A DNA stretch of 64,000 bases from Dehalococcoidia bacterium. GTDB lineage: Bacteria > Chloroflexota > Dehalococcoidia > Lucifugimonadales > GCA-2712585. The notes below the pieces were generated by a model, which ran no database searches, had not been told where the DNA came from, and worked only from the letters and a program-made list of their open reading frames with translations. Of this stretch, positions 1 to 64,000 are shown one piece after another (the stretch's first letter is position 1; every line of letters starts with the position of its first letter). The DNA lies in contig OZ253467.1 of assembly GCA_965261665.1 (NCBI GenBank), positions 1,217,926-1,281,925 on the forward strand, in the 5' to 3' direction. Made by a program: the position numbers and the translations under genes.

Positions 1-33
1 AGGACAAGGGAGGGAGGGGGTGGTGGTCTGGTG

Positions 34-42
34 TGATAGAAT
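34..42 (+). promoter_or_regulatory. candidate extended -10 promoter element
   Basis: TGATAGAAT (TGn + TAGAAT) lies 36 nt upstream of the GTG start at 78. An AAGGAG RBS is at 62-67. Confidence 0.3.
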
Positions 43-77
43 GGGCGGCAATTGGACAGAAAAGGAGTTAGATTTTC

Positions 78-1973
78 GTGACGCATTTCAATAGAGGAGC
101 CACTTTCACTGAAGAGGTACAGTTGCCGGACGACCCGCTCATTGACCTTCTGGCACAAACCAATGCTAAGGTGGAGCACTTCGACCTTTCGTCGGACGGC
201 CAGAAGATAACGTACACATCCGCCGAGTCCGGGGGGTATGACCTCTGGGTGTGCGACATCGACGGAGGGAACAACCGTCGGGTGGTGGCGATGTACCCCG
301 AGGAGTGTCTGAACCCTTCTTGGTCTCCCGACGGGGAGTGGATTGCCTATACGTCCCGTTATGACGCCTTCAAGGTTCGAGCCGACGGGTCGGAGCCGCC
401 CATCAATCTTAGCTACGGCCACGGCCCTTCTCGCGGACACGAGTTCATCCGGTGGACTCCCGACGGCAAGCGCATCGTCTACGTGATGGGAGGCCCAAAC
501 GGATACAACCAGGTGGTCTCGCTGTCTACGGACATTCCTACTGGCAAGGTTCAGCCTCACTACATCACCAACGAGGAAGCCAATAGTACGGACGTATTCG
601 TGTCGCCGGACGGTCGCCACGTGACCTTCATGTCGGACCGCTCGATCTATGAAGACTTCAAGCGGATGGACGTTTGGATTGCGCCCATTGAAGGCGGGCC
701 AGCCCGGAACATGACTCCGAATACTATGAACAATTATGAGTACCGCCCCCGGTGGTCTTCGGACGGCTCAAAACTGGTCTTCACGTCGGACCGCTCCGGC
801 TGGCGTCGGGTGGGGACCATAGAGGTGGAGAGCGGTGAGATCACTTTCCTGACGGACGAGGAATGCGACCAGTACAACCCTCGCTTCTCGCCCGACGGCA
901 AGTGGGTCGCGTACGTGGCAAACAAGCAGTGGAGCTTCCACATAATGAAGGTCCGAGCCGACGGCTCCGGTGAGCCGGTGCAACTGACCGAGGGGGATGG
1001 CATTCACGGCGGCTTCGACGCCTACCAGGTTAGGGGGTCGATACGTTGGACTGCCGACAGCAAGAGCATACTGTATGCGCACATGGACCACGCCACGACA
1101 TCCGACCTTTGGCTGATTTCCGCCGAAGGGGGCGAGCCGAAGCAGGTTACGCACCACATGCCCCAGTCGTTGGAGGACTTCCCGTTCGTAAAGCCCACGC
1201 TGATCCACTACCGCTCGAAGGATGGGTTGGAGGTTCCGGCCTGGCTTTACCGGCCCGAAGGAGCGGAAGGAAAGACGCCGCTGGTCATATATGCCCGCGC
1301 GAATACCAAGGGTCTGCACGTTCGGGCTTTCTATCCGTACATACAGTATTGGGTGCACAAGGGCTACTCGGTTATTGCGCCCTTAGTAAGGGGATCGGCG
1401 GGTCAGGGCAAGCAGTACGAGTTCTTGAACTTTGGCGATTGGGGCGGGGGAGACATCGACGATTTCGCCTACGGCGCATATCACCTGATTGAACAGGGAC
1501 TGGCTGACCCAGATAAGGTGGTGATGCACGGCGGGTCGACGGGGGGATACTTCACCTTGTGCATGATTTACCAGTACCCGGACCTGTTGAATGCGGCGGT
1601 CTGCTTCTATGGGCCGCCGGACCTAATTCACTCCGATAGGTACTCCAGTGGCGGAGGCAAACCGGTTCTTGGGGACGTGGTGGCGGGTGACCGGGGCGGG
1701 CCGGATATGGCGCCGGACCACTGGCGGGAGCGTTCTGCCATCTTTAACCTGGACAAGGTCAAGACGCCGCTGCTGATTCTTTGGGGTGACCGGGACGGGG
1801 TGCGAATCAGCATGGCGGACGACTATTTCCGCGCCGCAAAAGAACGGGGCTTGTACACAGAGTACATCCAGTACAACTGCGAGCCTCACGGCTGGTACCA
1901 TTGGCGGCCGGAGAACGTGCGGGACTCGATGCGCCGAATGGCGGCGCACTTCAAGAAGTTCACCGGGGTTTAG
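78..1973 (+). CDS. S9-family serine peptidase (prolyl oligopeptidase / dipeptidyl aminopeptidase-like) with N-terminal TolB-type beta-propeller
   Basis: 631-aa ORF. It has repeated SPDG/TPDG/SSDG propeller-blade motifs. The C-terminal alpha/beta-hydrolase region carries a GGSTGGY nucleophile elbow and later WGDRDGVR and EPHGW (Asp/His region). Confidence 0.9.
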   Translation: MTHFNRGATFTEEVQLPDDPLIDLLAQTNAKVEHFDLSSDGQKITYTSAESGGYDLWVCDIDGGNNRRVVAMYPEECLNPSWSPDGEWIAYTSRYDAFKVRADGSEPPINLSYGHGPSRGHEFIRWTPDGKRIVYVMGGPNGYNQVVSLSTDIPTGKVQPHYITNEEANSTDVFVSPDGRHVTFMSDRSIYEDFKRMDVWIAPIEGGPARNMTPNTMNNYEYRPRWSSDGSKLVFTSDRSGWRRVGTIEVESGEITFLTDEECDQYNPRFSPDGKWVAYVANKQWSFHIMKVRADGSGEPVQLTEGDGIHGGFDAYQVRGSIRWTADSKSILYAHMDHATTSDLWLISAEGGEPKQVTHHMPQSLEDFPFVKPTLIHYRSKDGLEVPAWLYRPEGAEGKTPLVIYARANTKGLHVRAFYPYIQYWVHKGYSVIAPLVRGSAGQGKQYEFLNFGDWGGGDIDDFAYGAYHLIEQGLADPDKVVMHGGSTGGYFTLCMIYQYPDLLNAAVCFYGPPDLIHSDRYSSGGGKPVLGDVVAGDRGGPDMAPDHWRERSAIFNLDKVKTPLLILWGDRDGVRISMADDYFRAAKERGLYTEYIQYNCEPHGWYHWRPENVRDSMRRMAAHFKKFTGV

Positions 1974-1975
1974 GG

Positions 1976-2239
1976 GGACGGGCGCCCACAAGGGACGCCC
2001 CTACAGGGGATTGCTGAAGGTCTAGAGGGACGGGCGCCCACAAGGGACGCCCCTACAGGGGATTGCTGAAGGTCTAGAGGGACGGGCGCCCACAAGGGAC
2101 GCCCCTACGGGGGATTGCCGAAGGTCTAGGGGGATGGGCGCCCACAAGGGACGCCCCTACGGGGGAAGGGGAGTGGGAGAGGCGGATTTCTATGACGACG
2201 AGATCTCCCAAGGACGGGCGGTTCCCGAACCGCCCCTAC
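1976..2239 (+). repeat. tandem REP-like hairpin array (4 units of 52 bp plus one variant hairpin)
   Basis: GGGCGCCCACAAGGGACGCCCCTAC occurs at 1980, 2032, 2084 and 2136, each followed by a conserved tail (aggggattgctgaaggtctagag). GGGCGGTTCCCGAACCGCCCCTAC is at 2216-2239. Confidence 0.9.
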
Positions 2240-2290
2240 GAGAATGACATTTGGGGACGCTAGGCGCGGGATGGCATCCAGTTAAAGAGG

Positions 2291-2625
2291 GGGATGGGTC
2301 CCCGCATTCGCGAGGACAACGGAGGGGAGGGCGCCCACGAGGGACGCCCCTACAAGGGATTGCCGGGGTCAGAGGGACGGGCGCCCACAAGGGACGCCCA
2401 TACAAGGGATTGGCGGGGTTTAGAGGGACGGGCGCCCACAAGGGACGCCCCTACAAGGGATTGGCGGGGTTTAGAGGGACGGGCACCCACAAGGGACGTC
2501 CCTACAAGGGATTGCCGGGGTCTAGGGGGGACGGGCGCCCACAAGGGACGCCCCTACAAGGGATTGCCGAAGGTCTAGGGGGACGGGCGCCCACAAGGGA
2601 CGCCCATACAGGGGGATTGGCGGGG
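2291..2625 (+). repeat. tandem REP-like hairpin array (6 units of about 52 bp), preceded by a gggtccccgcaTTcgcgaggacaacgg element
   Basis: GGGCGCCCAC(A/G)AGGGACGCCC(C/A)TAC copies run from 2329 to 2609 with a conserved inter-hairpin tail. There are no unique spacers. Confidence 0.9.
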
Positions 2626-2913
2626 TTAGTCGGCCAGTTGGAATCGCTCCGACTTCGGCGGGCGGGACCATAGAGCGCCGGCGCCGGCCATGGCGGCGGA
2701 TCGCTCCGGGCTGGCGCGCCACTGATCGTAGATTTCGCTGCTCTCCCACGTGACTAGGGTCGTTATCTTCGTGGGGTCGGTGAGGGAATAGAGGGTCGTC
2801 CTCGCGCCGAAGCCCGGGGCTTGGCTCTGGGCGCGTCCGTTGCCCTCGAGCAGCCTTCGCGCCTCGTCGATTTTATCGTCCTTGGCCCAGTGGTGAGTCA
2901 AAACGCCAATCAT
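2626..2913 (-). CDS. antibiotic-biosynthesis-monooxygenase (ABM) domain protein
   Basis: 95-aa ORF of typical ABM size. The pattern is VLTHHWAKDDK...TLVTWESSEIYDQW. Confidence 0.7.
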   Translation of the reverse strand: MIGVLTHHWAKDDKIDEARRLLEGNGRAQSQAPGFGARTTLYSLTDPTKITTLVTWESSEIYDQWRASPERSAAMAGAGALWSRPPKSERFQLAD

Positions 2914-2949
2914 GTTTTCTCCTTTCGTCCGTGGGGTTGGGAATTCGGG

Positions 2950-3411
2950 TCACTTGGCCAGTAGGAATATGGCCCCACCGGCCAGAATGACGCCGGCTAT
3001 TCTTTCGATGCTTATGGGTTCCTTGAGGATGAGGAATCCGAGGACTGCAACTATGGCGATATTCATGCCGAAGAGGGGCGAAACGGTGGAGATGGGCCCC
3101 CGGCTAAGGGCCATGTACAGGCTGATGATGCCGATGCTCAGGGCGACGCCGGAGAGGACGAGGAAGAGGGTGGGTTGGTTGAAGGCCAGATGGTCCGTAA
3201 TCTTCACACCTCGGTAGAGGGCCCAGAGGAGGGCGGCGGCCACCAGAAAGAAGTTGGTCACGAATACGGCGGCTTCCGGCGGGATGCTCTTCAGGGAGAA
3301 CTTCAGCAGAATTATCATGACCGCGTATGCGGACATGGCGATTAGGGTCCAGACGATATAGTGCACCGGTCGACTCTCCTGCGTTGGCAGATTGCTGGCC
3401 CTATTGTACAT
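2950..3411 (-). CDS. small EamA-like (DMT superfamily) membrane protein
   Basis: 153-aa ORF that is almost entirely hydrophobic with 4-5 predicted TM helices. The family call is from memory of the pattern only. Confidence 0.6.
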   Translation of the reverse strand: MYNRASNLPTQESRPVHYIVWTLIAMSAYAVMIILLKFSLKSIPPEAAVFVTNFFLVAAALLWALYRGVKITDHLAFNQPTLFLVLSGVALSIGIISLYMALSRGPISTVSPLFGMNIAIVAVLGFLILKEPISIERIAGVILAGGAIFLLAK

Positions 3412-3508
3412 GAGGGCTGGCGCTATTGACTCTAAGGTTAGGTTGGTTCAAAATCCAACCGGAAGATGGGTGTGGGAGAGGCGGTAGAGTAACAGTTGTG
3501 GAGGGGAG

Positions 3509-4858
3509 ATGATTTACGATTCAGCCCAGGGGAATATAACCATCGCAGTGGCAGGGGATGCCATGATAACCCGTCCCATGCGGATGTTTCGGGAGCAGTC
3601 CTTCTTGAGTCTGGTGGAGCTTCTGAAAGGCGCCGACGCAAGCGTGGTGAATCTGGAGATGCTCTTCCACGACTACGAGATGAGTTGGGAATACAAGGAT
3701 ACGGTGTCATTCCAAGTGTCGGACCCTACCAACATAACCGAGCTTCAGTGGATGGGCTTCAACGTGGTGACAACGGCGAACAACCACTCCTATGACTACT
3801 CGGAGGCGGGGTTCGTAAAGACGCTGGAGCACTGTAAGAAGAAGGGGCTGAAGCAGGCGGGGGGCGGCAGGGACCTGGACCACGCCAGGGCTCCGGCGTA
3901 CCTGGACACTGCCGGCGGACGAGTGGCGGTGATGAGTGCAACGACGACGTTTTCGAAGGACTCGCCGGCGGGATTCGGCAGGCCTGATTTTCCCGGCAAG
4001 CCGGGGGTAAACGCGCTGCGGCATAACGTCATGCATCACGTGGAGAGTGACGTCTTCGACGCCCTTCACAAGGCGAACCGGAATTTGGGATTGCAGGAGC
4101 GAGAGATGGCCGGTCGCCGGTTCCACCCCGTGAACGTGGACGAGTACGATCCGCGTAGGGAGCTGCGGTTCATGGGCGGGAAGTTTTCCCTTGCCGAGGA
4201 GTACGGCATCACGACGGCGTGCAACAGGGACGATCTGGCGGGCATCAGCAATTGGATAAGGGGAGCAAAGAAGGCCGCCGACTGGCCGATTTACGGGGTG
4301 CACTGCCACGAAAGCGGCGAGGAAGGCGAATACCACGGGGGGTCCCGGATTGCGCCGCCAAAGTTCCTGGAGGAATTTGCCCATTTCAGTATTGACCAGG
4401 GGTGCAGCCTCTTTTTTGCCCACGGGCCGCACTTTCTGAGGGGCATAGAGATATACAAGAACCGGCCTATCTTCTATAGCCTGGGGAACTTTATTTTCCA
4501 GAACGAGACGGTCCAGTGGGTGCCAGAGCCGGTGTATCGGGGTCTAAATCTTGGCGACGAGCATAATCCTGGAGACTGGGGGTTGGCTCGTTCGGGCGGG
4601 GGACAGTTTGGCTTTGCCGCAGACCCGGTCTTCTACCGGAGTGTGGTTGCCCTCTGCGACTACGTGAACGGGGAACTGAAGGAGATCCGGCTGCATCCCA
4701 TCGACCTGGGGTTCCAGCAGCCTATGAGCCAACGGGGGAGGCCGGTGATGGCCTACGGGCCCGTGGCGCAGCAGGCGCTTCGGTGGCTACAAGAGGTGTC
4801 GAAGCCGTATGGCACGGAGATAAGTATCGAGGGGGACGTGGGTGTCATCAGGCTTTAG
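3509..4858 (+). CDS. CapA/PGA_cap-family metallophosphatase-like protein
   Basis: 449-aa ORF. It has GD at the N-terminus, TANNHSYDY, GVHCHE and a GNFIF motif typical of the CapA family. Confidence 0.8.
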   Translation: MIYDSAQGNITIAVAGDAMITRPMRMFREQSFLSLVELLKGADASVVNLEMLFHDYEMSWEYKDTVSFQVSDPTNITELQWMGFNVVTTANNHSYDYSEAGFVKTLEHCKKKGLKQAGGGRDLDHARAPAYLDTAGGRVAVMSATTTFSKDSPAGFGRPDFPGKPGVNALRHNVMHHVESDVFDALHKANRNLGLQEREMAGRRFHPVNVDEYDPRRELRFMGGKFSLAEEYGITTACNRDDLAGISNWIRGAKKAADWPIYGVHCHESGEEGEYHGGSRIAPPKFLEEFAHFSIDQGCSLFFAHGPHFLRGIEIYKNRPIFYSLGNFIFQNETVQWVPEPVYRGLNLGDEHNPGDWGLARSGGGQFGFAADPVFYRSVVALCDYVNGELKEIRLHPIDLGFQQPMSQRGRPVMAYGPVAQQALRWLQEVSKPYGTEISIEGDVGVIRL

Positions 4859-5002
4859 GGACAAAGCGGTCACGTGCAGAAGCATGTCAGCATTGCATAC
4901 TGACTCGGTTATCTAAGACGGCAGAACTATTATGTGCAGAAGCAAGTCAGTTTTGCCGTCAACGCGATCATCTGGATCGATCATCTAGGATAGTGTTTGA
5001 TC

Positions 5003-5230
5003 ATGTGTAGAAGTATCAAAAGGCTGAGGCAGGCTGAGGCAGTGGCCGCCCCTGAGGAGATAGAGGCGGCGGCGTTGCAGTACGTCCGGAAGATAAGCGG
5101 GTACCGGCAGCCCTCCAAGGTGAACGCAGCGGCTTTTGACGAGGCGGTGCTGGAGGTGACTGAGGCGTCGCGGCGGTTGTTGGGGAGACTGCGGGTTCTT
5201 TCGAGTCCGGCGGGTCGCGCCGAGGCCTGA
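5003..5230 (+). CDS. DUF2277-family small protein
   Basis: MCRSIKRLR...EEIEAAALQYVRKISGYRQPSKVNAAAFDEAV matches the remembered DUF2277 N-terminal consensus (MCRNIK...AALQYVRKISG). The ATG at 5003 is preferred over the TTG at 4997. Confidence 0.7.
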   Translation: MCRSIKRLRQAEAVAAPEEIEAAALQYVRKISGYRQPSKVNAAAFDEAVLEVTEASRRLLGRLRVLSSPAGRAEA

Positions 5231-5293
5231 GAGACAGCAGGGAATCTACGAGACCTCGAATCGCAAGAATGAATCGCAGTTGATGGCCCGTCC

Positions 5294-6589
5294 GTGATAG
5301 TTGGCTGGTTCTTAGCCCAACCGAAGAGGCTCTTCTACGGCTGGTGGATAGTCATTGCCGGCCTGGTGAGCATGACGCTGTCTTCCGGGTTGTTCTTCAA
5401 CGGGTTCGGGTTTTACTTTCTACCGATACAGTCTCAGTTCGGCTGGAGCAGTACGGCGATGTCCGGGGCAGTTTCCCTATCCAGGCTGGAGAGTGGGCTG
5501 CTGGGGCCGTTGGAGGGGTACTTGATCCAGCGGCACGGCCCGCAGAGGGTTATGCTGGTGGGGTTTGTGGTGTTTGCGCTGGGGTTCGCGTTTCTGAGCC
5601 AGGCCAACAACATTTTTGTCTTCTACGTGGCGATTCTGGTGATGGCGTTGGGTTCAGGCTTGGCGGGGTTTGCGGCGGTGGTGGCGTCCATCAACAACTG
5701 GTTCCGCCGGAACAGAAGCAAGGCGTTCGGGATATCGATGTTGGGACTGGGATTGGGGGGCGTTATTTTTTCCTCGTTGCTTGCCTGGTCGATAGCGGCG
5801 TATGGATGGCAGTTAACGGCTTTGGCTTCGGGGGGGCTTCTGCTTGTTTTGGGCATACCCATTTCTCGGGTAGTTCGCTTCAGCCCGGAACCATACGGCT
5901 ACCTACCGGACGGAGACGACCCTAATGAGGAGGCTGAATCGCCCACAGACGAGAAGCCGAGGCGACGGTTGGAGCCGCCGGCGGATGAGGATTTCACGTG
6001 GCGGGAAGCGTTGCGAACGCCGGCATTCTGGATAATCTCGGTATGTCATGCGCTGGCGCTGGTAGCCATCTCCGCAACGGGAGTACATCAGGTGGCATAC
6101 ATGGAGGAGGACCTGGGCTTGTCCGGGACTAGTGCGGCGTTGGTGGTGGTGGTCCTTTCATCGGTGATGATGGTGTGCCAGCCAATGGGGGGCTTTCTGG
6201 GCGACCGGTATTCCAAGAGGCATATCGCGGCGGTGTGTCTGTTGGGTCACGGGGTGGCGATGGTGCTGCTGGCGATGGCGACGGGATTCGGGTCATTGAT
6301 GGTGTACGCGGTGGTGCAGGGGCTTGCTTGGGGGACTCGCGGGCCGATAATTACGGCGATGCGGGGGGACTACTTCGGGCGGAAGGATTTTGCCCTGATC
6401 AACGGGTACTCGCAGGTGATTATGATGATGGGGATGATAGTGGGGCCGCTTCTGGCGGGATTCATGGCGGACAACTATAGCTATAGCGGCGGCTTTCTGA
6501 TCATTTCGGGAATGGTGGGCGCGGGATCGATTCTTTTTCTGGTGATGCGGAAGCCCATCAAGAAGAGTGCGGAGGGGGTCGTAGGGTGA
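5294..6589 (+). CDS. MFS transporter
   Basis: 431-aa ORF with about 12 TM helices in 6+6 organisation and a charged central loop (PDGDDPNEEAESPTDEKPRRR). Confidence 0.85.
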   Translation: MIVGWFLAQPKRLFYGWWIVIAGLVSMTLSSGLFFNGFGFYFLPIQSQFGWSSTAMSGAVSLSRLESGLLGPLEGYLIQRHGPQRVMLVGFVVFALGFAFLSQANNIFVFYVAILVMALGSGLAGFAAVVASINNWFRRNRSKAFGISMLGLGLGGVIFSSLLAWSIAAYGWQLTALASGGLLLVLGIPISRVVRFSPEPYGYLPDGDDPNEEAESPTDEKPRRRLEPPADEDFTWREALRTPAFWIISVCHALALVAISATGVHQVAYMEEDLGLSGTSAALVVVVLSSVMMVCQPMGGFLGDRYSKRHIAAVCLLGHGVAMVLLAMATGFGSLMVYAVVQGLAWGTRGPIITAMRGDYFGRKDFALINGYSQVIMMMGMIVGPLLAGFMADNYSYSGGFLIISGMVGAGSILFLVMRKPIKKSAEGVVG

Positions 6590-6620
6590 GCAAGGAACTT
6601 AATCCAGAAGGAGGAGTGCG

Positions 6621-7127
6621 TTGATAAGGAGCCTCGGAGAAAAGACGCCCCGCATTGCGGAGACAGCTTGGGTCAGTGAGTTTGCCTACGTGATTGGCGA
6701 CGTGGAGATTGGGGAGCATTCCAGCGTTTGGCCCGGCGTTACGATTCGCGGAGACGGGGACGGCCCGGTAGTGCTGGGCAACTACGTGAACGTGCAGGAG
6801 GGGTCGGTCATACACGGGAGTCACATGGTCATTGAGGATAACGTGACGGTGGGGCACTGCGTGGTGGTGCACTGCCAGCGCATCGGATCGGGGTCGCTGA
6901 TGGGGAATAACAGCACGATCCTTAACGGCACGACGGTGGGGAGGCGGTGTTTGGTGGCGGCTAACGCTGTGGTGTTGGCCAATAGCGAGGTGGCGGAGGG
7001 TTCTTTTGTGACGGGGGTGCCCGGCAAGGTGAAGAGGCCGGTTACGGAGGCTCAGGTTGAGAGGATGATGCGGACGGCCCGGAGCCTGGCAGACAAGGCA
7101 AAGGTGTTCAAGGACAGCGGGGTCTAG
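6621..7127 (+). CDS. gamma-carbonic-anhydrase-like / hexapeptide-repeat (LbH) protein
   Basis: 168-aa ORF. KTPRIAETAWVSEFAYVIGDVEIGEHSSVWPGVTIRGD plus hexapeptide repeats. An AAGGAGGAG RBS precedes the TTG start. Confidence 0.85.
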   Translation: MIRSLGEKTPRIAETAWVSEFAYVIGDVEIGEHSSVWPGVTIRGDGDGPVVLGNYVNVQEGSVIHGSHMVIEDNVTVGHCVVVHCQRIGSGSLMGNNSTILNGTTVGRRCLVAANAVVLANSEVAEGSFVTGVPGKVKRPVTEAQVERMMRTARSLADKAKVFKDSGV

Positions 7128-7136
7128 TTATTGCAT

Positions 7137-7235
7137 GACGGGTCATTGCATGACGGCAAGTTTTGCTATGTTGGGTGAGGGCTAGGTTGGCACTCGGGAT
7201 ATGGCGACGGGTCATTGCATGACGGCAAGTTTTGC
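7137..7235 (+). repeat. two 30-nt direct repeats containing the palindrome GTCAT-TGC-ATGAC
   Basis: gacgggtcattgcatgacggcaagttttgc occurs at 7137-7166 and 7206-7235. A partial extra copy of attgcatgacgg lies just upstream. The locus sits between two convergent gene ends. Confidence 0.85.
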
Positions 7236-7275
7236 AGCGTAGAGCCGTATCCCGGGTTGGCGTGAGATTCCAGGC

Positions 7276-7300
7276 GGGCGCCCACAAGGGACGCCCCTAC
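7276..7300 (+). repeat. solitary REP-like hairpin
   Basis: GGGCGCCCACAAGGGACGCCCCTAC. Confidence 0.9.
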
Positions 7301-7313
7301 GGTAGGGTTGTTG

Positions 7314-8174
7314 CTAGCTGAGGTGGGATTCCGACCAGAAGGCGGCGGCCCCTAGCAGGCCAACGTCGTCGCCGGTTTCTGCCCTGACCACACGGACGCT
7401 GGAGGCGAGGCGGTAGGGGCCGGCCCGGGCGAGCATAGCCCGCATGGGTTCCAGCAGCGGCTCGCCGGCGGTGGTCATACCGCCGCCAACTACAACCAAT
7501 TCGGGGGAGAAGCAGTGGACAAGGTTGTAGATGCCAATGGCGAGGTCCCTGCGTAGCTGTTCGAAGACTCTTGTGGCTTCGGGGTCTCCCTTGCCCGCGC
7601 GTTCGGCGAGTTCTGAGACGTCGAGTCCCATGGAGCGGCGCAGGGCGATGCCGGAGGCAAGTTCCTCGACGGTTCCGCCGGTGGACCTGTCGATGATGGT
7701 GTGGCCGATTTCGCCGAGGGAGAATCTACCCTTGAGGAGGCGTCCGTTGAGGACGACGCCGCTGCCGACGCCGGTGCCGGCGGCCACGTATACGATGTCC
7801 TGGCTGCCCCGGCCGGCGCCGTAGCGGTATTCGCCGAGGGCGGCCAGGTCGGCGTCGTTGGCGAGGAGGGTTTCCAGGCCGAGGGCGTCGGACAACTGCT
7901 GCCCGCTGATGGTGCCCTCCCATGCCGCCAGATTCGGGAGTTTAACGACCTCCTGGTTGTGGTAGTCGACCATTCCGGGCACGCCTATCACTGCTCCTTC
8001 CACCTTGCCGGGAGCCTGCTCAAGGGCGGTGCGGAGGGCGTCTATGAGGGTATTGGGGTTATTGTCGAGGCTGAGTACGACTTGCTTGTCGTGGACGTGA
8101 CCTTGGAGGGAAACCAGGGCGATCCGCATACGGGTGCCGCCAAGGTCGCAGGCCAGAATCTGATGGTCGAGCAA
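7314..8174 (-). CDS. ROK-family sugar kinase (glucokinase-like)
   Basis: 286-aa ORF with an N-terminal LACDLGGTRMR ATP-binding motif, NDADLAALGE and GTGVGSG motifs. Confidence 0.85.
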   Translation of the reverse strand: MLDHQILACDLGGTRMRIALVSLQGHVHDKQVVLSLDNNPNTLIDALRTALEQAPGKVEGAVIGVPGMVDYHNQEVVKLPNLAAWEGTISGQQLSDALGLETLLANDADLAALGEYRYGAGRGSQDIVYVAAGTGVGSGVVLNGRLLKGRFSLGEIGHTIIDRSTGGTVEELASGIALRRSMGLDVSELAERAGKGDPEATRVFEQLRRDLAIGIYNLVHCFSPELVVVGGGMTTAGEPLLEPMRAMLARAGPYRLASSVRVVRAETGDDVGLLGAAAFWSESHLS

Positions 8175-8184
8175 GGCGTTTCGT

Positions 8185-8682
8185 CTAGGCTGGACGGGAA
8201 TGGGGAGTTTTGAGATAGGAGCGTTCCAGGGAGAGGACTTTATCCAGGCGACGCTGATACTTTTCCTCGGTGAGGAAGCCGGCGTTCAGGAACTCGATGA
8301 CGAGATTCTTGGCCAAGTCGGCTGAGATGATGCGAGCGCCGAGGCAGAGGACGTTCATGTCGTCATGCTCCACGCCCTGGCGGGCGGAGTATGCGTCGTG
8401 GCAGACAGAGGCGCGAACACCGGGGACTTTGTTGGCGGCGACGCTGGCCCCGACGCCGCTACCGCAGATGACGATGCCGCGCCATGCCTGGGCGGAGGCC
8501 ACTCTTTCGGCGACGGCTTTGGTGAAGTCCGGGAAATCGTCCAGGGGATCGAGGGAGTGTGCCCCCACGTCGTAAACCTGGTGGCCGAGGGACTGCAGGA
8601 ATGGGAGGAGATGCTGCTTCAGCTCAAAGCCGCCGTGGTCGGCACCGAGGGCGAGTTCTTTAGTTGCTAGTGGGTTGGTCAT
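8185..8682 (-). CDS. rpiB: ribose-5-phosphate isomerase B (RpiB/LacAB family)
   Basis: LGADHGGFELK...VICGSGVGASVAANKVPGVRA...ARQGVEHDDMNVLCLGAR. The start is taken at the ATG at 8682. The ORF extends to a TTG at 8709. Confidence 0.85.
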   Translation of the reverse strand: MTNPLATKELALGADHGGFELKQHLLPFLQSLGHQVYDVGAHSLDPLDDFPDFTKAVAERVASAQAWRGIVICGSGVGASVAANKVPGVRASVCHDAYSARQGVEHDDMNVLCLGARIISADLAKNLVIEFLNAGFLTEEKYQRRLDKVLSLERSYLKTPHSRPA

Positions 8683-8705
8683 AGGGGTGGATATGAGAGT
8701 GGGGT

Positions 8706-8846
8706 TCAATGCTGACGAGATTCTTCGCTGTGCTCAGAATGACAGGTGGTGGGCGCAGAATGACAGGTTGGGGGGTAGAGTGACAGTTGGGGTGCAGAGT
8801 GACATATGGGGTGGGCAGAGAGGGCGGGTTTGAAACCCGCCCCTAT
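8706..8846 (+). repeat. mosaic of a gagattcttcg...gaatgac element, about 20-bp tandem (c)aga(a/g)tgaca units x4, and a REP-like hairpin
   Basis: gagattcttcgctgtgctcagaatgac is at 8717-8743, followed by cagaatgacagg / agagtgacag / cagagtgacat units. GGGCGGGTTTGAAACCCGCCCCTAT is at 8822-8846. Confidence 0.85.
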
Positions 8847-8938
8847 GGAATGGGTTGCAACGTCGGAGTCAACAGCACGCTTACGGTATATTCTCATGGC
8901 AATGGAGAGTCTATTTTAGTGGAGTGTGGTGGGGGATT

Positions 8939-10309
8939 TCAATTGGGCTGGTAGATTTCGGTATCGGGGTAGAAATCCTTCCAGCCGAACCAGAAGGAGA
9001 GGGTGGTGGGTATCTGCTCCAGGTTCTTTCCGGCTAGTTCTCCCTCGACGGCTTCTCCGGTGAGGGCAAGCCAGCGAGTTTGCGTCTCGGTGTCTTGCAC
9101 GTATAGCGGTTCATCAGGTGAGGCTGCTTCGGGATTGAAAGGCTCGAAGGTGAGGGTCTGGTCGTCAACAACCCTGCTGAATACCACGCCGGCGCCGGAA
9201 TTAGCATCGAATGTTACCAGCACCGGCTCATCCCCTATGGCGTCGTTCACCACGGGCGTGTCGTTCAGGACGCTGAAGGGGTAGGCGCGGATTATGTCGT
9301 TATGGACCAGGCCGACGACATACTCTTTTGTGTACAGGCGGTTGTCGGTCCTGGTTTCGCCCAGAACGCCGGCGTCAGCGGCCTCATAGTATCGCGCATA
9401 CGGGTCGTTGCTTGATCTGCTTCCCTTTTCGAGGACGAGAGTGTCGGGGTGGAGCTCTGCCCACGTTTTCCAATCGGTCATCAGGGCGGGGAGGAGCTCC
9501 AGTTCGGTTTCCTTTAATTCTCCCTGGATGCCTCGACTCAAGAACTGGCTCCAGAGGGTATCAGTCTGGTGGTCGTACATGACGAGGGTGTTCATGACGA
9601 GCTTGCCGGATACGCCAAAGGTGAGGGTTTGGCTACCGATGTCGCGGGCAAAAACCATGCCCGTAAAGCAGAGGGGTCACCAGGTGGCCGCAATGGCCAC
9701 GCCTCCCAACTCGTCGTTGACGATTTCTCGGGAACTGAGGTAGGGAACGGAGTAGGCCTTGTGCTCACCGTTAATTGATACGCCGAGGACGGGTTCGTCG
9801 GCCAGGTACTGTTCCCACGCTTTGGTGGCGTCGATGAAAGTAGGGTCCAGGATGGCGGGGATACCGTCCTTGGGCAGGAGGGTGATGATTCTGAGGTTGG
9901 CGTCAGGGTTGTCGTCGGAGGGTGTGGGCGCCGGCGTTGGCGCAGGGGTTGTGGTTTGAGTGATGGGTTTGGGGGTGGCGGTAGTGGCTGCCGGCGTCGG
10001 GGTGCGCGGGGTTGTGGTGGGGGAAGGGGTAGAAGTAGAAGTCGTGGTAGGGCTGGAGGTGGAAGTGGGGGAAGGCGACGGCAGCGACGTGGGGCGGCTT
10101 TCGGGGGTTGGGGATGGCGATGGGCTTGTCGGTGGGACGGGGGTTGTGTCGGTGATGGAGAGCGTCGCCGGCGGAGGCGACGTGGATTCAACCGGCTGCG
10201 TCTGTGCTATGGGCTCCGGCGTGGGGGCTTGGCCGCATCCGCCTAGCGTCAGGGTTGACGCCAGGGCCAGCAGCGCGGCGGCCAGGGTGATTCCGCGAAA
10301 GTTCGTCAA
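8939..10309 (-). CDS. DUF3179-family lipoprotein with an in-frame UGA (9677-9679); candidate selenoprotein, or a pseudogene if there is no Sec decoding
   Basis: ORFs 9677..10309 and 8939..9658 share one frame and are separated only by TGA. Read-through gives ...VAIAATW[UGA]PLCFTGMVFARD.... The N-terminus has a lipobox (LTLGGC) and a roughly 110-aa Pro/Thr/Ser linker. The core carries PKDGIPAI...NGEHKAYS...LVMYDHQTDTLWSQ, typical of DUF3179. Confidence 0.6.
9645..9663 (-). promoter_or_regulatory. SECIS-like hairpin downstream of the in-frame UGA
   Basis: The mRNA reads UGA + 13 nt + CGGGCA-UGGUUUU-UGCCCG, a 6-bp perfect stem with GGU in a 7-nt loop. Confidence 0.45.
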
Positions 10310-10667
10310 TGGAGACCTCTCATTAGGGGAAAGGTGGTTGTGTTTGAAAGGGAAGCGTGGGCGCTTCGTGAAAGTCTATACGGAATCATTGAAAGAATGG
10401 ATGGGTTGGGAAGCTTTGGGGACTCATTTTTTTCGTTTTCGGTTGTTGCCGACTGGGAGGCATTCGATTTGGAAATCGAATCCGTGCCTGAGATCAATCG
10501 TTTTAGGCGTGGGATTCGTTTGAAAAAAGTCGGGGAATGAATCATGGGCGGAGGCAGCAGTGGGTCCGGGATGGTTGGAATTTATAGCTATTTGGAGGGT
10601 ATGCATGGATTTGTGGGAGGAGGGTAGCAGGGAAGGGGGATTTCGGCAATTGGAGGATGGCAGTGGG

Positions 10668-11100
10668 GGAGGGGTTCCTGCCCCCGTTTTCACGAGGGCA
10701 GGCTCTACGTGGGAACAACGGAGGGAGGGATGGGTCCCCGTCCCCCGTCTTCACGGGGCAGGATCTCGACGCGAGGACAAGGTGGGGAAGGGCGACAAGA
10801 TTTCTCGACTCCGCTGCGCTGTGCTCGGAATGATATGTGTGAGGTGGGGAAAGAGGATGGGGATGGATTTCCGCCGCGGCGGGAACAACGGAGGGAAAGA
10901 TGGGTCCCCGCATGCGGAGACCTTTGCATAACTACCGAAACGCATTCAGATAGTGGTGTGGGACGACTCTTGCCATAGCTAAATCATGGGATTCTGGATT
11001 CCGGCCTTCGCCGGAATGACGGATATGCAAAGGTCTCCATGCGCGAGGACACTGGAGGGTGCCCCCCTGAAGGGGGAGGGAAAGAGGGGGAGGGGATGAA
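10668..11100 (+). repeat. mosaic of short hairpin repeat families with a nested MITE
   Basis: ggttcctGCCCCCGttttcaCGAGGGCaggctct...gggaacaacgg is at 10671-10725, with related copies at 10727-10782 and 10858-10895. A gatttctcgactccgc...ggaatga element is at 10794-10836. A gggtccccgcatgc...gcgaggac element is split by the MITE. Confidence 0.85.
10916..11038 (-). mobile_element. 123-bp MITE, copy 1
   Basis: The terminal inverted repeats are GGAGACCTTTGCATAAC (10916-10932) and GATATGCAAAGGTCTCC (11022-11038). It is flanked by a 4-bp direct repeat ATGC (10912-10915 and 11039-11042). Removing the element and one ATGC restores gggtccccgcatgcgcgaggac. The internal gtcattccggc..ggaatccag hairpin is inverted relative to copy 2. 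Confidence 0.8.
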
Positions 11101-11210
11101 GGTGCCAATTTGTTAGGAAAGGGCATAGAATGTAGGTGTACGGTTGCGGACGCGCTCGGAAGGGCAACTTCCTTGTTACGACGGGACAGAGAAAAAGCAA
11201 GAAAGGTGGA

Positions 11211-12356
11211 ATGAACCTGATGGCAAAGGACGGCTTCAAGGTGGTGGACAGCGACATGCACGTGATGGAGCCCCACGACCTTTGGCAGAACTACATCGAC
11301 CCCAGCTACAAGGACCGTGCCCCCGTGTTTCGGGGTGACCCGCTGAGCCAGGGATTTGCCAATCGCTGGCACGTGGAGGGGAAGGTCTTTCCGGCTCACT
11401 CGGAGACCAAGGCCCGAACCGGGAGCCTCGCGGGCCGTCACGAGAACATCACGGACAGGTTCGCCGATGCCCGCGCTCAACGCTTCGACCCACCCTCACA
11501 GCTTCAGGCCCTGGAGGTGGAGGGTATAGACGTGGCAGTGCTTTTCCGAACCTTTGGCGCCCACGTAATTGCACTGGACGGCATGGACGGTGACTTGGCG
11601 TCGGCCATCTGCCGCGCCTTCAATGACTGGCTGTACGATTTCTGCGCCATTGACCGGCAGCGACTCAGGATGACGGCCCAGATGCCCTTGCAGGACGTTG
11701 AGTTGGCTGCTACGGAAGCTCGTCGGACCGTGAAGGACCTGGGCGCGGTGGCGCTGGTACTGCCATCCAATCCCGTGAATCGCCGTCCCTGGTATCATCC
11801 CTATTACGAACCCTTGTGGGCTGCTGCCGAGGAGTTGAATGTGCCCGTCTGCTTCCACGGAATCCACGGGGCGTATCAGCAGCACATTGGGAACCGCTTT
11901 CTGGATTCCTTTGTCGTCGCGCACGCCGCAACTCACCCAATGGAGCTGATGCTGGACCTGGCGGGGGTAATCTGTGGAGGCGTCTTGGAGCGCCACCCGA
12001 AACTTAGGGTGGGATTTCTAGAGGGGAATTGCAGCTGGCTGCCCTGGTGGTTGTGGCGGCTGGACGAGGAGCGAGAGATTTTTGGTCCCTGGGAGGCGGC
12101 CGACCTTGAGTACACACCTACGGAGTACTTCAAGCGGCAGGGGTACGCCTCGGTGGACGTGGACGAGTACCTGGGCGCTCATACGGTGGAACAGCTTGGG
12201 CCGGACAATCTGGTGCTGTCGACGGACTACCCGCACCACGATTCGGCATACCCACATGCTCTTGACGAATTTCTGGCAATGGACGGGTTTAGCAGGGAGA
12301 CGAAGAAAAAGATATTGTGGGACAACTGCGTAAGGCTCTATAATCTGCCAAGCTAA
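11211..12356 (+). CDS. amidohydrolase-2 family protein (ACMSD-like metal-dependent hydrolase/decarboxylase)
   Basis: VVDSDMHVMEP...NY, a later FHGIHG, and LSTDYPHHDS near the C-terminus. An AAAGGTGGA RBS precedes the ATG at 11211. The ORF extends to 11136. Confidence 0.8.
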   Translation: MNLMAKDGFKVVDSDMHVMEPHDLWQNYIDPSYKDRAPVFRGDPLSQGFANRWHVEGKVFPAHSETKARTGSLAGRHENITDRFADARAQRFDPPSQLQALEVEGIDVAVLFRTFGAHVIALDGMDGDLASAICRAFNDWLYDFCAIDRQRLRMTAQMPLQDVELAATEARRTVKDLGAVALVLPSNPVNRRPWYHPYYEPLWAAAEELNVPVCFHGIHGAYQQHIGNRFLDSFVVAHAATHPMELMLDLAGVICGGVLERHPKLRVGFLEGNCSWLPWWLWRLDEEREIFGPWEAADLEYTPTEYFKRQGYASVDVDEYLGAHTVEQLGPDNLVLSTDYPHHDSAYPHALDEFLAMDGFSRETKKKILWDNCVRLYNLPS

Positions 12357-12384
12357 AAATCGGAATCCAGGAGGCGAAAAGCCC

Positions 12385-14013
12385 TTGCAGCAAGGCGGAT
12401 ACAGAGCGGACCTAAGACAGTACGCGCCCGCCGTTGAGTCTGCTTTACAGGAAATCCAGGCGGGGGAAGTAGTCCCCCGCATCTGGGCCAAAGACCACAC
12501 GGTCTGGAGCCCGGACCCGACGGAGATCACGGACCGACTGGACTGGCTCCATGCCCCTCAAGGGATGCGGCGGCGGCTTGCTGACTTGGAGAGGCTGTCT
12601 GGGGAGATTAGGGGCGAGGGATACCGGCATATTGTGCTAGCGGGGATGGGGGGCAGCAGCGTGGGGTCGGAGGTGCTGCGAAGGGTGATAGGCTCCGGCG
12701 AGGGATATCCGCAGCTACTGATGTTGGACTCGACTTTCCCCGAATGGATTGACGGTCTGGTTCAGGAGATCGATCCGTCCAAGACTCTTTTTGTCATTTC
12801 ATCCAAATCCGGATCTACCCTCGAGACCGCGTGCTTCTACAGGTTCTTCCGGAAGCTGGTGGAGGACAAGACCGACGCGCCAACGCAGAATAGCTTCGTC
12901 GCCATAACCTGCCCCGGTACGCCGCTGGACCGGTTGGCACAGGACGATGGATTTCGGGAGATCATTTACAACCCGGAGGACGTGGGAAGCCGGTATTCCG
13001 GACTCTCTCCTCTTGGGCTGGCTCCGGCTGTGCTGGCGGGGATGGACGTGGCGCAGATCATCGGGTGGGCCGAATCTATGGCGGACACGTGCAAGCCGGG
13101 GACGTGTATATCTGAGAATCCCGGGGCGTGGCTTGGCGTCGTCATGGCAGTGATGGCCATGCAGGGACGGGACAAGCTGACGCTGGTGACTTCGCCCGCT
13201 CTGGAAAGCTTCGGGCTGTGGGTGGAGCAGATGCTAGCCGAGAGCACTGGTAAGGAAGGCAAGGCCATCGTTTCCGTGAGGGGTGAATCACCGCTCAGTC
13301 CGGAGAAGTACGGCCCCGACAGATTCTTCGTGTTCATGCAGTCGGCGGATGACAAAGACTCTGCATTGCACGAGACTATGAGGGCCGTGAAGGAATCGGG
13401 CCATCCCTGGGTGAGCATTGCGGTAGACAATCTTTACCAGGTGGGGGCCGAATTCTTTCGTTGGCAATTTGCCACGGCGGTGGCGGGCGCGGTGATGGGG
13501 GTCCATCCCTTCGACCAGCCCAACGTGCAGTTGGCCAAGGATATGACAAACTCAGTGCTGTCGGAGTACCGCAAGTCGGGAAGTCTGCCCGAGAGACAGG
13601 CGAGTGGGTCGGTGCCGGAACTGCTGGCCGATGGCGGTCCTGGGAGCTATGCGGCGGTGATGGTGTACGCTCGCCAGACGCCTGAGATGGATGAGGCGCT
13701 GGCTACGCTGCGGCGTAGAATCACGGACCGGTACGGGGTGCCGGTGACGTTGGGTTACGGCCCGCGGATTCTCCACTCGACGGGACAGATGCACAAGGGT
13801 GGGCCCGACGAGGGACTGTTCATCCAGATAACGTGCGACAGCCAGATCGACTTGGAAATTCCTGGTGAGGATTACAGTTTTGGTACGCTGGTTGAGGCTC
13901 AGTCCCGGGCAGACATTCGGGCGTTGCGGGCCATTGACCGTCGGGTGGCGCACATGCACTTAGGCGAGGTGAGCCCTGAATCGCTGAAGCGGCTGGCGTA
14001 CATGGCGATTTAG
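12385..14013 (+). CDS. pgi: glucose-6-phosphate isomerase (PGI of the type often fused to transaldolase)
   Basis: 542-aa ORF with IVLAGMGGSS, VISSKSGSTLET and GYGPRILHSTGQMHKGGP motifs. Confidence 0.8.
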   Translation: MQQGGYRADLRQYAPAVESALQEIQAGEVVPRIWAKDHTVWSPDPTEITDRLDWLHAPQGMRRRLADLERLSGEIRGEGYRHIVLAGMGGSSVGSEVLRRVIGSGEGYPQLLMLDSTFPEWIDGLVQEIDPSKTLFVISSKSGSTLETACFYRFFRKLVEDKTDAPTQNSFVAITCPGTPLDRLAQDDGFREIIYNPEDVGSRYSGLSPLGLAPAVLAGMDVAQIIGWAESMADTCKPGTCISENPGAWLGVVMAVMAMQGRDKLTLVTSPALESFGLWVEQMLAESTGKEGKAIVSVRGESPLSPEKYGPDRFFVFMQSADDKDSALHETMRAVKESGHPWVSIAVDNLYQVGAEFFRWQFATAVAGAVMGVHPFDQPNVQLAKDMTNSVLSEYRKSGSLPERQASGSVPELLADGGPGSYAAVMVYARQTPEMDEALATLRRRITDRYGVPVTLGYGPRILHSTGQMHKGGPDEGLFIQITCDSQIDLEIPGEDYSFGTLVEAQSRADIRALRAIDRRVAHMHLGEVSPESLKRLAYMAI

Positions 14014-14031
14014 CGGCGGGGAATGGGAGGA

Positions 14032-14056
14032 GGGCGACCACGAGGGTCGCCCCTAC
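14032..14056 (+). repeat. solitary REP-like hairpin
   Basis: GGGCGACCACGAGGGTCGCCCCTAC has a perfect 8-bp stem. Its CTA (14053-14055) serves as the TAG stop of the minus-strand CDS 14053..15015. Confidence 0.9.
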
Positions 14057-15015
14057 GAAGGGGAGAGAAGGAGGTCCGTGAGGGCTTGTTCCAGGTCTTC
14101 GTCTGTGATCAGCCCTTCGAACCTGTCGTGGATACGACGTTGGGCGTTGATGACGAAGACCCACGGCTCCGTGGTCAATCTCCACTCCAGAAACGCTGGT
14201 GTGGGAACCAACCGGCCCTGGTTCCGAGCCGTTTCGAGGTCCCACGGCTCTATGTGGATGAAATTCACCCTGTCGCCGAACCGTTCCTGAACGCGAACCG
14301 CCGCATCCAACACGGGGCCGCAGATGGCGCTGGTGCAGAACATGGGCGCACTCCATACGAGGACGAAGGGTTTTTCCTCCTGCAAGGCCTGGGCTACAGA
14401 TAGGGAATGCATGTTGTCGGGAGGTTCCCGGCTTTCTATCTCCTGGATGCTTGAAACGTCGTGCACGGTGAGATTTTGGATAGGCGGTGCAGCTTCCCCC
14501 ACGCCCGGAGCGGAGGGATCAGGCAAAACATTGAAGGCGAGGTCGCCCACCGCCGGTCCGGGAGCGTCGCCATTCGCCAAGGCGAATCTTGCCTGCCAGA
14601 CACCGGGGCTTTGGAAGTTAACTCTCGCTATGTATTGTCCGCGAACGTCCTGGTGCTTATGGACAAAATCGTCGTCGTGGAGATGGGGCGTCACTCCTTC
14701 CACTTCGCGATATTCTGTGTCTCTGCGGAACCTGTAGCGCCACTCCATATCCTGGAGGTAGAAGAAGCTAACGGAAATGTCAGCGTCTGCCAGGGGTTCT
14801 CCTTCCATGGACGCCAGGGCGAAGGGGAACCGGTTTTCGCCCACGACGAATTCGCTGGCGCCAAGAAAGGAGTTGTATTGGGGGAGCTGCTGCGAGGGGG
14901 CGCTGGGGGTGTCTAAGAGAAGCCAAACTGAAACTACAGCCACAAGTGCAAGAGTAATGGTCAGAACGGCTAGCCAGGGGCGACGGAGGTGCGCCCTTTT
15001 GAGTCTAGTCAACAT
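14053..15015 (-). CDS. membrane-anchored exported protein with a C-terminal thioredoxin-fold-like domain (CTSAIC)
   Basis: 320-aa ORF with an N-terminal TM anchor (WLAVLTITLALVAVVSVWLLL). The C-terminal region reads FVLVWSAPMFCTSAICGPV. The family is not identified precisely. Confidence 0.6.
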   Translation of the reverse strand: MLTRLKRAHLRRPWLAVLTITLALVAVVSVWLLLDTPSAPSQQLPQYNSFLGASEFVVGENRFPFALASMEGEPLADADISVSFFYLQDMEWRYRFRRDTEYREVEGVTPHLHDDDFVHKHQDVRGQYIARVNFQSPGVWQARFALANGDAPGPAVGDLAFNVLPDPSAPGVGEAAPPIQNLTVHDVSSIQEIESREPPDNMHSLSVAQALQEEKPFVLVWSAPMFCTSAICGPVLDAAVRVQERFGDRVNFIHIEPWDLETARNQGRLVPTPAFLEWRLTTEPWVFVINAQRRIHDRFEGLITDEDLEQALTDLLLSPS

Positions 15016-15450
15016 TAGGTTATAGGAACGGAGGATTTCTCGAATTGCTGGAAGGCACGGAGATGAGGCGAACTGACTAAGGCCACGCGAGAAAGTGAAA
15101 ACTGCAACTCCGCTTTAAGCAGGCAGTTGTTGTTTGTAGTGGGGTTGCTAGTGGTGATGGCCGCCCGAACCGGGCGGGGAGTCGGTGGGCTTTCAACAAC
15201 CGGGCTGGCCGTGGTTTCCGCAGCACAATTGAAGTCCAAATATCTTGGTGCAGTTGTTTCTCACGATTAGGCGAGTCTTTTCTGACAAGGGAACGGAGGC
15301 AAAGAGGTTTATGAGGAAACGACTTACTATCGCGACTACGCTCTTGAGAAACGACAAAGGAACGCCTTTCGAATGGTTCGTTCAATGATAACACGCTATG
15401 GTCGAAGGTGGCGGATTGAGGGTGTTTCAGGCCAAATGGAAAGGAATAAT

Positions 15451-15627
15451 GGATTCCTGCACCCGTCTTCATGGGGGGCAGGCTCTTCGTGGGAATGATG
15501 GGTGTGAGTTGGGAGGTTAGGGGGGTGACTTACGACGGGCGACCACGAGGGTCGCCCCTACAGGAGAGGGGGAAGGGTTCCCGCCCCCGTCTTCACGGGG
15601 GCAGGCTCTTCGCGAGAACAACGGAGG
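15451..15627 (+). repeat. composite repeat: GCCCCCG-hairpin element / linker / REP hairpin / GCCCCCG-hairpin element
   Basis: ggattcctgcacccgtcttcatggggggcaggctcttcgtgggaa; then gggaggttaggggggtgacttacgac; then GGGCGACCACGAGGGTCGCCCCTAC (15537-15561); then gggttcccGCCCCCGtcttcaCGGGGGCaggctcttcgcgagaacaacgg. The architecture matches the 133-bp unit at 57055-57650. Confidence 0.85.
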
Positions 15628-15800
15628 CGGGGGCGTGGGATGGGTGGCGCTCAGGATGACTTGTAGAGGATCTGGGAAGACGGGCGAGGGGGAATTTAGG
15701 GTTTGAGGTGGCGGATGGAGGGCAGGGCGCGACGGAGCAGAAACTCTATTGGTAATGACTATGGAGGGCGGGAGGCCATACGCCGAGGTTTTCCAGCGCT

Positions 15801-16832
15801 TCAGGTAGCGAGGGCACGGATTGAGGAGAGGGCGCGGATGGAGTCCAAGGATCTGGACCGGAGGATGCGGCTAAGGTCACGGTTTATCTTCTTGACCAGC
15901 CCGGGACCTTCGTAGACTAGGGCGGTGTAAATCTGGACCGTATCGGCGCCGTTTTCAAGGGCTTGGACCACGCCTTCGGCGCTGGAGATGCCGCCACAGG
16001 CGTTGACGGTCATGGCATCGCCGACTTCCCTTCGCACGTCGGCCACTATGCGGAGGGTGTCTGGGAGGAGGGGTTTGCCGCTGAGACCGCCGCGTCCCAT
16101 TTTTACTGCTGGTTCCTCCACGGGCCTGGTGTTGGCGGCGGTAATGCCGTCTATGCCCAGTTGGCGGGCGATGCGGACAAGGGTCAGGACGCCTTCCTGA
16201 TCGTGGGCGTCGTAGTAGGGTGGAATCTTGACGAAGAGGGGCGTAGTTCGGTGGCGGTTGATGCTCTCGAGAAGCTGTCGAAATTCCTGCGGGTCGTGGA
16301 ACACGCGCAGGCCGGCGGTGTTGGGGGAACTTACGTTGAGCTCGATACCTTGAGCTAACGGAGCGGCCCTTCGGTAGCACTGGGCGAATTCGTCGACGGT
16401 GAGACCGGAGACGCTGAGAATGAGGGGATTGGCCGAGTGTTTTCGAAGATTGGCTTCGACGGCGTCAATGCCACGGCTGGGGAAGCCGAGGGCGTTGACG
16501 AGGGCTTGCTGCCGGGGTCGGCGGAGCAGCCGGGGCCGGGGATTCCCGGGGTGGGGGTGGAGGGTTACGGTGCCGCCCACTACGTAGCCGAAGCCGAGGT
16601 TCTTGAGGGAATCGAGGTAGGTGCAGTCTTTGTCGCAGCCAGCGGCTACGCCCAGGGGGTTGGCGATGGGGATGCCGGCGATTGTTGTGTTGAGGGTGGG
16701 GTCCTGGGTTTTGTGAATGGGAGCCAGAAGCTTCCAGAGGAGCTTTCTTCGTAACGCCCACTCTCCCAAGGCGTGGGCGCGCTCGGGAGGGAGGGACAAG
16801 AGCAGAGGCCGCAACAGGCCCTTGTAGAGCAT
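15801..16832 (-). CDS. pyrD: dihydroorotate dehydrogenase (quinone), class 2
   Basis: 343-aa ORF with an N-terminal LLSLPPERAHAL helix region, GVAAGCDKD, GGTVT, NVSSPNT and a GGLSGKPL motif. Confidence 0.9.
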   Translation of the reverse strand: MLYKGLLRPLLLSLPPERAHALGEWALRRKLLWKLLAPIHKTQDPTLNTTIAGIPIANPLGVAAGCDKDCTYLDSLKNLGFGYVVGGTVTLHPHPGNPRPRLLRRPRQQALVNALGFPSRGIDAVEANLRKHSANPLILSVSGLTVDEFAQCYRRAAPLAQGIELNVSSPNTAGLRVFHDPQEFRQLLESINRHRTTPLFVKIPPYYDAHDQEGVLTLVRIARQLGIDGITAANTRPVEEPAVKMGRGGLSGKPLLPDTLRIVADVRREVGDAMTVNACGGISSAEGVVQALENGADTVQIYTALVYEGPGLVKKINRDLSRILRSRSLDSIRALSSIRALAT

Positions 16833-16891
16833 GGCCTAATTATGCCGTGTCAGGCCAGGATGTAAAGGGGCTACGAATTGCAGGGTTGGAA

Positions 16892-18274
16892 CTAGATTCC
16901 CGTTTCGTAGACGCCGAAGGTGAAGGCGAACAGGGAAAAGTCCGAGGAGTTGGAACTGAGCTCCAGGTCGTAAGTACCGTACTCCGGCGCTTCGACTACG
17001 GCGTAGAGGCGGGCCTTATCCACGATGAGATAGCTCTTGCCATCGTCCTCGATAACGACGTCTTCGCCCTTGTTGAACTCGTTGAGATATTCGCCGTCGA
17101 GCTTGACCATGACTTTGAAGGTCTCGTCGCGCTCCGGGGTAAGCACCACGTTGACACTCTTGGCGGCGAAGCGCAGAAGCATATAGTCTTCGTAGTTGTT
17201 GGTATCGCGGGCGTGCCGCAGGCTCTCCCTTTCGGCCAGCCAGGAGCCCTGGAGATAGAGGCTGTGGGTGTCTCGATCGCCGGCGTCGGTGTATTCGACG
17301 ATCTGGTCCTTGGACTTGCAGTAATCCTGGGCGGCTATGGAGCTGTTGGCGTAGAGGCTGTAGAGGCTGCAGCTCCGGTCGTAGCCGCCGTAGAGTTCGG
17401 CGGTTATCTCTGCGCCGATGGAGTTCTTGAAGGCGAAGTCCAAGTCCTGGTTAGGGGCGGCCAGAGGGGCAACAGCGGAGAGGTTGACACCCGTCTCTTC
17501 TATGAGCTCGCGAATCATGGTCTCGGTTTCAGCGTAGGCTCCTTCGCCGTAGTGCTGGTAGCGGATAACGCCGTTCTGGTCGATGAGGTACTTGGCGGGC
17601 CAGTAGCGGTTGTTGAAGGCGTCCCAGGTGTCGAAGTTGTTGTCCTGCACAATGGGCCAGGTGAGGCTGTAGTCGGAAACGGCCTGACGGACGTTGTCAA
17701 TGTCATGCTCGAATTTAAACTCCGGGGTGTGGACACCGATGATAACGAGGCCATCGTCGGCGTACTTGGAATGCCAAACCTTGAGGTAGGGAAGAGTGCG
17801 GATGCAGTTGACGCAGGTGTAGGTCCAGAAGTCTATGAGGACTACTTTGCCGCGCAGTTCTTCTAGCTTCAGGGGGTCCGAGTTGACCCATTCCTGGGTA
17901 CCCACCAGTTCCGGGGCTAAGGGGCCCGTCGGCGGGGGTGGCTTTGGAGCGGGCTCGGGCGTCGATGGGGTGGGAACGGCGGTGGCGGTGATTGCTGGGG
18001 CTTGCGTGGGTGCAGACGTGGGGGCGGGGGTAGAAGCGGACGCTTGAGTGGGTGCGGGGGCCGGTGTTGAAGCGGATGTTTGAGTGGGGACGGAGGTGGG
18101 GGAGGGCATGGCTGTGGCCGCGGCGGCAGCGGTGGGACTGGCAGTTTGGGTAGATTGGGGCGCCGGGGTGGAAGTGGGGCGCTCGGACGAACAGGAGGCG
18201 ATGAGAAGGAGCGCCAGGGTGAGTAGGGAAGCAGCTAGAAGCAGGGTAACCTTCGGTATGCGGGCAGTTGTCAT
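16892..18274 (-). CDS. DipZ-like exported thioredoxin-domain lipoprotein
   Basis: It has a lipobox (LLIASCSS) and a roughly 100-aa Pro/Thr/Ala linker. The thioredoxin domain reads VVLIDFWTYTCVNCIRTLPY (CxxC), followed by a C-terminal beta-rich domain as in the DipZ C-terminal region. Confidence 0.8.
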   Translation of the reverse strand: MTTARIPKVTLLLAASLLTLALLLIASCSSERPTSTPAPQSTQTASPTAAAAATAMPSPTSVPTQTSASTPAPAPTQASASTPAPTSAPTQAPAITATAVPTPSTPEPAPKPPPPTGPLAPELVGTQEWVNSDPLKLEELRGKVVLIDFWTYTCVNCIRTLPYLKVWHSKYADDGLVIIGVHTPEFKFEHDIDNVRQAVSDYSLTWPIVQDNNFDTWDAFNNRYWPAKYLIDQNGVIRYQHYGEGAYAETETMIRELIEETGVNLSAVAPLAAPNQDLDFAFKNSIGAEITAELYGGYDRSCSLYSLYANSSIAAQDYCKSKDQIVEYTDAGDRDTHSLYLQGSWLAERESLRHARDTNNYEDYMLLRFAAKSVNVVLTPERDETFKVMVKLDGEYLNEFNKGEDVVIEDDGKSYLIVDKARLYAVVEAPEYGTYDLELSSNSSDFSLFAFTFGVYETGI

Positions 18275-18367
18275 AATTCTCCGCCTATGTTTGCAGTTTC
18301 TGCTAGTGATACGTGTTTAGTGAGCCGGTGGATTTGCACTCGGACATGGGAGCAGGCCTGCCCGGGG

Positions 18368-19930
18368 TTAGAGGGGGATGTTGCCGTGCTTCTTGGGAGG
18401 AAGGGTGTCCTTCTTGTCCTTGAGCATCTCAAGGGCGGCGATGATGCGGGGGCGGGTCTCGCTGGGGTCTATCACGTCGTCCAAGAACCCATAGCCTGCG
18501 GCCACGTAGGGGTTTGCCAGTTCTTCCTCGTACTCACGAATGAACTCAGCCCTGGTCTTCTCCGGGTCGGGGGAGTTGGCGATGGCTTCCCTGAAGATGA
18601 TGTTGACGGCACCGTCCGGCCCCATGACGGCAATTTGAACGGTGGGCCAGGCGAGGTTAACGTCGCCACCGAGGTGCTTGCTGCTCATTACGATGTAGGC
18701 GCCGCCGTAGGCCTTGCGGATCATGACGCTGACCTTGGGCACGGTGGCTTCGGCGTAGGCGTAGAGGAGCTTTGCGCCGTGTCGGATGATGCCGCCGTGC
18801 TCCTGGTCGGTCCCCGGAAGGAAGCCCGGCACGTCGATGAAGGTGACGATGGGGATGTTGAAGGCGTCGCAGAAGCGGATGAAGCGGGCGGACTTAATGG
18901 AGGCGTCGATGTCGAGGACTCCGGCGAGGTGGGAGGGCTGGTTGCCGACGAGGCCCACGGGTTTTCCGGCCATGCGGGCGAAGGCCACAACGATGTTGGG
19001 GGCGAAGCTCTGGTGCACTTCCATGAGGCCGCCTTCGTCCACCACGCGAGCCATAACCTCCCTAACGTCGTAGGCCTTGTTGGGTTCGGTCGGGACAACG
19101 TCCAAGAGGCCGGGATCGAGTCGGTCTGAAGGGTCGTAGGGTTCTTCGAAGGGGGGGTCTTCCATGTTGTTGCTGGGAAGGAAGGAGAGGAGACTTCGGA
19201 TCTCCTTCATACATTCCTCTTCGGACTCGTGGACGAAATGGGCTACGCCACTGCGGGCGGCGTGGGTGGACGCGCCGCCAAGTTCTTCGTGGGTGACCTC
19301 TTCGCCCATTACGGCTCGGATGACGTCGGGGCCGGTGATGTACATCTGGCCCACGCCTTGGACCATGAAGACGAAGTCGGTGATGCCGGGGGAGTAGACG
19401 GCGCCGCCGGCGCTGGGGCCGAGGATGGCGGAGATTTGGGGGACGACGCCGGAGGCCATGGTATTGCGGAGGAAGATGTCGCCGTAAGCGGCCAAGCTGA
19501 GAACGCCTTCCTGAATGCGTGCGCCGCCTGAGTCGTTGATGCCTATGATGGGGGCACCGACCTTCATGGCGATGTCCATGACCTTGCAGATCTTCTTGCC
19601 CACGGCCTCGGAAACGGAGCCGCCCAAAACGGTGAAGTCCTGGGCGTAGGAAAAGACAAGGCGGCCATTCACTTTGCCGTGGCCTGCAACCACTGCATCT
19701 CCGGGAGGGCGGTTCTTCTCCAGGCCGAAGCTGGTGGTGCGATGGGTAGCGAAGGGGTCGATCTCCTGGAAGGAACCCGGGTCGAAGAGCAGGTTCAGCC
19801 GCTCGCGAGCAGTGAGCTTTCCCTTGGCATGCTGCTGCTGGATGCGCCTCCGTCCCCCGCCGAGACGGGACTGGTGTCGGAGGTCATCCAGCTTCTTGAG
19901 CCGCTGGTCTGATTTGGGTTCAATGGCCAT
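18368..19930 (-). CDS. acyl-CoA carboxylase carboxyltransferase subunit (propionyl-CoA carboxylase beta / methylmalonyl-CoA carboxyltransferase family)
   Basis: 520-aa ORF with KLTARERL, INDSGGARIQEG, GPSAGGAVYSP and AYGGAYIVM motifs. Confidence 0.9.
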   Translation of the reverse strand: MAIEPKSDQRLKKLDDLRHQSRLGGGRRRIQQQHAKGKLTARERLNLLFDPGSFQEIDPFATHRTTSFGLEKNRPPGDAVVAGHGKVNGRLVFSYAQDFTVLGGSVSEAVGKKICKVMDIAMKVGAPIIGINDSGGARIQEGVLSLAAYGDIFLRNTMASGVVPQISAILGPSAGGAVYSPGITDFVFMVQGVGQMYITGPDVIRAVMGEEVTHEELGGASTHAARSGVAHFVHESEEECMKEIRSLLSFLPSNNMEDPPFEEPYDPSDRLDPGLLDVVPTEPNKAYDVREVMARVVDEGGLMEVHQSFAPNIVVAFARMAGKPVGLVGNQPSHLAGVLDIDASIKSARFIRFCDAFNIPIVTFIDVPGFLPGTDQEHGGIIRHGAKLLYAYAEATVPKVSVMIRKAYGGAYIVMSSKHLGGDVNLAWPTVQIAVMGPDGAVNIIFREAIANSPDPEKTRAEFIREYEEELANPYVAAGYGFLDDVIDPSETRPRIIAALEMLKDKKDTLPPKKHGNIPL

Positions 19931-20072
19931 GCTCGCCTCTCGGTTGAGGAATGCTATCAGATGAGTTTGGGCGGTGCAAGGAAAAGGGCGGGATGCTACA
20001 CTGACCGCCAGTGCTTATGCTGGAAAGTCTAACACAGCCCATGGGAAGTATGGCAGGAATTGAGGGGCTGCC

Positions 20073-20936
20073 TTGATTGATGAAGCGGTTGGCATTGGTG
20101 GGGCCATGATTTGCGGTGGGCGGGAGTTCCGATGGGGAAGCCGCACGTACATTATGGGGGTGGTTAACGTAACGCCGGACTCGTTTTCCGGCGATGGGAT
20201 GGCGGGCCGACTGGAGGATGCGGTGGAGCAGGCATTGTCGTTCGAGGCGCAGGGCGCGGACATCATAGACGTGGGGGCGGAGTCGACGCGACCGGGCCAT
20301 GCGCCGGTGTCGGTGGAGGAGGAGTTGTCCAGGCTGCTGCCGGTATTGGAGGGGATAGTGGCAGCCGTTTCGATTCCGGTGAGCGTGGATACTTACAAGC
20401 CGGAGGTGGCTCGGCGGGCCGTGGAGTGCGGGGCTGCCATGATTAACGACGTTTGGGGGCCAAGGGTGGGAGAAGGGATGGCAGCGGCGGCTGCGGAGGC
20501 TCGGGCGCCCCTGGTTTTGATGCACAATCAGAATGGCACGGAGTATGGAGACGTGGTGCCGGAGGTTGCAGCCAGCCTAGCAAGGGCGGCGGAGACGGCG
20601 ATGGCGGCGGGGGTTCCGAAGGAGGCGCTGATTCTGGACCCGGGCATCGGCTTCGGCAAGACGGCGGACCACAACCTGGAGATTCTAAGCCGGTTGGGGG
20701 AGTTGAAGGCTCTGGGGTATCCACTGATGGTTGGGACATCGCGAAAGTCTACGATTGGGCTGGTGCTGGACTTGCCCGTTGAGGAGCGGCTGGAGGGAAC
20801 GGCGGCTACGGTAGCGCTTGCCATAGCGGGCGGGGCGGACATTGTGCGGGTGCACGACGTTGAAGCCATGGTGCGGGTGGCGCGCATGAGCGACGCGGTG
20901 GTGCGAGGGTGGAGGCCCCAGGGTTGGAGCCGGTAA
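20073..20936 (+). CDS. folP: dihydropteroate synthase
   Basis: IMGVVNVTPDSFSGDG, ADIIDVGAESTRPG, DPGIGFGKT and GTSRKS motifs. The start is uncertain (TTG at 20073 or ATG at 20106). Confidence 0.9.
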   Translation: MIDEAVGIGGAMICGGREFRWGSRTYIMGVVNVTPDSFSGDGMAGRLEDAVEQALSFEAQGADIIDVGAESTRPGHAPVSVEEELSRLLPVLEGIVAAVSIPVSVDTYKPEVARRAVECGAAMINDVWGPRVGEGMAAAAAEARAPLVLMHNQNGTEYGDVVPEVAASLARAAETAMAAGVPKEALILDPGIGFGKTADHNLEILSRLGELKALGYPLMVGTSRKSTIGLVLDLPVEERLEGTAATVALAIAGGADIVRVHDVEAMVRVARMSDAVVRGWRPQGWSR

Positions 20937-21439
20937 GGGTTTATTTGGGGTTGGGGTCGAACCTGGGAGACCGGCTGGCTAACCTTGAGCGGGGCCTGCA
21001 GATTCTGGGGAAGCGGGTGAGGTTAGTGAAAGTGTCTTCGATTTATGAGACGGAGCCGTGGGGGTTTGTGGAGCAGCCGGCATTTTTGAATTGCGTTGTT
21101 GAGGGCTTTTCGACGGTTTCGCCGGGGGGGTTGTTGGAGATTATCAAGGAGACGGAGCGGCTGGTGGGGCGGGAGGCTACTTTTCCCGGGGGGCCGCGGG
21201 TCTTTGACGCGGACTTGTTATTCTACGGCGACCGGACTGTGGACTTGCCCCATCTGAAAGTGCCGCATCCGCGGATACCGGAGCGGGCCTTTGTGCTCGT
21301 GCCTATGGCGGAGATTGCGGCTGATTTGTTGCATCCTACGTTGGAAGTGACGGTGGAAACGCTTACGGCGCGGGTTCAGGGTCGGGCGGGGGTACGTTGG
21401 TACGGGCGACCGCCGGAATTGCCGGGGACGATGGGCTAG
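20909..21439 (+). CDS. folK: 2-amino-4-hydroxy-6-hydroxymethyldihydropteridine diphosphokinase
   Basis: VYLGLGSNLGDR...SSIYETEPWG...DADLLFYGD...PHPR motifs. It overlaps the folP stop. The start is GTG at 20909 or TTG at 20924. Confidence 0.85.
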   Translation: MEAPGLEPVRVYLGLGSNLGDRLANLERGLQILGKRVRLVKVSSIYETEPWGFVEQPAFLNCVVEGFSTVSPGGLLEIIKETERLVGREATFPGGPRVFDADLLFYGDRTVDLPHLKVPHPRIPERAFVLVPMAEIAADLLHPTLEVTVETLTARVQGRAGVRWYGRPPELPGTMG

Positions 21440-21445
21440 GACCGG

Positions 21446-21631
21446 CTAGATGGTGCGCAGGTGGGGAGGGAGGAGGTTGGGGATAGAGTCGCGGATGGGG
21501 TAGGTCTCGCTGCACTTCCCGCACGTCAGGGAGCCGGTGACGATGCGCTCGTCTCGTTCTTCTTCCACCTTCAGGTTGAGCCGGCCCTTGCATTGAGGGC
21601 AGGCGAGGATGTCCATGATTTCTCTTCTCAT
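21446..21631 (-). CDS. Trm112/UPF0434-family small zinc-ribbon protein
   Basis: 61-aa ORF: ILACPQCKG...LTCGKCSETYPIRDSIPNLL. Confidence 0.75.
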   Translation of the reverse strand: MRREIMDILACPQCKGRLNLKVEEERDERIVTGSLTCGKCSETYPIRDSIPNLLPPHLRTI

Positions 21632-21664
21632 TTGAGTTCCTTCGGATTGTTATATGGGCGGGGA

Positions 21665-22126
21665 TCAGCCTTTGAGGCCCTGTTCGAAGAGGGAGCTGAG
21701 GACGTCGGCCAGGAGAAGTACGATGACTCCCAGAATCACGACGGCGGTGGCGTTTGAGATGGCGGGCAACCATCGGCGGGAGGGCGGCGCAGCGTCCTTG
21801 GAGCGGCGGGACGGGAGGAATCTTACCAGGTAAAACATGCAGAAGGCCAGGAAGATTTTCACGGCCAGCACGGCTACGTAGGGCACGCCGATGAAGCCGG
21901 AGGTGATGCGGTGGAAGGTGAGGACGGCGCCGGTGACCAGCAGGATGCCAAAGGCGGTGTTGACGAGGGAGAGGTAGTCTTGGCCGGGATTGGGGGTGTC
22001 CTGGGGAGAGCGGCGAAGGCGGGGACGGAGGATGAGAAGGTAGTAGATGCCGCCGCCTACCCATGCCACGGCTGCGATGTTGTGGAGCCAGCGCATGACC
22101 AGAAAGAGGACGTCGTTAAGGCTCAT
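21665..22126 (-). CDS. hypothetical integral membrane protein (about 4 TM)
   Basis: The hydrophobic portion of ORF 21665..22345 begins at the ATG at 22126 (MSLNDVLFLVMRWLHNIAAVAWVGGG...). It overlaps the upstream stop by 11 nt. Confidence 0.55.
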   Translation of the reverse strand: MSLNDVLFLVMRWLHNIAAVAWVGGGIYYLLILRPRLRRSPQDTPNPGQDYLSLVNTAFGILLVTGAVLTFHRITSGFIGVPYVAVLAVKIFLAFCMFYLVRFLPSRRSKDAAPPSRRWLPAISNATAVVILGVIVLLLADVLSSLFEQGLKG

Positions 22127-23402
22127 GGGTGATTTCGGAGTGGGGCGCTTGTTCGGGAACCTCATCGGTTGGGTCGTCGTCCAAGAGTCCCTTGGCGTAG
22201 GAGATGAGTTTCTCACGCCGCCGTGAATCGGTGTTGCGGCTTTCCAGATAGTGGGAGAGTGCGGTGATGGTGTTGAGGTTTCGTGCGGCGTCGGCGGGGA
22301 GGCGGGCGCGGCGTTCGTCGGTGACCTGGGGTTGGATGGAGGCAACGTGGTGGGCGGCGCTGAGGGCTTCGCGGATTTCGCCCATTCTGAGTTGGATGGA
22401 CTGCTCTGCGGTCAGGGAGATGCGGAGTCGGACGATGGCGTCGGCGACGTTGCTGCGTTGGATTGCGCGGAGGACTTGTTTTGTGGGGTCTGGGGTGCTG
22501 GGGGGAAGGTCGACGTCGATGGTGGTGAAGGTCCGGGCGTCTACGGTCTGGAACCGGAAGCCATTTTTGCCAACTCGTTTGCCGACGGGAGCATCGGGAT
22601 CGATGTCCACGACGCAGAAGCCTTTGGTGTCGTTTTCTTCGCCAAAGTCCACTCGCTGAAGGCTGCCGGCGTAGACCATGAGGGGATTCTCCCGCACGAC
22701 CTGGTGCTTGTGGATGTGGCCGAGGGCCACGTAGTCGTAGGCGGGCAGATGGAGGTCGCTGGGGCGGAGCTTGTGATCCTGGCCGAGCATCATGGCGCGT
22801 TCGGATCCGAGCTGAGCGCCGTCGACGGATACGTGGGCGGCGAGGATGGCGGGGACGTTGGGGTCGATACGCTGGGCGGCAGCGCGGATGCCCTGGGCGA
22901 GGAGGGCTTCGAGTCTCTTGTTTACCTGTTCGATGGAGAGGCCGCGGGTGTCCTCGCGGGTGAGGAGGGCACTGCGCTTGGGCCAGGGGAGGGCGGTTAT
23001 CTGGAGGGGGCCGCTTGGGGTCTCGACGAGATAGGTCTTGATTTCGTCGCCGACGTAGAGGCGGGGAACTTCCAGGGTGTTGAAGATTTCTATGGCGGTG
23101 GCGCGGCCCATGGCGTTGGGCAGGTCGTGGTTGCCGACGAGGAGGAAGATGGGGATGCCGGCGGCGGATAGGGCTGACAGCCGACGGGCGAATTCCCGCT
23201 GCTGGGTCTGGTTGGGGTCGCGGCTCTTGTAGGCGTCACCGGCGAGGAGAACGAGGTCGGCCTTATGGGAGATGGCGTATTCGACAAGCTGGTCGAGGGC
23301 TGAGAGGAAGTCGAGGAGGCGGGTGGAGAGGCCAGTTTCGGGGTCGGTGCGGCTGTAGTTTTCGACGCCTATGTGGAGGTCGGCAAAGTGGATGATACGC
23401 AT
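22116..23402 (-). CDS. Mre11/SbcD-type metallophosphoesterase DNA-repair exonuclease
   Basis: MRIIHFADLHIG, AGDAYK, LVGNHD and ALGHIHK motifs. No SbcC/Rad50-like partner is adjacent. Confidence 0.8.
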   Translation of the reverse strand: MRIIHFADLHIGVENYSRTDPETGLSTRLLDFLSALDQLVEYAISHKADLVLLAGDAYKSRDPNQTQQREFARRLSALSAAGIPIFLLVGNHDLPNAMGRATAIEIFNTLEVPRLYVGDEIKTYLVETPSGPLQITALPWPKRSALLTREDTRGLSIEQVNKRLEALLAQGIRAAAQRIDPNVPAILAAHVSVDGAQLGSERAMMLGQDHKLRPSDLHLPAYDYVALGHIHKHQVVRENPLMVYAGSLQRVDFGEENDTKGFCVVDIDPDAPVGKRVGKNGFRFQTVDARTFTTIDVDLPPSTPDPTKQVLRAIQRSNVADAIVRLRISLTAEQSIQLRMGEIREALSAAHHVASIQPQVTDERRARLPADAARNLNTITALSHYLESRNTDSRRREKLISYAKGLLDDDPTDEVPEQAPHSEITHEP

Positions 23403-23405
23403 GGG

Positions 23406-24746
23406 CTACCAGCCATGACGCAGCTTGTCTTCGATGGCGGGGACTATCCGGTTGATGGGGATGCGGAGTTGGATCATGGTGTCGCGGTCGCGGAGGGTGA
23501 CCTGTTCGTCGTCGAGGGTGTCGAAGTCCACGGTGACGCAGAAGGGGGTGCCGATTTCGTCCTGGCGACGGTAGCGGCGTCCGATGCTCTGGGCGTCGTC
23601 GAAGAGGGTGTTGAAGTGCTGGCGGATGAGCCCGTCGACGCGGCGGGCGGTGGGCACGAGGCGCTGGTTGCGGCTGAGGGGGAGGACGGCGACGGTGACG
23701 GGGGCCAGCGAACGGTGGAGGCGAAGCAGGTTTCGGGTTTCGGTTTTGCCCGTGGGCTTGGCGGGAGGAACGGTTTCCTCTTTGTAGGCGTCGATGAGGA
23801 AGACCAGGGCGGCCCGGTCTGCGCCGCAGGAGGGTTCGATTACGTAGGGGTAGAATCGTTCCTTGGTTTGGTCGTCGAAGTAGGTGAGGTCCTGTCCGCT
23901 GTGCTCGGCGTGCTGGCGGAGGTCGAAGTCGGTGCGGTTGGCGATTCCCTCCAGTTCGGCCCAACCCCAGGGGAAGCGGTATTCGATATCGTAGACTTCC
24001 TTGGCGTAGTGGGCGAGCTCGTCGGACTCGTGCTTGCGGAGGCGGAGGTTGTTCCGGTCGACGCCGAGGGATACGAACCATTCCAAACGCTGTTCAACCC
24101 AGTATTGGAGCCAATCGTCGTCGTCGCCGGGCTTGACGAAGAACTCCAACTCCATGATTTCGAACTCGCGGGTGCGGAAGGTGGAGTTGCCGGGGGTAAT
24201 TTCGTTGCGGAAGGCCTTGCCGATCTGGGCGATGCCGAAGGGGAGCTTGCGGCGGGCGCTGTTGAGGACGTTTTTGAAGTTGACGTAGATGCCCTGGGCG
24301 GTTTCGGGCCGGAGGTAGATTTCGGAGGCGGTGTCTTCGACGGCGCCCATGAAGGTCTTGAACATGAGGTTGAATTGTCGAGGGTCGGTGAGTTCGCCTT
24401 GGCAGTTGGGGCAGGCTTGGGAGTCGACGTGGTCGGCGCGGAATCGCTGGTGGCAGGAACGGCACTCGACGAGGGGATCGGTGAAGTTGCCGAGGTGTCC
24501 GCTGGCCTGCCAGGTGTCGGGATGCATGAGGATGGCGGCGTCGAAGGCGACGGTGTCGTCGCGGAGTTGAAGCATGGAGCGCCACCAGGCGTCTTTGACG
24601 TTGCGCTTGAGTTGGGCGCCGAGGGGGCCGTAGTCCCAGGTGGCGTTGAGGCCGCCGTAGATTTCGCTGCTCTGGAAGAGGAAGCCGCGGCGCTTGGCGA
24701 GGGAGAGGAGCTTGTCCATGGTGACGGGCTGGGGGTTGGTAGGCAA
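23406..24746 (-). CDS. glyQS: glycine--tRNA ligase (class II, dimeric GlyQS type)
   Basis: 446-aa ORF: LAKRRGFLFQSSEIYGGLNATWDYGPLG..., FRNEITPG..., and a C-terminal anticodon-binding domain. Confidence 0.9.
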   Translation of the reverse strand: MPTNPQPVTMDKLLSLAKRRGFLFQSSEIYGGLNATWDYGPLGAQLKRNVKDAWWRSMLQLRDDTVAFDAAILMHPDTWQASGHLGNFTDPLVECRSCHQRFRADHVDSQACPNCQGELTDPRQFNLMFKTFMGAVEDTASEIYLRPETAQGIYVNFKNVLNSARRKLPFGIAQIGKAFRNEITPGNSTFRTREFEIMELEFFVKPGDDDDWLQYWVEQRLEWFVSLGVDRNNLRLRKHESDELAHYAKEVYDIEYRFPWGWAELEGIANRTDFDLRQHAEHSGQDLTYFDDQTKERFYPYVIEPSCGADRAALVFLIDAYKEETVPPAKPTGKTETRNLLRLHRSLAPVTVAVLPLSRNQRLVPTARRVDGLIRQHFNTLFDDAQSIGRRYRRQDEIGTPFCVTVDFDTLDDEQVTLRDRDTMIQLRIPINRIVPAIEDKLRHGW

Positions 24747-24835
24747 GGCGTATCCCCTGTGTTTGAAGGTGGATTCAGGGTATCAAGCGGGTTGTTGGGT
24801 GTAAAGGGGAGGGAGACGCGAGGGCGGCGGATTTG

Positions 24836-24864
24836 TTGACAGTGGGGGTAGGGTTGCTTAGGCT
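24836..24864 (+). promoter_or_regulatory. candidate sigma70-type promoter for the tRNA
   Basis: TTGACA (24836-24841), a 17-nt spacer, then TAGGCT (24859-24864), ending 9 nt before the tRNA 5' end. Confidence 0.4.
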
Positions 24865-24873
24865 ATGAGGGTT

Positions 24874-24948
24874 GGGCCCGTAGCTCAGCGGTAGAGCGTC
24901 CGGCTCATAACCGGTTGGTCGTAGGTTCGAACCCTGCCGGGCCCACCA
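24874..24948 (+). tRNA. tRNA with CAU anticodon (elongator Met or Ile2/lysidine type), CCA encoded
   Basis: Hand-folded cloverleaf. The acceptor is GGGCCCG/CGGGCCC and the D arm is GCTC-agcggta-GAGC. The anticodon loop is CTCATAA and the T arm is GTAGG-ttcgaac-CCTGC. The G1:C72 pair excludes an initiator. C4:G69 and C5:G68 resemble tRNA-Ile2. Confidence 0.9.
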
Positions 24949-25160
24949 AACTGGATAAAATTAAGAACTATCACATTGAGGTTCAGTTTAGACCTATGAT
25001 GCGAGGCTCAGATTGGCCAAGCTATGAATAAGTTGAACCGACGGTCGGGAAAGGTCACAGATTGACCTTCAACGGCCTCAATACTAGGATTAGCCATGAG
25101 TTCGCTTGCGACAGATTATCGGACGTACGATTCATACATGCCTGAGACCGCGACTTTGAC

Positions 25161-26585
25161 GTGCGAAGGGGTCGCCGAGGTTCTGAAGGACGTTACAGCC
25201 CGGAGATCACTTTGAGTGTTGTGGATCTCAGCCGCGTGTACGAACTACAGATTGACGACGGCGACAACCGCCTCGGCGCGACGCGCGCAGCACTGGGCGC
25301 AAACTTGGATTTCCACGGCACGGACGGCAGCTACGGCTCCCACGCTTGGCACCCCTTCCCCGCGAAGTTCCCGCCGCAGTTGCCGGAGTTCATGATCCGC
25401 CATCTCTCAGACCCCGGAGACCTCGTTTTCGACCCAATGGTTGGCTCTGGGACTACGCTCGTCGAAGCCGTACGGCTCGGACGTCGAGCCGTTGGCTGCG
25501 ATATCGACCCGTTGGCGCGAATGATTACAGCAGCCAAGTTGACCCCGATTGACCCGTTTGCCGTCCTATGGGAGGGAAACGGGATCATAGCTGGTGCTAG
25601 TGACGACTATCACCGATTCCGTTGGAGGCTGGAAAGGGACTTTAGTCTGCGGTTCGACTCGAGGACAGAGCAGTTCATCCACTACTGGTTCCCGCCGCAG
25701 CAACAGCTTGAACTTCTTGCTCTAGTGCAGCGCATCGAAGCGCTGCCCAAGGGAGGCACTCGAGACTTCCTCAAGGTCGTATTCTCATCAACCATCATTG
25801 CCAAATCTGGCGGAGTATCTCTGGCGCGAGACCTAGCACACACCCGTCCTCACAGAGACACAGAAAAAACGCCAAAATCGGCCTTCGTAGAGTTTGGTAA
25901 GCGCCTACAGCGAAATGTGGCGGCTTTCGCCAAGAACAAGCTGACCGACAACATGATACCCTCCCGTCTCAGCGGGGCCGGTGAGGCTCGGGTATCTGCT
26001 CCCTTTATATCCATACACGCCGCAAGCGCTGCTGACACTGGCCTGCCGCCAGCTAGTGTAGACCTGATCGTGACATCGCCACCCTATGCGAACAATGCTA
26101 TCGACTATATGCGCGCGCACAAGTTCTCGCTAGTGTGGTTTGACTGGAAGATCGCCGACCTTGCCCGGATTCGCGCTCAATATGTAGGGCACGATGCGAT
26201 AGCTGGTCTGCGCTGCGACGGGCTGCCCAGTCAATGCGAAGAAACATTGGCAAAACTGGCGGAGCGTGACGAACGGAAGGCACTGGTATTGCGTCGCTAC
26301 TTCGAGGAGATGAAGACCGTGATTTGGGAGATGCTGCGAGTGTTGAAAAGAGGTAGGCCGGTTGTGATAGTCGTAGGGTCCTCGAGGTTACGAGGCTTGG
26401 ACGTAGAGACACATAAGGGACTCGCCGCCATTGGCGAAAATGCAGGTTTCATCCTAGCCGGAATTGGCACCCGCTTACTTGATCGGGACAAACGGATGAT
26501 GCCAGCGCGATGGGGCCGGCTACAGCAGTCACAGATCGAAGAGCGCATGTACAAAGAGTACGTGCTTGGATTTGTGAAGCCGTAA
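25161..26585 (+). CDS. DNA methyltransferase with SPPY catalytic motif (N4-cytosine/N6-adenine class, motif I before motif IV)
   Basis: Motif I is VFDPMVGSGTTLVEA at about residue 95. Motif IV is DLIVTSPPYANNAIDY at about residue 300. The stop overlaps the start of the downstream endonuclease (TAATG). The 5' start is uncertain. Confidence 0.8.
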   Translation: MRRGRRGSEGRYSPEITLSVVDLSRVYELQIDDGDNRLGATRAALGANLDFHGTDGSYGSHAWHPFPAKFPPQLPEFMIRHLSDPGDLVFDPMVGSGTTLVEAVRLGRRAVGCDIDPLARMITAAKLTPIDPFAVLWEGNGIIAGASDDYHRFRWRLERDFSLRFDSRTEQFIHYWFPPQQQLELLALVQRIEALPKGGTRDFLKVVFSSTIIAKSGGVSLARDLAHTRPHRDTEKTPKSAFVEFGKRLQRNVAAFAKNKLTDNMIPSRLSGAGEARVSAPFISIHAASAADTGLPPASVDLIVTSPPYANNAIDYMRAHKFSLVWFDWKIADLARIRAQYVGHDAIAGLRCDGLPSQCEETLAKLAERDERKALVLRRYFEEMKTVIWEMLRVLKRGRPVVIVVGSSRLRGLDVETHKGLAAIGENAGFILAGIGTRLLDRDKRMMPARWGRLQQSQIEERMYKEYVLGFVKP

Positions 26586-27421
26586 TGACAGGCAGGATCG
26601 AAGCTCTCAGACAGAATTATCACCGTCGAATTTGTAGTGAAGTGTTGAGGTTGCCTGCGTCAGGAATTCCTAGCAACGCCGATAAAGGAAGTACTTCGAG
26701 TGTCCGAATCGCTAAGGGTATTGTAGAGAACATTGGGCTTCCGCTGAAATCCGAAAGATTGCCAGGACAGACGGCGGGGCGTCGGTTCGAGGATGAGACA
26801 AGGCGCTTCTTGTGCGACGCATTTGGATTACTTTCTCATTTACGCCCGGGGAAATGGGATTTCTCGCTGGGCGGAGACATACGTGACTATGAGCAATACC
26901 TGCATTTGTCCGATGTGCGACGAGTAGTCGAACAGCATGAGGAGTTGCGTGTCATCTTCGGCGACTATATTGTCACGCCTGACATTGTTGTTTGCCGAGA
27001 GCCGGTTACAGATTCAGAGATCAACGAGAGCGAAGCCCTACTGAATGACGACGCCGTGGCTACCTACACGCCACTGCGACGCGTAAATTCGCAAGCGAAG
27101 ATCCTGCATGCGAGCGTGTCCTGCAAATGGACGATTCGCAGCGACCGGTCTCAAAACGCACGTACAGAGGGTCTGAACCTTGTGCGTAACCGAAAAGGCA
27201 AGACGCCGCATATAGTCGTCGTCGTAGGGGAACCTCTGCCTGGACGAATTGCGTCGCTTGCCTTTGGCACGGGTGATATCGACTGCATCTACCATTTCGC
27301 CCTGAGGGAACTGAGGGCCGCAGCTATGGATTGCGATTCGGACGCTGACATGTTGGACACACTCGTCACTGGCAGGAGGCTACGCGATATCAGTGACTTG
27401 CCATTTGACTTGGCTGCCTGA
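26585..27421 (+). CDS. type II restriction endonuclease, NgoMIV/Cfr10I-like
   Basis: 278 aa from the ATG at 26585. Along its length it resembles my recollection of R.NgoMIV: SERLPGQT, YIVTPDIVV, LHASVSCKWTIRSDRSQNARTEGLNLVRNRKG, PHIVVV, GTGDIDCIYHFAL, RLRDISDLPFDLA. This needs a REBASE/BLAST check. Confidence 0.7.
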   Translation: MTGRIEALRQNYHRRICSEVLRLPASGIPSNADKGSTSSVRIAKGIVENIGLPLKSERLPGQTAGRRFEDETRRFLCDAFGLLSHLRPGKWDFSLGGDIRDYEQYLHLSDVRRVVEQHEELRVIFGDYIVTPDIVVCREPVTDSEINESEALLNDDAVATYTPLRRVNSQAKILHASVSCKWTIRSDRSQNARTEGLNLVRNRKGKTPHIVVVVGEPLPGRIASLAFGTGDIDCIYHFALRELRAAAMDCDSDADMLDTLVTGRRLRDISDLPFDLAA

Positions 27422-27753
27422 GCTTCCAACTGTGCCCTGCTTTTCTTAGAGTGTGTCTAATAAATCCCTTTGTTACCCCGAGCGCTCCATGTCACCTTGA
27501 GTGAAGCCGAAGGGTCTGGAGTTGGAGGGGCGGACTTCGTTGCCTAACAGACGTTTATGCTTCGCTCCACCGACGCCCTTTTTAGACACCCTCTTAGATC
27601 GTGATACGTACTTGGCTGTACGCAGGCTGTTAGAGAAATGCTGCGGGTATATTGGAGTAGTGCTGGGAATTCTTAACGGCGGGTGATTCTTTGGGGGATG
27701 GGATGGGGGGATGGGTGTTGCGGAGGGGGATTGTGTGCTGGCATAATGCTGTC

Positions 27754-27990
27754 ATGCCGGTTCAGATTACGATAAGGAATGTTCCAGAGGAAGTTAGGGA
27801 CGAGCTCGCCGCTCTCGCCGCACTTAAACGTCAGTCGATGCAGGAATTCTTGCGAGGCGAGTTGGAACGCATCGCGTCAAGACCTTCCATCGACACATGG
27901 CTGCAAGTCGTCCGTGAGCGGAAGGCGGTATACAAAACACGGGTGACGTCGGACGACATACTGGGTGCACGCGACGAAGACCGGAAGTGA
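27754..27990 (+). CDS. vapB: VapB/FitA-like ribbon-helix-helix antitoxin
   Basis: MPVQITIRNVPEEVRDELAALAALKRQSMQEFLRGELERIA. It overlaps vapC by 4 nt (GTGA). Confidence 0.75.
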   Translation: MPVQITIRNVPEEVRDELAALAALKRQSMQEFLRGELERIASRPSIDTWLQVVRERKAVYKTRVTSDDILGARDEDRK

Positions 27991-28391
27991 CGACGGTTGT
28001 CGACGCGTCCGTACTAGTAGCGGCGCTGGTGGAGCCCGGGGGCGATGGCAGGTGGGCGGAATCTACGCTTGCCGAGGGCAATTTGGCCGGTCCGGAGTTG
28101 GCTATGGTAGAGGCCAGCAACATCCTGCGCCGTTTGGAGAGGCGTGAGCAGATATCTCGGTTGAAGGCTACCAGCGCTCATAAGGACCTGCTTCGGCTGG
28201 AGATCGAGCTGTTTCCCTTTGCACCTTTCGCTGAGCGTGTATGGGCGTTGCGTGGAAATCTGACCAGCTACGACGCATGGTACGTTGCACTGGCAGAGGC
28301 GCTGAATTGTCCGTTGGCGACGCTGGACCGGAGGCTGAGTCGCGCTCGCGGGCCAGTCTGTGAGGTTGTTGTTCCGCCCCGTTCCCGATAG
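27987..28391 (+). CDS. vapC: PIN-domain toxin VapC
   Basis: 134 aa with an N-terminal VVDASVLV (first acidic residue), EASN, and a DAWYVALAE...LATLD pattern. Confidence 0.8.
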   Translation: MTTVVDASVLVAALVEPGGDGRWAESTLAEGNLAGPELAMVEASNILRRLERREQISRLKATSAHKDLLRLEIELFPFAPFAERVWALRGNLTSYDAWYVALAEALNCPLATLDRRLSRARGPVCEVVVPPRSR

Positions 28392-28436
28392 GGGGAATCA
28401 ACCGCATGGAGATAAGACTATCTTGGAGGTTTGGTT

Positions 28437-28910
28437 ATGAAGAGTGATGCGTCGACGGTGGAGGAGTATATTTCTGAGTTGAGTGAGGAGCGTCGGGAGG
28501 CGGTTACGACGGTGTGGGAGGTGGTGTTGGCGAATCTTCCTTCGGGGTACGAGGAGGTGATGGACTTCGGGATGATCGCCTACGTGGTGCCTCTTTCCGT
28601 CTGCCCCAAGACTTACAACGGGCATCCGCTGATGTACGCGGGCATTGCGTCGGAGAAGAACTACGTGTCGGTGCATCTGATGAACATCTACGCCAACCAG
28701 GATACGCAGCGGTGGTTTGTGGAGAGCTACGAGGCGACGGGGAAGCGGATGAACATGGGGAAGTCTTGCGTGCGGTTTCGGAAGTTGGAGGACCTGCCGT
28801 TGGAGCTGATTGGGGAGGCGGTGGGCAAGACGTCTATGGAGGATTGGATTGCGGTGTACGAGGCGTTGCGTCGGCCGCGTCGTCGTCGGAAAGTTAGGGG
28901 GAAAGAGTAG
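28437..28910 (+). CDS. DUF1801 (YdhG-like) domain protein
   Basis: STVEEYISELSEERREAV...KNYVSVHLM...MGKSCVRFRKLEDLPLELIGE. The C-terminal tail is basic. Confidence 0.65.
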   Translation: MKSDASTVEEYISELSEERREAVTTVWEVVLANLPSGYEEVMDFGMIAYVVPLSVCPKTYNGHPLMYAGIASEKNYVSVHLMNIYANQDTQRWFVESYEATGKRMNMGKSCVRFRKLEDLPLELIGEAVGKTSMEDWIAVYEALRRPRRRRKVRGKE

Positions 28911-28937
28911 GAAGGTGGGTGGATAGGGACGGGCGTG

Positions 28938-29170
28938 GTGGTGACGAGATTCCTCAAGGGACTTGGAATGACATGCAACGAGATTCTTCGGCTGCGCTCT
29001 GGATCACAGGTGTGTGATGAGGGAGAATGGGCAGGTTTGAAACCTGCCCCTACGGAGAAGGGGTTGGTGGATGTGAGGACATGGGAAAGATGGGTCCCCG
29101 CCCCCGTCCCCTGTCTGCACGGGGGCAAGCTTTCGACACGAGGGCAGGCTATGCGCGAGGACAAGGGGTG
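28938..29170 (+). repeat. mosaic of hairpin repeat families
   Basis: Two gagattc(c/t)tc...g(g)aat(g/c)ac elements are followed by GGGCAGGTTTGAAACCTGCCCCTAC (29029-29053) and a gggtccccGCCCCCGt...CGGGGGCaagc element (29089-29166). Confidence 0.85.
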
Positions 29171-29174
29171 GGGG

Positions 29175-30416
29175 TTAGTATTCGAAGAGGACGGTTTCGA
29201 CGTCTTCGATGTCGGCGTTGGCGGTGAAGCGCCAGACGCCTATGTAGCCGCGGCTGAGGTCGCCGTTGGCGTCCCAGTCGGCGGAGACGGCGGCACCTTC
29301 GTAGTCTATTTCTTCCCCATTGCTAAGGAGTTGGAGGGCGTTGGCGATGTCGTCGGGGGTGGCTTGGACTACTGTCCCGGGCGGGGAGCCGATGGCTCGC
29401 AGGTGGTCGCGGATGGACGCTCCTTCTATGGCGCCTGCGGCTTGGGTGGCTAGGGCGATGCCTACTACGGCGTCGTAGGTCTCCTTCATGTAAGGAACGT
29501 GGGGGAGTGAGCCGTACTCGTCGATGAAGGCCTGGTCCCATGCTTGGGTGGCCTCGCTTTCCGGGGCGGGTTCGCCGGCGGTGCCGTACATTCCGGCGAG
29601 ATGCTCCGCGCCGACACCCTGGATAAGGCTGAGCCGCTTTGCGGCGTCGCCGAAAGTGAAGTTCTCGTAGAGGCCGCTGCTGACGGCTTCCTTCACCAAA
29701 GGCAGGGCGACGGACTCGGAGGCGATGACAACGAGGGCTTGGGGGCTGTTGGCGGCGCTTTCTCGCAGTTGGGGCAGGAAGGAATCTTGCTGTAGCTCGA
29801 CGGAGACTGGGCGGATTTGGCCAGTCCACGCATCTTGGAAAGTCTCGGCGAGACCTCGACCCCAAGCGTCGTTTTGGTAGATGAGGCCGACGTTGTCGAA
29901 GCCCTGATCGCGGGTCACCTGAGCTAGGACCGGTCCCTGGGCGATGTCGGAGAGGGCGGTACGGAAGAAGAAGTCGTCGTCCTCAACGTGGGAAAGGAGG
30001 GGCGAGGTGGCGGAGGGGCTGATGGTGGGGATTTGCCGGGGGCCGGAGATTTCCCTGGCGACGGGGAGGGAGGCGGAGCTGGTGTTGGGGCCGACGATGG
30101 CTTGGATGCCTACGATGTCCACGAGCTCGAGGACTCTTTCGAGGGCGACTTCGGGGTCGCTGGTTGCGTCGATGGCGAAGCCTTGAACGGGTTGTCCGAG
30201 GATGCCGTCGGCCTGGTTTAGCTGATTGACGGCGAGGTCGAAGGCTTGCTGTCGGGCCCGAGAGGCTTCCGGGGAGTCGGTGAAGTTCAGCACGAGGCCG
30301 ATTTTCAGGGAATCCTGGGTTGGGGGAGCGTCGGCGTCGTTGGCGCAAGCAAGGATGAGGCCGACGGCGAGGGCGAGAAGGAGGGCGGCGACGGTTTTTG
30401 TGAGGGTCGGAGGCAT
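29175..30416 (-). CDS. ABC transporter periplasmic substrate-binding lipoprotein (LivK/Peripla_BP_6-like)
   Basis: The start is taken at the ATG at 30416 (MPPTLTKTVAALLLALAVGLILACAN, lipobox). It shows the type I periplasmic-binding-fold pattern. The ORF extends to 30548. Confidence 0.75.
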   Translation of the reverse strand: MPPTLTKTVAALLLALAVGLILACANDADAPPTQDSLKIGLVLNFTDSPEASRARQQAFDLAVNQLNQADGILGQPVQGFAIDATSDPEVALERVLELVDIVGIQAIVGPNTSSASLPVAREISGPRQIPTISPSATSPLLSHVEDDDFFFRTALSDIAQGPVLAQVTRDQGFDNVGLIYQNDAWGRGLAETFQDAWTGQIRPVSVELQQDSFLPQLRESAANSPQALVVIASESVALPLVKEAVSSGLYENFTFGDAAKRLSLIQGVGAEHLAGMYGTAGEPAPESEATQAWDQAFIDEYGSLPHVPYMKETYDAVVGIALATQAAGAIEGASIRDHLRAIGSPPGTVVQATPDDIANALQLLSNGEEIDYEGAAVSADWDANGDLSRGYIGVWRFTANADIEDVETVLFEY

Positions 30417-30562
30417 CTCTTTCACCGAAGAGGGAATTGGGGATGATGATAGAGGGTAGGGGGTTGGTGTTTCAATGGCTGTGGCGTGGTTAGTCGAGGG
30501 CAGGCGAGAACGTGGTGATATACTCGGGAGCGTCAGAGGACATGGCACGGAGGTGTTGTGAG

Positions 30563-31117
30563 ATGAGATTTTTGGCGGTATTGATGTGTCTAGCGTTGAT
30601 GGCGTTGGGCTTGACGGCCTGCGGCGGTTCCGAGGGTCCTTCGGCTGAGGAGAAGAATGTGCCGCCGGATATTACGCTGCTGCAGGCGATAGACTTCGAT
30701 AACGTTAAGATGGTGCAGCGTCACATGGAATACGGAACGGACCCCAACGAGGTGTTCATTCCGGAGGGCTACCCCTTCGCTGGCGCGTCGGCGCTTCACC
30801 AGGCGGTATTGAAGAACAATGTGGAGATTGTGCGGCTGCTGTTGGAGAGCGGGGCGGATCTTGAGATAAGGGCGAGGGATGAGTTCAAGGGGACGCCCCT
30901 CATTTGGGCTGCCTACTGGGGACTGTTCGACATGGCGAAGCTGCTGTTGGAAGAGGGAGCGGACGTCAACATACCGGATTCCTACGGGAGTACGCCGCTG
31001 GATGCGGCCAGCGTGGAGAATCCCTTCATCGGCAAGGAAGACGCGGATGGGTTCATTGAGAACCGGGAGAGGATTCGGACGTTGCTACGGGAGAATGGGG
31101 GAACTGGGGGCAAGTAG
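30563..31117 (+). CDS. ankyrin-repeat lipoprotein
   Basis: MRFLAVLMCLALMALGLTACGG is a lipobox. At least 3 ANK repeats follow (SALHQAVLKNNVEIVRLLLESGADLE; TPLIWAAYWGLFDMAKLLLEEGADVN; TPLDAA). A GGAGGTG RBS precedes the ATG at 30563. Confidence 0.8.
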   Translation: MRFLAVLMCLALMALGLTACGGSEGPSAEEKNVPPDITLLQAIDFDNVKMVQRHMEYGTDPNEVFIPEGYPFAGASALHQAVLKNNVEIVRLLLESGADLEIRARDEFKGTPLIWAAYWGLFDMAKLLLEEGADVNIPDSYGSTPLDAASVENPFIGKEDADGFIENRERIRTLLRENGGTGGK

Positions 31118-31131
31118 TTGGAGAGAGGTTG

Positions 31132-31498
31132 GGGGATGGATTCCCGCCTTCGGAGACCTTTACATAACCGTCATTCCGGCCCTGAGCCAGAATCCAGAGG
31201 TGGGGATTTAGGATTGAACCCCATGCCTATTCTGTCCAATATGGTCTCTCACTAGCAGTTATGCAAAGGTCTCCCTTCGCGGGAAAAACGGATAGGGAGG
31301 GCAACCATAAGGGTTGGACCAGCGGGGCCAGGCATGGATTTCCGCCGATGTCTTTACGGGGGTGGGCTATGTGGGGAATGGATTCTCGCCCCAGTCTTCA
31401 CGAGAGCAGGCTCTTCGCGGGAAAAACCGGGGGGGAGAAGAGTATCGTGAGGGGGACGATATTCCGCGGGAATGTCAGTGGGGGTGAAGGGTGGGGGA
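31132..31498 (+). repeat. mosaic of hairpin repeats with a nested MITE
   Basis: A ggattcccgccttc...cttcgcgggaa hairpin is split by the MITE. gggaatggattctcgccccagtcttcacgagagcaggctcttcgcggg is at about 31375. Confidence 0.8.
31152..31274 (+). mobile_element. 123-bp MITE, copy 2
   Basis: The terminal inverted repeats are GGAGACCTTTACATAAC (31152-31168) and GTTATGCAAAGGTCTCC (31258-31274). A 4-bp direct repeat CTTC is at 31148-31151 and 31275-31278. Removing the element restores the hairpin TTCCCGC-CTTC-GCGGGAA. Confidence 0.8.
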
Positions 31499-32283
31499 GG
31501 GCGACCACAAGGGTCGCCCCTACAGAAGAGGGGACGGAGCGGCATGATGTTGGAGGGGGAAGGGTGGTTCACGAACCGCCCCTGCGGGGGGTTGGTCGCA
31601 CGGTCGCATGTAACGGGCGACCACAAGGGTCGCCCCTACGGGAAGGGGGGACGGAGTGGGATGATGTTTGAGGGAAGGGCGGTTCACGAACCGCCCCTAC
31701 GGGGGGTTGGTCGCACGGTCGCATGTAACGGGCGAGCACAAGGGACGCCCCTACGGGAAGAGGGGACGGAGAGGCATGATGTTGGAGGGGGAAAGGCGGT
31801 CCCCGAACCGCCCCTACGGGGGGTTGGTCGCACGGTCGCATGTAACGGGCGACCACAAGGGACGTCCCTACGAGAAGAGGGGATGGAGAGGCATGATGTT
31901 GGAGGGGGAAAGGCGGTTCCCGAACCGCCCCTACGGGGGGTTGTCGCACGGTCGCATGTAACGGGCGATCACGAGGGACGCCCCTATGGTAAGGGGGGAC
32001 GGAGTGGGATGACGTGGGAAGGGGAAGGGTGGTTCCCGAACCGCTCCTATGGGGGTTGGCCGCACGGTCGCATGTAACGGGCGATCACGAGGGACGCCCC
32101 TACGGGAAGAATGGACGGAGTGGGATGACGTGGGAGAGGAAAGGGCGGTTCCCGAACCGCCCCTACGGGGGGTTGGCCGCACGGTCGCATGTAACGGGCG
32201 ACCACGAGGGACGCCCCTACGGGAAGAATGGACGGAGTGGGATGACGTGGGAGAGGAAAGGGCGGTTCGGGAACGGCCCCTAC
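31499..32283 (+). repeat. higher-order tandem array: 7 units of about 116 bp, each with two different REP-like hairpins
   Basis: GGGCGACCACAAGGGTCGCCCCTAC-type hairpins start at 31499, 31615, 31730, 31847, 31963, 32079 and 32196. They alternate with GGG(C/T)GGTTC(A/C)CGAACCGCCCCTAC-type hairpins. The linkers are conserved (..acggagyggsatgatgttggaggg.. and ggggggttggtcgcacggtcgcatgtaac). Confidence 0.9.
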
Positions 32284-32393
32284 GAATTGCCAAGAACGTC
32301 GGCGTCAAGAGCATAGTGGCGGTCTATTTGCATAGTAATGGCGGGTATGGAGTTGTGAGGGGATTGGGCCGGAATTGCGGATGGGCCAGCTTG

Positions 32394-32402
32394 TGATAAA
32401 AT
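32394..32402 (+). promoter_or_regulatory. candidate extended -10 element upstream of the repeat-protein gene
   Basis: TGATAAAAT (TGn + TAAAAT) lies 36 nt upstream of the ATG at 32438. A GAGGAGGA RBS is at about 32426. Confidence 0.3.
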
Positions 32403-32437
32403 TAGAGAAATTAGATATGTAGAAATGAGGAGGAAAG

Positions 32438-33805
32438 ATGCCGCTAGGCAATCTAGGAAATAGCATTAGGAATAGTATCGTTGGGACAATCAGGGGCGTG
32501 GGGGATGTGGTGGGTTCGACTATTGACACTACTAAAGACACCACCGTGAAGGCCCTTCAGGGCGTGAGGGACATAGGGAAGGAAGCAACGGGCACAGTGA
32601 CAGAAGTGGTAACTGGGGTGATTCACGGGGCGGTGGAAGTGGGCGCCGACGTGGGGGGGGCGGCCAAGGGGGCCGTGATAGGGACTATTCTGGGAGTGGG
32701 AGAGGTGACGACGGTTACCGCCGGAACGCTGAGCGACACTGTGCGGGCGGCCATCAGGGGCACCCGTGAGGTAGGTGGAGACGTGGCGGAGGCGGGCCGT
32801 GGCGCGGCTGAAGGGGCGATTTCCACGACGAAGTCTTTGACGTTGAGTCTGGAGGACGCGGCGTCCAGCGTGGCCGTGGGGGCTATCAGGGGAGCGAATG
32901 ACGTGGGGAGCGAGTTGACGATAACGGCCAAATCGATAGTTGTGGGGACCGCGAACGGCGCAGAGGAGGCCGGGGCCAGCGTTACAGGGGCGATTTTCAA
33001 CAGTGCGCGGGGTCTGATCAAAGGCACTTCCGAAGTGGGCGGCGACGTGGCAGGGGTAGCCCAAAGCGCCGCAGAGGGCGCGATAACCACCAGCAAGTCG
33101 TTAGCAATCAGCTTGGAAGACGCCGCGTCCGGCGTGGCTCGAGGAGCCATTAACGGGGCGCACGACGTGGGGAGCGACCTGGGCAATACGGCCAAGTCTG
33201 TAGTTGTGGGGAGCGTTAGCGGCGCGGAAGAGATTGGCGGCAGCGCGACGTCGGCCATCTCCAACAGCGCCCAGGGGTTGATAAGAGGCGCATCCGACGT
33301 GGGCGGCGACGTAGCCGGTGTGGCCCGCAGTGCCGCCGAGGGCGCGATTAGCACCAGCAAGTCGGTGGTAGTCAGTCTGGAGGATGCGGCGTCCAGCGTG
33401 GCTCGTGGGGCCATCCAAGCCACCCATGAGGTAGGCGCAGACGTGATCGAAACGGCCAAGTCGGTTGTAGTGGGGAGCGCCAACGGGGCTGAGGAGATAG
33501 GCGGTAGCGTGACCGTGGCAGTCTCCAACAGCGCCCGAGGCGTGATTCAGGGAACGTCCGACGTGGGCGGCGACCTGGGCACGGCGGCACGTAGCGCGGT
33601 GGAGGGCGCTATTGATAGCGCGAAGTCCGTGAGCGTAAAGGCCGAGGATGCGGCATCGGCCGCGGCTACAGGAGCCATTGAGGCGGCAAGCGCCATCAGC
33701 GATTCCGCCGGCCAGACGGTGCGGAATGCCGTGACCGGAACTATCGGCGGCGTGTCGGTGGTCGTGAAGGCTCCCTTCAACCAGGGCGAAGAGAAAAAGT
33801 CTTAA
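32438..33805 (+). CDS. Gly/Ala/Val/Ser-rich protein made entirely of 22-residue (2 x 11-mer) repeats; function unknown
   Basis: 455-aa ORF with no signal peptide or TM segment. The 88-aa super-repeat starts at residues 106, 194, 282 and 370 (I(R/K/Q)G(T/A)S(E/D)VGGD(V/L)). The DNA period is 264 bp from 32753 to about 33697. The RBS is strong. Confidence 0.8.
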   Translation: MPLGNLGNSIRNSIVGTIRGVGDVVGSTIDTTKDTTVKALQGVRDIGKEATGTVTEVVTGVIHGAVEVGADVGGAAKGAVIGTILGVGEVTTVTAGTLSDTVRAAIRGTREVGGDVAEAGRGAAEGAISTTKSLTLSLEDAASSVAVGAIRGANDVGSELTITAKSIVVGTANGAEEAGASVTGAIFNSARGLIKGTSEVGGDVAGVAQSAAEGAITTSKSLAISLEDAASGVARGAINGAHDVGSDLGNTAKSVVVGSVSGAEEIGGSATSAISNSAQGLIRGASDVGGDVAGVARSAAEGAISTSKSVVVSLEDAASSVARGAIQATHEVGADVIETAKSVVVGSANGAEEIGGSVTVAVSNSARGVIQGTSDVGGDLGTAARSAVEGAIDSAKSVSVKAEDAASAAATGAIEAASAISDSAGQTVRNAVTGTIGGVSVVVKAPFNQGEEKKS

Positions 33806-33857
33806 CCAAGGGCGCGGGAAATCCGGGCGAAAGTCCGTCAGAAATAGGAAATAGTTT

Positions 33858-33900
33858 GGGGCCAGTCGCACGCGATTCTTGCGGCTGGCCCCTTCTGTTG
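33858..33900 (+). terminator. candidate intrinsic terminator
   Basis: GGGGCCAG(tcgca)...(tgcgg)CTGGCCCC forms a hairpin followed by ttctgttg, 53 nt after the stop at 33805. Confidence 0.45.
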
Positions 33901-33974
33901 AACTTTTGGAGTTGGCGGTTGACTCGGAGCGAAGTTGCAGGGCGGAAATTGTCGGAAACACAAAGGCGTAAGAA

Positions 33975-34964
33975 TTGAAGCATCCTAGAAGAAGACGCGT
34001 AACCGTTCCAGTATCCAGCAGGTTTCTGCGGATGGTCCAGAGGATCCAGCTGATGGCTGAGATCTTTGGGCTAGGGCTTGCAAAGCTCAAGCGGGAACTG
34101 GGGGTTACCAGGCTGGGCAGAACTTTCGTGGCGCGTCTGACCGTTCGGGTGGTCCAGGAATTGGGGGACGACGACGCGACGCACATGGCGGCCAGCGTGA
34201 GCTACTACGCCGTGCTTTCGCTCTTTCCGCTGGTGCTGGGGTTGAGTACCATCATTAGCACGGTGGCCAATTCTCCGGGCCGGCAGGACCAAGTAATAGA
34301 GTTCATTGTAGACTATCTGCCCGGCTCGGAGGCATTTGTGCGCGATACGCTGTCCAGCCTGGCAAAGTACAACGCGGCCTTCGGCATCGTTTCCTTCTTC
34401 AGCTTGTTGTGGGCGGGCAGCGCCGTGTTCGGGGGCATTACTCGAGCGGTGAACCGGGCGTGGGACGTGGAGAAGGACCTGCCATTCTACAAAAATAAGC
34501 CGAGGCAGATGTTGATGGCCGCCGGGGTTTCGCTGCTGTTCTTTCTCTCTGTTGGCACCACCTCGTTGTTTCGATGGGCGGCGTCCATAGACGTTGGGGG
34601 CGCCCCCTTAGAACAGCAGATCGGTGGAGTGATGACGGTGATTCTGATGGAGATTCCGGTGCTGCTGGTGAATTTCCTCATCTTCGCGATCATCTATAAA
34701 TTCCTGCCCAACACCAAGACTCACTGGCGGTATATTTGGCTGGGAGCGGTAATTGCGGCGGGGCTATTTGAAGCGGGGAAGCACCTGTTCATCTGGTATT
34801 TAGACAACTTTGCCGACTACAGTGAGTTGTACGGAAGTGTGGCATCGGTGGTGGTTCTGATGGTCTGGGCTTACTTCTCAGCCTTCATCCTGATATTGGG
34901 CGCGGAGATTGCTTCCGAGTACCGCAGGTTGAAGTTGGCGATTGAGCGGGGCCATGAGGATTGA
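33975..34964 (+). CDS. YihY/BrkB (ribonuclease BN-like) family membrane protein
   Basis: AASVSYYAVLSLFPLVLGL, multiple TM helices, and a C-terminal WAYFSAFILILGAEIASEY. The start is uncertain (TTG at 33975, ATG at 34032 or 34053). Confidence 0.8.
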   Translation: MKHPRRRRVTVPVSSRFLRMVQRIQLMAEIFGLGLAKLKRELGVTRLGRTFVARLTVRVVQELGDDDATHMAASVSYYAVLSLFPLVLGLSTIISTVANSPGRQDQVIEFIVDYLPGSEAFVRDTLSSLAKYNAAFGIVSFFSLLWAGSAVFGGITRAVNRAWDVEKDLPFYKNKPRQMLMAAGVSLLFFLSVGTTSLFRWAASIDVGGAPLEQQIGGVMTVILMEIPVLLVNFLIFAIIYKFLPNTKTHWRYIWLGAVIAAGLFEAGKHLFIWYLDNFADYSELYGSVASVVVLMVWAYFSAFILILGAEIASEYRRLKLAIERGHED

Positions 34965-35008
34965 CGTCCTATTTTCTCTCAGAAAAAGCAACGTAAAGGA
35001 GGTTTATC

Positions 35009-35797
35009 ATGCCCTACCTAGTAACGACCGACGGCGTACCTCTCTATTTCGAGGATGAAGGGCCGAGGAACAACAGCGCCATATTTCTGATACATGCCGA
35101 GCCTTTCAACACCAAGTTCTGGCAGAAGAACATCGGCCCGATGGCCAAAGAGGTGCGGGTGGTTTCTATGGACGTGAGGGGACGGGGAGAGTCCGGCAAG
35201 ACGGACCAGGGTCACAATCTAGCCCAGTACGCCCGCGACTTCCGGTTCATGCTTGAAAGTTTGGGACTAGAACGCGTGGTGGCGGCGGGCTGGTCTATGG
35301 GGAGCGCCATTTTGTGGCGCTACGTGGAGATGTTCGGCGAAGACAGGATGGCGGGATTTGCAGACGTGGACCAGCGGCCGTACCGGTTTCGATCCTTCGA
35401 CGACCTGCTGGAGAAGTTAGAGGCGATCCGGAATTTCCGGCTTGAGGACCATCGGAAGGCAGTTGTGGACTATTTCGGGCCGGAGGCGAAGGTCTCGGAA
35501 GGGTTGATAGACTGGATGGCCTACGAGTGCATGAAGACGCCAACGTCGACACACCGGGCGGCGGCGTGGGAGTCGTACTTTGCCGACTTCCGGCCTGTGC
35601 TGAAGACAATGGACGCGCCCAGCAGAGTATTTTGGGCGCGGTACGGAGTTATTGACGAGCCGACGGCCCGGTTGCTGCTGGGGGGTTTGAAGAACTCAAA
35701 GGAAGTATTTTTTGAGCATAGCGGGCACCTGCTGTCGTGGACGGAGAAGGAGAAATTCAATGCGGCAATGCTGGATTTTGCGAGGGAGGTTCTTTAG
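35009..35797 (+). CDS. alpha/beta-fold hydrolase
   Basis: 262 aa with an LIHAEPFN oxyanion region, a GWSMGS nucleophile elbow (GxSxG) and a C-terminal HSGH. Confidence 0.8.
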   Translation: MPYLVTTDGVPLYFEDEGPRNNSAIFLIHAEPFNTKFWQKNIGPMAKEVRVVSMDVRGRGESGKTDQGHNLAQYARDFRFMLESLGLERVVAAGWSMGSAILWRYVEMFGEDRMAGFADVDQRPYRFRSFDDLLEKLEAIRNFRLEDHRKAVVDYFGPEAKVSEGLIDWMAYECMKTPTSTHRAAAWESYFADFRPVLKTMDAPSRVFWARYGVIDEPTARLLLGGLKNSKEVFFEHSGHLLSWTEKEKFNAAMLDFAREVL

Positions 35798-35893
35798 GGT
35801 CGTAAGCGTGGTTTGGCGCGTGTCAATGTAATTTCACTGAGTGGGGTGGTGGGGTTGTATGAAAGACGACGAGATTCTCCTGGCTTGGAAAAC

Positions 35894-36559
35894 TTATAAC
35901 TCGTACTCTTTCAAGTCCTGCGCAACCTTTAACGTCGGCTCCGTCAGGGCCTGCACAGCCGCCGCCGTCCAATCGGGCGCGATCTCCCTCAGAATCATTC
36001 CTGCGGGCGTAACCTCTATCACCGCCAAGTCCGTCACCACCAGGCTTACGCACCCTCGCCCCGTCAGCGGAAACGTGCATTCTCTCACCACTTTGGGCCG
36101 ATTCCGACGGTCGGTGTGCTCCATCGCCACGATGACTCGCTTCGCCCCCACCGCCAGGTCCATCGCCCCGCCGATGTTTCCCACTCCTCTCTGCGGCAGC
36201 ATCCAGTTCGCCAGGTCGCCCCTCTCCGAGACCTGCAGCGCCCCCAGCACCGTAACATCGACGTGGCCCCCCCGAATCATCGCAAACGCCTCGTCCGACC
36301 CAAAGAAGGACATCCCGGGCACCCAACTCAGGAACTGCCCGCCCGCGTTGATTAAGTCGTAGTCCTTCTCGTAATCCTCCGCCAGCGGGCCGTAGTTCAG
36401 CACCCCGCTTTCGCTGTGATACGACACGGACTGCTCTCCCTCCAGGTAGTTGGACACCAGTGTAGGAATACCGATTCCCAGGTTCACCACCGCGTTGGCG
36501 GGCAGCTCCTTGGCCACCCGCATTGCGATTACGTCCCTCGGCAGACGCTCCTTATCCAA
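35894..36559 (-). CDS. 3-oxoacid CoA-transferase subunit B
   Basis: 221 aa with VNLGIGIPT, SESGVL (catalytic Glu region) and MGGAMDL motifs. Confidence 0.85.
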   Translation of the reverse strand: MDKERLPRDVIAMRVAKELPANAVVNLGIGIPTLVSNYLEGEQSVSYHSESGVLNYGPLAEDYEKDYDLINAGGQFLSWVPGMSFFGSDEAFAMIRGGHVDVTVLGALQVSERGDLANWMLPQRGVGNIGGAMDLAVGAKRVIVAMEHTDRRNRPKVVRECTFPLTGRGCVSLVVTDLAVIEVTPAGMILREIAPDWTAAAVQALTEPTLKVAQDLKEYEL

Positions 36560-36560
36560 G

Positions 36561-38012
36561 CTAAGCCTCCCCCACGGGCCGGAATGAGGAAAACCCCGCC
36601 GGGCGCTGTACTATCCTGTCCACGTACAGCCCAGGCGTCACCACTGCATCCGGGTCCAGCGTCCCCGCCTCTACAATCTCGTCCACTTCTGCTATCGTAA
36701 TCTCCGCCGCCGTGGCCATGGCAGCGTTGAAATTCCGCGACGTTCCCCGGTACACCAGGTTGCCCGCGGTGTCGGCCTTGTGCGCCCGGATGAAGGCGAA
36801 GTTCCCACGAATCGCCCGCTCTAATACGTACTCCCGCCCGTCGATTATCTTTGTTTCCTTGCCCTCCGCCACCACCGTGCCTGCTCCCGTGGGCGTGAAA
36901 AACGCCGGAATCCCTGCGCCCCCCGCCCGGAGCCGTTCCGCCAGCGTCCCCTGTGGCGCTAACTCCAACGTAACCTCGCCCCTCCGATACGCCTCCTCGA
37001 AGGCCGAGGGCCTCGATGGTGAGGGGGATACGGGGAAGGAAGCTATTGCATGCTTTATCTGCCCACGCTCTACCAGAATGCTGTGGTCGATGGCCTGCAG
37101 CCCTGGCGAAGGCGGCTGGCCGAACGTGGACACCCGCGCGATACCCACCGTGTTGCCGACCACCGTCAACTCCCGCGCCCCCTGGTCCCGCAGCGCCAGC
37201 ATCAGATAGTGCGCCATCCCTCCTATTCCCCCGAACCCGTCCATCAGAATAACCGCGCCGTCGGGGATGTCGGCCACTGCCGCCGCGGCGCTGGGAAACA
37301 CCTTGCTCAGAGGAGACTCCTCCAGAACGCCGAAGTCCATCTCCTTCACCGGCTCCGTCACGTCTAGCCGGGCTTCCGTTTCCGACTGAATCTCCGCCGC
37401 CGACCACCCCGGCGCTCGTTCTTTCAGGACCAGGCCCTCCGCGGTGACTTCAATGACGGCGATGTCTGTGACGATGAGATTTACCCGTCCGGCCACCGTC
37501 AACGGGTAGTCGCACCGTCGGAGAATCTTGGGCGCGCCCCTGTTGGAATGCTCCATAATGGCTATCAGCCGCTTTGCGCCGGCGGCCATGTCCAGACCCC
37601 CGCCAGGACTGCCGATTCCCTTGCTGGGAACCATCCAGTTTGAAAGGTCGCCCCGCTCCGATACCTGCAATGCTCCCAAGACCGCCACGTCCAGACGACC
37701 GCTGCGGACGATGCTGAAGGCGTCGGTATGACTGATTACGGCGCCCCCCGGATGCCAGGTAGTATGCTCACCGCGGGCGTTGATGAAATCCAGGTCCTCG
37801 GCTCCCTCCTCCGCATGAGGCCCGTATCGCAGAATTCCGTTCTCCGAGTGAAGAACGACTCCCCGACTCGCCGGCACGTAGTTTGCCACCAGCGTTGGCA
37901 TTCCGATGCCCAGGTTTACGACTTCCCCCGGCCGCAGCTCCGCCGCCACTCGCAGGGCCATCAACTCCCGGCTTAGCCTCTCAGCCATCTCACCCTCATC
38001 CTCCGACCACAA
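36561..38012 (-). CDS. fused CoA-transferase: subunit B domain (N-terminal) joined to subunit A domain (C-terminal)
   Basis: 483-aa continuous ORF. Residues 1 to about 215 carry the B pattern (VNLGIGMPT, SENGIL, PGGGLDM). From about residue 235 the A pattern appears (KVFPSAAAAVADIPDGAVILMDGFGGIG ... GAGIPAFFTPTG). No stop or start lies between the two domains. Confidence 0.8.
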   Translation of the reverse strand: MWSEDEGEMAERLSRELMALRVAAELRPGEVVNLGIGMPTLVANYVPASRGVVLHSENGILRYGPHAEEGAEDLDFINARGEHTTWHPGGAVISHTDAFSIVRSGRLDVAVLGALQVSERGDLSNWMVPSKGIGSPGGGLDMAAGAKRLIAIMEHSNRGAPKILRRCDYPLTVAGRVNLIVTDIAVIEVTAEGLVLKERAPGWSAAEIQSETEARLDVTEPVKEMDFGVLEESPLSKVFPSAAAAVADIPDGAVILMDGFGGIGGMAHYLMLALRDQGARELTVVGNTVGIARVSTFGQPPSPGLQAIDHSILVERGQIKHAIASFPVSPSPSRPSAFEEAYRRGEVTLELAPQGTLAERLRAGGAGIPAFFTPTGAGTVVAEGKETKIIDGREYVLERAIRGNFAFIRAHKADTAGNLVYRGTSRNFNAAMATAAEITIAEVDEIVEAGTLDPDAVVTPGLYVDRIVQRPAGFSSFRPVGEA

Positions 38013-38670
38013 TCCGGTTAACGTATATCCCGGGCGTAACCACCCGCTCCGGGTCTATCTCTCCTACCTCAACCACCTCCCGCACCTCCGCGACAGTAGT
38101 CTTTGCGGCGGCAGCCATCGTGGGATTGTAGTTTCGCTGCGCGAGCCTGTACGTCAGGTTGCCCAGCCTGTCGGCCTGATGCCCGCCAATCAGGGCTAAG
38201 TCTGCTCCCAGGGGCGACGCTAGGACATACTCCCTGCCCTCAAACGATTGGGTGTCCTGCTCCTCGAACACGGTGCCTACGTAGTTGGGGACGTAGACGC
38301 TGCCCAATCCCGCACCTGCCGCCCGCATCCTCTCTGCCAGAATCCCCTGCGGCACAACCTCCACCTCCAGCTTTCCCTTGCGCCACAACTGCAGGGCCGG
38401 AATTTCCTGGTTGGGCCGCCCGAAGAAGGTTGTTATCAGCTTTCGGACCTGCCCGCGCTCCACCAGGCGGGCGACGTCATACTCGCCGGGCTTCGGCTCG
38501 AAGCAGGTGTTGCAGATGAACGTCAGATTCCGAGGCCCCAACTCCATGAGCGCCTTCACCAAACTCTGAGGCAGGCCAGGCTTGCCGAAGCCACCCAGCA
38601 TGATGACGGCTCCGTCGGACACGTCCTCCAACGCCTCAACCGCTGACGAATAGACCTTCCCATGAGCCAT
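37996..38670 (-). CDS. 3-oxoacid CoA-transferase subunit A
   Basis: 224 aa: KVYSSAVEALEDVSDGAVIMLGGFG..., QGILAERMRAAGAGLG. Confidence 0.85.
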   Translation of the reverse strand: MAHGKVYSSAVEALEDVSDGAVIMLGGFGKPGLPQSLVKALMELGPRNLTFICNTCFEPKPGEYDVARLVERGQVRKLITTFFGRPNQEIPALQLWRKGKLEVEVVPQGILAERMRAAGAGLGSVYVPNYVGTVFEEQDTQSFEGREYVLASPLGADLALIGGHQADRLGNLTYRLAQRNYNPTMAAAAKTTVAEVREVVEVGEIDPERVVTPGIYVNRIVVGG

Positions 38671-38798
38671 AGCAGGCGATTCCCCCCAACAACGCTGACC
38701 GCATTCTACCAGCCCCCGCCCCTCCTAGAAACACCACTACCCACCCCGTATACACTGCCAGCCCTTCTGATGCCGCGCGTCATTCTCTAAAGTCACAT

Positions 38799-38837
38799 GT
38801 CATTCTGATCGCAGCGAAGCGGAGTCGAGGAATCTCG
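38799..38837 (-). repeat. gtcattctga...gaatctc short repeat (opposite orientation to the copies at 8717, 46989 and 59155)
   Basis: gtcattctgatcgcagcgaagcggagtcgaggaatctcg. Confidence 0.8.
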
Positions 38838-39072
38838 TGGCACGCCCTCATATTTCATACACGAACTCCCAGCCTCCTCTCCAGTTGGACCATCCCGTGA
38901 AGCGTTTTGGCTCCATGATCGTCGCACTGAGGCAGTTGATAGCCGAAGAAGAGGCCGACATAATAGAACATGGACGGGAATTGGTCGCCTATGGGCTCCT
39001 AGTTATCGTACAAAGGCTTACACTCCATCCCCCTCATAATTTTTGCAATTCTAGAACCACGAAAGGAGCCTC

Positions 39073-39393
39073 ATGTCCATCTCCACTGCACCGCAAATGT
39101 TCATTCCTGCATACATTAGTCGTGTACCTGAAACCTCCGGCGTCTATGCGCTGAATGACGGCTTTAACATCATCTACTACGGCAGCGCCGAACATTCCAT
39201 CAGAGATAGTCTTATGGGTCATCTCAATGGCAAAGACGGTCCTTGCTCACAAAGAGCAATATGGTTCCTCTACGAAACAACGTCATCGCCGATAAAGAGA
39301 GAAAAAGAGCTGCTGGCCGAATTCCAGCAAGACTTCGGCAGACTCCCTGAATGCAACGAGGAGGCCTCACCCACCCTGGAAGAAGACAGCTAA
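39073..39393 (+). CDS. small GIY-YIG domain protein
   Basis: 106 aa: SGVYALNDGFNIIYYGSAEHSIRDSLMGHL gives GIY...YIG spacing with the following Arg. It lies in a lower-GC stretch. Confidence 0.6.
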   Translation: MSISTAPQMFIPAYISRVPETSGVYALNDGFNIIYYGSAEHSIRDSLMGHLNGKDGPCSQRAIWFLYETTSSPIKREKELLAEFQQDFGRLPECNEEASPTLEEDS

Positions 39394-39444
39394 CCCCCTC
39401 TTGTTCCTGCGAAGGCAGGAATCCACTCCTCTCCCACTCCACCC

Positions 39445-39555
39445 GTCATTCCGGCGAAAGCCGGAATCCAGACCCCACATTAGCCATGCCCTTTGTGCTC
39501 CCCACGACGCTAACCAAAACCCCACCGGTGGGGGCGGGTTTCAAACCCGCCCATT
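39445..39555 (+). repeat. gtcattccggcgaaagccggaatccag hairpin plus a degenerate REP-like hairpin
   Basis: 39445-39471 holds the stem CCGGC-gaaa-GCCGG. GGGCGGGTTTCAAACCCGCCC is at 39532-39552, followed by ATTC instead of CTAC. Confidence 0.8.
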
Positions 39556-39717
39556 CCCTCCCAATCTCATCATCACACGATCCGAAATCATCCTGAAACG
39601 AACGCGAAATGAAACCCTCCATTTTGACCACTTTCACGCCTAATATCCGGAAATGAACTTGAAATAAACTCGGATATACTCACCGCGTCCAATTTACGAT
39701 GTACCGCCCGTAAAGGC

Positions 39718-40218
39718 TCAGATAGCGGACACGGAAATAGCCACACCCTCCTCCCTTGGGTGCGATGTGTCCGGTAAGCGATGAATAAGCAACGTCCGAA
39801 AGTTGGAGTCGTCGTAATTCCAATGCTGTAAGGTGAAGGGATCTGTGCCATCCGAGCAAAACAATCCGGCGGCCACGGAGTCAAGAACGGGCTTAATGAA
39901 ATTCTCAACGTCCAGCTTGGCCTGGCCGCCCACCTTCCGATTACCGTGGTTCGACGGATGGAACGCCATCCCTAGCGAAATTGTGTACTGGAGAGTCTCG
40001 CTCCAAGAGCCTTCTCCTCGAACGGCCTTCACCTCCGAAGTTACCCAACGCTTCCAGTCCTTCTGCCCTGCTGTGTTCTCCGTGATACTGTTGATGATGT
40101 TTCCCCTCACTAGAGTGCACAGCCTCATCCTAGATTCAGCGAACTCAACAATAGGCACGTCCCATCCCCCTATGCTCTCTACCCGATACATAAGCTCACA
40201 CCTCACCATCTCTGTCAT
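39718..40218 (-). CDS. hypothetical protein with RusA-like Holliday-junction resolvase motif
   Basis: 166 aa. KLDVENFIKPVLDSVAAGLF....DD resembles the RusA D-x-(D/E)-N-x-x-K-x-x-x-D-x-(L/V) core. This is a weak assignment from memory only. Confidence 0.35.
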   Translation of the reverse strand: MTEMVRCELMYRVESIGGWDVPIVEFAESRMRLCTLVRGNIINSITENTAGQKDWKRWVTSEVKAVRGEGSWSETLQYTISLGMAFHPSNHGNRKVGGQAKLDVENFIKPVLDSVAAGLFCSDGTDPFTLQHWNYDDSNFRTLLIHRLPDTSHPREEGVAISVSAI

Positions 40219-40326
40219 TCAAAACCTCCTAATCTTGTTGTGAGCGCAACGAAGAATCTCGTCACCTCTACCAATCAGCATGGGCCTATCCCTTCCCCCC
40301 TTGTCAATCCTCTCCCCCTCCCCCCC

Positions 40327-40365
40327 AAAAAGAGGGGCGGCCCTGTGTGGGCCGCCCCTCTTTTG
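40327..40365 (-). terminator. intrinsic terminator downstream of groEL (bidirectional-looking)
   Basis: A perfect 13-bp stem AGAGGGGCGGCCC-tgtgt-GGGCCGCCCCTCT is flanked by A5 on one side and T4 on the other, 36 nt after the groEL stop. Confidence 0.8.
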
Positions 40366-40400
40366 TTTGCGCTCTTTTTAGGAAGCGGAAACTTTCTTGT

Positions 40401-42032
<1,632 letters not shown>

Positions 42033-42084
42033 TCAAAATTTCTGAATAAATGGGTTCGAAATCCGTGGCGATATGTCGTCCAGC

Positions 42085-42378
42085 CTATCTGTTAACCTTG
42101 GCCAGAACGTCGCTCTCCCGCAGAATCAGGTACTCCTGACCATCGTCCTTGTACTCGGTGCCTGCGTATTTGGAATAGATGATCCTATCCCCGGTCTGTA
42201 TCTCCATGGGTACGCGCGCACCTTCGTCTGTGACCCGGCCGGGTCCCACCGCCACAACCTCACCCTCCTGCGGCTTCTCTTTGGCAGTATCCGGAAGGAT
42301 TATTCCTGATGATGTGGTCTGTTCCTCCTCCAGTGGCTTGACTATCAACCTCTCTCCTAAAGGCGTGAATTTCACCAA
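42085..42378 (-). CDS. groS: co-chaperonin GroES
   Basis: 97 aa: [43 protein letters not shown]. Confidence 0.95.
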
Positions 42379-42435
42379 CGCTTCCTCCTCAAATTTTGGT
42401 TGTTTTGGGTCTGTCTACATTATTATGACTACTAA

Positions 42436-42462
42436 ATTAGCAGTCAAATCAATAGAGTGCTA
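42436..42462 (-). promoter_or_regulatory. CIRCE operator (HrcA binding site)
   Basis: TTAGCAGTC-N9-GAGTGCTAA versus the consensus TTAGCACTC-N9-GAGTGCTAA (1 mismatch). It sits between the promoter and groES. Confidence 0.85.
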
Positions 42463-42472
42463 AAACCTCGCT

Positions 42473-42502
42473 TATGATAGACTACGTCCTGAATGCTGTC
42501 AA
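42473..42502 (-). promoter_or_regulatory. sigma70-type promoter of groES-groEL
   Basis: On the minus strand: TTGACA (42497-42502), a 17-nt spacer, then TATCAT (42473-42478), immediately upstream of CIRCE. Confidence 0.75.
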
Positions 42503-42557
42503 TAGACCAATTTTTCAGCGAAAATCGTAACCCCAAGGCCTTGTATTCCATTTACTA

Positions 42558-43343
42558 ATGTTGATTCGGAAACTTATCCTGCTCGAAATGCATGACGCCG
42601 TGGCCGTCATTCGCGTTGATCTGCTGGACGACGACGACGACGACACCCGAAATCCGTCGCCGGCCGAGGAGATTGAAAGCGTCTGCCAATTACTGAATGA
42701 AGACGCGAACCTTCGAGCCGTCGTCCTCACCAACACCGGAGGAAACTTCTGGTCCGAGGACGTCAAACCCTGGCCCCAGGACACGCCCGTTAGCGACCCA
42801 GAATCGGTCCTCCAACGTCGACGCGTTGCAACCCACGTGGCCAACCTCAAGGTTCCAACCATCGCCGCCATCCAGGGTCGAGCGTGGAATCAGGGCTTGG
42901 AACTCGCCCTCGGCTGCGACCTGCGATTGGCGGCAGAAGGGTCAACCTTCGGTTTCTCATGTCTGGTCGAAGGATACATTCCTTGGGACGGCGGCTCCCA
43001 GAGACTGCCACGGCTCATCGGACGCACCCGGGCTCTGGAGCTTCTTCTCACGGGCCGTTCCGTTTCTGCATCGGAGGCCCACGAAATGGGGCTGGTCAAT
43101 ACCGTCACTTCCGGCCAAACTTTGGAGGCTACTGCTATCGATCTGGGTCAGACCATCGCCGCCGCCGCTCCAATTGCGGTGCGCTACGTCAAAGAGGCGG
43201 TCTACAAGGGCCTTGATATGTCCTTGGCGCAAGGGCTGAACCTGGAGGCCGACCTTAGCTTCATCCTTCAGACCACCCAAGACCGCCGTCGTGGGATTCA
43301 AGCCTTCCTCAATAAGAAGAAACCGCAATTTACAGGAGAATGA
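42558..43343 (+). CDS. enoyl-CoA hydratase/isomerase (crotonase) family protein
   Basis: 261 aa with AAIQGRAWNQGLELALGCDLRLA, a GGSQRLPRLIG pattern and a C-terminal RRGIQAFLNKKKPQF. Confidence 0.85.
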   Translation: MLIRKLILLEMHDAVAVIRVDLLDDDDDDTRNPSPAEEIESVCQLLNEDANLRAVVLTNTGGNFWSEDVKPWPQDTPVSDPESVLQRRRVATHVANLKVPTIAAIQGRAWNQGLELALGCDLRLAAEGSTFGFSCLVEGYIPWDGGSQRLPRLIGRTRALELLLTGRSVSASEAHEMGLVNTVTSGQTLEATAIDLGQTIAAAAPIAVRYVKEAVYKGLDMSLAQGLNLEADLSFILQTTQDRRRGIQAFLNKKKPQFTGE

Positions 43344-43534
43344 CCGCTATCCTCTCCCCGCGGATATCCTCCCTCGTGTAATACATCTTGTTTTGAATGC
43401 GATTCTTGTGAGGGGGGATGACGTGTGGGGCGCGTAGGTCAGGAAGCACGGTAGGGGTGTGACGGGAGGAGGATGCCCGCCAGGGACGCCCTATAGGGGG
43501 GAGAATGGGTGTTGGTGGCTGGGTCTTGCTGCGG

Positions 43535-43906
43535 CTAGGCCCAGAATTTCCACTTGGGTTGTTCGGGAGTGGGGGAAGGTTTGATGAGGGCTGCGAGGGA
43601 TATCTTGAGGGCTGCCTGATTCTGTTCCAACCCGAATAACCTTTCGCTGGTTTGGGCGTGGTACTTCTGCAATTGCAGCAGGCTCGCAACCGCCTCGGTG
43701 TGGTCCTGGTGGATGCCGAACATGGTTTCCCGCAGTTCTTCCTGCAACTTTTGGACCCGTCCTATCATCTCTCGCAGCTGAACCTGGTCTTGCTCAATGT
43801 GTGCCAGGGACTTTTTGAGTTTGACGTGTTCCCGCTGAATTTCTATGACGGTAGATGTTAGAGACTTGTAGATTTTCTCTTTGTCTTCTGCCTGCTCGCG
43901 CTCCAA
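43535..43906 (-). CDS. small coiled-coil protein, function unknown
   Basis: AGGAGGTGA is followed 4 nt later by a TTG start at 43906. The 123-aa product is heptad-rich (KSLTSTVIEIQREHVKLKKSLAHIEQDQVQLREMIGRVQKLQEELRE). The longer ORF to 44428 overlaps the amidase and was trimmed. Confidence 0.5.
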   Translation of the reverse strand: MEREQAEDKEKIYKSLTSTVIEIQREHVKLKKSLAHIEQDQVQLREMIGRVQKLQEELRETMFGIHQDHTEAVASLLQLQKYHAQTSERLFGLEQNQAALKISLAALIKPSPTPEQPKWKFWA

Positions 43907-44044
43907 GAGATCACCTCCTGCTAAGATAATTTGACCCCAAAGAGGGAAAGTTGTCAATTGGGCGGTGGTGGCGTTGACGGGATGAGTGACAGCCCTTAGC
44001 GTATGGAAGGGCATCGAATCTCCGTTAGGCGAGGAGTAATTGGC

Positions 44045-45448
44045 ATGAGTGGAATGGATCTGGCAAATGGCACTGTTGCGGGCTTTGCGGGCCCGTTGAA
44101 GTCCGGGGAGCTTTCTTCGGTGGAGTTGACGCGGGCGACCCTTGAGCGCATTGATCGAGTAGACGGGCCGCTGAAGGGGTTCACAACGGTCACGGGGGAC
44201 TATGCGCTTGAGCGGGCGCGGGCCGCGGAGGAGGAGATCCGGAGAGGCCAGTATAGGGGGCCGCTTCACGGCATTCCATACACTCTCAAGGACCTCATAG
44301 ACACGGCGGGGATTCGCACCACCTATGGGTACGAGAGCCACGAGGACTACGTGCCACGGACGAGTGCGCGGGTGCACGAACTGATGGAAAAGGCGGGCGC
44401 TATTCTGGTGGGGAAGGTGAATTGCCACTTCCGCCGGGACGTGGTGGTGACGTGTTTTAACCCGTGGGACATAAGCCGGTCACCGGGGCATTCGAGCGCG
44501 GGTTCGGGGTTGGCGGTTGCAGCGTCGATGGGGCTAGTGTCCATCGGGTCCGACACGGGCGGGTCGGTGCGGATACCGGCGGCTTGGAGTGGGGTAGTGG
44601 GATTGCGGGCAACATTTGGACTTATCAGCCGGCACAATCTCTTTGGCCCGTCCTGGTCCTTCGATCAAGCCGGCCCCCTAGCCAAAACGGTGGAGGATAC
44701 GGCGCTGGCATTGCAGGCGCTGGCGGTGCACGATCCCGAGGATCCGGTGAGTCTGACGGGGCGGTTCCCGGACTATCGGGCGGCGCTGGAAGGCGATATT
44801 GAGGGCGTGAAGGTTGGGGTGTTGGAGGAGTACGTGGGCGGTGGCTGCACGGAGGAAGTGGAGCGGGCGGTGCGAAGGGCCGTGGCGGTCCTTTCGGACA
44901 TGGGTGCAGAGGTGGAGGAGGTATCCATTGAAGGAGCGGCAGGGGTTTCGGACATTCACAACACGATTGTGGAGCCGGAATCCGCCGTCTACTATCGGGA
45001 GACATTTTCTCCAGAGAGATTGGCGAGGATAGACGCAGACATGAAGTTGCGGCTGGAGCGGGGGGCCGCCATACCCATGGCCGATTATCTGGATGCTCAA
45101 CGACGGTTGGCGCTTCTCAAGAGGGAGACGGCGCGGGTGATGAGGCAGGTGGACGTGGTGGTCTCGCCAACGTCTTTAACGACGGCGTTGAAAGTGCCGG
45201 AGACGCGGGGGATGACTGAGGTCCGAGGACGCCGGGTGCCGGCGGGGTCTTTGAGTCTGGCGTGTACGGCCATAGCGTCGGACGTGGGACTGCCGGCGAT
45301 TTCCGTTCCGTGCGGATTTGGAGAAGGGCCTCTGCCCATCGGTCTGCACATAATGGGCAGACACCGTGAGGAAGGGTTGGTGCTGCGGGTGGCCCATGCT
45401 TACGAACAGGCGACGGGGTGGCATAGGTTTCGGCCATCGTTGGGTTAG
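44045..45448 (+). CDS. amidase (amidase-signature family, GatA-like)
   Basis: LHGIPYTLKDL and GHSSAGSGLAVAASMGLVSIGSDTGGSVRIPAA (GGSS/GSD signature). The start is at the ATG at 44045 or 44054. Confidence 0.9.
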   Translation: MSGMDLANGTVAGFAGPLKSGELSSVELTRATLERIDRVDGPLKGFTTVTGDYALERARAAEEEIRRGQYRGPLHGIPYTLKDLIDTAGIRTTYGYESHEDYVPRTSARVHELMEKAGAILVGKVNCHFRRDVVVTCFNPWDISRSPGHSSAGSGLAVAASMGLVSIGSDTGGSVRIPAAWSGVVGLRATFGLISRHNLFGPSWSFDQAGPLAKTVEDTALALQALAVHDPEDPVSLTGRFPDYRAALEGDIEGVKVGVLEEYVGGGCTEEVERAVRRAVAVLSDMGAEVEEVSIEGAAGVSDIHNTIVEPESAVYYRETFSPERLARIDADMKLRLERGAAIPMADYLDAQRRLALLKRETARVMRQVDVVVSPTSLTTALKVPETRGMTEVRGRRVPAGSLSLACTAIASDVGLPAISVPCGFGEGPLPIGLHIMGRHREEGLVLRVAHAYEQATGWHRFRPSLG

Positions 45449-45454
45449 GGGAGA

Positions 45455-46075
45455 GTTGGGTGGGGGTGCTACGGGATGGCGTGGGGGAACGGGCGGTTCG
45501 CGAACCGCCCCTACCAGATGGTTGTCAGAGGGAATGGGGGATGGGTCCCCGCATGCGCGAGGACAACGGAGGGGAGGGGGCGATGGGTGAGGCGGGACGT
45601 GATGGCGGGGGGAACGGGCGGTTCGCGAACCGCCCCTACCAGATGGTTGTCAGAGGGAATGGGGGATGGGTCCCCGCATGCGCGAGGACAACGGGGGAGG
45701 GGGGCCGATGGGTCGAGGCGGGACGTGATGGCGGGGGGAACGGGCGGTTCGCGAACCGCCCGTTCCAGATGGTTGTTAGAGGGAATGGGGGATGGGTCCC
45801 CGCATGCGCGAGGACAACGGGGGGAGGGGGGCCGATGGGTCGAGGCGGGACGTGATGGCGGGGGGAACGGGCGGTTCGCGAACCGCCCGTTCCAGATGGT
45901 TGTTAGAGGGAATGAGGGGATGGGTCCCCGCATGCGCGAGGACAACGGAGGGGAGGGGGCGATGGGTGAGGCGGGACGTGATGGCGGGGGGAACGGGCGG
46001 TTCGCGAACCGCCCGTTCCAGATGGTTGTCAGAGGGAATGAGGGGATGGGTCCCCGCATGCGCGAGGACAAGAGG
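45455..46075 (+). repeat. higher-order tandem array: 5 units of about 126 bp (REP hairpin plus gggtccccgcatgcgcgaggac element)
   Basis: GGGCGGTTCGCGAACCGCCC starts at 45491, 45616, 45742, 45869 and 45995. It is followed by CTAC or GTTC, then cagatggttgt(c/t)agagggaatg(a/g)gggatgggtccccgcatgcgcgaggacaa. Confidence 0.9.
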
Positions 46076-46147
46076 GAAAGACGGGTGACGGTGGTTTGGA
46101 TGACTGATATATTTGAGGTCAATCGGTAACTTACAACGGGAGGGGTT

Positions 46148-46963
46148 ATGGCACAGGGCAAAGGGCGTCTGAATGGCAAGGTAGCCATCGTCACGGGGTC
46201 GGGTTCCAGCGGGCCGGGAGTGGGGAACGGAAAGGCAACGGCGGTACTGTTTGCCAGGGAGGGGGCGAAGGTCCTTTTGGCAGACCACGTGGAGGCCCGC
46301 GCCCGAGAGACCCTGAAGGTTATCCAAGGAGAGGGCGGAACAGCGTCGGTGTTCGAGGGGGACGTTACCCGTTCAGACGACTGCCGCGCAATGGTGGAGG
46401 CGGCTGTGGAGAGGTATGGGCGGCTGGACGTGTTGGACAACAACGTGGGGATATCCCATCGCGCAAGGGTGGTAGAGGTCAGGGAAGACGAGTGGGATAG
46501 GGTGATGGAAGTGAACGTGAAGAGTATGATGCTGACGAGTCGCTTCGCCATTCCGGCGATGATTGAAAGCGGAGGCGGGTCGATTATCAACATTTCGTCC
46601 ATTGCGGGACTGAGGGCCAACGGCACAACCCCGTATAGTACGTCCAAGGCGGCTGTAATCGGACTAACCTTCTCCATGGCGGGAGACCACGGACGGGACA
46701 ATATAAGGGTGAACTGCATCGCACCCGGGTTGGTGTACACGCCGATGGTGGCCCCACGGATGGACGACGCCCTGCGACGCACGCGTCGGGAGGCGGCGCC
46801 ACTGGGGACGGAGGGGACGGCGTGGGACGTGGCTTGGGCTGCGGTGTTTCTAGCTAGTGAAGAGTCGCGATGGGTGACAGGGGTGGTTATTCCGGTGGAC
46901 GCGGGATTGAGTGTTACGACGCCCGTAACGGGGACGCCGTTGGCGCAGCATCGGGTGTATTGA
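46148..46963 (+). CDS. short-chain dehydrogenase/reductase (SDR)
   Basis: VAIVTGSGSSGPGVG (TGxxxGxG-like), NNVG, and SSIAG...YSTSKAAV (catalytic S/Y/K). Confidence 0.9.
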   Translation: MAQGKGRLNGKVAIVTGSGSSGPGVGNGKATAVLFAREGAKVLLADHVEARARETLKVIQGEGGTASVFEGDVTRSDDCRAMVEAAVERYGRLDVLDNNVGISHRARVVEVREDEWDRVMEVNVKSMMLTSRFAIPAMIESGGGSIINISSIAGLRANGTTPYSTSKAAVIGLTFSMAGDHGRDNIRVNCIAPGLVYTPMVAPRMDDALRRTRREAAPLGTEGTAWDVAWAAVFLASEESRWVTGVVIPVDAGLSVTTPVTGTPLAQHRVY

Positions 46964-46988
46964 TGACGGGGGTGGCGGGAAGTCTGAC

Positions 46989-47021
46989 GAGATTCTTCGA
47001 CTCCGCTACACTCAGAATCAC
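46989..47021 (+). repeat. gagattcttcg...gaatcac short repeat
   Basis: gagattcttcgactccgctacactcagaatcac. Confidence 0.8.
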
Positions 47022-47328
47022 TATGTCCAAGAAAGGCCACATAAGGCGATGAAAATGGATGCAGGAAGAGGGCTGGATTCCGGCTTTTTCCGAAATGATG
47101 GTTGGGATCGGGGTCTTGTAGCGGATGAAGGGGGGCGCGAACCTCCACTACGGGGGAGAATGTTGTCGGGCACAGGGTTCACCCCCATCCTAACCTTCCC
47201 CCATCAAGGGGGAAGGGATTTGCAGGCGCGGAACGGGCTATTTGCATAGTAATGACAGATATTATGGTTCGGAATGACCTGAAATTGATTTGGGGAGGAT
47301 GGGAGGAAAATGAAATGGAGGAAAGGTT

Positions 47329-48747
47329 ATGAATAGCGGTGAATTGGCGTTTGCGCCGGCGTATGAGTTGAGGGGGCTTTTGGACTCGCGAGAGGTCTCG
47401 TCGGTGGAGCTTACGGAGATGTTTCTGGGGCGGATTGAGGAATTGAATCCTATTCTCAACGCTTTTCTGACGGTTTGCGGCGAGGAAGCGGTGGCGTCTG
47501 CTCGGCAGGCGGACGAGCGGATAGGTCGAGGAGACGGAGGCGAGCCGCTGTTGGGGATTCCGGTGTCCATCAAGGACCTGGAGGTTACGAAGGGGATACG
47601 GAGCACTATGGGGTCTCTGGCCTATAGAGATTATGTGCCGGAGATAGACTCGATAACATCGGAGAGGGTGCGCAGTTCCGGGGCGGTGATTCTTGGGAAG
47701 ACGAATACGCCGGAGTTTGGACTTCTGGGCACGACGGAGAACCGGTTGGGAGACGCGTGCCGGAACCCGTGGAACACGAATCGAACCAGCGGGGGTTCGA
47801 GCGGCGGCGCGGCGGCGGCACTGGTAGCGGGTCTGTGTACGCTGGCAACGGGCAGCGACGGGGGAGGGTCTATCCGCATACCGGCCAGCTTCTGCGGCGT
47901 ATATGGCATCAAGCCCACGCTGGGACGGGTGGCGAAATATGGCGGTGTGGGAAATGCTTCGCCCAACTTCACGTCGCAGTCGGGACCATTGGCGCGGAAC
48001 GTCCGCGATGCCGCCACGCTGCTTCAGGCCCTAGCGGGCTACGATTCGAGGGACATGACAGCCATGCGGGAGGAGCCACCGGACTTCGTAGCGGCGGTTG
48101 CGCAGAGCCTGGAGGGGCTACGGGTGGCTTGGAGCGTTGACCTGGGATATGTTGCAGTGGATGCGGAAGTGGCGCGCATCGCTGCTGAAGTGGCGCGGGT
48201 ATTCGAGGATTTGGGTTGCGTTGTTGAGGAGCCGCAGATTTCTCTCCAGCATCCCATCGAATACTTTATGACTATTTTTTCCACGGGCGCATACGTTTCC
48301 TACAAGGAGTTGTACGAGCAGAAGAGGGGATTGCTTACTAACTACGTGCGCGGCAACCTGTCTTTGGGCGAATCCACTACTGGTGAGGAGTTCGTCAAGG
48401 CAATGCTGGCGTACCAGAGGGTTCGGAGCCAGGCGGACGACATTATGGAGGAGTACGACCTGCTGCTGACGCCGACTATGTCGGTGCCTGCCTTCCAGGT
48501 AGGGCAATTTCCTCGGGTGATAGACGGGCAGGAGGTGGACCCACGGCTGGGCTACATGCCCTACACGCCGGTGTTCAATCTGACGGGACAGCCGGCGGCG
48601 TCAGTACCCTGCGGGTTCACAGAGGACGGCATGCCAATTGGACTGCATATCGTTGGGCGCAGAGGGGAAGAGGAGACGGTACTGACAGCGTCGGCGGCTT
48701 TCGAGGAGGCGCGGCCCTGGGCGCATCTGCGACCGCCGGTGTGCTGA
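47329..48747 (+). CDS. amidase (amidase-signature family), paralogue of 44045..45448
   Basis: LLGIPVSIKDL and NRTSGGSSGGAAAALVAGLCTLATGSDGGGSIRIPAS. Confidence 0.9.
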   Translation: MNSGELAFAPAYELRGLLDSREVSSVELTEMFLGRIEELNPILNAFLTVCGEEAVASARQADERIGRGDGGEPLLGIPVSIKDLEVTKGIRSTMGSLAYRDYVPEIDSITSERVRSSGAVILGKTNTPEFGLLGTTENRLGDACRNPWNTNRTSGGSSGGAAAALVAGLCTLATGSDGGGSIRIPASFCGVYGIKPTLGRVAKYGGVGNASPNFTSQSGPLARNVRDAATLLQALAGYDSRDMTAMREEPPDFVAAVAQSLEGLRVAWSVDLGYVAVDAEVARIAAEVARVFEDLGCVVEEPQISLQHPIEYFMTIFSTGAYVSYKELYEQKRGLLTNYVRGNLSLGESTTGEEFVKAMLAYQRVRSQADDIMEEYDLLLTPTMSVPAFQVGQFPRVIDGQEVDPRLGYMPYTPVFNLTGQPAASVPCGFTEDGMPIGLHIVGRRGEEETVLTASAAFEEARPWAHLRPPVC

Positions 48748-48870
48748 CCGGCAAGTAGCGTGGCTGGGCCATCTAGCTGAGGGGTGAACTTCTTCATATT
48801 CCCTTAAAAGTTGACCTTTATTCTCCTCCACGGTAAGGCAACGCCTTAGACAGTGGGAAGGAGGAGTTAG

Positions 48871-49452
48871 ATGGGCAAGAGAGGCTGGATTTTAGCGGTA
48901 ATTCTGGCGGGGCTGATGGTTGTGTGTGTCGGTGGCGGGGTCATCCTGGCCCACGGGGGCGTCAAGGGTATCGGCGGCTTCGGTAAGGGCGCTGTGGAGG
49001 GGATGAGTCTGACGGAGCGGGTGGCGGAGATCTTGGGCTTGGAGGAGAGCGCCGTCAGCGACGCTATTGAGGAGGCCAAGGAGAGTTGGGATGGGGAAGG
49101 GAGCTTCGTTGCCGAGATTGCGGAGATTCTCGGTGTGGAGGAGTCGGCCTTAGAGGATGCTTTGACGCAGGCCAAGCGCGCGATGGCAAACGACGTCGTG
49201 AGAGCCCGGATGGACGCAATGGTTGCGAAGGAGCTAATTGCCCAGGAAGAGGCGGACGAATACGTGGAATGGTTCGAGAGCCGGCCGGAGTTTCTGGATA
49301 GAGGCGGTTGGGTAGAGAGGGCCGGAATGGACAATGGCACATCGAAAAGCGGTCGGCAGGGTGGAGGACATTGGGGCAATCGGGGCGGCAATCGGGGCGG
49401 CAATCGGGGAGCCGGGCATGAGAATTCTTGGAAGGGCTATGCTAGGCCTTAA
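48871..49452 (+). CDS. membrane-anchored protein with internal duplication and a C-terminal GGNRG repeat; unknown function
   Basis: An N-terminal TM segment (WILAVILAGLMVVCVGGGVIL). The duplicated motif is (V/I)AEILG(L/V)EESA(V/L)(S/E)DA(I/L)..AK. The C-terminus reads HWGNRGGNRGGNRGAG, encoded by 3 x 12-bp ggcaatcggggc. It lies directly upstream of the two-component pair. Confidence 0.6.
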   Translation: MGKRGWILAVILAGLMVVCVGGGVILAHGGVKGIGGFGKGAVEGMSLTERVAEILGLEESAVSDAIEEAKESWDGEGSFVAEIAEILGVEESALEDALTQAKRAMANDVVRARMDAMVAKELIAQEEADEYVEWFESRPEFLDRGGWVERAGMDNGTSKSGRQGGGHWGNRGGNRGGNRGAGHENSWKGYARP

Positions 49453-49560
49453 GGCTTGTCGCGCACAGTTCGAAGGCGGGGAGGCCTTTACCCCCTGGTC
49501 TCCCCGCCTTTCGACATTCATCGGGCCGCCAGAGCGACCGACAAGGGCAAAGATTACAAG

Positions 49561-50256
49561 ATGACCAGTACAGTTCTTATAGTAGAGGATGACACGCACG
49601 TAGTTAAGCTGCTGCGGCTGTACCTGGAGCGCGACGGACACGACGTGCTTTCGGCGGGCGACGGGCCCACCGGTCTGCGGTTGGCGCGGGAGAAGCAGCC
49701 GGACCTGGTCGTTCTTGACCTGATGCTGCCGAAGCTGGACGGGATGAGCGTTTGCCGCATCCTTCGCGAAGAGTCGGACGTACCCATTGTTATGCTAACG
49801 GCGCGGGCGGACGAGCCTTACAGGCTGGAAGGTCTGGACATGGGGGCGGACGACTACGTGACGAAGCCCTTCAGTCCGCGGGAGTTGGCGGCCAGGGTGC
49901 GAGCCGTACTGCGCCGCACCGCCAGAGAGAAATCAGAAGAGGGGCCTTCGACGATAACGTGCAACGGGTTGAAGCTAAATCTTCTGAGCCGCAAGGTCTG
50001 GGTTGAAGGCAAAGAAATCTCGCTGACGCCGACGGAGTTCAGGATATTGGCGATGTTAATGAAGGAGCCGGGGAGGACCTTCACGCGGGACCAGATTATC
50101 GACAGAGTGTTTGGGTACGATTTCGACGGATTCGACAGGACTATTGACGTGCACGTTTCGAATCTGAGGAAGCGGATTTCCGATGGCAAGGGTGGAAGGG
50201 GGCAGGGACGCATCCGGACGGTTTACGGAGTGGGATACAGATTCGGAGATGGTTAG
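49561..50256 (+). CDS. OmpR/PhoB-family response regulator
   Basis: VLIVEDD...DLVVLDLMLPKLDG...YVTKPF receiver domain plus a winged-helix C-terminus (LTPTEFRILAML...VYGVGYRF). Confidence 0.9.
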   Translation: MTSTVLIVEDDTHVVKLLRLYLERDGHDVLSAGDGPTGLRLAREKQPDLVVLDLMLPKLDGMSVCRILREESDVPIVMLTARADEPYRLEGLDMGADDYVTKPFSPRELAARVRAVLRRTAREKSEEGPSTITCNGLKLNLLSRKVWVEGKEISLTPTEFRILAMLMKEPGRTFTRDQIIDRVFGYDFDGFDRTIDVHVSNLRKRISDGKGGRGQGRIRTVYGVGYRFGDG

Positions 50257-51619
50257 ATGGTTCCGGGGGCTCCAGTTTCGTCTCATATTGGGGTTCACCC
50301 TGGCGCTGGGGCTGGCTCTGTCTGCGGTGGGCGTATACACGGGGTACGCGGCTAATAGGGAGGTGGAGCAGTTTTCGGAGCGGCTGGAGGAGGCTCGTGC
50401 AGCGCGGGTGGAGGAGATGATTTCCCTGTCCTACTCCCAGAGGAGGGACTGGAGCGGGATTCAGGGCATTGTGGAAAGGGCCGGCTCTCTGTATGGGAAG
50501 CGAATAGTGGTGAGGGACGCGCAGGGGCGTCTGATTGCAGACTCGCAAATGGAATATGGCAGGCTACCTCTTTCGTTGCGGAGCGGTGACAGATACAGAC
50601 CTATTCGCACGGGGAGCGAGGAGATAGGATTTCTCACGCTGGCTCCCGGCCAGTTAGAATCGGAGTTGGCGGAACCGGCGATTTCCAGGGTGGTGTCTGC
50701 GGTTAATTGGTCGCTGGTGTGGGCGGGGCTGGCGGCGTGGATCGGCGGAGTGTTGCTGGTTACGATGCTTTCTCGTCGGATTCTGTCGCCGGTGAGGGCG
50801 TTGACGGGGGCGGCGACAAGGCTGGGGCTGGGGAACCTGGATGAACGGGTGGAGGTCTCGTCTTCGGATGAGATGGGGCAGTTGGGCCGGACTTTCAACA
50901 CAATGGCGGACCGCTTGCAGGGGGCGGAGCGACAGCGGGTGAGGCTAATGTCGGACGTGGCTCACGAATTGCGAACGCCGTTGACGAACGTGCGGGGCTA
51001 TCTTGAGGCGATGCGGGACGGGGTGTTGACGCCCACACCGGCGGCGATAGACGTGGCGCACCAGCAGGCGATGCATCTAGGGCGGTTGGTGGAAGACCTG
51101 GGGTTGATTGCCCAGGCGGACGCGGGGGCATTGACGCTGGACTTTGATGAGTCTTCGCTGTCTGAGTTGGCGACAAGCTCGGTGGAGGCGTTCCGTCCGG
51201 CGGCGGAAGGGAAGGGGATTTCGCTGAGGCTGGAGGCGCCGTCGGAGTTGCCATTGGTGCGGATGGACCGAACGCGGATAGCCCAAGCGCTGGGGAACCT
51301 GTTGGATAACGCAGTGAGGCACACGCCGGAGGGAGGTGAGGTGTTGGTCTCGGTGGAAGTAGTGGGCGAGTCGATGCGGGTGTCGGTGGAAGATACTGGG
51401 GAGGGGGTGCCGGAGGAGGAGTTGGGGCAGATCTTTGATCGGTTCTACCGGGTGGACCCTTCGAGGAGCAGGGCCACGGGCGGAACGGGGTTGGGACTGA
51501 CGATTGCGAGGCAGCTGGTGGAGGCGCACGGGGGGTCTATTTGGGCGGAGGGTAGGCAGGAAGGGGGGAGCAGGTTTGTGTTTGAGCTGCCGGGGCTAAG
51601 AGAGAAGGATGGGAATTAA
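50249..51619 (+). CDS. sensor histidine kinase (2 TM, HAMP, HisKA, HATPase_c)
   Basis: H-box SDVAHELRTPLT, N-box LGNLLDNAVRHT, and G-boxes DTGEGV and GGTGLGLTIA. The start ATG at 50249 overlaps the response regulator stop. Confidence 0.9.
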   Translation: MVRWFRGLQFRLILGFTLALGLALSAVGVYTGYAANREVEQFSERLEEARAARVEEMISLSYSQRRDWSGIQGIVERAGSLYGKRIVVRDAQGRLIADSQMEYGRLPLSLRSGDRYRPIRTGSEEIGFLTLAPGQLESELAEPAISRVVSAVNWSLVWAGLAAWIGGVLLVTMLSRRILSPVRALTGAATRLGLGNLDERVEVSSSDEMGQLGRTFNTMADRLQGAERQRVRLMSDVAHELRTPLTNVRGYLEAMRDGVLTPTPAAIDVAHQQAMHLGRLVEDLGLIAQADAGALTLDFDESSLSELATSSVEAFRPAAEGKGISLRLEAPSELPLVRMDRTRIAQALGNLLDNAVRHTPEGGEVLVSVEVVGESMRVSVEDTGEGVPEEELGQIFDRFYRVDPSRSRATGGTGLGLTIARQLVEAHGGSIWAEGRQEGGSRFVFELPGLREKDGN

Positions 51620-52380
51620 CTCATGAAGCCGCCGCATGGAATCGACTCCACGCCGGAGTTGTTGCGGTTGGCGTCGTAGAAGTTCCGGACTCGTTCGTCC
51701 GTGAGTTCCGAGATCGAGAACTCGTCCTTCCACCCCCATGAGGTGAGGGCAATCCGACCCGTGTCTATCTTGGAGTAGGGGCGCATTATCATCCAACTGC
51801 GATGTCCGAGAAGGGTCCTCGCAATCTCCCTCAACTGCTCAATCTCGTCCTCGTCCGAAAGGTTGTAGCTGATGACCACCTGTCCATGCTCCATGTTGTG
51901 AACCACCTGCTCGTCGGGCATCTCCTCCACGAAGAAGCCGCACCCGGCCCAACCTGAGTCCCAGTGGGGGCCGGAGGTTGGCGGCGTGGAGTTGTACTCC
52001 CCCTCAAAGGTGCTGCCGGGGCGGATGTGGTTGCCGGGTGGGTAGATGAGAGGCATGAGAGGAACGCGCTCTGCCATGAAGCCAAGTTCTACATCTGTGA
52101 CTTCCGTTGATGCCACGAATAGGAAGATCCAGAGAATCACAACGACAATGGCAACGACATTGGTAACGATGCCGGCGATGGCCATGCCGTATCCCCTGCC
52201 GCGCTTTCGGTTTTGATGGAGGCCAATTATGGATAAGGGCAGTCCTATCAGCAGGCAGGGAATGGAAATGATCCAGCCGATGATAGGGATGATGGCGAAC
52301 ACTACGGCAAGGACGCCGAGTATCATTCCCGCAATGCCCATCAGATTCCTCCAGACGCTTTCGGTTTGTTCGGCGGGCAA
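51616..52380 (-). CDS. DUF4190-like membrane N-terminus fused to a DUF3105-like domain
   Basis: 254 aa. The N-terminus MGIAGMILGVLAVVFAIIPIIGW...GMAIAGIVTN has 2-3 TM segments. The C-terminus reads PPTSGPHW...HNMEHGQVVISY...ALTSWG. Confidence 0.7.
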   Translation of the reverse strand: MPAEQTESVWRNLMGIAGMILGVLAVVFAIIPIIGWIISIPCLLIGLPLSIIGLHQNRKRGRGYGMAIAGIVTNVVAIVVVILWIFLFVASTEVTDVELGFMAERVPLMPLIYPPGNHIRPGSTFEGEYNSTPPTSGPHWDSGWAGCGFFVEEMPDEQVVHNMEHGQVVISYNLSDEDEIEQLREIARTLLGHRSWMIMRPYSKIDTGRIALTSWGWKDEFSISELTDERVRNFYDANRNNSGVESIPCGGFMS

Positions 52381-52519
52381 TTATAGAGGAATGTCTGGGC
52401 GTGACGCATAGGAGTAAACGGCGGGATTGTGGGAGCAACGGGAAGCTGAGACGGTGAATCTAGTGTTCAACCGGATTAGAATTCAGAAATACGTAACCAG
52501 AGGTTTACCCCGGATCGTA

Positions 52520-52843
52520 TCAGCCATTGTAATCCCCGAGGAAATAGGCCCAGAGAGCTATGACAACTATGACAGCGATGTTGGCGGCGATGCCCAGGAT
52601 GGCGGTTCTGTGATCTTGGGTTCCCTGGCGATAGCGCATGAGGCCGAAGGCTGAAAGGGACGTTCCGGTGACGAGGCTGATGATGGTAAGTGGCCATCCG
52701 ATGGTGGGGATTATGGGGAAAGCCAAGGCTAAAACGGCGAAGATTATTCCTGCGATGCCCATCTGCTTCCTCCAGATGCGGGAAGTTTGTTCTTTGGGCA
52801 AGTATAGCGGAATTGCGTATCTGACGGGGAGGGCCCAGGGCAT
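52520..52843 (-). CDS. DUF4190-like small membrane protein (paralogue of the N-terminus of 51616..52380)
   Basis: KEQTSRIWRKQMGIAGIIFAVLALAFPIIPTIGW... parallels AEQTESVWRNLMGIAGMILGVLAVVFAIIPIIGW. The start is uncertain. Confidence 0.65.
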   Translation of the reverse strand: MPWALPVRYAIPLYLPKEQTSRIWRKQMGIAGIIFAVLALAFPIIPTIGWPLTIISLVTGTSLSAFGLMRYRQGTQDHRTAILGIAANIAVIVVIALWAYFLGDYNG

Positions 52844-52861
52844 CTTGGGAGGCGATGCCTT

Positions 52862-53443
52862 TTGGGGCGTTGGACAGTTATAATGGGGGCGATGACGCCC
52901 TTAAATAGACGCAGAGATGTACTGGGCGATGAACCGGGGACAGCAGCGGCGGGACTGCTCGCCGGTTCCGTTGCGGCCATTGCCGCCGTTGCGTTGAGCA
53001 TCCCGCTTGAATCGCCAAGCGACGCATATTTCAACAGCGTTTCGGTTGCGGTGGCATCGCTGGGGCTGGGTTTGGGTGCGGGGGTGTTGTGGCGTCTTCT
53101 GGTGGTGGTTGGGGAAAATCGGATGCTTTTCTTCAACGTGGTTATGGCAGCCCTCTCCGTGGTTGTGTGTGCGGGAGCGCTGGCGATGGATACCTACCTG
53201 GACAGGTCCGTATCATTCATCGTCCCCGTGGCGTCATTGTCGCTGGCGGTGACTTGGTCGTTGACGGTGGTGCTTGTGCGGATGGGGCGGGCGCTACCCT
53301 GGCGGCTGGCCTTCGCGACGGCGGCAATCGCCCTGGCGCTGGGGTTTGCATTAGCGGGTCAGGGCGACCAGAGGGACGGGCGGTTGGAGCTTCCGCCCCG
53401 GAATTCGATGATAGTTCAGGGAATGGGAGCTGGCGTGTTATGA
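52862..53443 (+). CDS. hypothetical integral membrane protein
   Basis: 193 aa with 4-5 hydrophobic helices. The stop overlaps the next start (ATGA). Confidence 0.55.
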   Translation: MGRWTVIMGAMTPLNRRRDVLGDEPGTAAAGLLAGSVAAIAAVALSIPLESPSDAYFNSVSVAVASLGLGLGAGVLWRLLVVVGENRMLFFNVVMAALSVVVCAGALAMDTYLDRSVSFIVPVASLSLAVTWSLTVVLVRMGRALPWRLAFATAAIALALGFALAGQGDQRDGRLELPPRNSMIVQGMGAGVL

Positions 53444-54357
53444 AGAAACTCAGGGGCTTGGCTTTGAATGGTAGGATGCCGGCGATTGTGGTGTCGCTTA
53501 TTTTGTGTCTGGCGATTGCGGGTTGCGCGGGAGCGACACAGGAGGGATGGGACGGGCCTGGCACCGAAGGATGGTCTACGCCAGCAACGGAAGGGTGGGA
53601 AACGCCGCCTACGTCGGCACCGCAGACGGTTGTGCCGGTGGAGACGGCAACGCCCCTCGTCACAGCCACTCCTCTGGCTACGGCGACGCCACCTAGAGTG
53701 ACGCCTTTGGCTACGGCGACTCCATTGCCCACGGCAACGCGAATGGCGGCGACTACCCTGGCCACAGCTACACCACTGGCCACGGCTACGCCGTTGGCTG
53801 CTGATACGTCGGAGGGGAAATCTCGCGAAATGGGCGAATACGAGGGGGTGACGTTCGTGGTGTCAGAGGGGTCGGAGGCGACGTTTACGGTTACGGAAAA
53901 GCTGGCGAGCTTGTCGCTTCCCAACGACGCGGTGTTGGGAACGGAGTCGATTACAGGCGTGGTGCGGTTGGACGGAGGGGCTTCGGTGTTTGAGATAGAC
54001 TTGCATTCGCTGTCGAGCGACCAGGCGAACCGGGACAGGTACGTGCAGACGCGAATGTTTGGAGACCATCCCACGGCGACGTTTACGGTGCCCTCGGTGT
54101 TGGATATTCCTGATGGTTTTGCCGAAGGCTCAGAAGTGGAGACGCAGGTGTCGGGGAGTTTGGAGATTCGAGGAATCACGGTGCCGTTGGTGTTTGACAT
54201 CGAAGTGCGGGACGACGGGGACCGGGTGGTGATATTGGGCAGGACGACGTTTACGTGGCAGCAGCTGGACATTACGCCACCGAAGGCCGGGCCGGTTTCA
54301 AGCATAGAGGACGAGGTGCGGGTGGAGGTTCTGCTTTCGGTGGAGCCGGGAGGTTAG
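53440..54357 (+). CDS. YceI-like domain lipoprotein with a Thr/Ala/Pro repeat linker
   Basis: The start at the ATG at 53440 gives MKKLRG...LCLAIAGCAG (lipobox). A TATPL(A/V)TATPL repeat linker follows. The C-terminus has a YceI-like pattern (EATFTVTEKL...VTGVVRLDG...SDQANRD...TFTV...GSLEIRGITVP). The ORF extends to 53089. Confidence 0.75.
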   Translation: MKKLRGLALNGRMPAIVVSLILCLAIAGCAGATQEGWDGPGTEGWSTPATEGWETPPTSAPQTVVPVETATPLVTATPLATATPPRVTPLATATPLPTATRMAATTLATATPLATATPLAADTSEGKSREMGEYEGVTFVVSEGSEATFTVTEKLASLSLPNDAVLGTESITGVVRLDGGASVFEIDLHSLSSDQANRDRYVQTRMFGDHPTATFTVPSVLDIPDGFAEGSEVETQVSGSLEIRGITVPLVFDIEVRDDGDRVVILGRTTFTWQQLDITPPKAGPVSSIEDEVRVEVLLSVEPGG

Positions 54358-54483
54358 GGGTCTGCGGTGGGAGTGTGGGGGAGGTCCGTATCGTTGGTCT
54401 GAACGGAGTGAGGCGGAATGAGGGCGACGATATTCCTTGCGGAGCCTCGGAATGACATGTGGGAGTGTATGGGTGTGAAGGGG

Positions 54484-54550
54484 AGGGGATGGGTCCCCGC
54501 ATGCGCGAGGACACGGGGAGGGGGACGGGCGGTTCGCGAACCGCCCGTAC
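54484..54550 (+). repeat. gggtccccgcatgcgcgaggac element plus REP-like hairpin
   Basis: ggggatgggtccccgcatgcgcgaggacac, then GGGCGGTTCGCGAACCGCCCGTAC (54527-54550). Confidence 0.9.
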
Positions 54551-54613
54551 GAGGAACGGCGGGACAATGAGCACGGACGGTGGGTTGTGGAAGAAAGTTG
54601 GAGGATTAGGATT

Positions 54614-55564
54614 ATGAAGTTTGGGATTAGCTTGCAGAATCGGGGGGCGGGGGCTTCGCCGGAGAATTTGGCGTTGGTGGCGCGGCGGGCGGAGGAGTTG
54701 GGCTTCGACTCGGCCTTTGTGGGGGATCACGTGGTGATTCCGGATTCCTCTGTTTCGGAGTACCCGTACAGCGCCACGGGCGAATTCACGGGGATGGCCT
54801 CGGGGGAATGGCTGGACCAGCTGACGACGCTGACCTTCGTGGCTGCGGTGACGGAGCGTATCCGTGTTGGTTCCGGGGTGCTGATTCTGCCCCATCGGAA
54901 TCCGGTGGTTACGGCGAAGATTCTGTCCAGCATGGACGTATTATCGAAGGGGCGGTTGATTGTCGGTGTGGGGGTGGGCTGGCTGCGAGAGGAGTTCGAT
55001 GCGCTGGGGCTTCCGCCATTCGAGGAGCGGGGCGCTGTGGGGAATGAGTATTTGCGGGCGTTCAAGGAGTTGTGGACGCAGGAGAATCCGAGCTTTCAGG
55101 GGAAGTATTGCAACTTCTCTAACATCCGGTTTGAGCCGAAGCCGGTGCAGAAGCCGCATCCGCCCATCTGGGTAGGTGGAGAAAGCGGCCCGGCGCTGCG
55201 TCGGGCGGCAGCCTTGGGGGACGCGTGGCACCCCATCGGGTCGAACCCACGGTTTCCGCTGGTTACGGTGGAGCAGATGCGGCGGGCGGTGGAGCGGTTG
55301 GGGGGTTATGCCGAGAAGGCTGGGCGGGACCCCTCGGCGATTGAGGTGGCGTACCGGGCGCCGCGCTACCTATTGGGGGCCGCTGAGGATCGGACGCAGC
55401 CCTTTATGGGGACGGCGGAGCAGGTAGCGGAGGACGTGGCGGAATTTGCGGAGGTGGGAGTGAGTCACGTGGTGTTCGACTTTCGGAGTGAGGACGTAGG
55501 GGGCACGGTGGCGACGATGGAGGAGTTTGCCCAGAGGGTGATGCCGTTGGCGGCGGGGAGTTAG
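54614..55564 (+). CDS. luciferase-like monooxygenase (LLM) family, F420-dependent-type oxidoreductase
   Basis: MKFGISLQNRG...LGFDSAFVGDHV...RIRVGSGVLILPHRNPV...GRLIVGVGVGW. The ATG at 54614 follows a GGAGGA RBS. Confidence 0.85.
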   Translation: MKFGISLQNRGAGASPENLALVARRAEELGFDSAFVGDHVVIPDSSVSEYPYSATGEFTGMASGEWLDQLTTLTFVAAVTERIRVGSGVLILPHRNPVVTAKILSSMDVLSKGRLIVGVGVGWLREEFDALGLPPFEERGAVGNEYLRAFKELWTQENPSFQGKYCNFSNIRFEPKPVQKPHPPIWVGGESGPALRRAAALGDAWHPIGSNPRFPLVTVEQMRRAVERLGGYAEKAGRDPSAIEVAYRAPRYLLGAAEDRTQPFMGTAEQVAEDVAEFAEVGVSHVVFDFRSEDVGGTVATMEEFAQRVMPLAAGS

Positions 55565-55977
55565 GAGACACGGATGGGGGAGGTTGTGCGCGGGGGGCAC
55601 TAGGGGAAGGGAGTATGGGGTGGGAGACGAGATGAACTTGGGGAGCCTAGTCTGGTCCCGCTGAACTTGGCGTAATTTCTTCGTGTTCCCTTACAGGTTT
55701 GGGAGTTATAGCTTTAACTTCGCATTGACACAACTCAAACTCCCTGGACATTATGCATTTGCAATGGTTTCCGTATGTAAGGGTCCAACACTGTCATGGG
55801 TGAAAGTAGGCTCCTATGTTCCTTAACGGCTCATAGTGGACAAAATTAACGGTCGCGAGCACATAATTCTATCTTTAGGGTCTTCGCAAGTGAAATCTTA
55901 GTGGGACAAGGAAGTAATTTACAAGAGCATTTCTAGCGGTAAAGAAAAGGGCCGCAATCTGGGACTACCAATGAGCG

Positions 55978-56411
55978 ATGAGATCTAGACGCAACGGCTC
56001 AGAGGAGCGACGAAGGAGTCTGCTGTACGTCTTATTCAGCTATGACGGAAGAATTAATCGCTCAACTTTCTGGCTCAAGGATATCCTGCCGTTAGTGGGC
56101 CTATCGTTGTTGAGTTATGGGATGCTTTCCTAGTTTCATTTGTCTATGGCTATAGTAACCCCGATATATCGGACGCAGAGTGGGAGAGTTTCGTTGATGT
56201 GATGTCTGCCGTTGGGCTTTTGGTATTCATGCCTTTGTTCGCCTGGATGTCCTTCGCAATTTACGCTAAGCGCTGGCATGACCTGGGCAAATCGGGCTGG
56301 TACTCGCTCGCACTGCTCATTCCTCTCGTTGGGCTTTTGGTATTCATAGGCTGGCTTGCTCTTGACGCTGGAAGTGGCGAACCCAATCAATACGGACTGC
56401 CGGTTGATTAG
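55978..56411 (+). pseudogene. DUF805 (YhaH-like) membrane protein gene interrupted by a frameshift
   Basis: The 55978-56133 frame gives ...FSYDGRINRSTFWLKDILPLVGLSLL then TAG. The rest of the domain (...AKRWHDLGKSGWYSLALLIPLVGLLVF...GEPNQYG) continues in the +1 frame (ORF 56199..56411). The region is AT-rich. Confidence 0.5.
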
Positions 56412-56440
56412 CTTGTATTTAAGCTTACCATTAGGACTTC

Positions 56441-56522
56441 GGGCGGTTCCTGAACCGCCCCTACACGTTGCCTAGGGGTGGCGTGGCTGATGGGAGAGGG
56501 CAGGTTTGAAACCTGTCCCTAC
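56441..56522 (+). repeat. two REP-like hairpins
   Basis: GGGCGGTTCCTGAACCGCCCCTAC (56441-56464) and GGGCAGGTTTGAAACCTGTCCCTAC (56498-56522). Confidence 0.9.
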
Positions 56523-56696
56523 GCTTGAAAGGGCAACGGGAAAGGGTGTTGGAAGGATAGGGGTGATCTGGGGAGGGCAGTGTGGCACGTCCGGCGTTGT
56601 CTGGATGCAGGCCTGATTTGGTTCCGGGTGGAAATTGACTTGTGGGTTTTGGTGAACTATGTTGCTGGGAGACTATCTAGCGGATAGAGGGAGTTT

Positions 56697-56915
56697 ATGA
56701 ACGAGAAGCCCAGTGTTCCACTAATAAGAGATATTCTCATACACCTCCCTGTTGGATTCGCCGCCGGAGTCATCAGTGGTGTGATCAACGGCATGCTGAA
56801 CGACGACCTGACTTTCGGCGGTTTGCTTGTTCACACCGTTATCTTCGGGGCGATTTTTGGCGCAGCTTATGGTTATGCGAATAACCGGTGGTTTCGGAAG
56901 AGAAGAAGTAAGTAG
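56697..56915 (+). CDS. small 2-TM hypothetical protein
   Basis: 72 aa with two Gly-rich hydrophobic segments, a basic C-terminus and a GGAG-type RBS upstream. Confidence 0.4.
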   Translation: MNEKPSVPLIRDILIHLPVGFAAGVISGVINGMLNDDLTFGGLLVHTVIFGAIFGAAYGYANNRWFRKRRSK

Positions 56916-57054
56916 GCAGGATGGTGGGTGCTTTATGGTCACTCACCAGATGACTAGCTAGCAGCCCCATTTCACCCTCCTTCCTAATGTGCGTGGGTGG
57001 TCCTATTTTTTGCGGCTCAGAACCCGGGTGAGAAGTTGGGGTAAGGATAATGAG

Positions 57055-57729
57055 ATTCTTCGTCTTCACAAGGGCGGGCTCTGCGCGGGAACAACGGAAG
57101 GGGGCGGGAGGTTAGGGGGTGTCTTAAGACGGGCAGCCACAAGGGCTGCCCCTACGGATAGGGGGGGAAGGAGCGAGGAGGGGTTCCGGCCCACGTTTTC
57201 ACAAGGGCAGGCTCTGCGTGGGAACAACGGGTGGGGGCGGGAGGTTAGGGGGTGTCTTAAGACGGGCAGCCACAAGGGCTGTCCCTACGGATAGGTGGGC
57301 GAAGGAGCGAGGAGGGGTTCCGGCCCCCGTCTTCATGGGGCGGGCTCTGCGCGGGAACAACGGAAGGGGCCGGGAGGTTAGGGGGTGTCTTAAGACGGGC
57401 AGCCACAAGGGCTGCCCCTACGGATAGGGGGGTGAAGGAGCGAGGAGGGGTTCCTGCCCCCGTCTTCACTGGGGCAGGCTCTGCGCGGGAATAACGGAGG
57501 GGGGAGGGAGGTTAGGGTGTGTCTTAAGACGGGCAGCCACAAGGGCTGCCCCTACGGATAGGGGGGCGAAGGAGCGAGGGTGGGTTCCCGCCCCGTCTTC
57601 ACGGGGGGGCAGGCTCTGCGCGGGAACAGCGGAGGGGGCAGGATGACAGGTGGGAGGGCGTTGACGAAGTGACAGAGGAGTGAGGATAGGGTGTCGATGA
57701 TGGAGGGCAGGTTTCAAACCTGCCCCTAT
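57055..57729 (+). repeat. higher-order tandem array: 4-5 units of about 133 bp (GCCCCCG-hairpin element plus REP hairpin), then one extra REP hairpin
   Basis: GGGCAGCCACAAGGGCTG(C/T)CCCTAC starts at 57131, 57264, 57397 and 57531. It alternates with ggttcc(g/t/c)gcccccgtcttca(c/t)ggggcaggctctgcgcgggaa(c/t)aacgg. GGGCAGGTTTCAAACCTGCCCCTAT is at 57705-57729. Confidence 0.9.
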
Positions 57730-57750
57730 GTGGGGAAGAGGTTGAAACAG

Positions 57751-59106
57751 TTAGGGGGATGGGGGTGGTTGGAGAAGGGTGGTGAGGGTTCGGACGTCTT
57801 CCAGTTTGGAGAGGTTGGCGGTGGTGCGGATGGTGCCTTCGGTCCTTTCGCGGCCCAGGGTCTCGTAGGCCAGGAATCGGAATTTGTTTTCAAGCTCCTG
57901 GCGGCTACGCCTTCGCTGAAAGTCGCCTCTGTGGTAGGTGGTTGATTCGGATAGGGTGCGTCCGTCGGATAGGGTAACGTCGACGCGTGCGCAGGGTTTG
58001 TCGGGGTTCTGAACGTTCATGGACGAGTCGGAGATGATAGCTACGCGTCCAGCCAATTCCTGTATAGCGGGGTTGTCGACGGCATCCGGGTAGAAGGCGG
58101 TTATGTCGCTGCGTCCTGATACGAGGAGGGCGGCAACGGCGTAGGGGACGTGGAACTTAGCCGAGAGCATGTTTGAGGGGTAGTCCTGGGCCATGCGCTG
58201 GGCGAAGGGCACGGTTGTTACGGTGACATCCCGGATGCTGGAGTGGTCAAGACCTTCGCGGTTGGCGATGGACTCGACGGCGTCGAGGACAGGGTGGTTG
58301 TAGAGGCAGCAGGCGTGGAACTTGAAGTAGTTTTGCTCAATGCGCAGGGGGTCGTTGCCGAGACCGGCGACTGTGGCCTGGGGGTGGAATTTGTCGCCGA
58401 GAATGGTTGTATAGACGTCGGTGGGGGCGTCGGTGGGAGGGGTGAAGCCGCAGAGGAGCAGCTGGGGGGCAAGGACGCCCTGCATTCCTGAGCGTCCGGG
58501 GTAGATGTTGCGGATGGTGGCGCCTTCGAAGCATGGGGTCCAGGTGTTGGCGGGGCTCATGGAGGCGGCGAGGTTGATGACGCCGCGCATCTGAGGGGGG
58601 TCGAAGTCCATGAGCCTGGCGACGGCGACGGCGGTGCCGATGGTGCCCCAGGTGCCGTGGGAGTGGACGTTTGGACGGGACTGGGTGGCGCCGCCGATGC
58701 GGGAGGAAACCTCGTAGCCGGCGATGAGGGCTTCGGCTAGCTGGGGGCCGCTGCTGGCGAGGTCTTCCGCCACGGCAAGGGCGCCGGGTAGGACGTGTAT
58801 GGCGGGATGGCCGCCGCCGAGTCGGGAGCCTTCGTCCATTTCCAGGGCTACGCCGGCGGTGGCGTTGGCGAGGCCGGCCATGGGCGGTTGGGCTTTGAGG
58901 TTGTGACCGAGGAGGGTGGCTGTGCCACTGTCGTTGCCGGCGGCGAATCGGGCGAGGTTGGCGTTTTCGGGCAGGCGGCTACCGCCGATGATTGCGCCGA
59001 TGGTGTCCATGAGTACGGAAGCAGCGGCGGTGCGGGCGGATTCGGTGAGGCGGTTATAGGAGACTTGGCAGGCGAATTCGGAGAGTTGGGTAAGGTAGTC
59101 GTTCAT
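57751..59106 (-). CDS. MmgE/PrpD-family protein (2-methylcitrate dehydratase-like)
   Basis: 451 aa with the typical N-terminus (LTQLSEFACQVSYNRLTESARTAAASVLMDTIGAIIGG) and family-wide pattern. Confidence 0.85.
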   Translation of the reverse strand: MNDYLTQLSEFACQVSYNRLTESARTAAASVLMDTIGAIIGGSRLPENANLARFAAGNDSGTATLLGHNLKAQPPMAGLANATAGVALEMDEGSRLGGGHPAIHVLPGALAVAEDLASSGPQLAEALIAGYEVSSRIGGATQSRPNVHSHGTWGTIGTAVAVARLMDFDPPQMRGVINLAASMSPANTWTPCFEGATIRNIYPGRSGMQGVLAPQLLLCGFTPPTDAPTDVYTTILGDKFHPQATVAGLGNDPLRIEQNYFKFHACCLYNHPVLDAVESIANREGLDHSSIRDVTVTTVPFAQRMAQDYPSNMLSAKFHVPYAVAALLVSGRSDITAFYPDAVDNPAIQELAGRVAIISDSSMNVQNPDKPCARVDVTLSDGRTLSESTTYHRGDFQRRRSRQELENKFRFLAYETLGRERTEGTIRTTANLSKLEDVRTLTTLLQPPPSP

Positions 59107-59131
59107 GGTTTGGGCACCTCGGCGGTTGTTG
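59071..59131. repeat. 61-bp direct repeat, copy 1 (functional 5' end of the PrpD-like gene plus its upstream 25 nt)
   Basis: ggcgaattcggagagttgggtaaggtagtcgttcatggtttgggcacctcggcggttgttgg. It matches 59697-59757 at 58 of 61 positions. Confidence 0.9.
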
Positions 59132-59154
59132 GGTTTGAGTAAGCGGTGAACGGC

Positions 59155-59227
59155 GAGATTCTTCGACTCCGCTTCGCTACGCTCAGAATGACATGTGGGG
59201 GCGCTTTGCTGCGTTCAGAATGACATG
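59155..59227 (+). repeat. gagattcttcg...gaatgac short repeat with a partial tandem second tail
   Basis: gagattcttcgactccgcttcgctacgctcagaatgac, then gcgttcagaatgacatg. Confidence 0.8.
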
Positions 59228-59402
59228 AACCGGATGGTATGACAAGGGGAAAGCTAGGTGGAGGAAGAGTATGGGGTGACGTTTTTGGTCGCCAAGAGCC
59301 ACTGGATGACATGTTAAGGAATTCACGGGACCCGTGGAGTGGGGAAAAGGGAGAGCGGGCCAATTAGCCCGCTCGTACGGAAATCGTAGATCTACTTTGC
59401 TG

Positions 59403-59609
59403 CTATGATATGGCTCTGACGATGGTCGCAGTGGCGACTATACCAACCACCAACGTCCCAACCATCCACTTGATTAGTTCTGCCTTTAGACTCGCCATGT
59501 CGGCCCTTAAATCGGCTATGTCGACCTTAAGAATCCCAAAGTCGGACTTGGTAGCCAAGTGTTCATAGGCTCCTTCGAGCCTGCTAACCCTTTCCTCCAC
59601 GGTCGCCAT
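59403..59609 (-). CDS. small tail-anchored coiled-coil membrane protein
   Basis: 68 aa: MATVEERVSRLEGAYEHLATKSDFGILKVDIADLRADMASLKAELIKW followed by a TM segment (MVGTLVVGIVATATIV). Confidence 0.5.
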   Translation of the reverse strand: MATVEERVSRLEGAYEHLATKSDFGILKVDIADLRADMASLKAELIKWMVGTLVVGIVATATIVRAIS

Positions 59610-59696
59610 TGAGTTTCTCCTTCTGCCCGATAAGAACGTTAGTATACATCACTCTGGGGTACATAAGCAAACAAGATGGAGGGAGAGGGGTTAGCG

Positions 59697-59757
59697 GGCG
59701 AATTCGGAGAGTTGGGTTAGGTAGTCGTTCATGGTTCAGGCACCTCGGCGGTTGTTG
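59697..59757. repeat. 61-bp direct repeat, copy 2 (decayed duplicate of the PrpD-like 5' end)
   Basis: On the minus strand it encodes MNDYLTQLSEFAR then a stop, so it is a truncated pseudo-start. Confidence 0.9.
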
Positions 59758-59842
59758 GTGGTTGCCATGCGAGGTTGAGGTTACTCGCGGAGACGAGGGA
59801 TGACAAGGGGGGAGCTGGGAAGAGGAAGGGGGTAGGGTGGAG

Positions 59843-60298
59843 TTAAGACCGCAGAGGCATAATCTCGGACAGGAGTTGGGACAACGACTCCGAATTGCGA
59901 GTTTGGCATTCCCAGACAATCACCACCTGCCATTCTTTAAGGCGGAGCTCATTGTAATTCTTCTTCGCCCTTGAGATGTTGCGGTCGAACTTTTTCCGCC
60001 AGTAGTCTATGTTTGTTCTTGGAGTAGAAGCCTGTTTGCAACCCGGGTGCCTATGCCAGAAGCAACCATTGACAAATACCGCTGTACGATGCTTTCGCAG
60101 GACGATGTCCGGGGTGCCCGGCAGTGATTTCACGTGGAGCCTGAAGCGGAATCCGGCACGATGGAGGATTGAACGCACACGAATTTCCGGACTTGTGTCT
60201 TTGCTGCGGACCCGACTCATTACCCAACTGCGATATTCGCGCGACTCGGGGTTCCGCTTGGTCTCACTATGGGCAACTAGGCTTGAATCTGAATCCAC
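59843..60298 (-). CDS. vsr: very-short-patch repair endonuclease
   Basis: RSWVMSRVRSKDTSPEIRVRSILHRAGFRFRLH...PGTPDIVLRKHRTAVFVNGCFWHRH. Confidence 0.9.
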   Translation of the reverse strand: MDSDSSLVAHSETKRNPESREYRSWVMSRVRSKDTSPEIRVRSILHRAGFRFRLHVKSLPGTPDIVLRKHRTAVFVNGCFWHRHPGCKQASTPRTNIDYWRKKFDRNISRAKKNYNELRLKEWQVVIVWECQTRNSESLSQLLSEIMPLRS

Positions 60299-61011
60299 GA
60301 ATCCTCGTAATTAATATTGGTCAATATGGTTTCAGGGTCGACAACTGGCACTTGAGGCGCAATCGAAAATCTGCGCGCTGAACTTGGCACATCTCGAATC
60401 ACAGTAAATTGGCTTCCATGAGGCTGCCAAGTGAAGCGGTGAACACCGTTAGACTTGTCGGTACCCCACAAAGTACCTCGATGATTGAATTCCCAGCTGT
60501 AGTTCGAATTAACGAATCTCCGAGCTTCATCCTCGAAAAGCAGGAATTCCCTGTTGGCCATGTTTCTTACCAAAACGGCTATCCTAAGGTCGTTGAATTC
60601 GTCTAAAGCTTCATTGACCCTGGCATTCCAAATGTCCAGAACCGCTTTTCCGGTTTTATTGGCACTGGCGCGCGGGTCTGAAATTCCATGTGAATAGTCA
60701 GGAGAGTTTCGGCCGGAAATCAGTCGTACGGTTTTTGTCGAAAAAGGCTTTGCGGACTTGACTATTTTCAGGGACCAAGCGCACCGTTGGAGAAAAACGT
60801 CTGCAATACCTAAAGGAGTAGCTCTGTCAATGCCACCAACGGCTTTGGCGAAGAACTCGTCAAATTCCCCGGAACGCAAGTCGCGAAATCCGACTGCAAG
60901 CCTGTGGACAATTTGCTTGCCTAGCTCAAGGAGTACGGAATCGGGTATCTGTCCAAGTTCGTACGGTCCAGTGCGACGTTTCCGCTGGCCTCGTAACCGC
61001 GTCTTCCTCAA
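60277..61011 (-). CDS. putative type II restriction endonuclease (partner of the C5-methyltransferase)
   Basis: 244-aa ORF between dcm-like and vsr on the same strand with overlapping ends. A possible PD-(D/E)xK-like core is IADV...AWSLKIVK. No family was recognised and the start is uncertain. Confidence 0.5.
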   Translation of the reverse strand: MRKTRLRGQRKRRTGPYELGQIPDSVLLELGKQIVHRLAVGFRDLRSGEFDEFFAKAVGGIDRATPLGIADVFLQRCAWSLKIVKSAKPFSTKTVRLISGRNSPDYSHGISDPRASANKTGKAVLDIWNARVNEALDEFNDLRIAVLVRNMANREFLLFEDEARRFVNSNYSWEFNHRGTLWGTDKSNGVHRFTWQPHGSQFTVIRDVPSSARRFSIAPQVPVVDPETILTNINYEDSWIQIQA

Positions 61012-62032
61012 TTACCTTCACCACCTGCTCAATAACTGCCTGAACCATCGGAACAGGCACGGCGTTGCCAGCCTGCTTCCGGGTTTGAGAGTCGTTGCAA
61101 AGTATTTGCCATGAATCCGGGAATCCCTGTAATCGCAGCAATTCCCGGGGCGTCGGGCGACGTTCGCCGTCTAAAAGCAAGTAATTGTAAGAAGCATTCG
61201 CTCGCAAGGCGCAAGACCATTCGTGACTCGAAATGTTGCCACCCTTATTTTCGTGCCAGATTGCGGGAGATACTGACGCGGAATGAGCCGCCTTGCGCTT
61301 AGCGCGAATCTTCTCTGATGCGAAGTGCTTTGGGTCCGGATTCGGTTCCAAGAGATCCGCCAACGGGCGCATTGGCATTTGTTCCTCTGGCCACTGGAAT
61401 CTTGTGAACGGGACTTGGGTGGCGACGATAATTGTCCGCTCTCGTTTTTGTGGAAGTCCGAAGTCTAGAGCGTTCAGCACCTTGGACTCAACTGTATACC
61501 CGAGGTTGTGGAGGTCAGTAATGATGCGAAGCAACACTTGCCCTCTCTGAGCGGTCGACAGTTGCTTCACATTTTCCAGGACAATTCCCTGAGGGCGTTT
61601 CGCTTGGATTACTCGCAGAATCTCAAAAAATAATGTCCCCCTAGGGTCTTCAAAACCTTTCCGTTGACCGATAATGGAGAAGGGTTGGCACGGAAAGCCG
61701 GCGAAAAGCAAATCGTGGTCTGGCACGTCGGAGGCGTCCAAAGCCGCAATGTCACCTGCGGGTTCAAGTGCAAAGTTGTGCTCGTATGCTTTCCGAGTCT
61801 CTGGATCTATGTCACACGCAAAGACGACATCAAGACCCAAGTTGCGGGCGGCTACGTGGAATCCACCGATGCCGCTAAAGAAATCCGCACACCTTAGCGG
61901 CAATTTGTCGTCTGCAACTGGAAACTCCAGCAACGCAGTTGCGTGGTTTGCTGCATGGCCGTTGCTTCGCACGGCATCCTCCACTTCATCAAGCCTCTGT
62001 TGGATGATATATCTTGCATTCCGAGCCGTCAA
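60926..62032 (-). CDS. DNA (cytosine-5)-methyltransferase
   Basis: Motif I is DFFSGIGGF, motif IV GFPCQPFS, motif VI LENV, motif VIII QKRERTIIV and motif X GNAVPVPM. Confidence 0.92.
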   Translation of the reverse strand: MTARNARYIIQQRLDEVEDAVRSNGHAANHATALLEFPVADDKLPLRCADFFSGIGGFHVAARNLGLDVVFACDIDPETRKAYEHNFALEPAGDIAALDASDVPDHDLLFAGFPCQPFSIIGQRKGFEDPRGTLFFEILRVIQAKRPQGIVLENVKQLSTAQRGQVLLRIITDLHNLGYTVESKVLNALDFGLPQKRERTIIVATQVPFTRFQWPEEQMPMRPLADLLEPNPDPKHFASEKIRAKRKAAHSASVSPAIWHENKGGNISSHEWSCALRANASYNYLLLDGERRPTPRELLRLQGFPDSWQILCNDSQTRKQAGNAVPVPMVQAVIEQVVKVIEEDAVTRPAETSHWTVRTWTDTRFRTP

Positions 62033-62093
62033 GGGGTTTTCTTACAAAGGTTCGGATGCGTTTTCCTATTAGGCTTTGCATGCGTAGTGGGGG

Positions 62094-63512
62094 TTAGCGG
62101 ACGGGGCCGCCGAGGGGGGGAGTGGGGCTACCGCTGGCGAGGAAGCGTCCGTAGCCGGGTTTTTGCTCGAGGCGTCCCTGGTTGAGGAGGACTTGGCCCC
62201 GGAGCAGGGTCATCCAGGGCTTGCCGTTGACCTTCCAGCCCTCGTAGAGGGTGAATCCTGAGTTGCCGTGGTGGTCTTCGGCGCGTACTACGGTTTCGCC
62301 TTGGGGGTCGATGATGGTGATGTCGGCGTCGGTGCCGACTTGGAGGGAACCCTTCTGGGGGTAGAGACCGAAGATGCGGGCGGGGTTTTCCGACATGCAG
62401 CGGGCCAGCCATGTGATGGGGAGGTCGCGACCGACGACGCCTTCGCTGTAGGCGAGGGGGGCTAGGGTCTCGATGCCGGGGGAGCCGAAGGGGACGGGAC
62501 TGCCGTCGGGGTTGACGAAGATATTTTTCCAGCCGGGCTGCTTGAGGGCCTTGAAGTGGGGAGCGTGGTCGCTGCCGATGGTGGAGATGTAGCCAAGCTC
62601 AAGGCCCTTCCACATGGCTGGCTGGTCGGGGCCGTCCTTGGGACGGAGGGGCGGGCCGATTTTCGCAAGGGGGCCGACTTTGGCCATTTCCTCGTCGGAC
62701 AGGAGGAGATACTGTGGGCAGGTCTCGGTCCAGACTCGTTGGCCCTGGCCCTGGGCCTGTTTGATTCGCTCCATGCCAACATCGGTGCTGAGGTGGACGA
62801 CGTAGACGGGGCAGTTGGTTACGTTGCCCATTTTGATGGCGCGGTTTATGGCTTCTTCTTCGGCCCAATCGGGGCAAGCGGAGGGAAAGTCGGTGGGGTG
62901 GACACAGCCCTGGCTGATGAGCTGGTTCTCGAGATAGTCGATGATGTTGCCGCTTTCGCAGTGGAGCTGGACGATGCCGCCGCCCTTGGAGACGGTCTCC
63001 ATAACCTGGCAGATGAAGTCGTCGGTGCACATTCGAATCTGGTTTTTCTTGTATGACATAAACATCTTGAAGGAGGTGACGCCCATTTCCAAGGCCTGAG
63101 GGAGGCTCTTGAGGATGTAGGGGCGGTTGTTGAGGATATAGTGGAAGGCGAAATCGACCACGGCGGTGGACTCGATTTCTTCGCGGTGGCGGTTGATGGC
63201 AGAGGGGAGAGTCTCTTCGGCCTCAACGTCGTAGGTGCCAAAGGGCAGGAGGGTGGTGAGGCCGGAATGGGCTGCAGCGATGGAGCCGAGCTCATAAGAA
63301 TCGCAGCGGTCGAGGTGGACGTGACAGTCGATGAGGCCAGGGAGGACGAACTTGCCGGAGGCGTCGATATAGCGGTCGGCGGGAGGGAGAAGGTGATCGG
63401 GGCCAATGGCGACTATCTTCTCGTCTGAAATGGCTATGGCGGCGTCGAAGACTTCGGAAGAGGTGACGATTTTTCCGCCGGCGATGATGGTGTCGACTCT
63501 GATGTCTGGCAT
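62094..63512 (-). CDS. cyclic amidohydrolase (dihydropyrimidinase/hydantoinase/dihydroorotase-like)
   Basis: 472 aa: DTIIAGGKIV...DASGKFVLPGLIDCHVHLD, a later FKMFMSYK, and GSDHAP. Confidence 0.85.
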   Translation of the reverse strand: MPDIRVDTIIAGGKIVTSSEVFDAAIAISDEKIVAIGPDHLLPPADRYIDASGKFVLPGLIDCHVHLDRCDSYELGSIAAAHSGLTTLLPFGTYDVEAEETLPSAINRHREEIESTAVVDFAFHYILNNRPYILKSLPQALEMGVTSFKMFMSYKKNQIRMCTDDFICQVMETVSKGGGIVQLHCESGNIIDYLENQLISQGCVHPTDFPSACPDWAEEEAINRAIKMGNVTNCPVYVVHLSTDVGMERIKQAQGQGQRVWTETCPQYLLLSDEEMAKVGPLAKIGPPLRPKDGPDQPAMWKGLELGYISTIGSDHAPHFKALKQPGWKNIFVNPDGSPVPFGSPGIETLAPLAYSEGVVGRDLPITWLARCMSENPARIFGLYPQKGSLQVGTDADITIIDPQGETVVRAEDHHGNSGFTLYEGWKVNGKPWMTLLRGQVLLNQGRLEQKPGYGRFLASGSPTPPLGGPVR

Positions 63513-63606
63513 GATGTGCCTCCTGGGGGGATGGGGCTATTATAGGGCAGAATGGGAAGGTTGGCACGTTTGGGGTGGCAGGGGGGTAGTGTGGGGAGAG
63601 TAAGAC

Positions 63607-63687
63607 GGGCGCCCACGAGGGACGCCCCTACGGGGGATGTGTTCATGGGTTGTAGAGGGGGAAGGGCGGTTCGCGAACCGCCACTAC
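63607..63687 (+). repeat. two REP-like hairpins
   Basis: GGGCGCCCACGAGGGACGCCCCTAC (63607-63631) and GGGCGGTTCGCGAACCGCCACTAC (63664-63687). Confidence 0.9.
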
Positions 63688-63747
63688 CGGGGGATGGCGG
63701 GCGTTGGGGACGAGAGAGTCGTAGGGGATTGGGATGATATGTGGGGG

Positions 63748-64000
63748 CTACAATTCCAGGATGGGCTTATACGTGCGGTAGCAGTCTATACAGAGGGGGT
63801 GCTTCTTGGAGGTGTCGAACGATTGACCGCAGAAGTGGCAGAACTTCTCTGGATAGGCGTCTTTCTTGAACCGGTTCCATGACCGCCAGTCCTTTTTGCA
63901 GAAGGGCCTGCTCTCTATGGCCTCGGACATTGGGCCGCCGCAGCGGATGCAGTGGCCAGAGGAGGGTCGTTCCAGGGTGAGTGTGGTGGTCTTGGTTTTG
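63748..64000 (-). CDS. Cys-rich zinc-ribbon-like protein, 5'-truncated by the window edge
   Basis: The open frame runs to position 64000: ...GHCIRCGGPMSEAIESRPFCKKDWRSW...EKFCHFCGQSFDTSKKHPLCIDCY, with four CxxC-type pairs. Confidence 0.45.
   Translation of the reverse strand, partial: KTKTTTLTLERPSSGHCIRCGGPMSEAIESRPFCKKDWRSWNRFKKDAYPEKFCHFCGQSFDTSKKHPLCIDCYRTYKPILEL

Follow-up and report, generated by a model that had tools for sequence, protein, structure and literature searches.

IS1397 and ISKpn1 encode a two-ORF, frameshifted transposase of the IS3 family, have TG…CA ends and leave duplications of 3–4 bp. In Enterobacteriaceae, these two insertion sequences insert in the centre of REP sequences (palindromic units) with a short target duplication and owe their specificity to the transposase (PMC1525189, citing Wilde et al. 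2003). The same holds at the level of the target for ISRm22, an IS4-family element of Sinorhizobium meliloti, every copy of which lies in a REP sequence, with the palindromic axis as the precise point of insertion (PMC1525189). A looser association ('type 2') has been described for ISNm1106/IS1106 of Neisseria meningitidis, with 4 of 7 and 7 of 14 copies near or adjacent to REP sequences (PMC1525189), and the IS110-family elements IS621 and ISPpu9/10 as well as the Neisseria Nf prophage integrate in REP/dRS3 hairpins (PMC1525189, PMC1797815), the dRS3 repeat of Neisseria being ATTCCC-N8-GGGAAT (PMC1797815). Classical MITEs (Correia/CREE, Nezha, Chunjie, RUP) are small and non-coding, with terminal inverted repeats (TIRs), target duplications, a long-stem fold and filled and empty sites (PMC3184786). 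The elements described below have the same traits and differ from the classical MITEs in carrying a copy of their own target class. To our knowledge, targeting of hairpin-repeat centres has not been reported for classical MITEs; the target of Correia elements is TA.

We analysed a 64-kb stretch of DNA (the window) that holds two such elements. They are very probably MITEs, non-autonomous derivatives of a ~1.2-kb IS5-family lineage, common among marine Chloroflexota and those associated with sponges, that targets the dyad centres of palindromic repeats. The system belongs to a known kind, that of insertion sequences and MITEs targeting REP-type palindromic repeats. It resembles IS1397 and ISKpn1 in its insertion at palindromic-repeat centres with a short duplication; however, the likeness to IS3-family elements drawn in the first-pass annotation does not extend to the transposase, as the partner found here has a single-ORF DDE transposase of the IS5 family, GAGACC…GGTCTC ends, 5–6-bp duplications that include the closing pair of the hairpin, and many MITE derivatives. 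ISRm22 differs in belonging to another IS family, with no MITEs described and no spacer-linked variation in duplication length reported. ISNm1106/IS1106 is also of the IS5 family, but it does not insert at the dyad centre and its host phylum is unrelated. IS621, ISPpu9/10 and the Nf prophage rely on DEDD recombinases, lack TIRs and leave the target unduplicated; their chemistry is unrelated. REP/REPIN-RAYT units, which go with tnpA(REP), and IS200/IS605-type elements, which have subterminal hairpins and insert on the 3' side of a short motif, likewise lack TIRs and duplications, whereas both TIRs and 5–6-bp duplications are present here.

As drawn in the first-pass annotation, the two copies lie at 10916–11038 and 31152–31274, are 123 bp each and have matching inverted-repeat ends, GGAGACCTTTGCATAAC / GGAGACCTTTGCATATC in copy 1 and GGAGACCTTTACATAAC / GGAGACCTTTGCATAAC in copy 2, with one TIR mismatch in each copy. 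By chance, 0.09 matches to the TIR pattern would be expected in the window, where there are 4; the ends are therefore not fortuitous. The flanks are direct rather than inverted repeats (ATGC/ATGC for copy 1, CTTC/CTTC for copy 2). With the boundaries revised as explained below, the features are as follows.

10917–11037, no strand: MITE copy 1 (GAGACC…GGTCTC), 121 bp, with 16-bp TIRs at 10917–10932 and 11022–11037
31153–31273, no strand: MITE copy 2, of a different subfamily, 121 bp, with TIRs at 31153–31168 and 31258–31273
10911–10916, no strand: left target duplication CATGCG of copy 1 (ATGC loop plus the closing C/G pair, as read from tip/flank covariation)
11038–11043, no strand: right target duplication CATGCG of copy 1
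31147–31152, no strand: left target duplication CCTTCG of copy 2
31274–31279, no strand: right target duplication CCTTCG of copy 2
10994–11020, minus strand: subterminal hairpin of copy 1, GTCATTCCGGCGAAGGCCGGAATCCAG, itself a target-class hairpin
31170–31196, plus strand: decayed subterminal hairpin of copy 2, gtcattccggccctgagccagaatccag

The internal hairpin had been noticed in both copies, as had their opposite orientation and their divergence, which amounts to 76% identity over the whole element and 70% over the interior. Neither copy has an ORF of its own or any protein-family signal, and at 121–123 bp both fall under the limit of about 400 bp for non-coding bacterial MITEs, with which they also share TIRs and a target-site duplication. 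Their folding z-scores are −4.9 and −4.1. In the window alone, a 123-bp element with 17-bp TIRs and a 4-bp duplication, as originally proposed, fits equally well as a 121-bp element with 16-bp TIRs and a 6-bp duplication (CATGCG; CCTTCG). We favour the latter, in which each boundary appears to move in by one base, because of a comparison of copies across the family: where the tips are not G/C, they are the same as the flanking target bases in 17 of 19 cases, so the tip bases are best read as part of the target and not of the element. Since the non-G/C tips copy the flanks, a duplication of 4 or 3 bp that corresponds to the loop alone was replaced by one of the loop plus its closing pair. The hairpin centre stands as the target, and 6 bp fits the duplication better than 4 bp.

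Both copies split a hairpin, and related intact hairpins lie elsewhere in the window.

10902–10910, plus strand: left stem gggtccccg of the split copy-1 hairpin
11044–11050, plus strand: right stem cgaggac of the split copy-1 hairpin
31140–31146, plus strand: left stem attcccg of the split, dRS3-like copy-2 hairpin
31280–31286, plus strand: right stem cgggaaa of the split copy-2 hairpin
45543–46069, plus strand: tandem array of 125–128-bp units with five intact copy-1 target hairpins (45543, 45668, 45794, 45922, 46048), related empty sites
54491–54512, plus strand: sixth intact copy-1 target hairpin
39404–39471, plus strand: two solo target-class hairpins, TTCCTGCGAAGGCAGGAA at 39404–39421 and GTCATTCCGGCGAAAGCCGGAATCCAG at 39445–39471

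Removal of copy 1 together with one repeat restores the 22-mer GGGTCCCCGCATGCGCGAGGAC. The first-pass annotation had recognised both the ATGC flanks and the restored element, yet it counted four intact instances, at coordinates 2–4 nt off, where there are six (the five of the array and 54491); an additional copy with one mismatch lies at 2296. For copy 2, the CTTC flanks and the split hairpin TTCCCGC-CTTC-GCGGGAA were seen as reported. No other intact instance of this exact hairpin is present in the window, the nearest being at 39404–39421 and 10868–10885. It is frequent in related genomes, in the analysed loci of which TCCCGC-N4-GCGGGA occurs 138 times, with CTTC or GAAG as the loop in 13 cases. 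The window hairpins ATTCCCGC-N4-GCGGGAAT fit the dRS3 formula of Neisseria, and the hairpin arrays with short spacers resemble Neisseria NIMEs. The solo hairpin at 39445–39471 is the internal hairpin of the MITE except for its loop. The window as a whole is crowded with nested and tandem hairpin repeat families, and a module of 23–29 nt without TIRs also fills the loops of the same hairpins; the 29-nt form was considered as polymorphic, a call dropped because the alignment of the repeat array to a relative (L126) is too shuffled for it.

A genome-collection scan for the TIRs returned at least 117 loci, mostly in MAGs of sponge-associated Dehalococcoidia/Chloroflexota. Among the matches listed, the same TIRs delimit at least some 50 additional short elements as well as more than 12 full-length insertion sequences of ~1.2 kb. 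The copies are dispersed over unrelated sites, as expected of bacterial MITEs; the window has two of them, and dozens more are spread over at least 15 further genomes. A direct repeat is lacking at 40 of 107 TIR pairs; among these 40 are chance pairs from unrelated phyla as well as cases of chimeric flanks or of mispaired ends. Metagenomes searched with both TIRs yielded only 2 matches, the 8 isolated single matches from a scan of viral contigs were judged to be chance, and no paper turned up in a full-text literature search for the TIR sequence. Copy 1 shares 99.2% identity with an element at another site in another species-level genome (L046:4534–4656); this locus is not syntenic with the window and shares with it one alignable gene, 92% identical. 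We take the match as a sign of recent spread. Copy 2 is 96.7% identical to L105:1165–1287. The same element was found in unrelated hairpin families, and in L076 one MITE occupies the loop of the equivalent subterminal hairpin within a second MITE, so that the MITE's own hairpin serves as a target too. Tandem partial copies were observed at L037:2241–2552.

Full-length elements with the same ends were found in L013, L037 (two copies), L041, L093, L104 and L133–L163. They are 1198–1233 bp long, with short TIRs and a single ORF of 322–341 aa. Its product contains PF05598 (DUF772, ~1e-27) and PF01609 (DDE_Tnp_1, E = 1e-30 to 1e-31), and it matches the NCBIfam model for the IS5 family, NF033581, with E = 1e-88 to 1e-91 (297–306 bits against a cut-off of 140). 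The type of DDE transposase, the single ORF, the length within ~1–1.5 kb and the short TIRs all place the partner in the IS5 family. E. coli IS5 and plasmid IS5-family elements share its DUF772 plus DDE_Tnp_1 architecture, ~1.2-kb length and short TIRs; the nearest annotated plasmid relatives of the transposase are 45% identical at the protein level (Rhizobium). IS5 leaves a fixed 4-bp duplication at YTAR sites, whereas the duplication here is 5, 6 or 7 bp and set by the hairpin spacer. This difference from the IS5 subgroup leaves membership of the IS5 family intact, as the family is defined by its transposase. The GAGACCTTTGCATAAC-ended 1.2-kb elements of related genomes are thus the autonomous counterparts, with the same ends, that bacterial MITEs have. 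In the 64-kb window, tblastn with the IS5-type transposase finds no partner, in agreement with the first-pass annotation. One further candidate for an autonomous partner, L053:2766–3944, was rejected, since here an IS30-family insertion sequence is nested within a MITE.

To describe the targets, we distinguished two hairpin classes, ..CCG|CGG.. (class A), which holds both window copies, and ..CTCC|GGAG.. (class B), which is absent from the window. At 38 of the 54 unique sites with direct repeats, the repeat lies at the centre of a GC-rich hairpin, defined by at least 5 of 7 complementary bases just outside the repeat, and the stems are weak at the remaining 16. As a background, 0.13% of positions fall in hairpin loops closed by a perfect stem of 6 bp or more, and unrelated flanks are expected to share a 3-mer in 2.7% of cases. 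The duplication is 6 bp at 17/17 class-A sites (..CCG|C-N4-G|CGG..) and 5 bp at 13/14 class-B sites (..CTCC|C-N3-G|GGAG..). Both lengths were found with an identical transposase, P0175, which is associated with a TTGAG duplication at L153 and TACAAG at L158, and within one 124-bp MITE subfamily of one genome (L054 versus L081, L039 and L076), showing that one machinery yields both. The rule of loop plus closing pair has exceptions: the spacer of L013 is 5 nt long and its duplication CTCAAG, and the P0238 insertion-sequence copies lie in 6-nt spacers (CAGAG + gc). All 12 unique full-length insertion-sequence sites with direct repeats are in class-B-like or weak hairpins, and none of the full-length copies sampled is in a class-A hairpin. 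A 'like-seeks-like' rule, by which an internal class-A hairpin would direct an element to class-A targets, was discarded since 144-bp MITEs with class-A hairpins occupy class-B targets.

These data point to the following scheme. A transposase provided in trans would bind the 16-bp ends GAGACCTTTGCATAAC, and the element would integrate where short, GC-rich palindromic repeats of the REP/dRS3-like hairpin type have their dyad centre. The two strand transfers would each fall one bp inside the stem, 5' of a pyrimidine (usually C), which is why repair would duplicate the loop together with its closing pair, giving 6 bp where the loop has 4 nt, as in both window copies, and 5 bp where it has 3 nt. 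We lean slightly towards a target read as structure, i.e. an extruded hairpin or cruciform or strongly distorted DNA, over a duplex sequence of fixed length, because the stagger follows the spacer instead of being fixed; the observations that indirectly suggest it are the spacer-tracking duplication length, the T·G closing pairs and the use of two stem families. A more detailed version is tentative and, taken as a whole, rather unlikely: the IS5-family DDE transposase would read a hairpin or cruciform and cut one bp inside the stem, with a duplication of loop + 2 (5, 6 or 7 bp), and each insertion would seed a new landing pad because the MITEs carry the target hairpin, so that elements nest.

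The strongest alternative keeps the same MITE/IS5 system and lets a transposase dimer contact two inverted half-sites in duplex DNA (…C|C-N3-4-G|G…), with a spacing tolerance of one bp and no extrusion. It has a realistic chance of being correct, if somewhat short of even. Duplications nearly always begin with C/T and end with G/A, and a pyrimidine 5' of each cut would amount to a sequence rule. Moreover, L133, L138 and L140 have 6-nt spacers in which the 5-bp duplication falls on a local CC-NNN-GG dyad and not on the centre of the long stems, and the weak stems at 16/54 sites are also in line with duplex recognition. Several DDE insertion sequences are known to vary by one bp in the length of their duplications, which such a tolerance would match. 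However, duplications of 5, 6 and 7 bp track the spacer, and in B-form DNA this would shift both the distance between the active sites and the helical phase. Furthermore, the closing 'pairs' are frequently T·G (TTCTG, TTGAG, TACAAG, TTCCG), as expected of hairpin wobble and not of a symmetric duplex, and two very different stem sequences are in use.

We compared the insertion sites with those of relatives. L126, which is syntenic with about 90% nucleotide identity, has no TIR; at the place of copy 1 it carries the intact hairpin gggtccccgCATCCGcgaggac (L126:3764–3785), with the loop ATCC versus ATGC (one base) and a surrounding repeat array that contains indels. Copy 2 is absent from L129 (93.6% nucleotide identity) and from L130, where its position is occupied by a different composite hairpin and not by a clean empty site. 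Presence and absence of the kind known for bacterial MITEs is therefore seen for copy 1 through L126, and for copy 2 as absence only. The first-pass annotation had proposed a non-autonomous element mobilised by a hairpin-targeting transposase, and this gains support from the further copies in public genomes, with the same TIRs, target duplications and hairpin centres, from the full-length, transposase-encoding insertion sequence with the same TIRs in related genomes, and from the intact hairpin in the syntenic relative that lacks copy 1.

The comparison also bears on whether the window copies are dead relics, i.e. genuine MITEs that have no partner left in this genome and no longer move. This is possible, although we find it doubtful. 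The transposase is absent from the window, each copy has a mismatch in its TIRs, the internal hairpin of copy 2 is decayed and the two copies are only 76% identical to each other, all as expected of relics. Both copies are, however, absent from relatives at 90–94% nucleotide identity, and the 99.2% match of copy 1 at another site and in another genome argues for recent movement or transfer. Elements of the favoured MITE/IS5 system may still be active in this genome.

A transposon-free origin is very improbable. A BIME/NIME-like palindromic mosaic, built by recombination, slippage or a REP-associated tyrosine transposase and with nested palindromes posing as 'TIRs', would suit the nested and tandem hairpin repeats of the window, the target-class hairpin within the element, the TIR-less module in the same hairpin loops and the tandem partial copies of L037. 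Yet the direct repeats match within a site and differ between sites, the same ends bound the 1.2-kb DDE-transposase elements with the same duplications and targets, and the same element is found in unrelated hairpin families. That the flanking hairpin arms, which are inverted repeats abutting the TIRs, are longer TIRs of the element and not a pre-existing target is ruled out with near certainty by arms that vary (gggtccccg, attcccg, ccctctcc) next to constant TIRs and by the far greater number of intact, insert-free hairpins, and the stretch from arm to TIR consists of direct rather than inverted repeats.

For the MITE/IS5 system favoured here, landing only at the centres of intergenic hairpin repeats spares genes and shows a way for a family of transposons to maintain itself in the compact genomes of symbionts. 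The family also constitutes a natural experiment on what fixes duplication length, as a single transposase makes duplications of 5 or 6 bp according to the spacer of the hairpin, which opens structure versus sequence recognition by DDE enzymes to direct testing. For annotation, a closing pair that mimics the tips of an element can place TIR and duplication boundaries drawn from a single genome one base off on each side. Because the elements are polymorphic between relatives of 90–94% identity, they could be used as strain markers for uncultured sponge Chloroflexota. Finally, in events that are not all independent, the insertion has the same orientation relative to an asymmetric hairpin in 12 of 15 cases, a suggestive bias; the 3 insertions that deviate are all of the copy-2 subfamily.

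The two MITEs in the window form a real, well-supported pair, and the sequence is as the first-pass annotation described it: two non-coding elements bounded by terminal inverted repeats (TIRs), with direct repeats at their edges and the inverted arms of a split hairpin further out. The inverted repeats at the ends of both, as first drawn, read GGAGACCTTT(G/A)CATA(A/T)C; chance would give 0.09 matches to this pattern in the window, and there are four.

10916-11038, copy 1 as first drawn, 123 bp, between ATGC and ATGC
31152-31274, copy 2 as first drawn, 123 bp, opposite orientation, between CTTC and CTTC
10994-11020, subterminal hairpin adjoining one TIR of copy 1, GTCATTCCGGCGAAGGCCGGAATCCAG
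31170-31196, decayed form of this hairpin adjoining one TIR of copy 2
39445-39471, solo hairpin, the copy-1 subterminal hairpin except for its loop

The copies are 76% identical overall and 70% in the interior. Removing copy 1 with one repeat restores GGGTCCCCGCATGCGCGAGGAC, which occurs intact six times in the window (45543, 45668, 45794, 45922, 46048 and 54491) and with one mismatch at 2296. Loops of perfect hairpins (stem ≥6 bp) cover just 0.0875% of window positions, so the chance of two accidental loop insertions is negligible.

A TIR scan of public genomes, one genome per species, gave at least 117 loci; among the matches listed, most are long-read Dehalococcoidia/Chloroflexota MAGs. By record titles and protein neighbours, uncultured Dehalococcoidia/Chloroflexota associated with sponges are the closest relatives. 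Pairing TIRs in the loci listed yielded at least about 80 bounded elements, with size modes at 123/124 bp and 144 bp and a class near 1.2 kb. The ~1.2-kb elements (L013:5292-6493, two copies in L037, a frameshifted one in L041, L093 and L104) encode one 322-341-aa protein each, with Pfam DUF772 and DDE_Tnp_1 domains and 297-306 bits against NCBIfam NF033581 (IS5-family transposase, cut-off 140). Contigs of four transposase clusters added about 30 further full-length elements, which measure 1198-1233 bp and share these ends, and up to 25-27 nt are common to MITE and IS ends. The transposase-encoding IS that the annotation had proposed to look for thus exists in related genomes, with the same ends and behaviour as the MITEs. 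The reading of MITEs in hairpin loops is supported with two corrections, one of which is the partner family: IS5, in place of the IS3-type precedent. As had been stated, the window lacks a transposase of this kind, no homologue of the IS5-type partner being found within its 64 kb. Public data hold >1,500 homologues at E ≤ 1e-60, any name given being only 'IS5 family transposase', and annotated relatives on plasmids are at best 45% identical. L053 was rejected as autonomous partner; at L053:2766-3944, a MITE of this family has an IS30-family IS (336-aa transposase) nested in its subterminal hairpin region.

The second correction concerns the boundaries. In the window alone, the outermost G…C of the 'TIR' can equally be read as the duplicated closing C·G pair of the target. 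Of tips that are not G/C, 17 of 19 match the target bases beside them, which lengthens the direct repeat by exactly two. ISs with an identical transposase carry tip T at some loci and tip C at others, each matching the local flank (L143 vs L146; L153/L158 vs L155/L157). As the non-G/C tips follow the target flanks, the element is, by this sequence comparison, GAGACCTTTGCATAAC…GTTATGCAAAGGTCTC with TIRs of 16 bp.

10917-11037, copy 1 as revised, CATGCG on both sides
31153-31273, copy 2 as revised, CCTTCG on both sides

The 4-bp duplication originally proposed becomes 6 bp in both window copies on this comparison, and the reconstructed empty sites are unchanged.

Among 54 unique sites having a direct repeat, the duplication is 5 bp at 26, 6 bp at 23, 7 bp at three, 4 bp at one and 9 bp at one. 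Insertion is centred on dyads, with at least 5 of 7 complementary bases directly outside the repeat at 38/54 sites, and the duplications are site-specific. Class A hairpins (..CCG|C-N4-G|CGG..), to which both window sites belong, show 6 bp at 17/17 sites; class B hairpins (..CTCC|C-N3-G|GGAG..) show 5 bp at 13 of 14, the remaining site combining 7 bp with a 5-nt loop. Hairpins without an insert are plentiful in both classes: those of the TCCCGC-N4-GCGGGA type have the 4-nt spacer in 138/146, and the commonest class B form is CTCTCC-N5-GGAGAG. Among the elements sampled, no full-length copies were seen in class A hairpins. Different enzymes do not account for the length difference, because the IS with transposase P0175 (TTGAG at L153, TACAAG at L158) and one 124-bp MITE subfamily of genome OY759972.1 (class B length at L054; class A length at L081, L039 and L076) each left both lengths.

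These data suggest a mechanism in which the transposase, supplied in trans, would bind the 16-bp ends; two strand transfers would occur one base pair into the stem on either side, and repair would duplicate the loop and its closing pair. We lean towards the target being recognised as an extruded or distorted hairpin, since the stagger of 5, 6 or 7 bp tracks the spacer. A serious rival is that a dimer reads duplex DNA at two half-sites whose spacing is flexible. Duplications begin with C (sometimes T) and finish with G (sometimes A), which places a pyrimidine 5' of each staggered cut, and this rule favours the duplex reading. So do the 6-nt spacers, an exception to the target rule, in which IS copies of P0238 use a local CC-NNN-GG dyad; the other exception is L013, with CTCAAG in a 5-nt spacer. 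A feature of mechanistic interest is that the hairpin spacer sets the duplication length.

Presence of the elements is lineage-specific. L126, a locus syntenic with the window (DUF3179, amidohydrolase, PGI; about 90% nt identity), has no TIR at ≤3 mismatches and carries an intact gggtccccgCATCCGcgaggac with the neighbouring hairpin of copy 1 on one side and its promoter-proximal sequence on the other; one loop base differs, and the repeats around it contain indels. The empty site expected in relatives is thus present for copy 1. For copy 2 the expectation is borne out in part: L129 (93.6% nt) aligns up to the element's first base, and TIRs are absent from both L129 and L130, but these two carry a different composite hairpin there, and not a clean empty site. 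Two further matches lie at other sites in CBDCSX010000002.1, a genome that shares a single alignable gene, 92% identical, with the window: L046:4534-4656 is 99.2% identical to copy 1 and L105:1165-1287 is 96.7% identical to copy 2. Two subfamilies, both shared by species-level lineages, are therefore represented in the window by one copy each, and 99.2% MITE identity against 92% for the gene points to recent bursts or transfer between co-resident symbionts. L046:4534-4656 and window 10916-11038 occupy different sites with different duplications.

IS5 itself makes a fixed 4-bp duplication, from which the partner departs although it belongs to the IS5 family by transposase. The system adds to known IS/MITE targeting of REP-type palindromes, which are hit by IS3 (IS1397, ISKpn1, ISPsy8), IS110 and IS256 families and, at the palindrome axis, by ISRm22 (IS4 family), with only a loose association for ISNm1106 (IS5 family) (PMC1525189). 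It works like IS1397 but is not a member of that group, its transposase being IS5-type and its ends not TG…CA. The formula of the Neisseria dRS3 repeat, ATTCCC-N8-GGGAAT, also describes the class A hairpin, and the window's arrays are NIME-like (PMC1797815). Full-text literature searches found no paper containing the TIR sequence and, for MITEs and insertion sequences in sponge Chloroflexi, a single paper with a different subject.

The MITE carries its own target class: its subterminal hairpin is class A, with a stem that covaries across subfamilies (CCGGC/GCCGG vs CCCGC/GCGGG). At L076:1683-1860, a 124-bp MITE sits in the subterminal-hairpin loop of a second MITE, a partial one with its right TIR 17 nt further on.

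Chimeric or reverse-complementary flanks are seen in several copies and would be expected if copies recombine with each other. Reverse-complementary instead of direct repeats (e.g. ACAA…TTGT, TCT…AGA) occur at L037:5313-5456, L157 and L155, as expected from inversion by recombination of oppositely oriented copies in like hairpins. In 12 of 15 class A insertions, the hairpin-bearing end of the MITE adjoins the GCGGGAATGAC / GCGAGGACAA side of the target; the other three (window copy 2, L046:5473 and L105:1165) are all members of the copy-2 subfamily. Insertion may be orientation-specific, although the events are not all independent. At L037:2241-2552, an 84-bp unit, made up of the target's left flank and the left half of one 144-bp MITE, is repeated three times in tandem, and one complete right half ends the series. 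Outside Chloroflexota, short elements with the same TIR occur in Nitrospinota MAGs (L020, L040, L049, L087, L096, L107), several from sponge-derived Nitrospinales genomes, and in a Bauldia litoralis MAG (L085) and a JGI metagenome (L131), the last two in class B hairpins and with duplications of 5 bp. Such a pattern suggests that the IS lineage is widely distributed or has spread horizontally.

The window has ~60% G+C and a very strong GC skew (+0.2 to +0.3), which is negative from about 36 to 42 kb, a stretch whose long ORFs are on the minus strand; the G-rich strand thus appears to be the coding strand throughout. Its intergenic regions are full of several short GC-rich hairpin families, often in tandem arrays.

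1950-2630, 31470-32290, 45410-46070 and 57030-57660, tandem arrays, units of 52, 116, 126 and 133 bp
10684-10708, 10741-10769, 15571-15646, 31376-31451 and 57044-57654, 23-29-nt module, roughly CCCCGTCTTCACGGGGGCAGGCTCTTC

The arrays are NIME/BIME-like, built from different hairpin modules (e.g. GGGCGCCCACAAGGGACGCCCCTAC, GGGCGGTTCGCGAACCGCCCCTAC), and create long spurious ORFs such as 31472-32077. The 23-29-nt module lacks TIRs and sits at the loop position of hairpin families targeted by the MITE; the array next to it is shuffled between the window and L126, and L129 has a shorter form, cccgcCTTCgtgagggcaggctCTTCgcggg, with a 13-nt insert between two CTTC.

Follow-up and report, generated by a model that had tools for sequence, protein, structure and literature searches.

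The repeats of apolipoproteins are 22-mers, each built of two amphipathic 11-mers. Synucleins carry imperfect 11-mers of the KTKEGV type, which form 11/3 helices on lipid and present basic interfacial residues, and group-3 LEA proteins consist of tandem 11-mers that are highly hydrophilic, charge-rich and disordered when hydrated. HEAT, ARM and TPR-like alpha-solenoids stack tandem antiparallel hairpins of ~34–47 aa into elongated protein-interaction scaffolds, an architecture that designed helical-repeat proteins (DHRs) approach in idealised form. Proteins of the YihY/BrkB family (PF03631) are broadly conserved in the bacterial inner membrane and, to our knowledge, have no known function.

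The window (the whole 64-kb stretch of DNA analysed here) holds a gene for a repeat protein that lies directly upstream of a YihY/BrkB-type gene. We put at roughly 55% the probability that this protein is a soluble cytoplasmic alpha-solenoid of modular length that serves the YihY protein encoded downstream as an accessory subunit or scaffold. The features of the locus are as follows.

32427–32433, + strand: ribosome-binding site GAGGAGG, with 4 nt between it and the ATG, read from the sequence
32438–33805, + strand: coding sequence of the repeat protein; 455 aa as 20 units of 22 aa and a 15-aa tail, then the stop codon
32438–32752, + strand: conserved N-terminal module (units 1–5, residues 1–105), from the family alignment; common to the ~190-aa core members
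32753–33016, + strand: super-repeat copy 1 (residues 106–193), four units and four helices, from TRF and autocorrelation
33017–33280, + strand: super-repeat copy 2 (residues 194–281)
33281–33544, + strand: super-repeat copy 3 (residues 282–369)
33545–33757, + strand: C-terminal module (residues 370–440), EVGGD..AVEGAI..AEDAASAAATGA, from two alignments
33758–33802, + strand: C-terminal tail VVVKAPFNQGEEKKS, from pLDDT (43–45), motif conservation and fusion sequences
33824–33837, + strand: GNRA-loop hairpin CGGGC-GAAA-GTCCG just past the repeat-gene stop codon, from alignment
33858–33892, + strand: 13-bp GC-rich RNA hairpin followed by TTCTGTT, between the repeat and YihY genes
33975–34964, + strand: gene for a YihY/BrkB-family inner-membrane protein (PF03631, E=2.8e-59), with conserved adjacency or fusion

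A 22-residue register with 88-residue modules

The 20 units keep an unbroken register across residues 1–440 with zero indels. An earlier sequence-only reading had delimited the same 455-aa ORF at 32438–33805, now borne out on the + strand, and had parsed it into about 20 units of 22 aa, whose examples do occur in the phase it proposed; it had also placed a short N-terminus ahead of the repeats, which in fact start at residue 1. BLOSUM autocorrelation against 200 shuffles gives z=13 at lag 22, z=15 at lag 44 and z=27 at lag 88, and this 22/44/88 periodicity is far beyond chance. Lags 33, 55 and 77 reach z=3–4. The substructure of two 11-mers suggested earlier is not upheld, since z is 2.2 at lag 11, compared with 13 at lag 22, and the unit is the 22-mer.

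At the DNA level, TRF detects a period of 264 bp with 2.8 copies at 32846–33574. The corresponding 88-aa super-repeat starts at residues 106, 194, 282 and 370 (DNA 32753–33697), the positions given previously together with a count of 3.6 copies. Copies 1–3 are 66–73% identical in protein and 67–75% in DNA, whereas the partial fourth shares just 44–48% identity and is the family's conserved C-terminal module; the positions therefore stand, but there are only three close copies, and the "0.6" is that module. The alignments place the highest conservation anywhere in the family in this C-terminal module. The tail that follows bears a conserved G-V-x-V-V-x-K-x-P-F motif, is predicted to be disordered and, in fusion proteins, links the repeat part to the REC or YihY domain.

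A 264-bp DNA repeat in the region and a short-read relative with one copy fewer could point to a spurious ORF or an assembly artefact. This explanation is effectively refuted. The internal copies differ by ~30% in DNA and are thus not easily mis-assembled, and long-read chromosomes hold 366- and 453-aa versions (L003 and L002, respectively). Homologues number in the hundreds across phyla, the ribosome-binding site is good, as the earlier description of it as strong had implied (GAGGAGG, 4 nt from the ATG), and dN/dS is 0.04–0.15 against orthologues and 0.12–0.18 between internal copies. Judged by these substitution patterns, the repeat gene is real, conserved and under purifying selection.

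The protein is acidic and mildly hydrophobic (net charge -17, pI 4.7, GRAVY +0.25) and contains two Pro residues, both outside helices. It has no Cys, no Trp and no Tyr; the earlier claim that the repeats are free of aromatics holds for Trp and Tyr and fails at the single Phe (F187), which lies within them. The best 19-residue Kyte-Doolittle window scores only 1.40, so no TM segment is present, and no signal peptide is apparent by inspection; together with the lack of Cys, these absences agree with what had been read before. The repeat protein is probably cytoplasmic, in view of the missing signal peptide and TM segment and of the fusions to REC and SpoIIAA-like domains among family members.

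A predicted helical-hairpin stack and its lipid-binding alternative

AlphaFold2 (AF2) returns an entirely alpha-helical model with 21 helices (pLDDT 89.3, pTM 0.81), values to be read with caution, since AF2 tends to score idealised repeats confidently even from few aligned sequences (21 here). Helices of ~18 residues are broken by four residues at the VGGD positions and stack as hairpins. The position profile of the unit shows a conserved V-G-G-D/S capping turn and a G16/I18/G20 core. Each unit would thus comprise one 18-residue amphipathic helix and a four-residue V-G-G-D/S turn, with Gly as C-cap and Asp/Ser as N-cap. Small residues would line the apolar helix face (L/V6, A10, A/V13-14, A17, I18, A21 and the G16-x3-G20 pair), and neighbouring helices would form antiparallel hairpins, packed one on the next into an elongated array. 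For a natural repeat-YihY fusion, AF2 again predicts helical hairpins in the repeat part (pLDDT 75–93).

A Foldseek search with this all-helical model, a check proposed earlier, ranks designed helical-repeat proteins highest, namely 8cwy (E=1.9e-9, TMq 0.54), 8cws and 5cwb. The family profile also matches these at the sequence level. The DHRs concerned (5cwb DHR4 and the DHR-based chains of 8cwy/8cws) share a stack of helix-loop-helix hairpins that are nearly identical to one another, with helices of ~18–20 residues and short Gly/Ser/Asp loops. As they are artificial, the likeness is one of convergence towards an idealised architecture and does not indicate homology, and TM-scores to the repeat protein are only 0.43–0.54 because superhelical curvature differs. 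The family may therefore be viewed as a natural counterpart of idealised designed repeat proteins, and its exact 22-residue register, small-residue core and four-helix length quanta could be useful for studies of repeat growth and for protein engineering.

Weaker Foldseek matches include importins, beta-catenin and LGN TPRs. The predicted model and the Foldseek matches display the stacked helix-turn-helix hairpins in an elongated array that characterise alpha-solenoids. HEAT/ARM/TPR-like proteins differ in that they show no sequence or Pfam match to the repeat protein, whose unit is a single 22-aa helix-turn with both hairpin helices alike, whose core is Ala/Gly/Val/Ile without aromatics, and whose register runs free of indels for 440 residues.

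The amphipathic helices recognised in the sequence-only reading are thus those of a real protein, with a period of 22 residues. Their assignment to synuclein-, perilipin-, apolipoprotein- or LEA-like 11/3 helices fares less well, given the missing lag-11 signal, the capping turns, the folded model and the acidic composition. Under such an assignment the 22-mers would be exchangeable amphipathic helices able to spread as long 11/3 helices over a hydrophobic surface such as a membrane or a lipid droplet, and the protein would serve as a coat or would protect membranes. Apolipoprotein 22-mers share the 22-residue period, the apolar face of each helix in the position profile is ~180 degrees wide, and apolar positions 2, 6, 10, 13, 14, 17, 18 and 21 form a ~130-degree stripe when the profile is calculated on an 11/3 helix. 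Any 22-residue repeat will show a harmonic at 3.67 residues, and an extended, membrane-bound form is conceivable as far as sequence alone is concerned. Partners are also often membrane proteins (YihY, DUF502), and one family member approaches the chlorosome envelope protein CsmC below threshold (E=5e-5).

We nevertheless regard a lipid coat as rather unlikely. Periodicity at 11 residues is absent, a Gly-Gly-Asp/Ser capping turn is conserved in every unit, and AF2 gives a confident folded hairpin model of 21 separate helices. The apolar face is mostly Ala/Gly/Val, which suggests tight helix-helix packing instead of lipid insertion, and the net charge with few Lys would be unfavourable on anionic bacterial membranes. 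Pfam gives no match to LEA_4, Synuclein, Apolipoprotein, Perilipin or Phasin even at E<=10, and CsmC is matched by just one of 63 members, under its cut-off. The genomic context comprises a YihY/BrkB membrane protein, signalling and alpha-glucan operons, not lipid droplets; of the lipid-droplet or desiccation role raised earlier, the former part is opposed by this context, and a faint echo of the latter persists in the trehalose/alpha-glucan enzymes and MscS channels beside some members.

Each related class departs from the repeat protein in specific ways. ApoA-I/A-IV/E (PF01442) also repeat an amphipathic helix every 22 residues and mark the breaks between helices, though with Pro where the repeat protein has Gly-Gly-Asp; the repeat protein is acidic, bacterial and cytoplasmic, with its two Pro outside helices, no 11-mer sub-repeat and no Pfam match, and membership of the exchangeable apolipoproteins was rejected despite the period of 22. 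With alpha-synuclein, the 11-mers of perilipin and group-3 LEA proteins it shares amphipathic helices and a period that numerically fits 11/3, yet it lacks the lag-11 signal, is neither Lys-rich nor strongly hydrophilic, and is predicted to be folded. Synuclein (PF01387) and perilipin (PF03036) were rejected on the absent Pfam match, the lack of an 11-mer period and the net charge of -17, and group-3 LEA (PF02987, LEA_4) on the lack of a match at E<=10, lag-11 z=2.2, GRAVY +0.25 and the folded model.

Two further candidates, CsmC and ElaB/YqjD, are small helical Ala/Gly/Val-rich proteins of membranes or envelopes, the latter combining an N-terminal DUF883 domain with a transmembrane anchor at the C-terminus. 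For CsmC (PF11098) the window protein has no match, and the hit of the one member among 63 (23.8 bits against a cut-off of 26.3) was not reproduced across the others and is judged compositional. ElaB/YqjD/DUF883 (PF05957) reaches E=0.12 and 12.8 against 25.4 bits, and the C-terminal hydrophobic segment or membrane anchor is missing; the JGI source annotation of one family fragment names DUF883/ElaB. In both cases matches lie under curated cut-offs, the repeat protein lacks a C-terminal anchor, and the hosts have no chlorosomes.

Family distribution, a probable YihY/BrkB partner and alpha-glucan neighbours

Scans of the repeat protein against Pfam, NCBIfam, PHROGs and PADLOC and a sequence search of the PDB gave nothing significant, consistent with the earlier failure to assign it to a known family, and literature searches returned no account of the repeat family. 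Sequence matches place it in an as yet unnamed family that is widespread in bacteria and comprises at least 537 clusters (representatives at E<=1e-3), with phmmer E-values to relatives down to 1e-71 and matches in the representative-sequence search spanning residues 1–120. Self-similarity is strongest at 22 residues in 80 of 88 members. A profile search of a 5.8-billion protein set, in which 20 matches passed the word prefilter, added little. The protein carries the N-terminal module (~105 aa), the C-terminal module EVGGD..AVEGAI..AEDAASAAAxGA and the G-V-x-V-V-x-K-x-P-F tail, and the family core is ~190 aa, composed of these two conserved modules and the short conserved tail.

A survey of homologues and repeat number, suggested previously, shows orthologue lengths of 279, 366–367 and 453–455 aa, in steps of 88 aa throughout. 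The near-identical orthologue L001 lacks an in-register 88-aa block at the junction of copies 2 and 3 (residues 210–297). In the Dehalococcoidia lineage the stack appears to have grown through insertion of 88-aa modules of four helices each; orthologues hold one, two or three of these and the window protein three.

Such a quantised length series, very regular repeats and GxxxG-like surfaces of small residues, which could mediate helix-helix contacts between molecules, would also suit a structural protein that assembles with itself into a filament, a sheet or the coat of a granule and whose subunit length depends on the number of repeats. One family member weakly matches tape-measure proteins in PHROGs (E=5.7e-6), and a weak PDB match is of the same kind. 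We consider self-assembly improbable: the window repeat protein has no PHROGs match, 2.9 million viral contigs hold no family relatives, bactofilin or other cytoskeletal matches are absent save one of 63 members (bactofilin, E=0.009), and fusions to signalling and membrane domains suit an adaptor better than a polymer. A phage tape-measure protein was rejected on the same PHROGs and viral-contig results and on its cellular neighbours; Gly/Ala-rich helical repeat segments and length changes by whole modules are shared, but the matches are marginal and composition-driven and phage context is missing. A beta-solenoid, bactofilin or adhesin, proteins with beta-strand repeats and in adhesins also a secretion signal, was likewise rejected, given the all-alpha AF2 model, the isolated bactofilin match and the absence of a signal peptide.

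The preferred role as a YihY subunit draws on gene order. Searching genome contigs with the C-terminal module gave 111 relatives, and the 80 best of them were retained as loci. In Chloroflexota a same-strand YihY gene lies downstream of the repeat gene in 42 of 54 loci, within 700 bp in 41, and in other phyla YihY occurs within the locus in 6 of 26, in varied arrangements, with 20 lacking it; these counts come from a biased sample, as the genome loci (80–91 inspected) were all recovered by a single C-terminal peptide pattern. The repeat domain is fused N-terminally to YihY in 18 of 191 sampled family proteins, while 144, some of them fragments, have no fused partner domain. With the 20 loci that lack YihY, these unfused proteins indicate that the role of the family is not exclusively YihY-linked.

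The recurrent adjacency and fusion suggest that the repeat protein is probably YihY's cytoplasmic partner. Both YihY termini are cytoplasmic (bioRxiv 10.64898/2026.03.31.715626). The repeat protein would then be a putative subunit that assists, scaffolds or regulates, from the cytoplasm, the six-TM YihY/BrkB-type protein directly downstream, docking probably at the cytoplasmic N-terminal side of that protein, and the number of modules would determine how long it is or how far it reaches. The AF2 model of a natural fusion has a pTM of 0.51, with pLDDT ~40 in its YihY part, and the geometry between its domains is unusable. The start of the YihY gene in the window is uncertain (TTG at 33975, or ATG at 34032 or 34053). 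As YihY has no known function, partnership with it confers no biochemical activity on the repeat protein; a conserved, adjacent and sometimes fused partner is nevertheless a concrete starting point for work on YihY.

Paralogues extend the picture to alpha-glucan metabolism. The order GlgE / repeat-REC / TreS-Mak / MalQ/GlgB is found in four of four independent loci, and the repeat domain appears to be wired to degenerate receiver domains inside these GlgE operons, an arrangement that fits a protein-protein interaction or output module. Judging by these paralogues, trehalose/alpha-glucan metabolism in Chloroflexota may include a regulator or scaffold that has gone unrecognised. A standalone member follows TreS and MalQ in a Methylomirabilales MAG, CBM48/alpha-amylase genes adjoin members in Nitrospiraceae and Vicinamibacterales, MscS-type channel genes do so in five loci (L015, L019, L022, L046 and L047), and L062 has a neighbouring MS_channel_1st_1 protein. 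Trehalose is a classic stress solute (PMC7549927).

These neighbours could indicate a sensor or regulator linked to osmotic or desiccation stress. The repeat domain would in that case be a new cytoplasmic sensing or regulatory module, responding for example to hydration, ionic strength or turgor, that gates or regulates YihY/BrkB, is coupled to mechanosensitive channels and, through its receiver-fused paralogues, acts on the GlgE trehalose-to-alpha-glucan pathway. We hold this to be doubtful. Outside the REC-fused subfamily the apparent association involves a handful of loci, no gene for trehalose or glucan metabolism or for MscS lies close to the repeat ORF in the window, and the sequence yields no sensing mechanism. 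A search of the 64 kb brought up neither another member of the family nor homologues of GlgE, TreS or KaiC. If true, such a module would offer the first functional handle on YihY and a previously unknown regulator of alpha-glucan metabolism.

Hairpins between the repeat and YihY genes

Consensus terminator and promoter scans of 31100–35100 returned nothing, leaving the 13-bp hairpin at 33858–33892 uncalled, and Rfam found nothing in 30900–34100. The GNRA-loop hairpin is nearly invariant among the window, L001, L002 and L003, with one loop position differing in L003. The 66-nt stretch with the 13-bp hairpin has an MFE of -31.4 kcal/mol (z=-4.5), and in the alignment the stem is conserved and the loop varies; a C-G pair of the stem is replaced by U-A in L002, a compensatory change. 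This second hairpin is a possible partial terminator or stabiliser, and its conservation could mean that the repeat and YihY genes are partly uncoupled in transcription.

A 22-residue repeat and its predicted fold

The following features define the repeat-protein gene:
32438–33805, + strand: repeat-protein ORF, 455 aa
4 nt upstream of its ATG: ribosome-binding site, GAGGAGG
32846–33574: tandem repeat found by TRF, period 264 bp, 2.8 copies

The sequence-only reading described a short N-terminus followed by end-to-end 22-residue units, each made of two 11-mers, behind a strong ribosome-binding site. The 22-residue repeats and the ribosome-binding site are confirmed. Set in rows of 22, the protein runs in unbroken register through residues 1–440 without a single indel, and there is no separate leader. 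BLOSUM autocorrelation, scored against 200 shuffles, gives z values of 13, 15, 13.5 and 27 at lags 22, 44, 66 and 88, versus only 2.2 at lag 11, and the 11-mer substructure is absent. Of the 88-aa super-repeat copies proposed (3.6, with four starts), those starting at residues 106, 194 and 282 are close (pairwise identity 66–73% in protein, 67–75% in DNA), whereas the segment from residue 370 is a diverged relative (44–48%).

The protein is rich in Ala (17%), Gly (16%), Val (13%) and Ser (11%). As described earlier, it lacks a transmembrane segment (top 19-residue hydropathy window, 1.40) and contains no Cys. Its repeats had also been called free of aromatics; Trp and Tyr are indeed absent from all 455 residues, but Phe occurs at F187 within the repeats, and once more in the tail.

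The unit profile reads E/D, V/I, G, G, D/S, L/V, x, x, A/T, A, K/R/S over positions 1–11 and S/N, A/V, A/V, x, G, A, I, x, G, A/T, x over positions 12–22, with G16 conserved in 18/20 units, I18 in 16/20 and G20 in 14/20. An AlphaFold2 model built from a 21-sequence alignment (pLDDT 89.3, pTM 0.81) contains 21 helices, each ~18 residues long; the 4-residue breaks between them coincide with V-G-G-D/S at unit positions 2–5. In classical capping, Gly ends a helix and Asp or Ser then N-caps the next. A helical wheel puts positions 6, 9, 10, 13, 14, 17, 18, 20 and 21 on an apolar face made up of small residues, which includes a G16-x3-G20 pair; positions 1, 8, 11, 12, 15, 19 and 22 are polar, a pattern that suits tightly packed antiparallel helices. 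An alpha-solenoid fold is predicted by the model with high confidence.

The amphipathic 11/3 lipid-binding helix proposed earlier is not supported. The autocorrelation lacks an 11-mer signal, conserved helix breakers recur every 22 residues, the model is folded, the protein is acidic and mildly hydrophobic overall (net charge −17, pI 4.7, GRAVY +0.25), and Pfam returns no match to LEA_4, synuclein, apolipoprotein, perilipin or phasin. Even so, any repeat of 22 residues brings with it a harmonic at 22/6 = 3.67 residues, and the apolar positions would align on a continuous 11/3 helix as well, so the protein might still open up in contact with lipid.

An undescribed, modular family

The repeat protein belongs to an undescribed family within the well-known alpha-solenoid class of structures. 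The top Pfam match of the protein, DUF883 (E=0.12), scores 12.8 bits, below the cut-off of 25.4, and searches of NCBIfam, PHROGs, PADLOC and PDB sequences gave no match. Chlorosome_CsmC was rejected, scoring 23.8 bits against a cut-off of 26.3 and matching only 1/63 family members. Source annotations read 'hypothetical protein' or name the fused domain alone. Exhaustive phmmer against 1.84 billion representatives recovers 537 clusters at E<=1e-3 and 139 at E<=1e-10. Dehalococcoidia MAGs predominate among genome matches, with Nitrospirales, Methylomirabilota/Rokubacteria, Acidobacteriota, Gemmatimonadota and others as further hosts; no relatives were found in 2.9 million viral contigs.

Relatives are typically about 180–200 aa and share an N-terminal module (about 105 aa), a C-terminal module (EVGGD..AVEGAI..AEDAASAAAxGA) and a conserved tail, G-V-x-V-V-x-K-x-P-F, which is predicted to be disordered in the window protein (pLDDT about 44). 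Lag 22 gives the strongest self-similarity in 80/88 family members. Within the window's Dehalococcoidia clade, orthologues measure 275–279, 365–369 or 453–455 aa, corresponding to a core extended by one, two or three four-helix modules of 88 aa each. The orthologue at locus L001 matches the window protein at 362/367 residues and lacks exactly residues 210–297, although it lies on a short-read contig and the missing block may be repeat collapse. Versions of 366 aa (L003) and 453 aa (L002) both lie on long-read chromosomes.

Against orthologues from other Dehalococcoidia genomes, the gene shows dN/dS of 0.04–0.15. Internal 88-aa copies compared with each other give dN/dS of 0.12–0.18 at dS 0.9–1.7. 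This means that the duplications are old and that selection has maintained the copies. The repeat protein is real, conserved and structurally regular.

Genomic links to YihY/BrkB and to receiver domains

What makes the repeat protein most useful is how strongly its genomic context ties it to YihY/BrkB, an unexplained family of membrane proteins, a member of which lies directly 3' of the gene:
33975–34964, + strand: YihY/BrkB gene (PF03631, E=2.8e-59)

YihY position at the best 80 of 111 relatives, recovered with one C-terminal pattern
Chloroflexota loci (n=54): immediately downstream on the same strand, 42; elsewhere in locus, 0
Other-phyla loci (Nitrospiraceae, Rokubacteria/Methylomirabilota, Acidobacteriota; n=26): immediately downstream on the same strand, 2; elsewhere in locus, 4

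Domain architectures among 191 sampled family proteins
Repeat domain without a fused partner (some are fragments): 144
Fused to a receiver (REC) domain: 26
N-terminal to a fused YihY domain: 18
Behind a DUF502 membrane domain: 2
Fused to a SpoIIAA-like domain: 1

By the Rosetta-stone principle, fusion of separately encoded neighbours is a classical sign of functional or physical association. AlphaFold2 of a natural repeat-YihY fusion again yields helical hairpins (pLDDT 75–93), but its membrane domain is modelled at low confidence (pLDDT about 40, pTM 0.51), and the model gives no docking geometry. The YihY fold is CysZ-like, with six TM segments and both termini cytoplasmic (10.64898/2026.03.31.715626), so a repeat domain fused to its N-terminus would lie in the cytoplasm. 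We infer that the repeat protein is probably cytoplasmic and serves the adjoining YihY protein as a helical-repeat adaptor or regulatory subunit, with a length set by four-helix modules. An alpha/beta-hydrolase gene (35009–35797) follows the YihY gene; among relatives, just the closest (L001, L002, L003 and L011) keep it in this position.

In paralogues, the repeat domain would act as a module for interaction or output. At 4/4 independent Dehalococcoidia loci (L081, L088, L090 and L091), receiver-fused paralogues of about 303 aa sit between GlgE and TreS-Mak, with MalQ and/or GlgB downstream. On inspection, their receivers retain the phospho-acceptor Asp, Ser/Thr and Lys; the N-terminal acidic pair is substituted (e.g. 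I-V-N-G-N or V-I-D-S-N), which suggests that these receivers are atypical. This paralogue is a candidate for a GlgE-pathway component that has so far gone unrecognised. P0001, the closest full-length relative, carries a receiver-like domain at its N-terminus (L084–L086), and its gene (6001–7329 in L084) begins 2 nt past the end of a gene for a double-domain KaiC-like ATPase; KaiC-like genes also adjoin family members in L054 and L021. Other recurrent neighbours include MscS-type channels (L015, L019, L022, L046, L047, L062), CBM48/alpha-amylase proteins (L046, L047, L079) and TreS with MalQ (L016). These trehalose/alpha-glucan and MscS neighbourhoods keep a stress-related reading alive, but beyond the REC-fused subfamily they are anecdotal.

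Intergenic hairpins and the surrounding window

Two conserved hairpins occupy the 170-bp spacer between the repeat and YihY genes:
33824–33837: small GNRA hairpin
33858–33892: 13-bp GC-rich hairpin

The 66-nt stretch around the larger hairpin has an MFE of −31.4 kcal/mol (z=−4.5). Its stem is conserved across L001–L003, where L002 carries a single compensatory change from C-G to U-A, and its loop is variable. A consensus terminator scan made no call here; the hairpin may attenuate transcription as a partial terminator, or stabilise the transcript.

Upstream, the spacer between an ankyrin-repeat gene (30512–31117) and the repeat-protein gene holds a tandem array (31499–32284; 117-bp unit, 6.8 copies, 90% matches) that has no Rfam match and gives rise to several spurious overlapping ORFs. 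In L002, tblastn coordinates place the two genes seemingly <100 bp apart; the array thus resembles an insertion or expansion specific to the window genome. Its core hairpin, GGGCGGTTCCCGAACCGCCCCTACGG, is dispersed in the window, with 12 matches at <=3 mismatches versus 0 expected, and looks like a REP-like palindromic element of strict orientation:
2216, 31562–32168 (6 sites), 45491, 45616, 54527, 56441 and 63664, all + strand: GGGCGGTTCCCGAACCGCCCCTACGG sites

For most of the window, GC skew on the + strand is strongly positive, reaching +0.38; around 36000–43000, where genes occupy the − strand, it reverses. The skew appears to track gene orientation. Within 26510–28391, an NgoMIV-type restriction endonuclease gene (PF09015, E=2e-102) adjoins a FitA-like antitoxin/PIN toxin pair.
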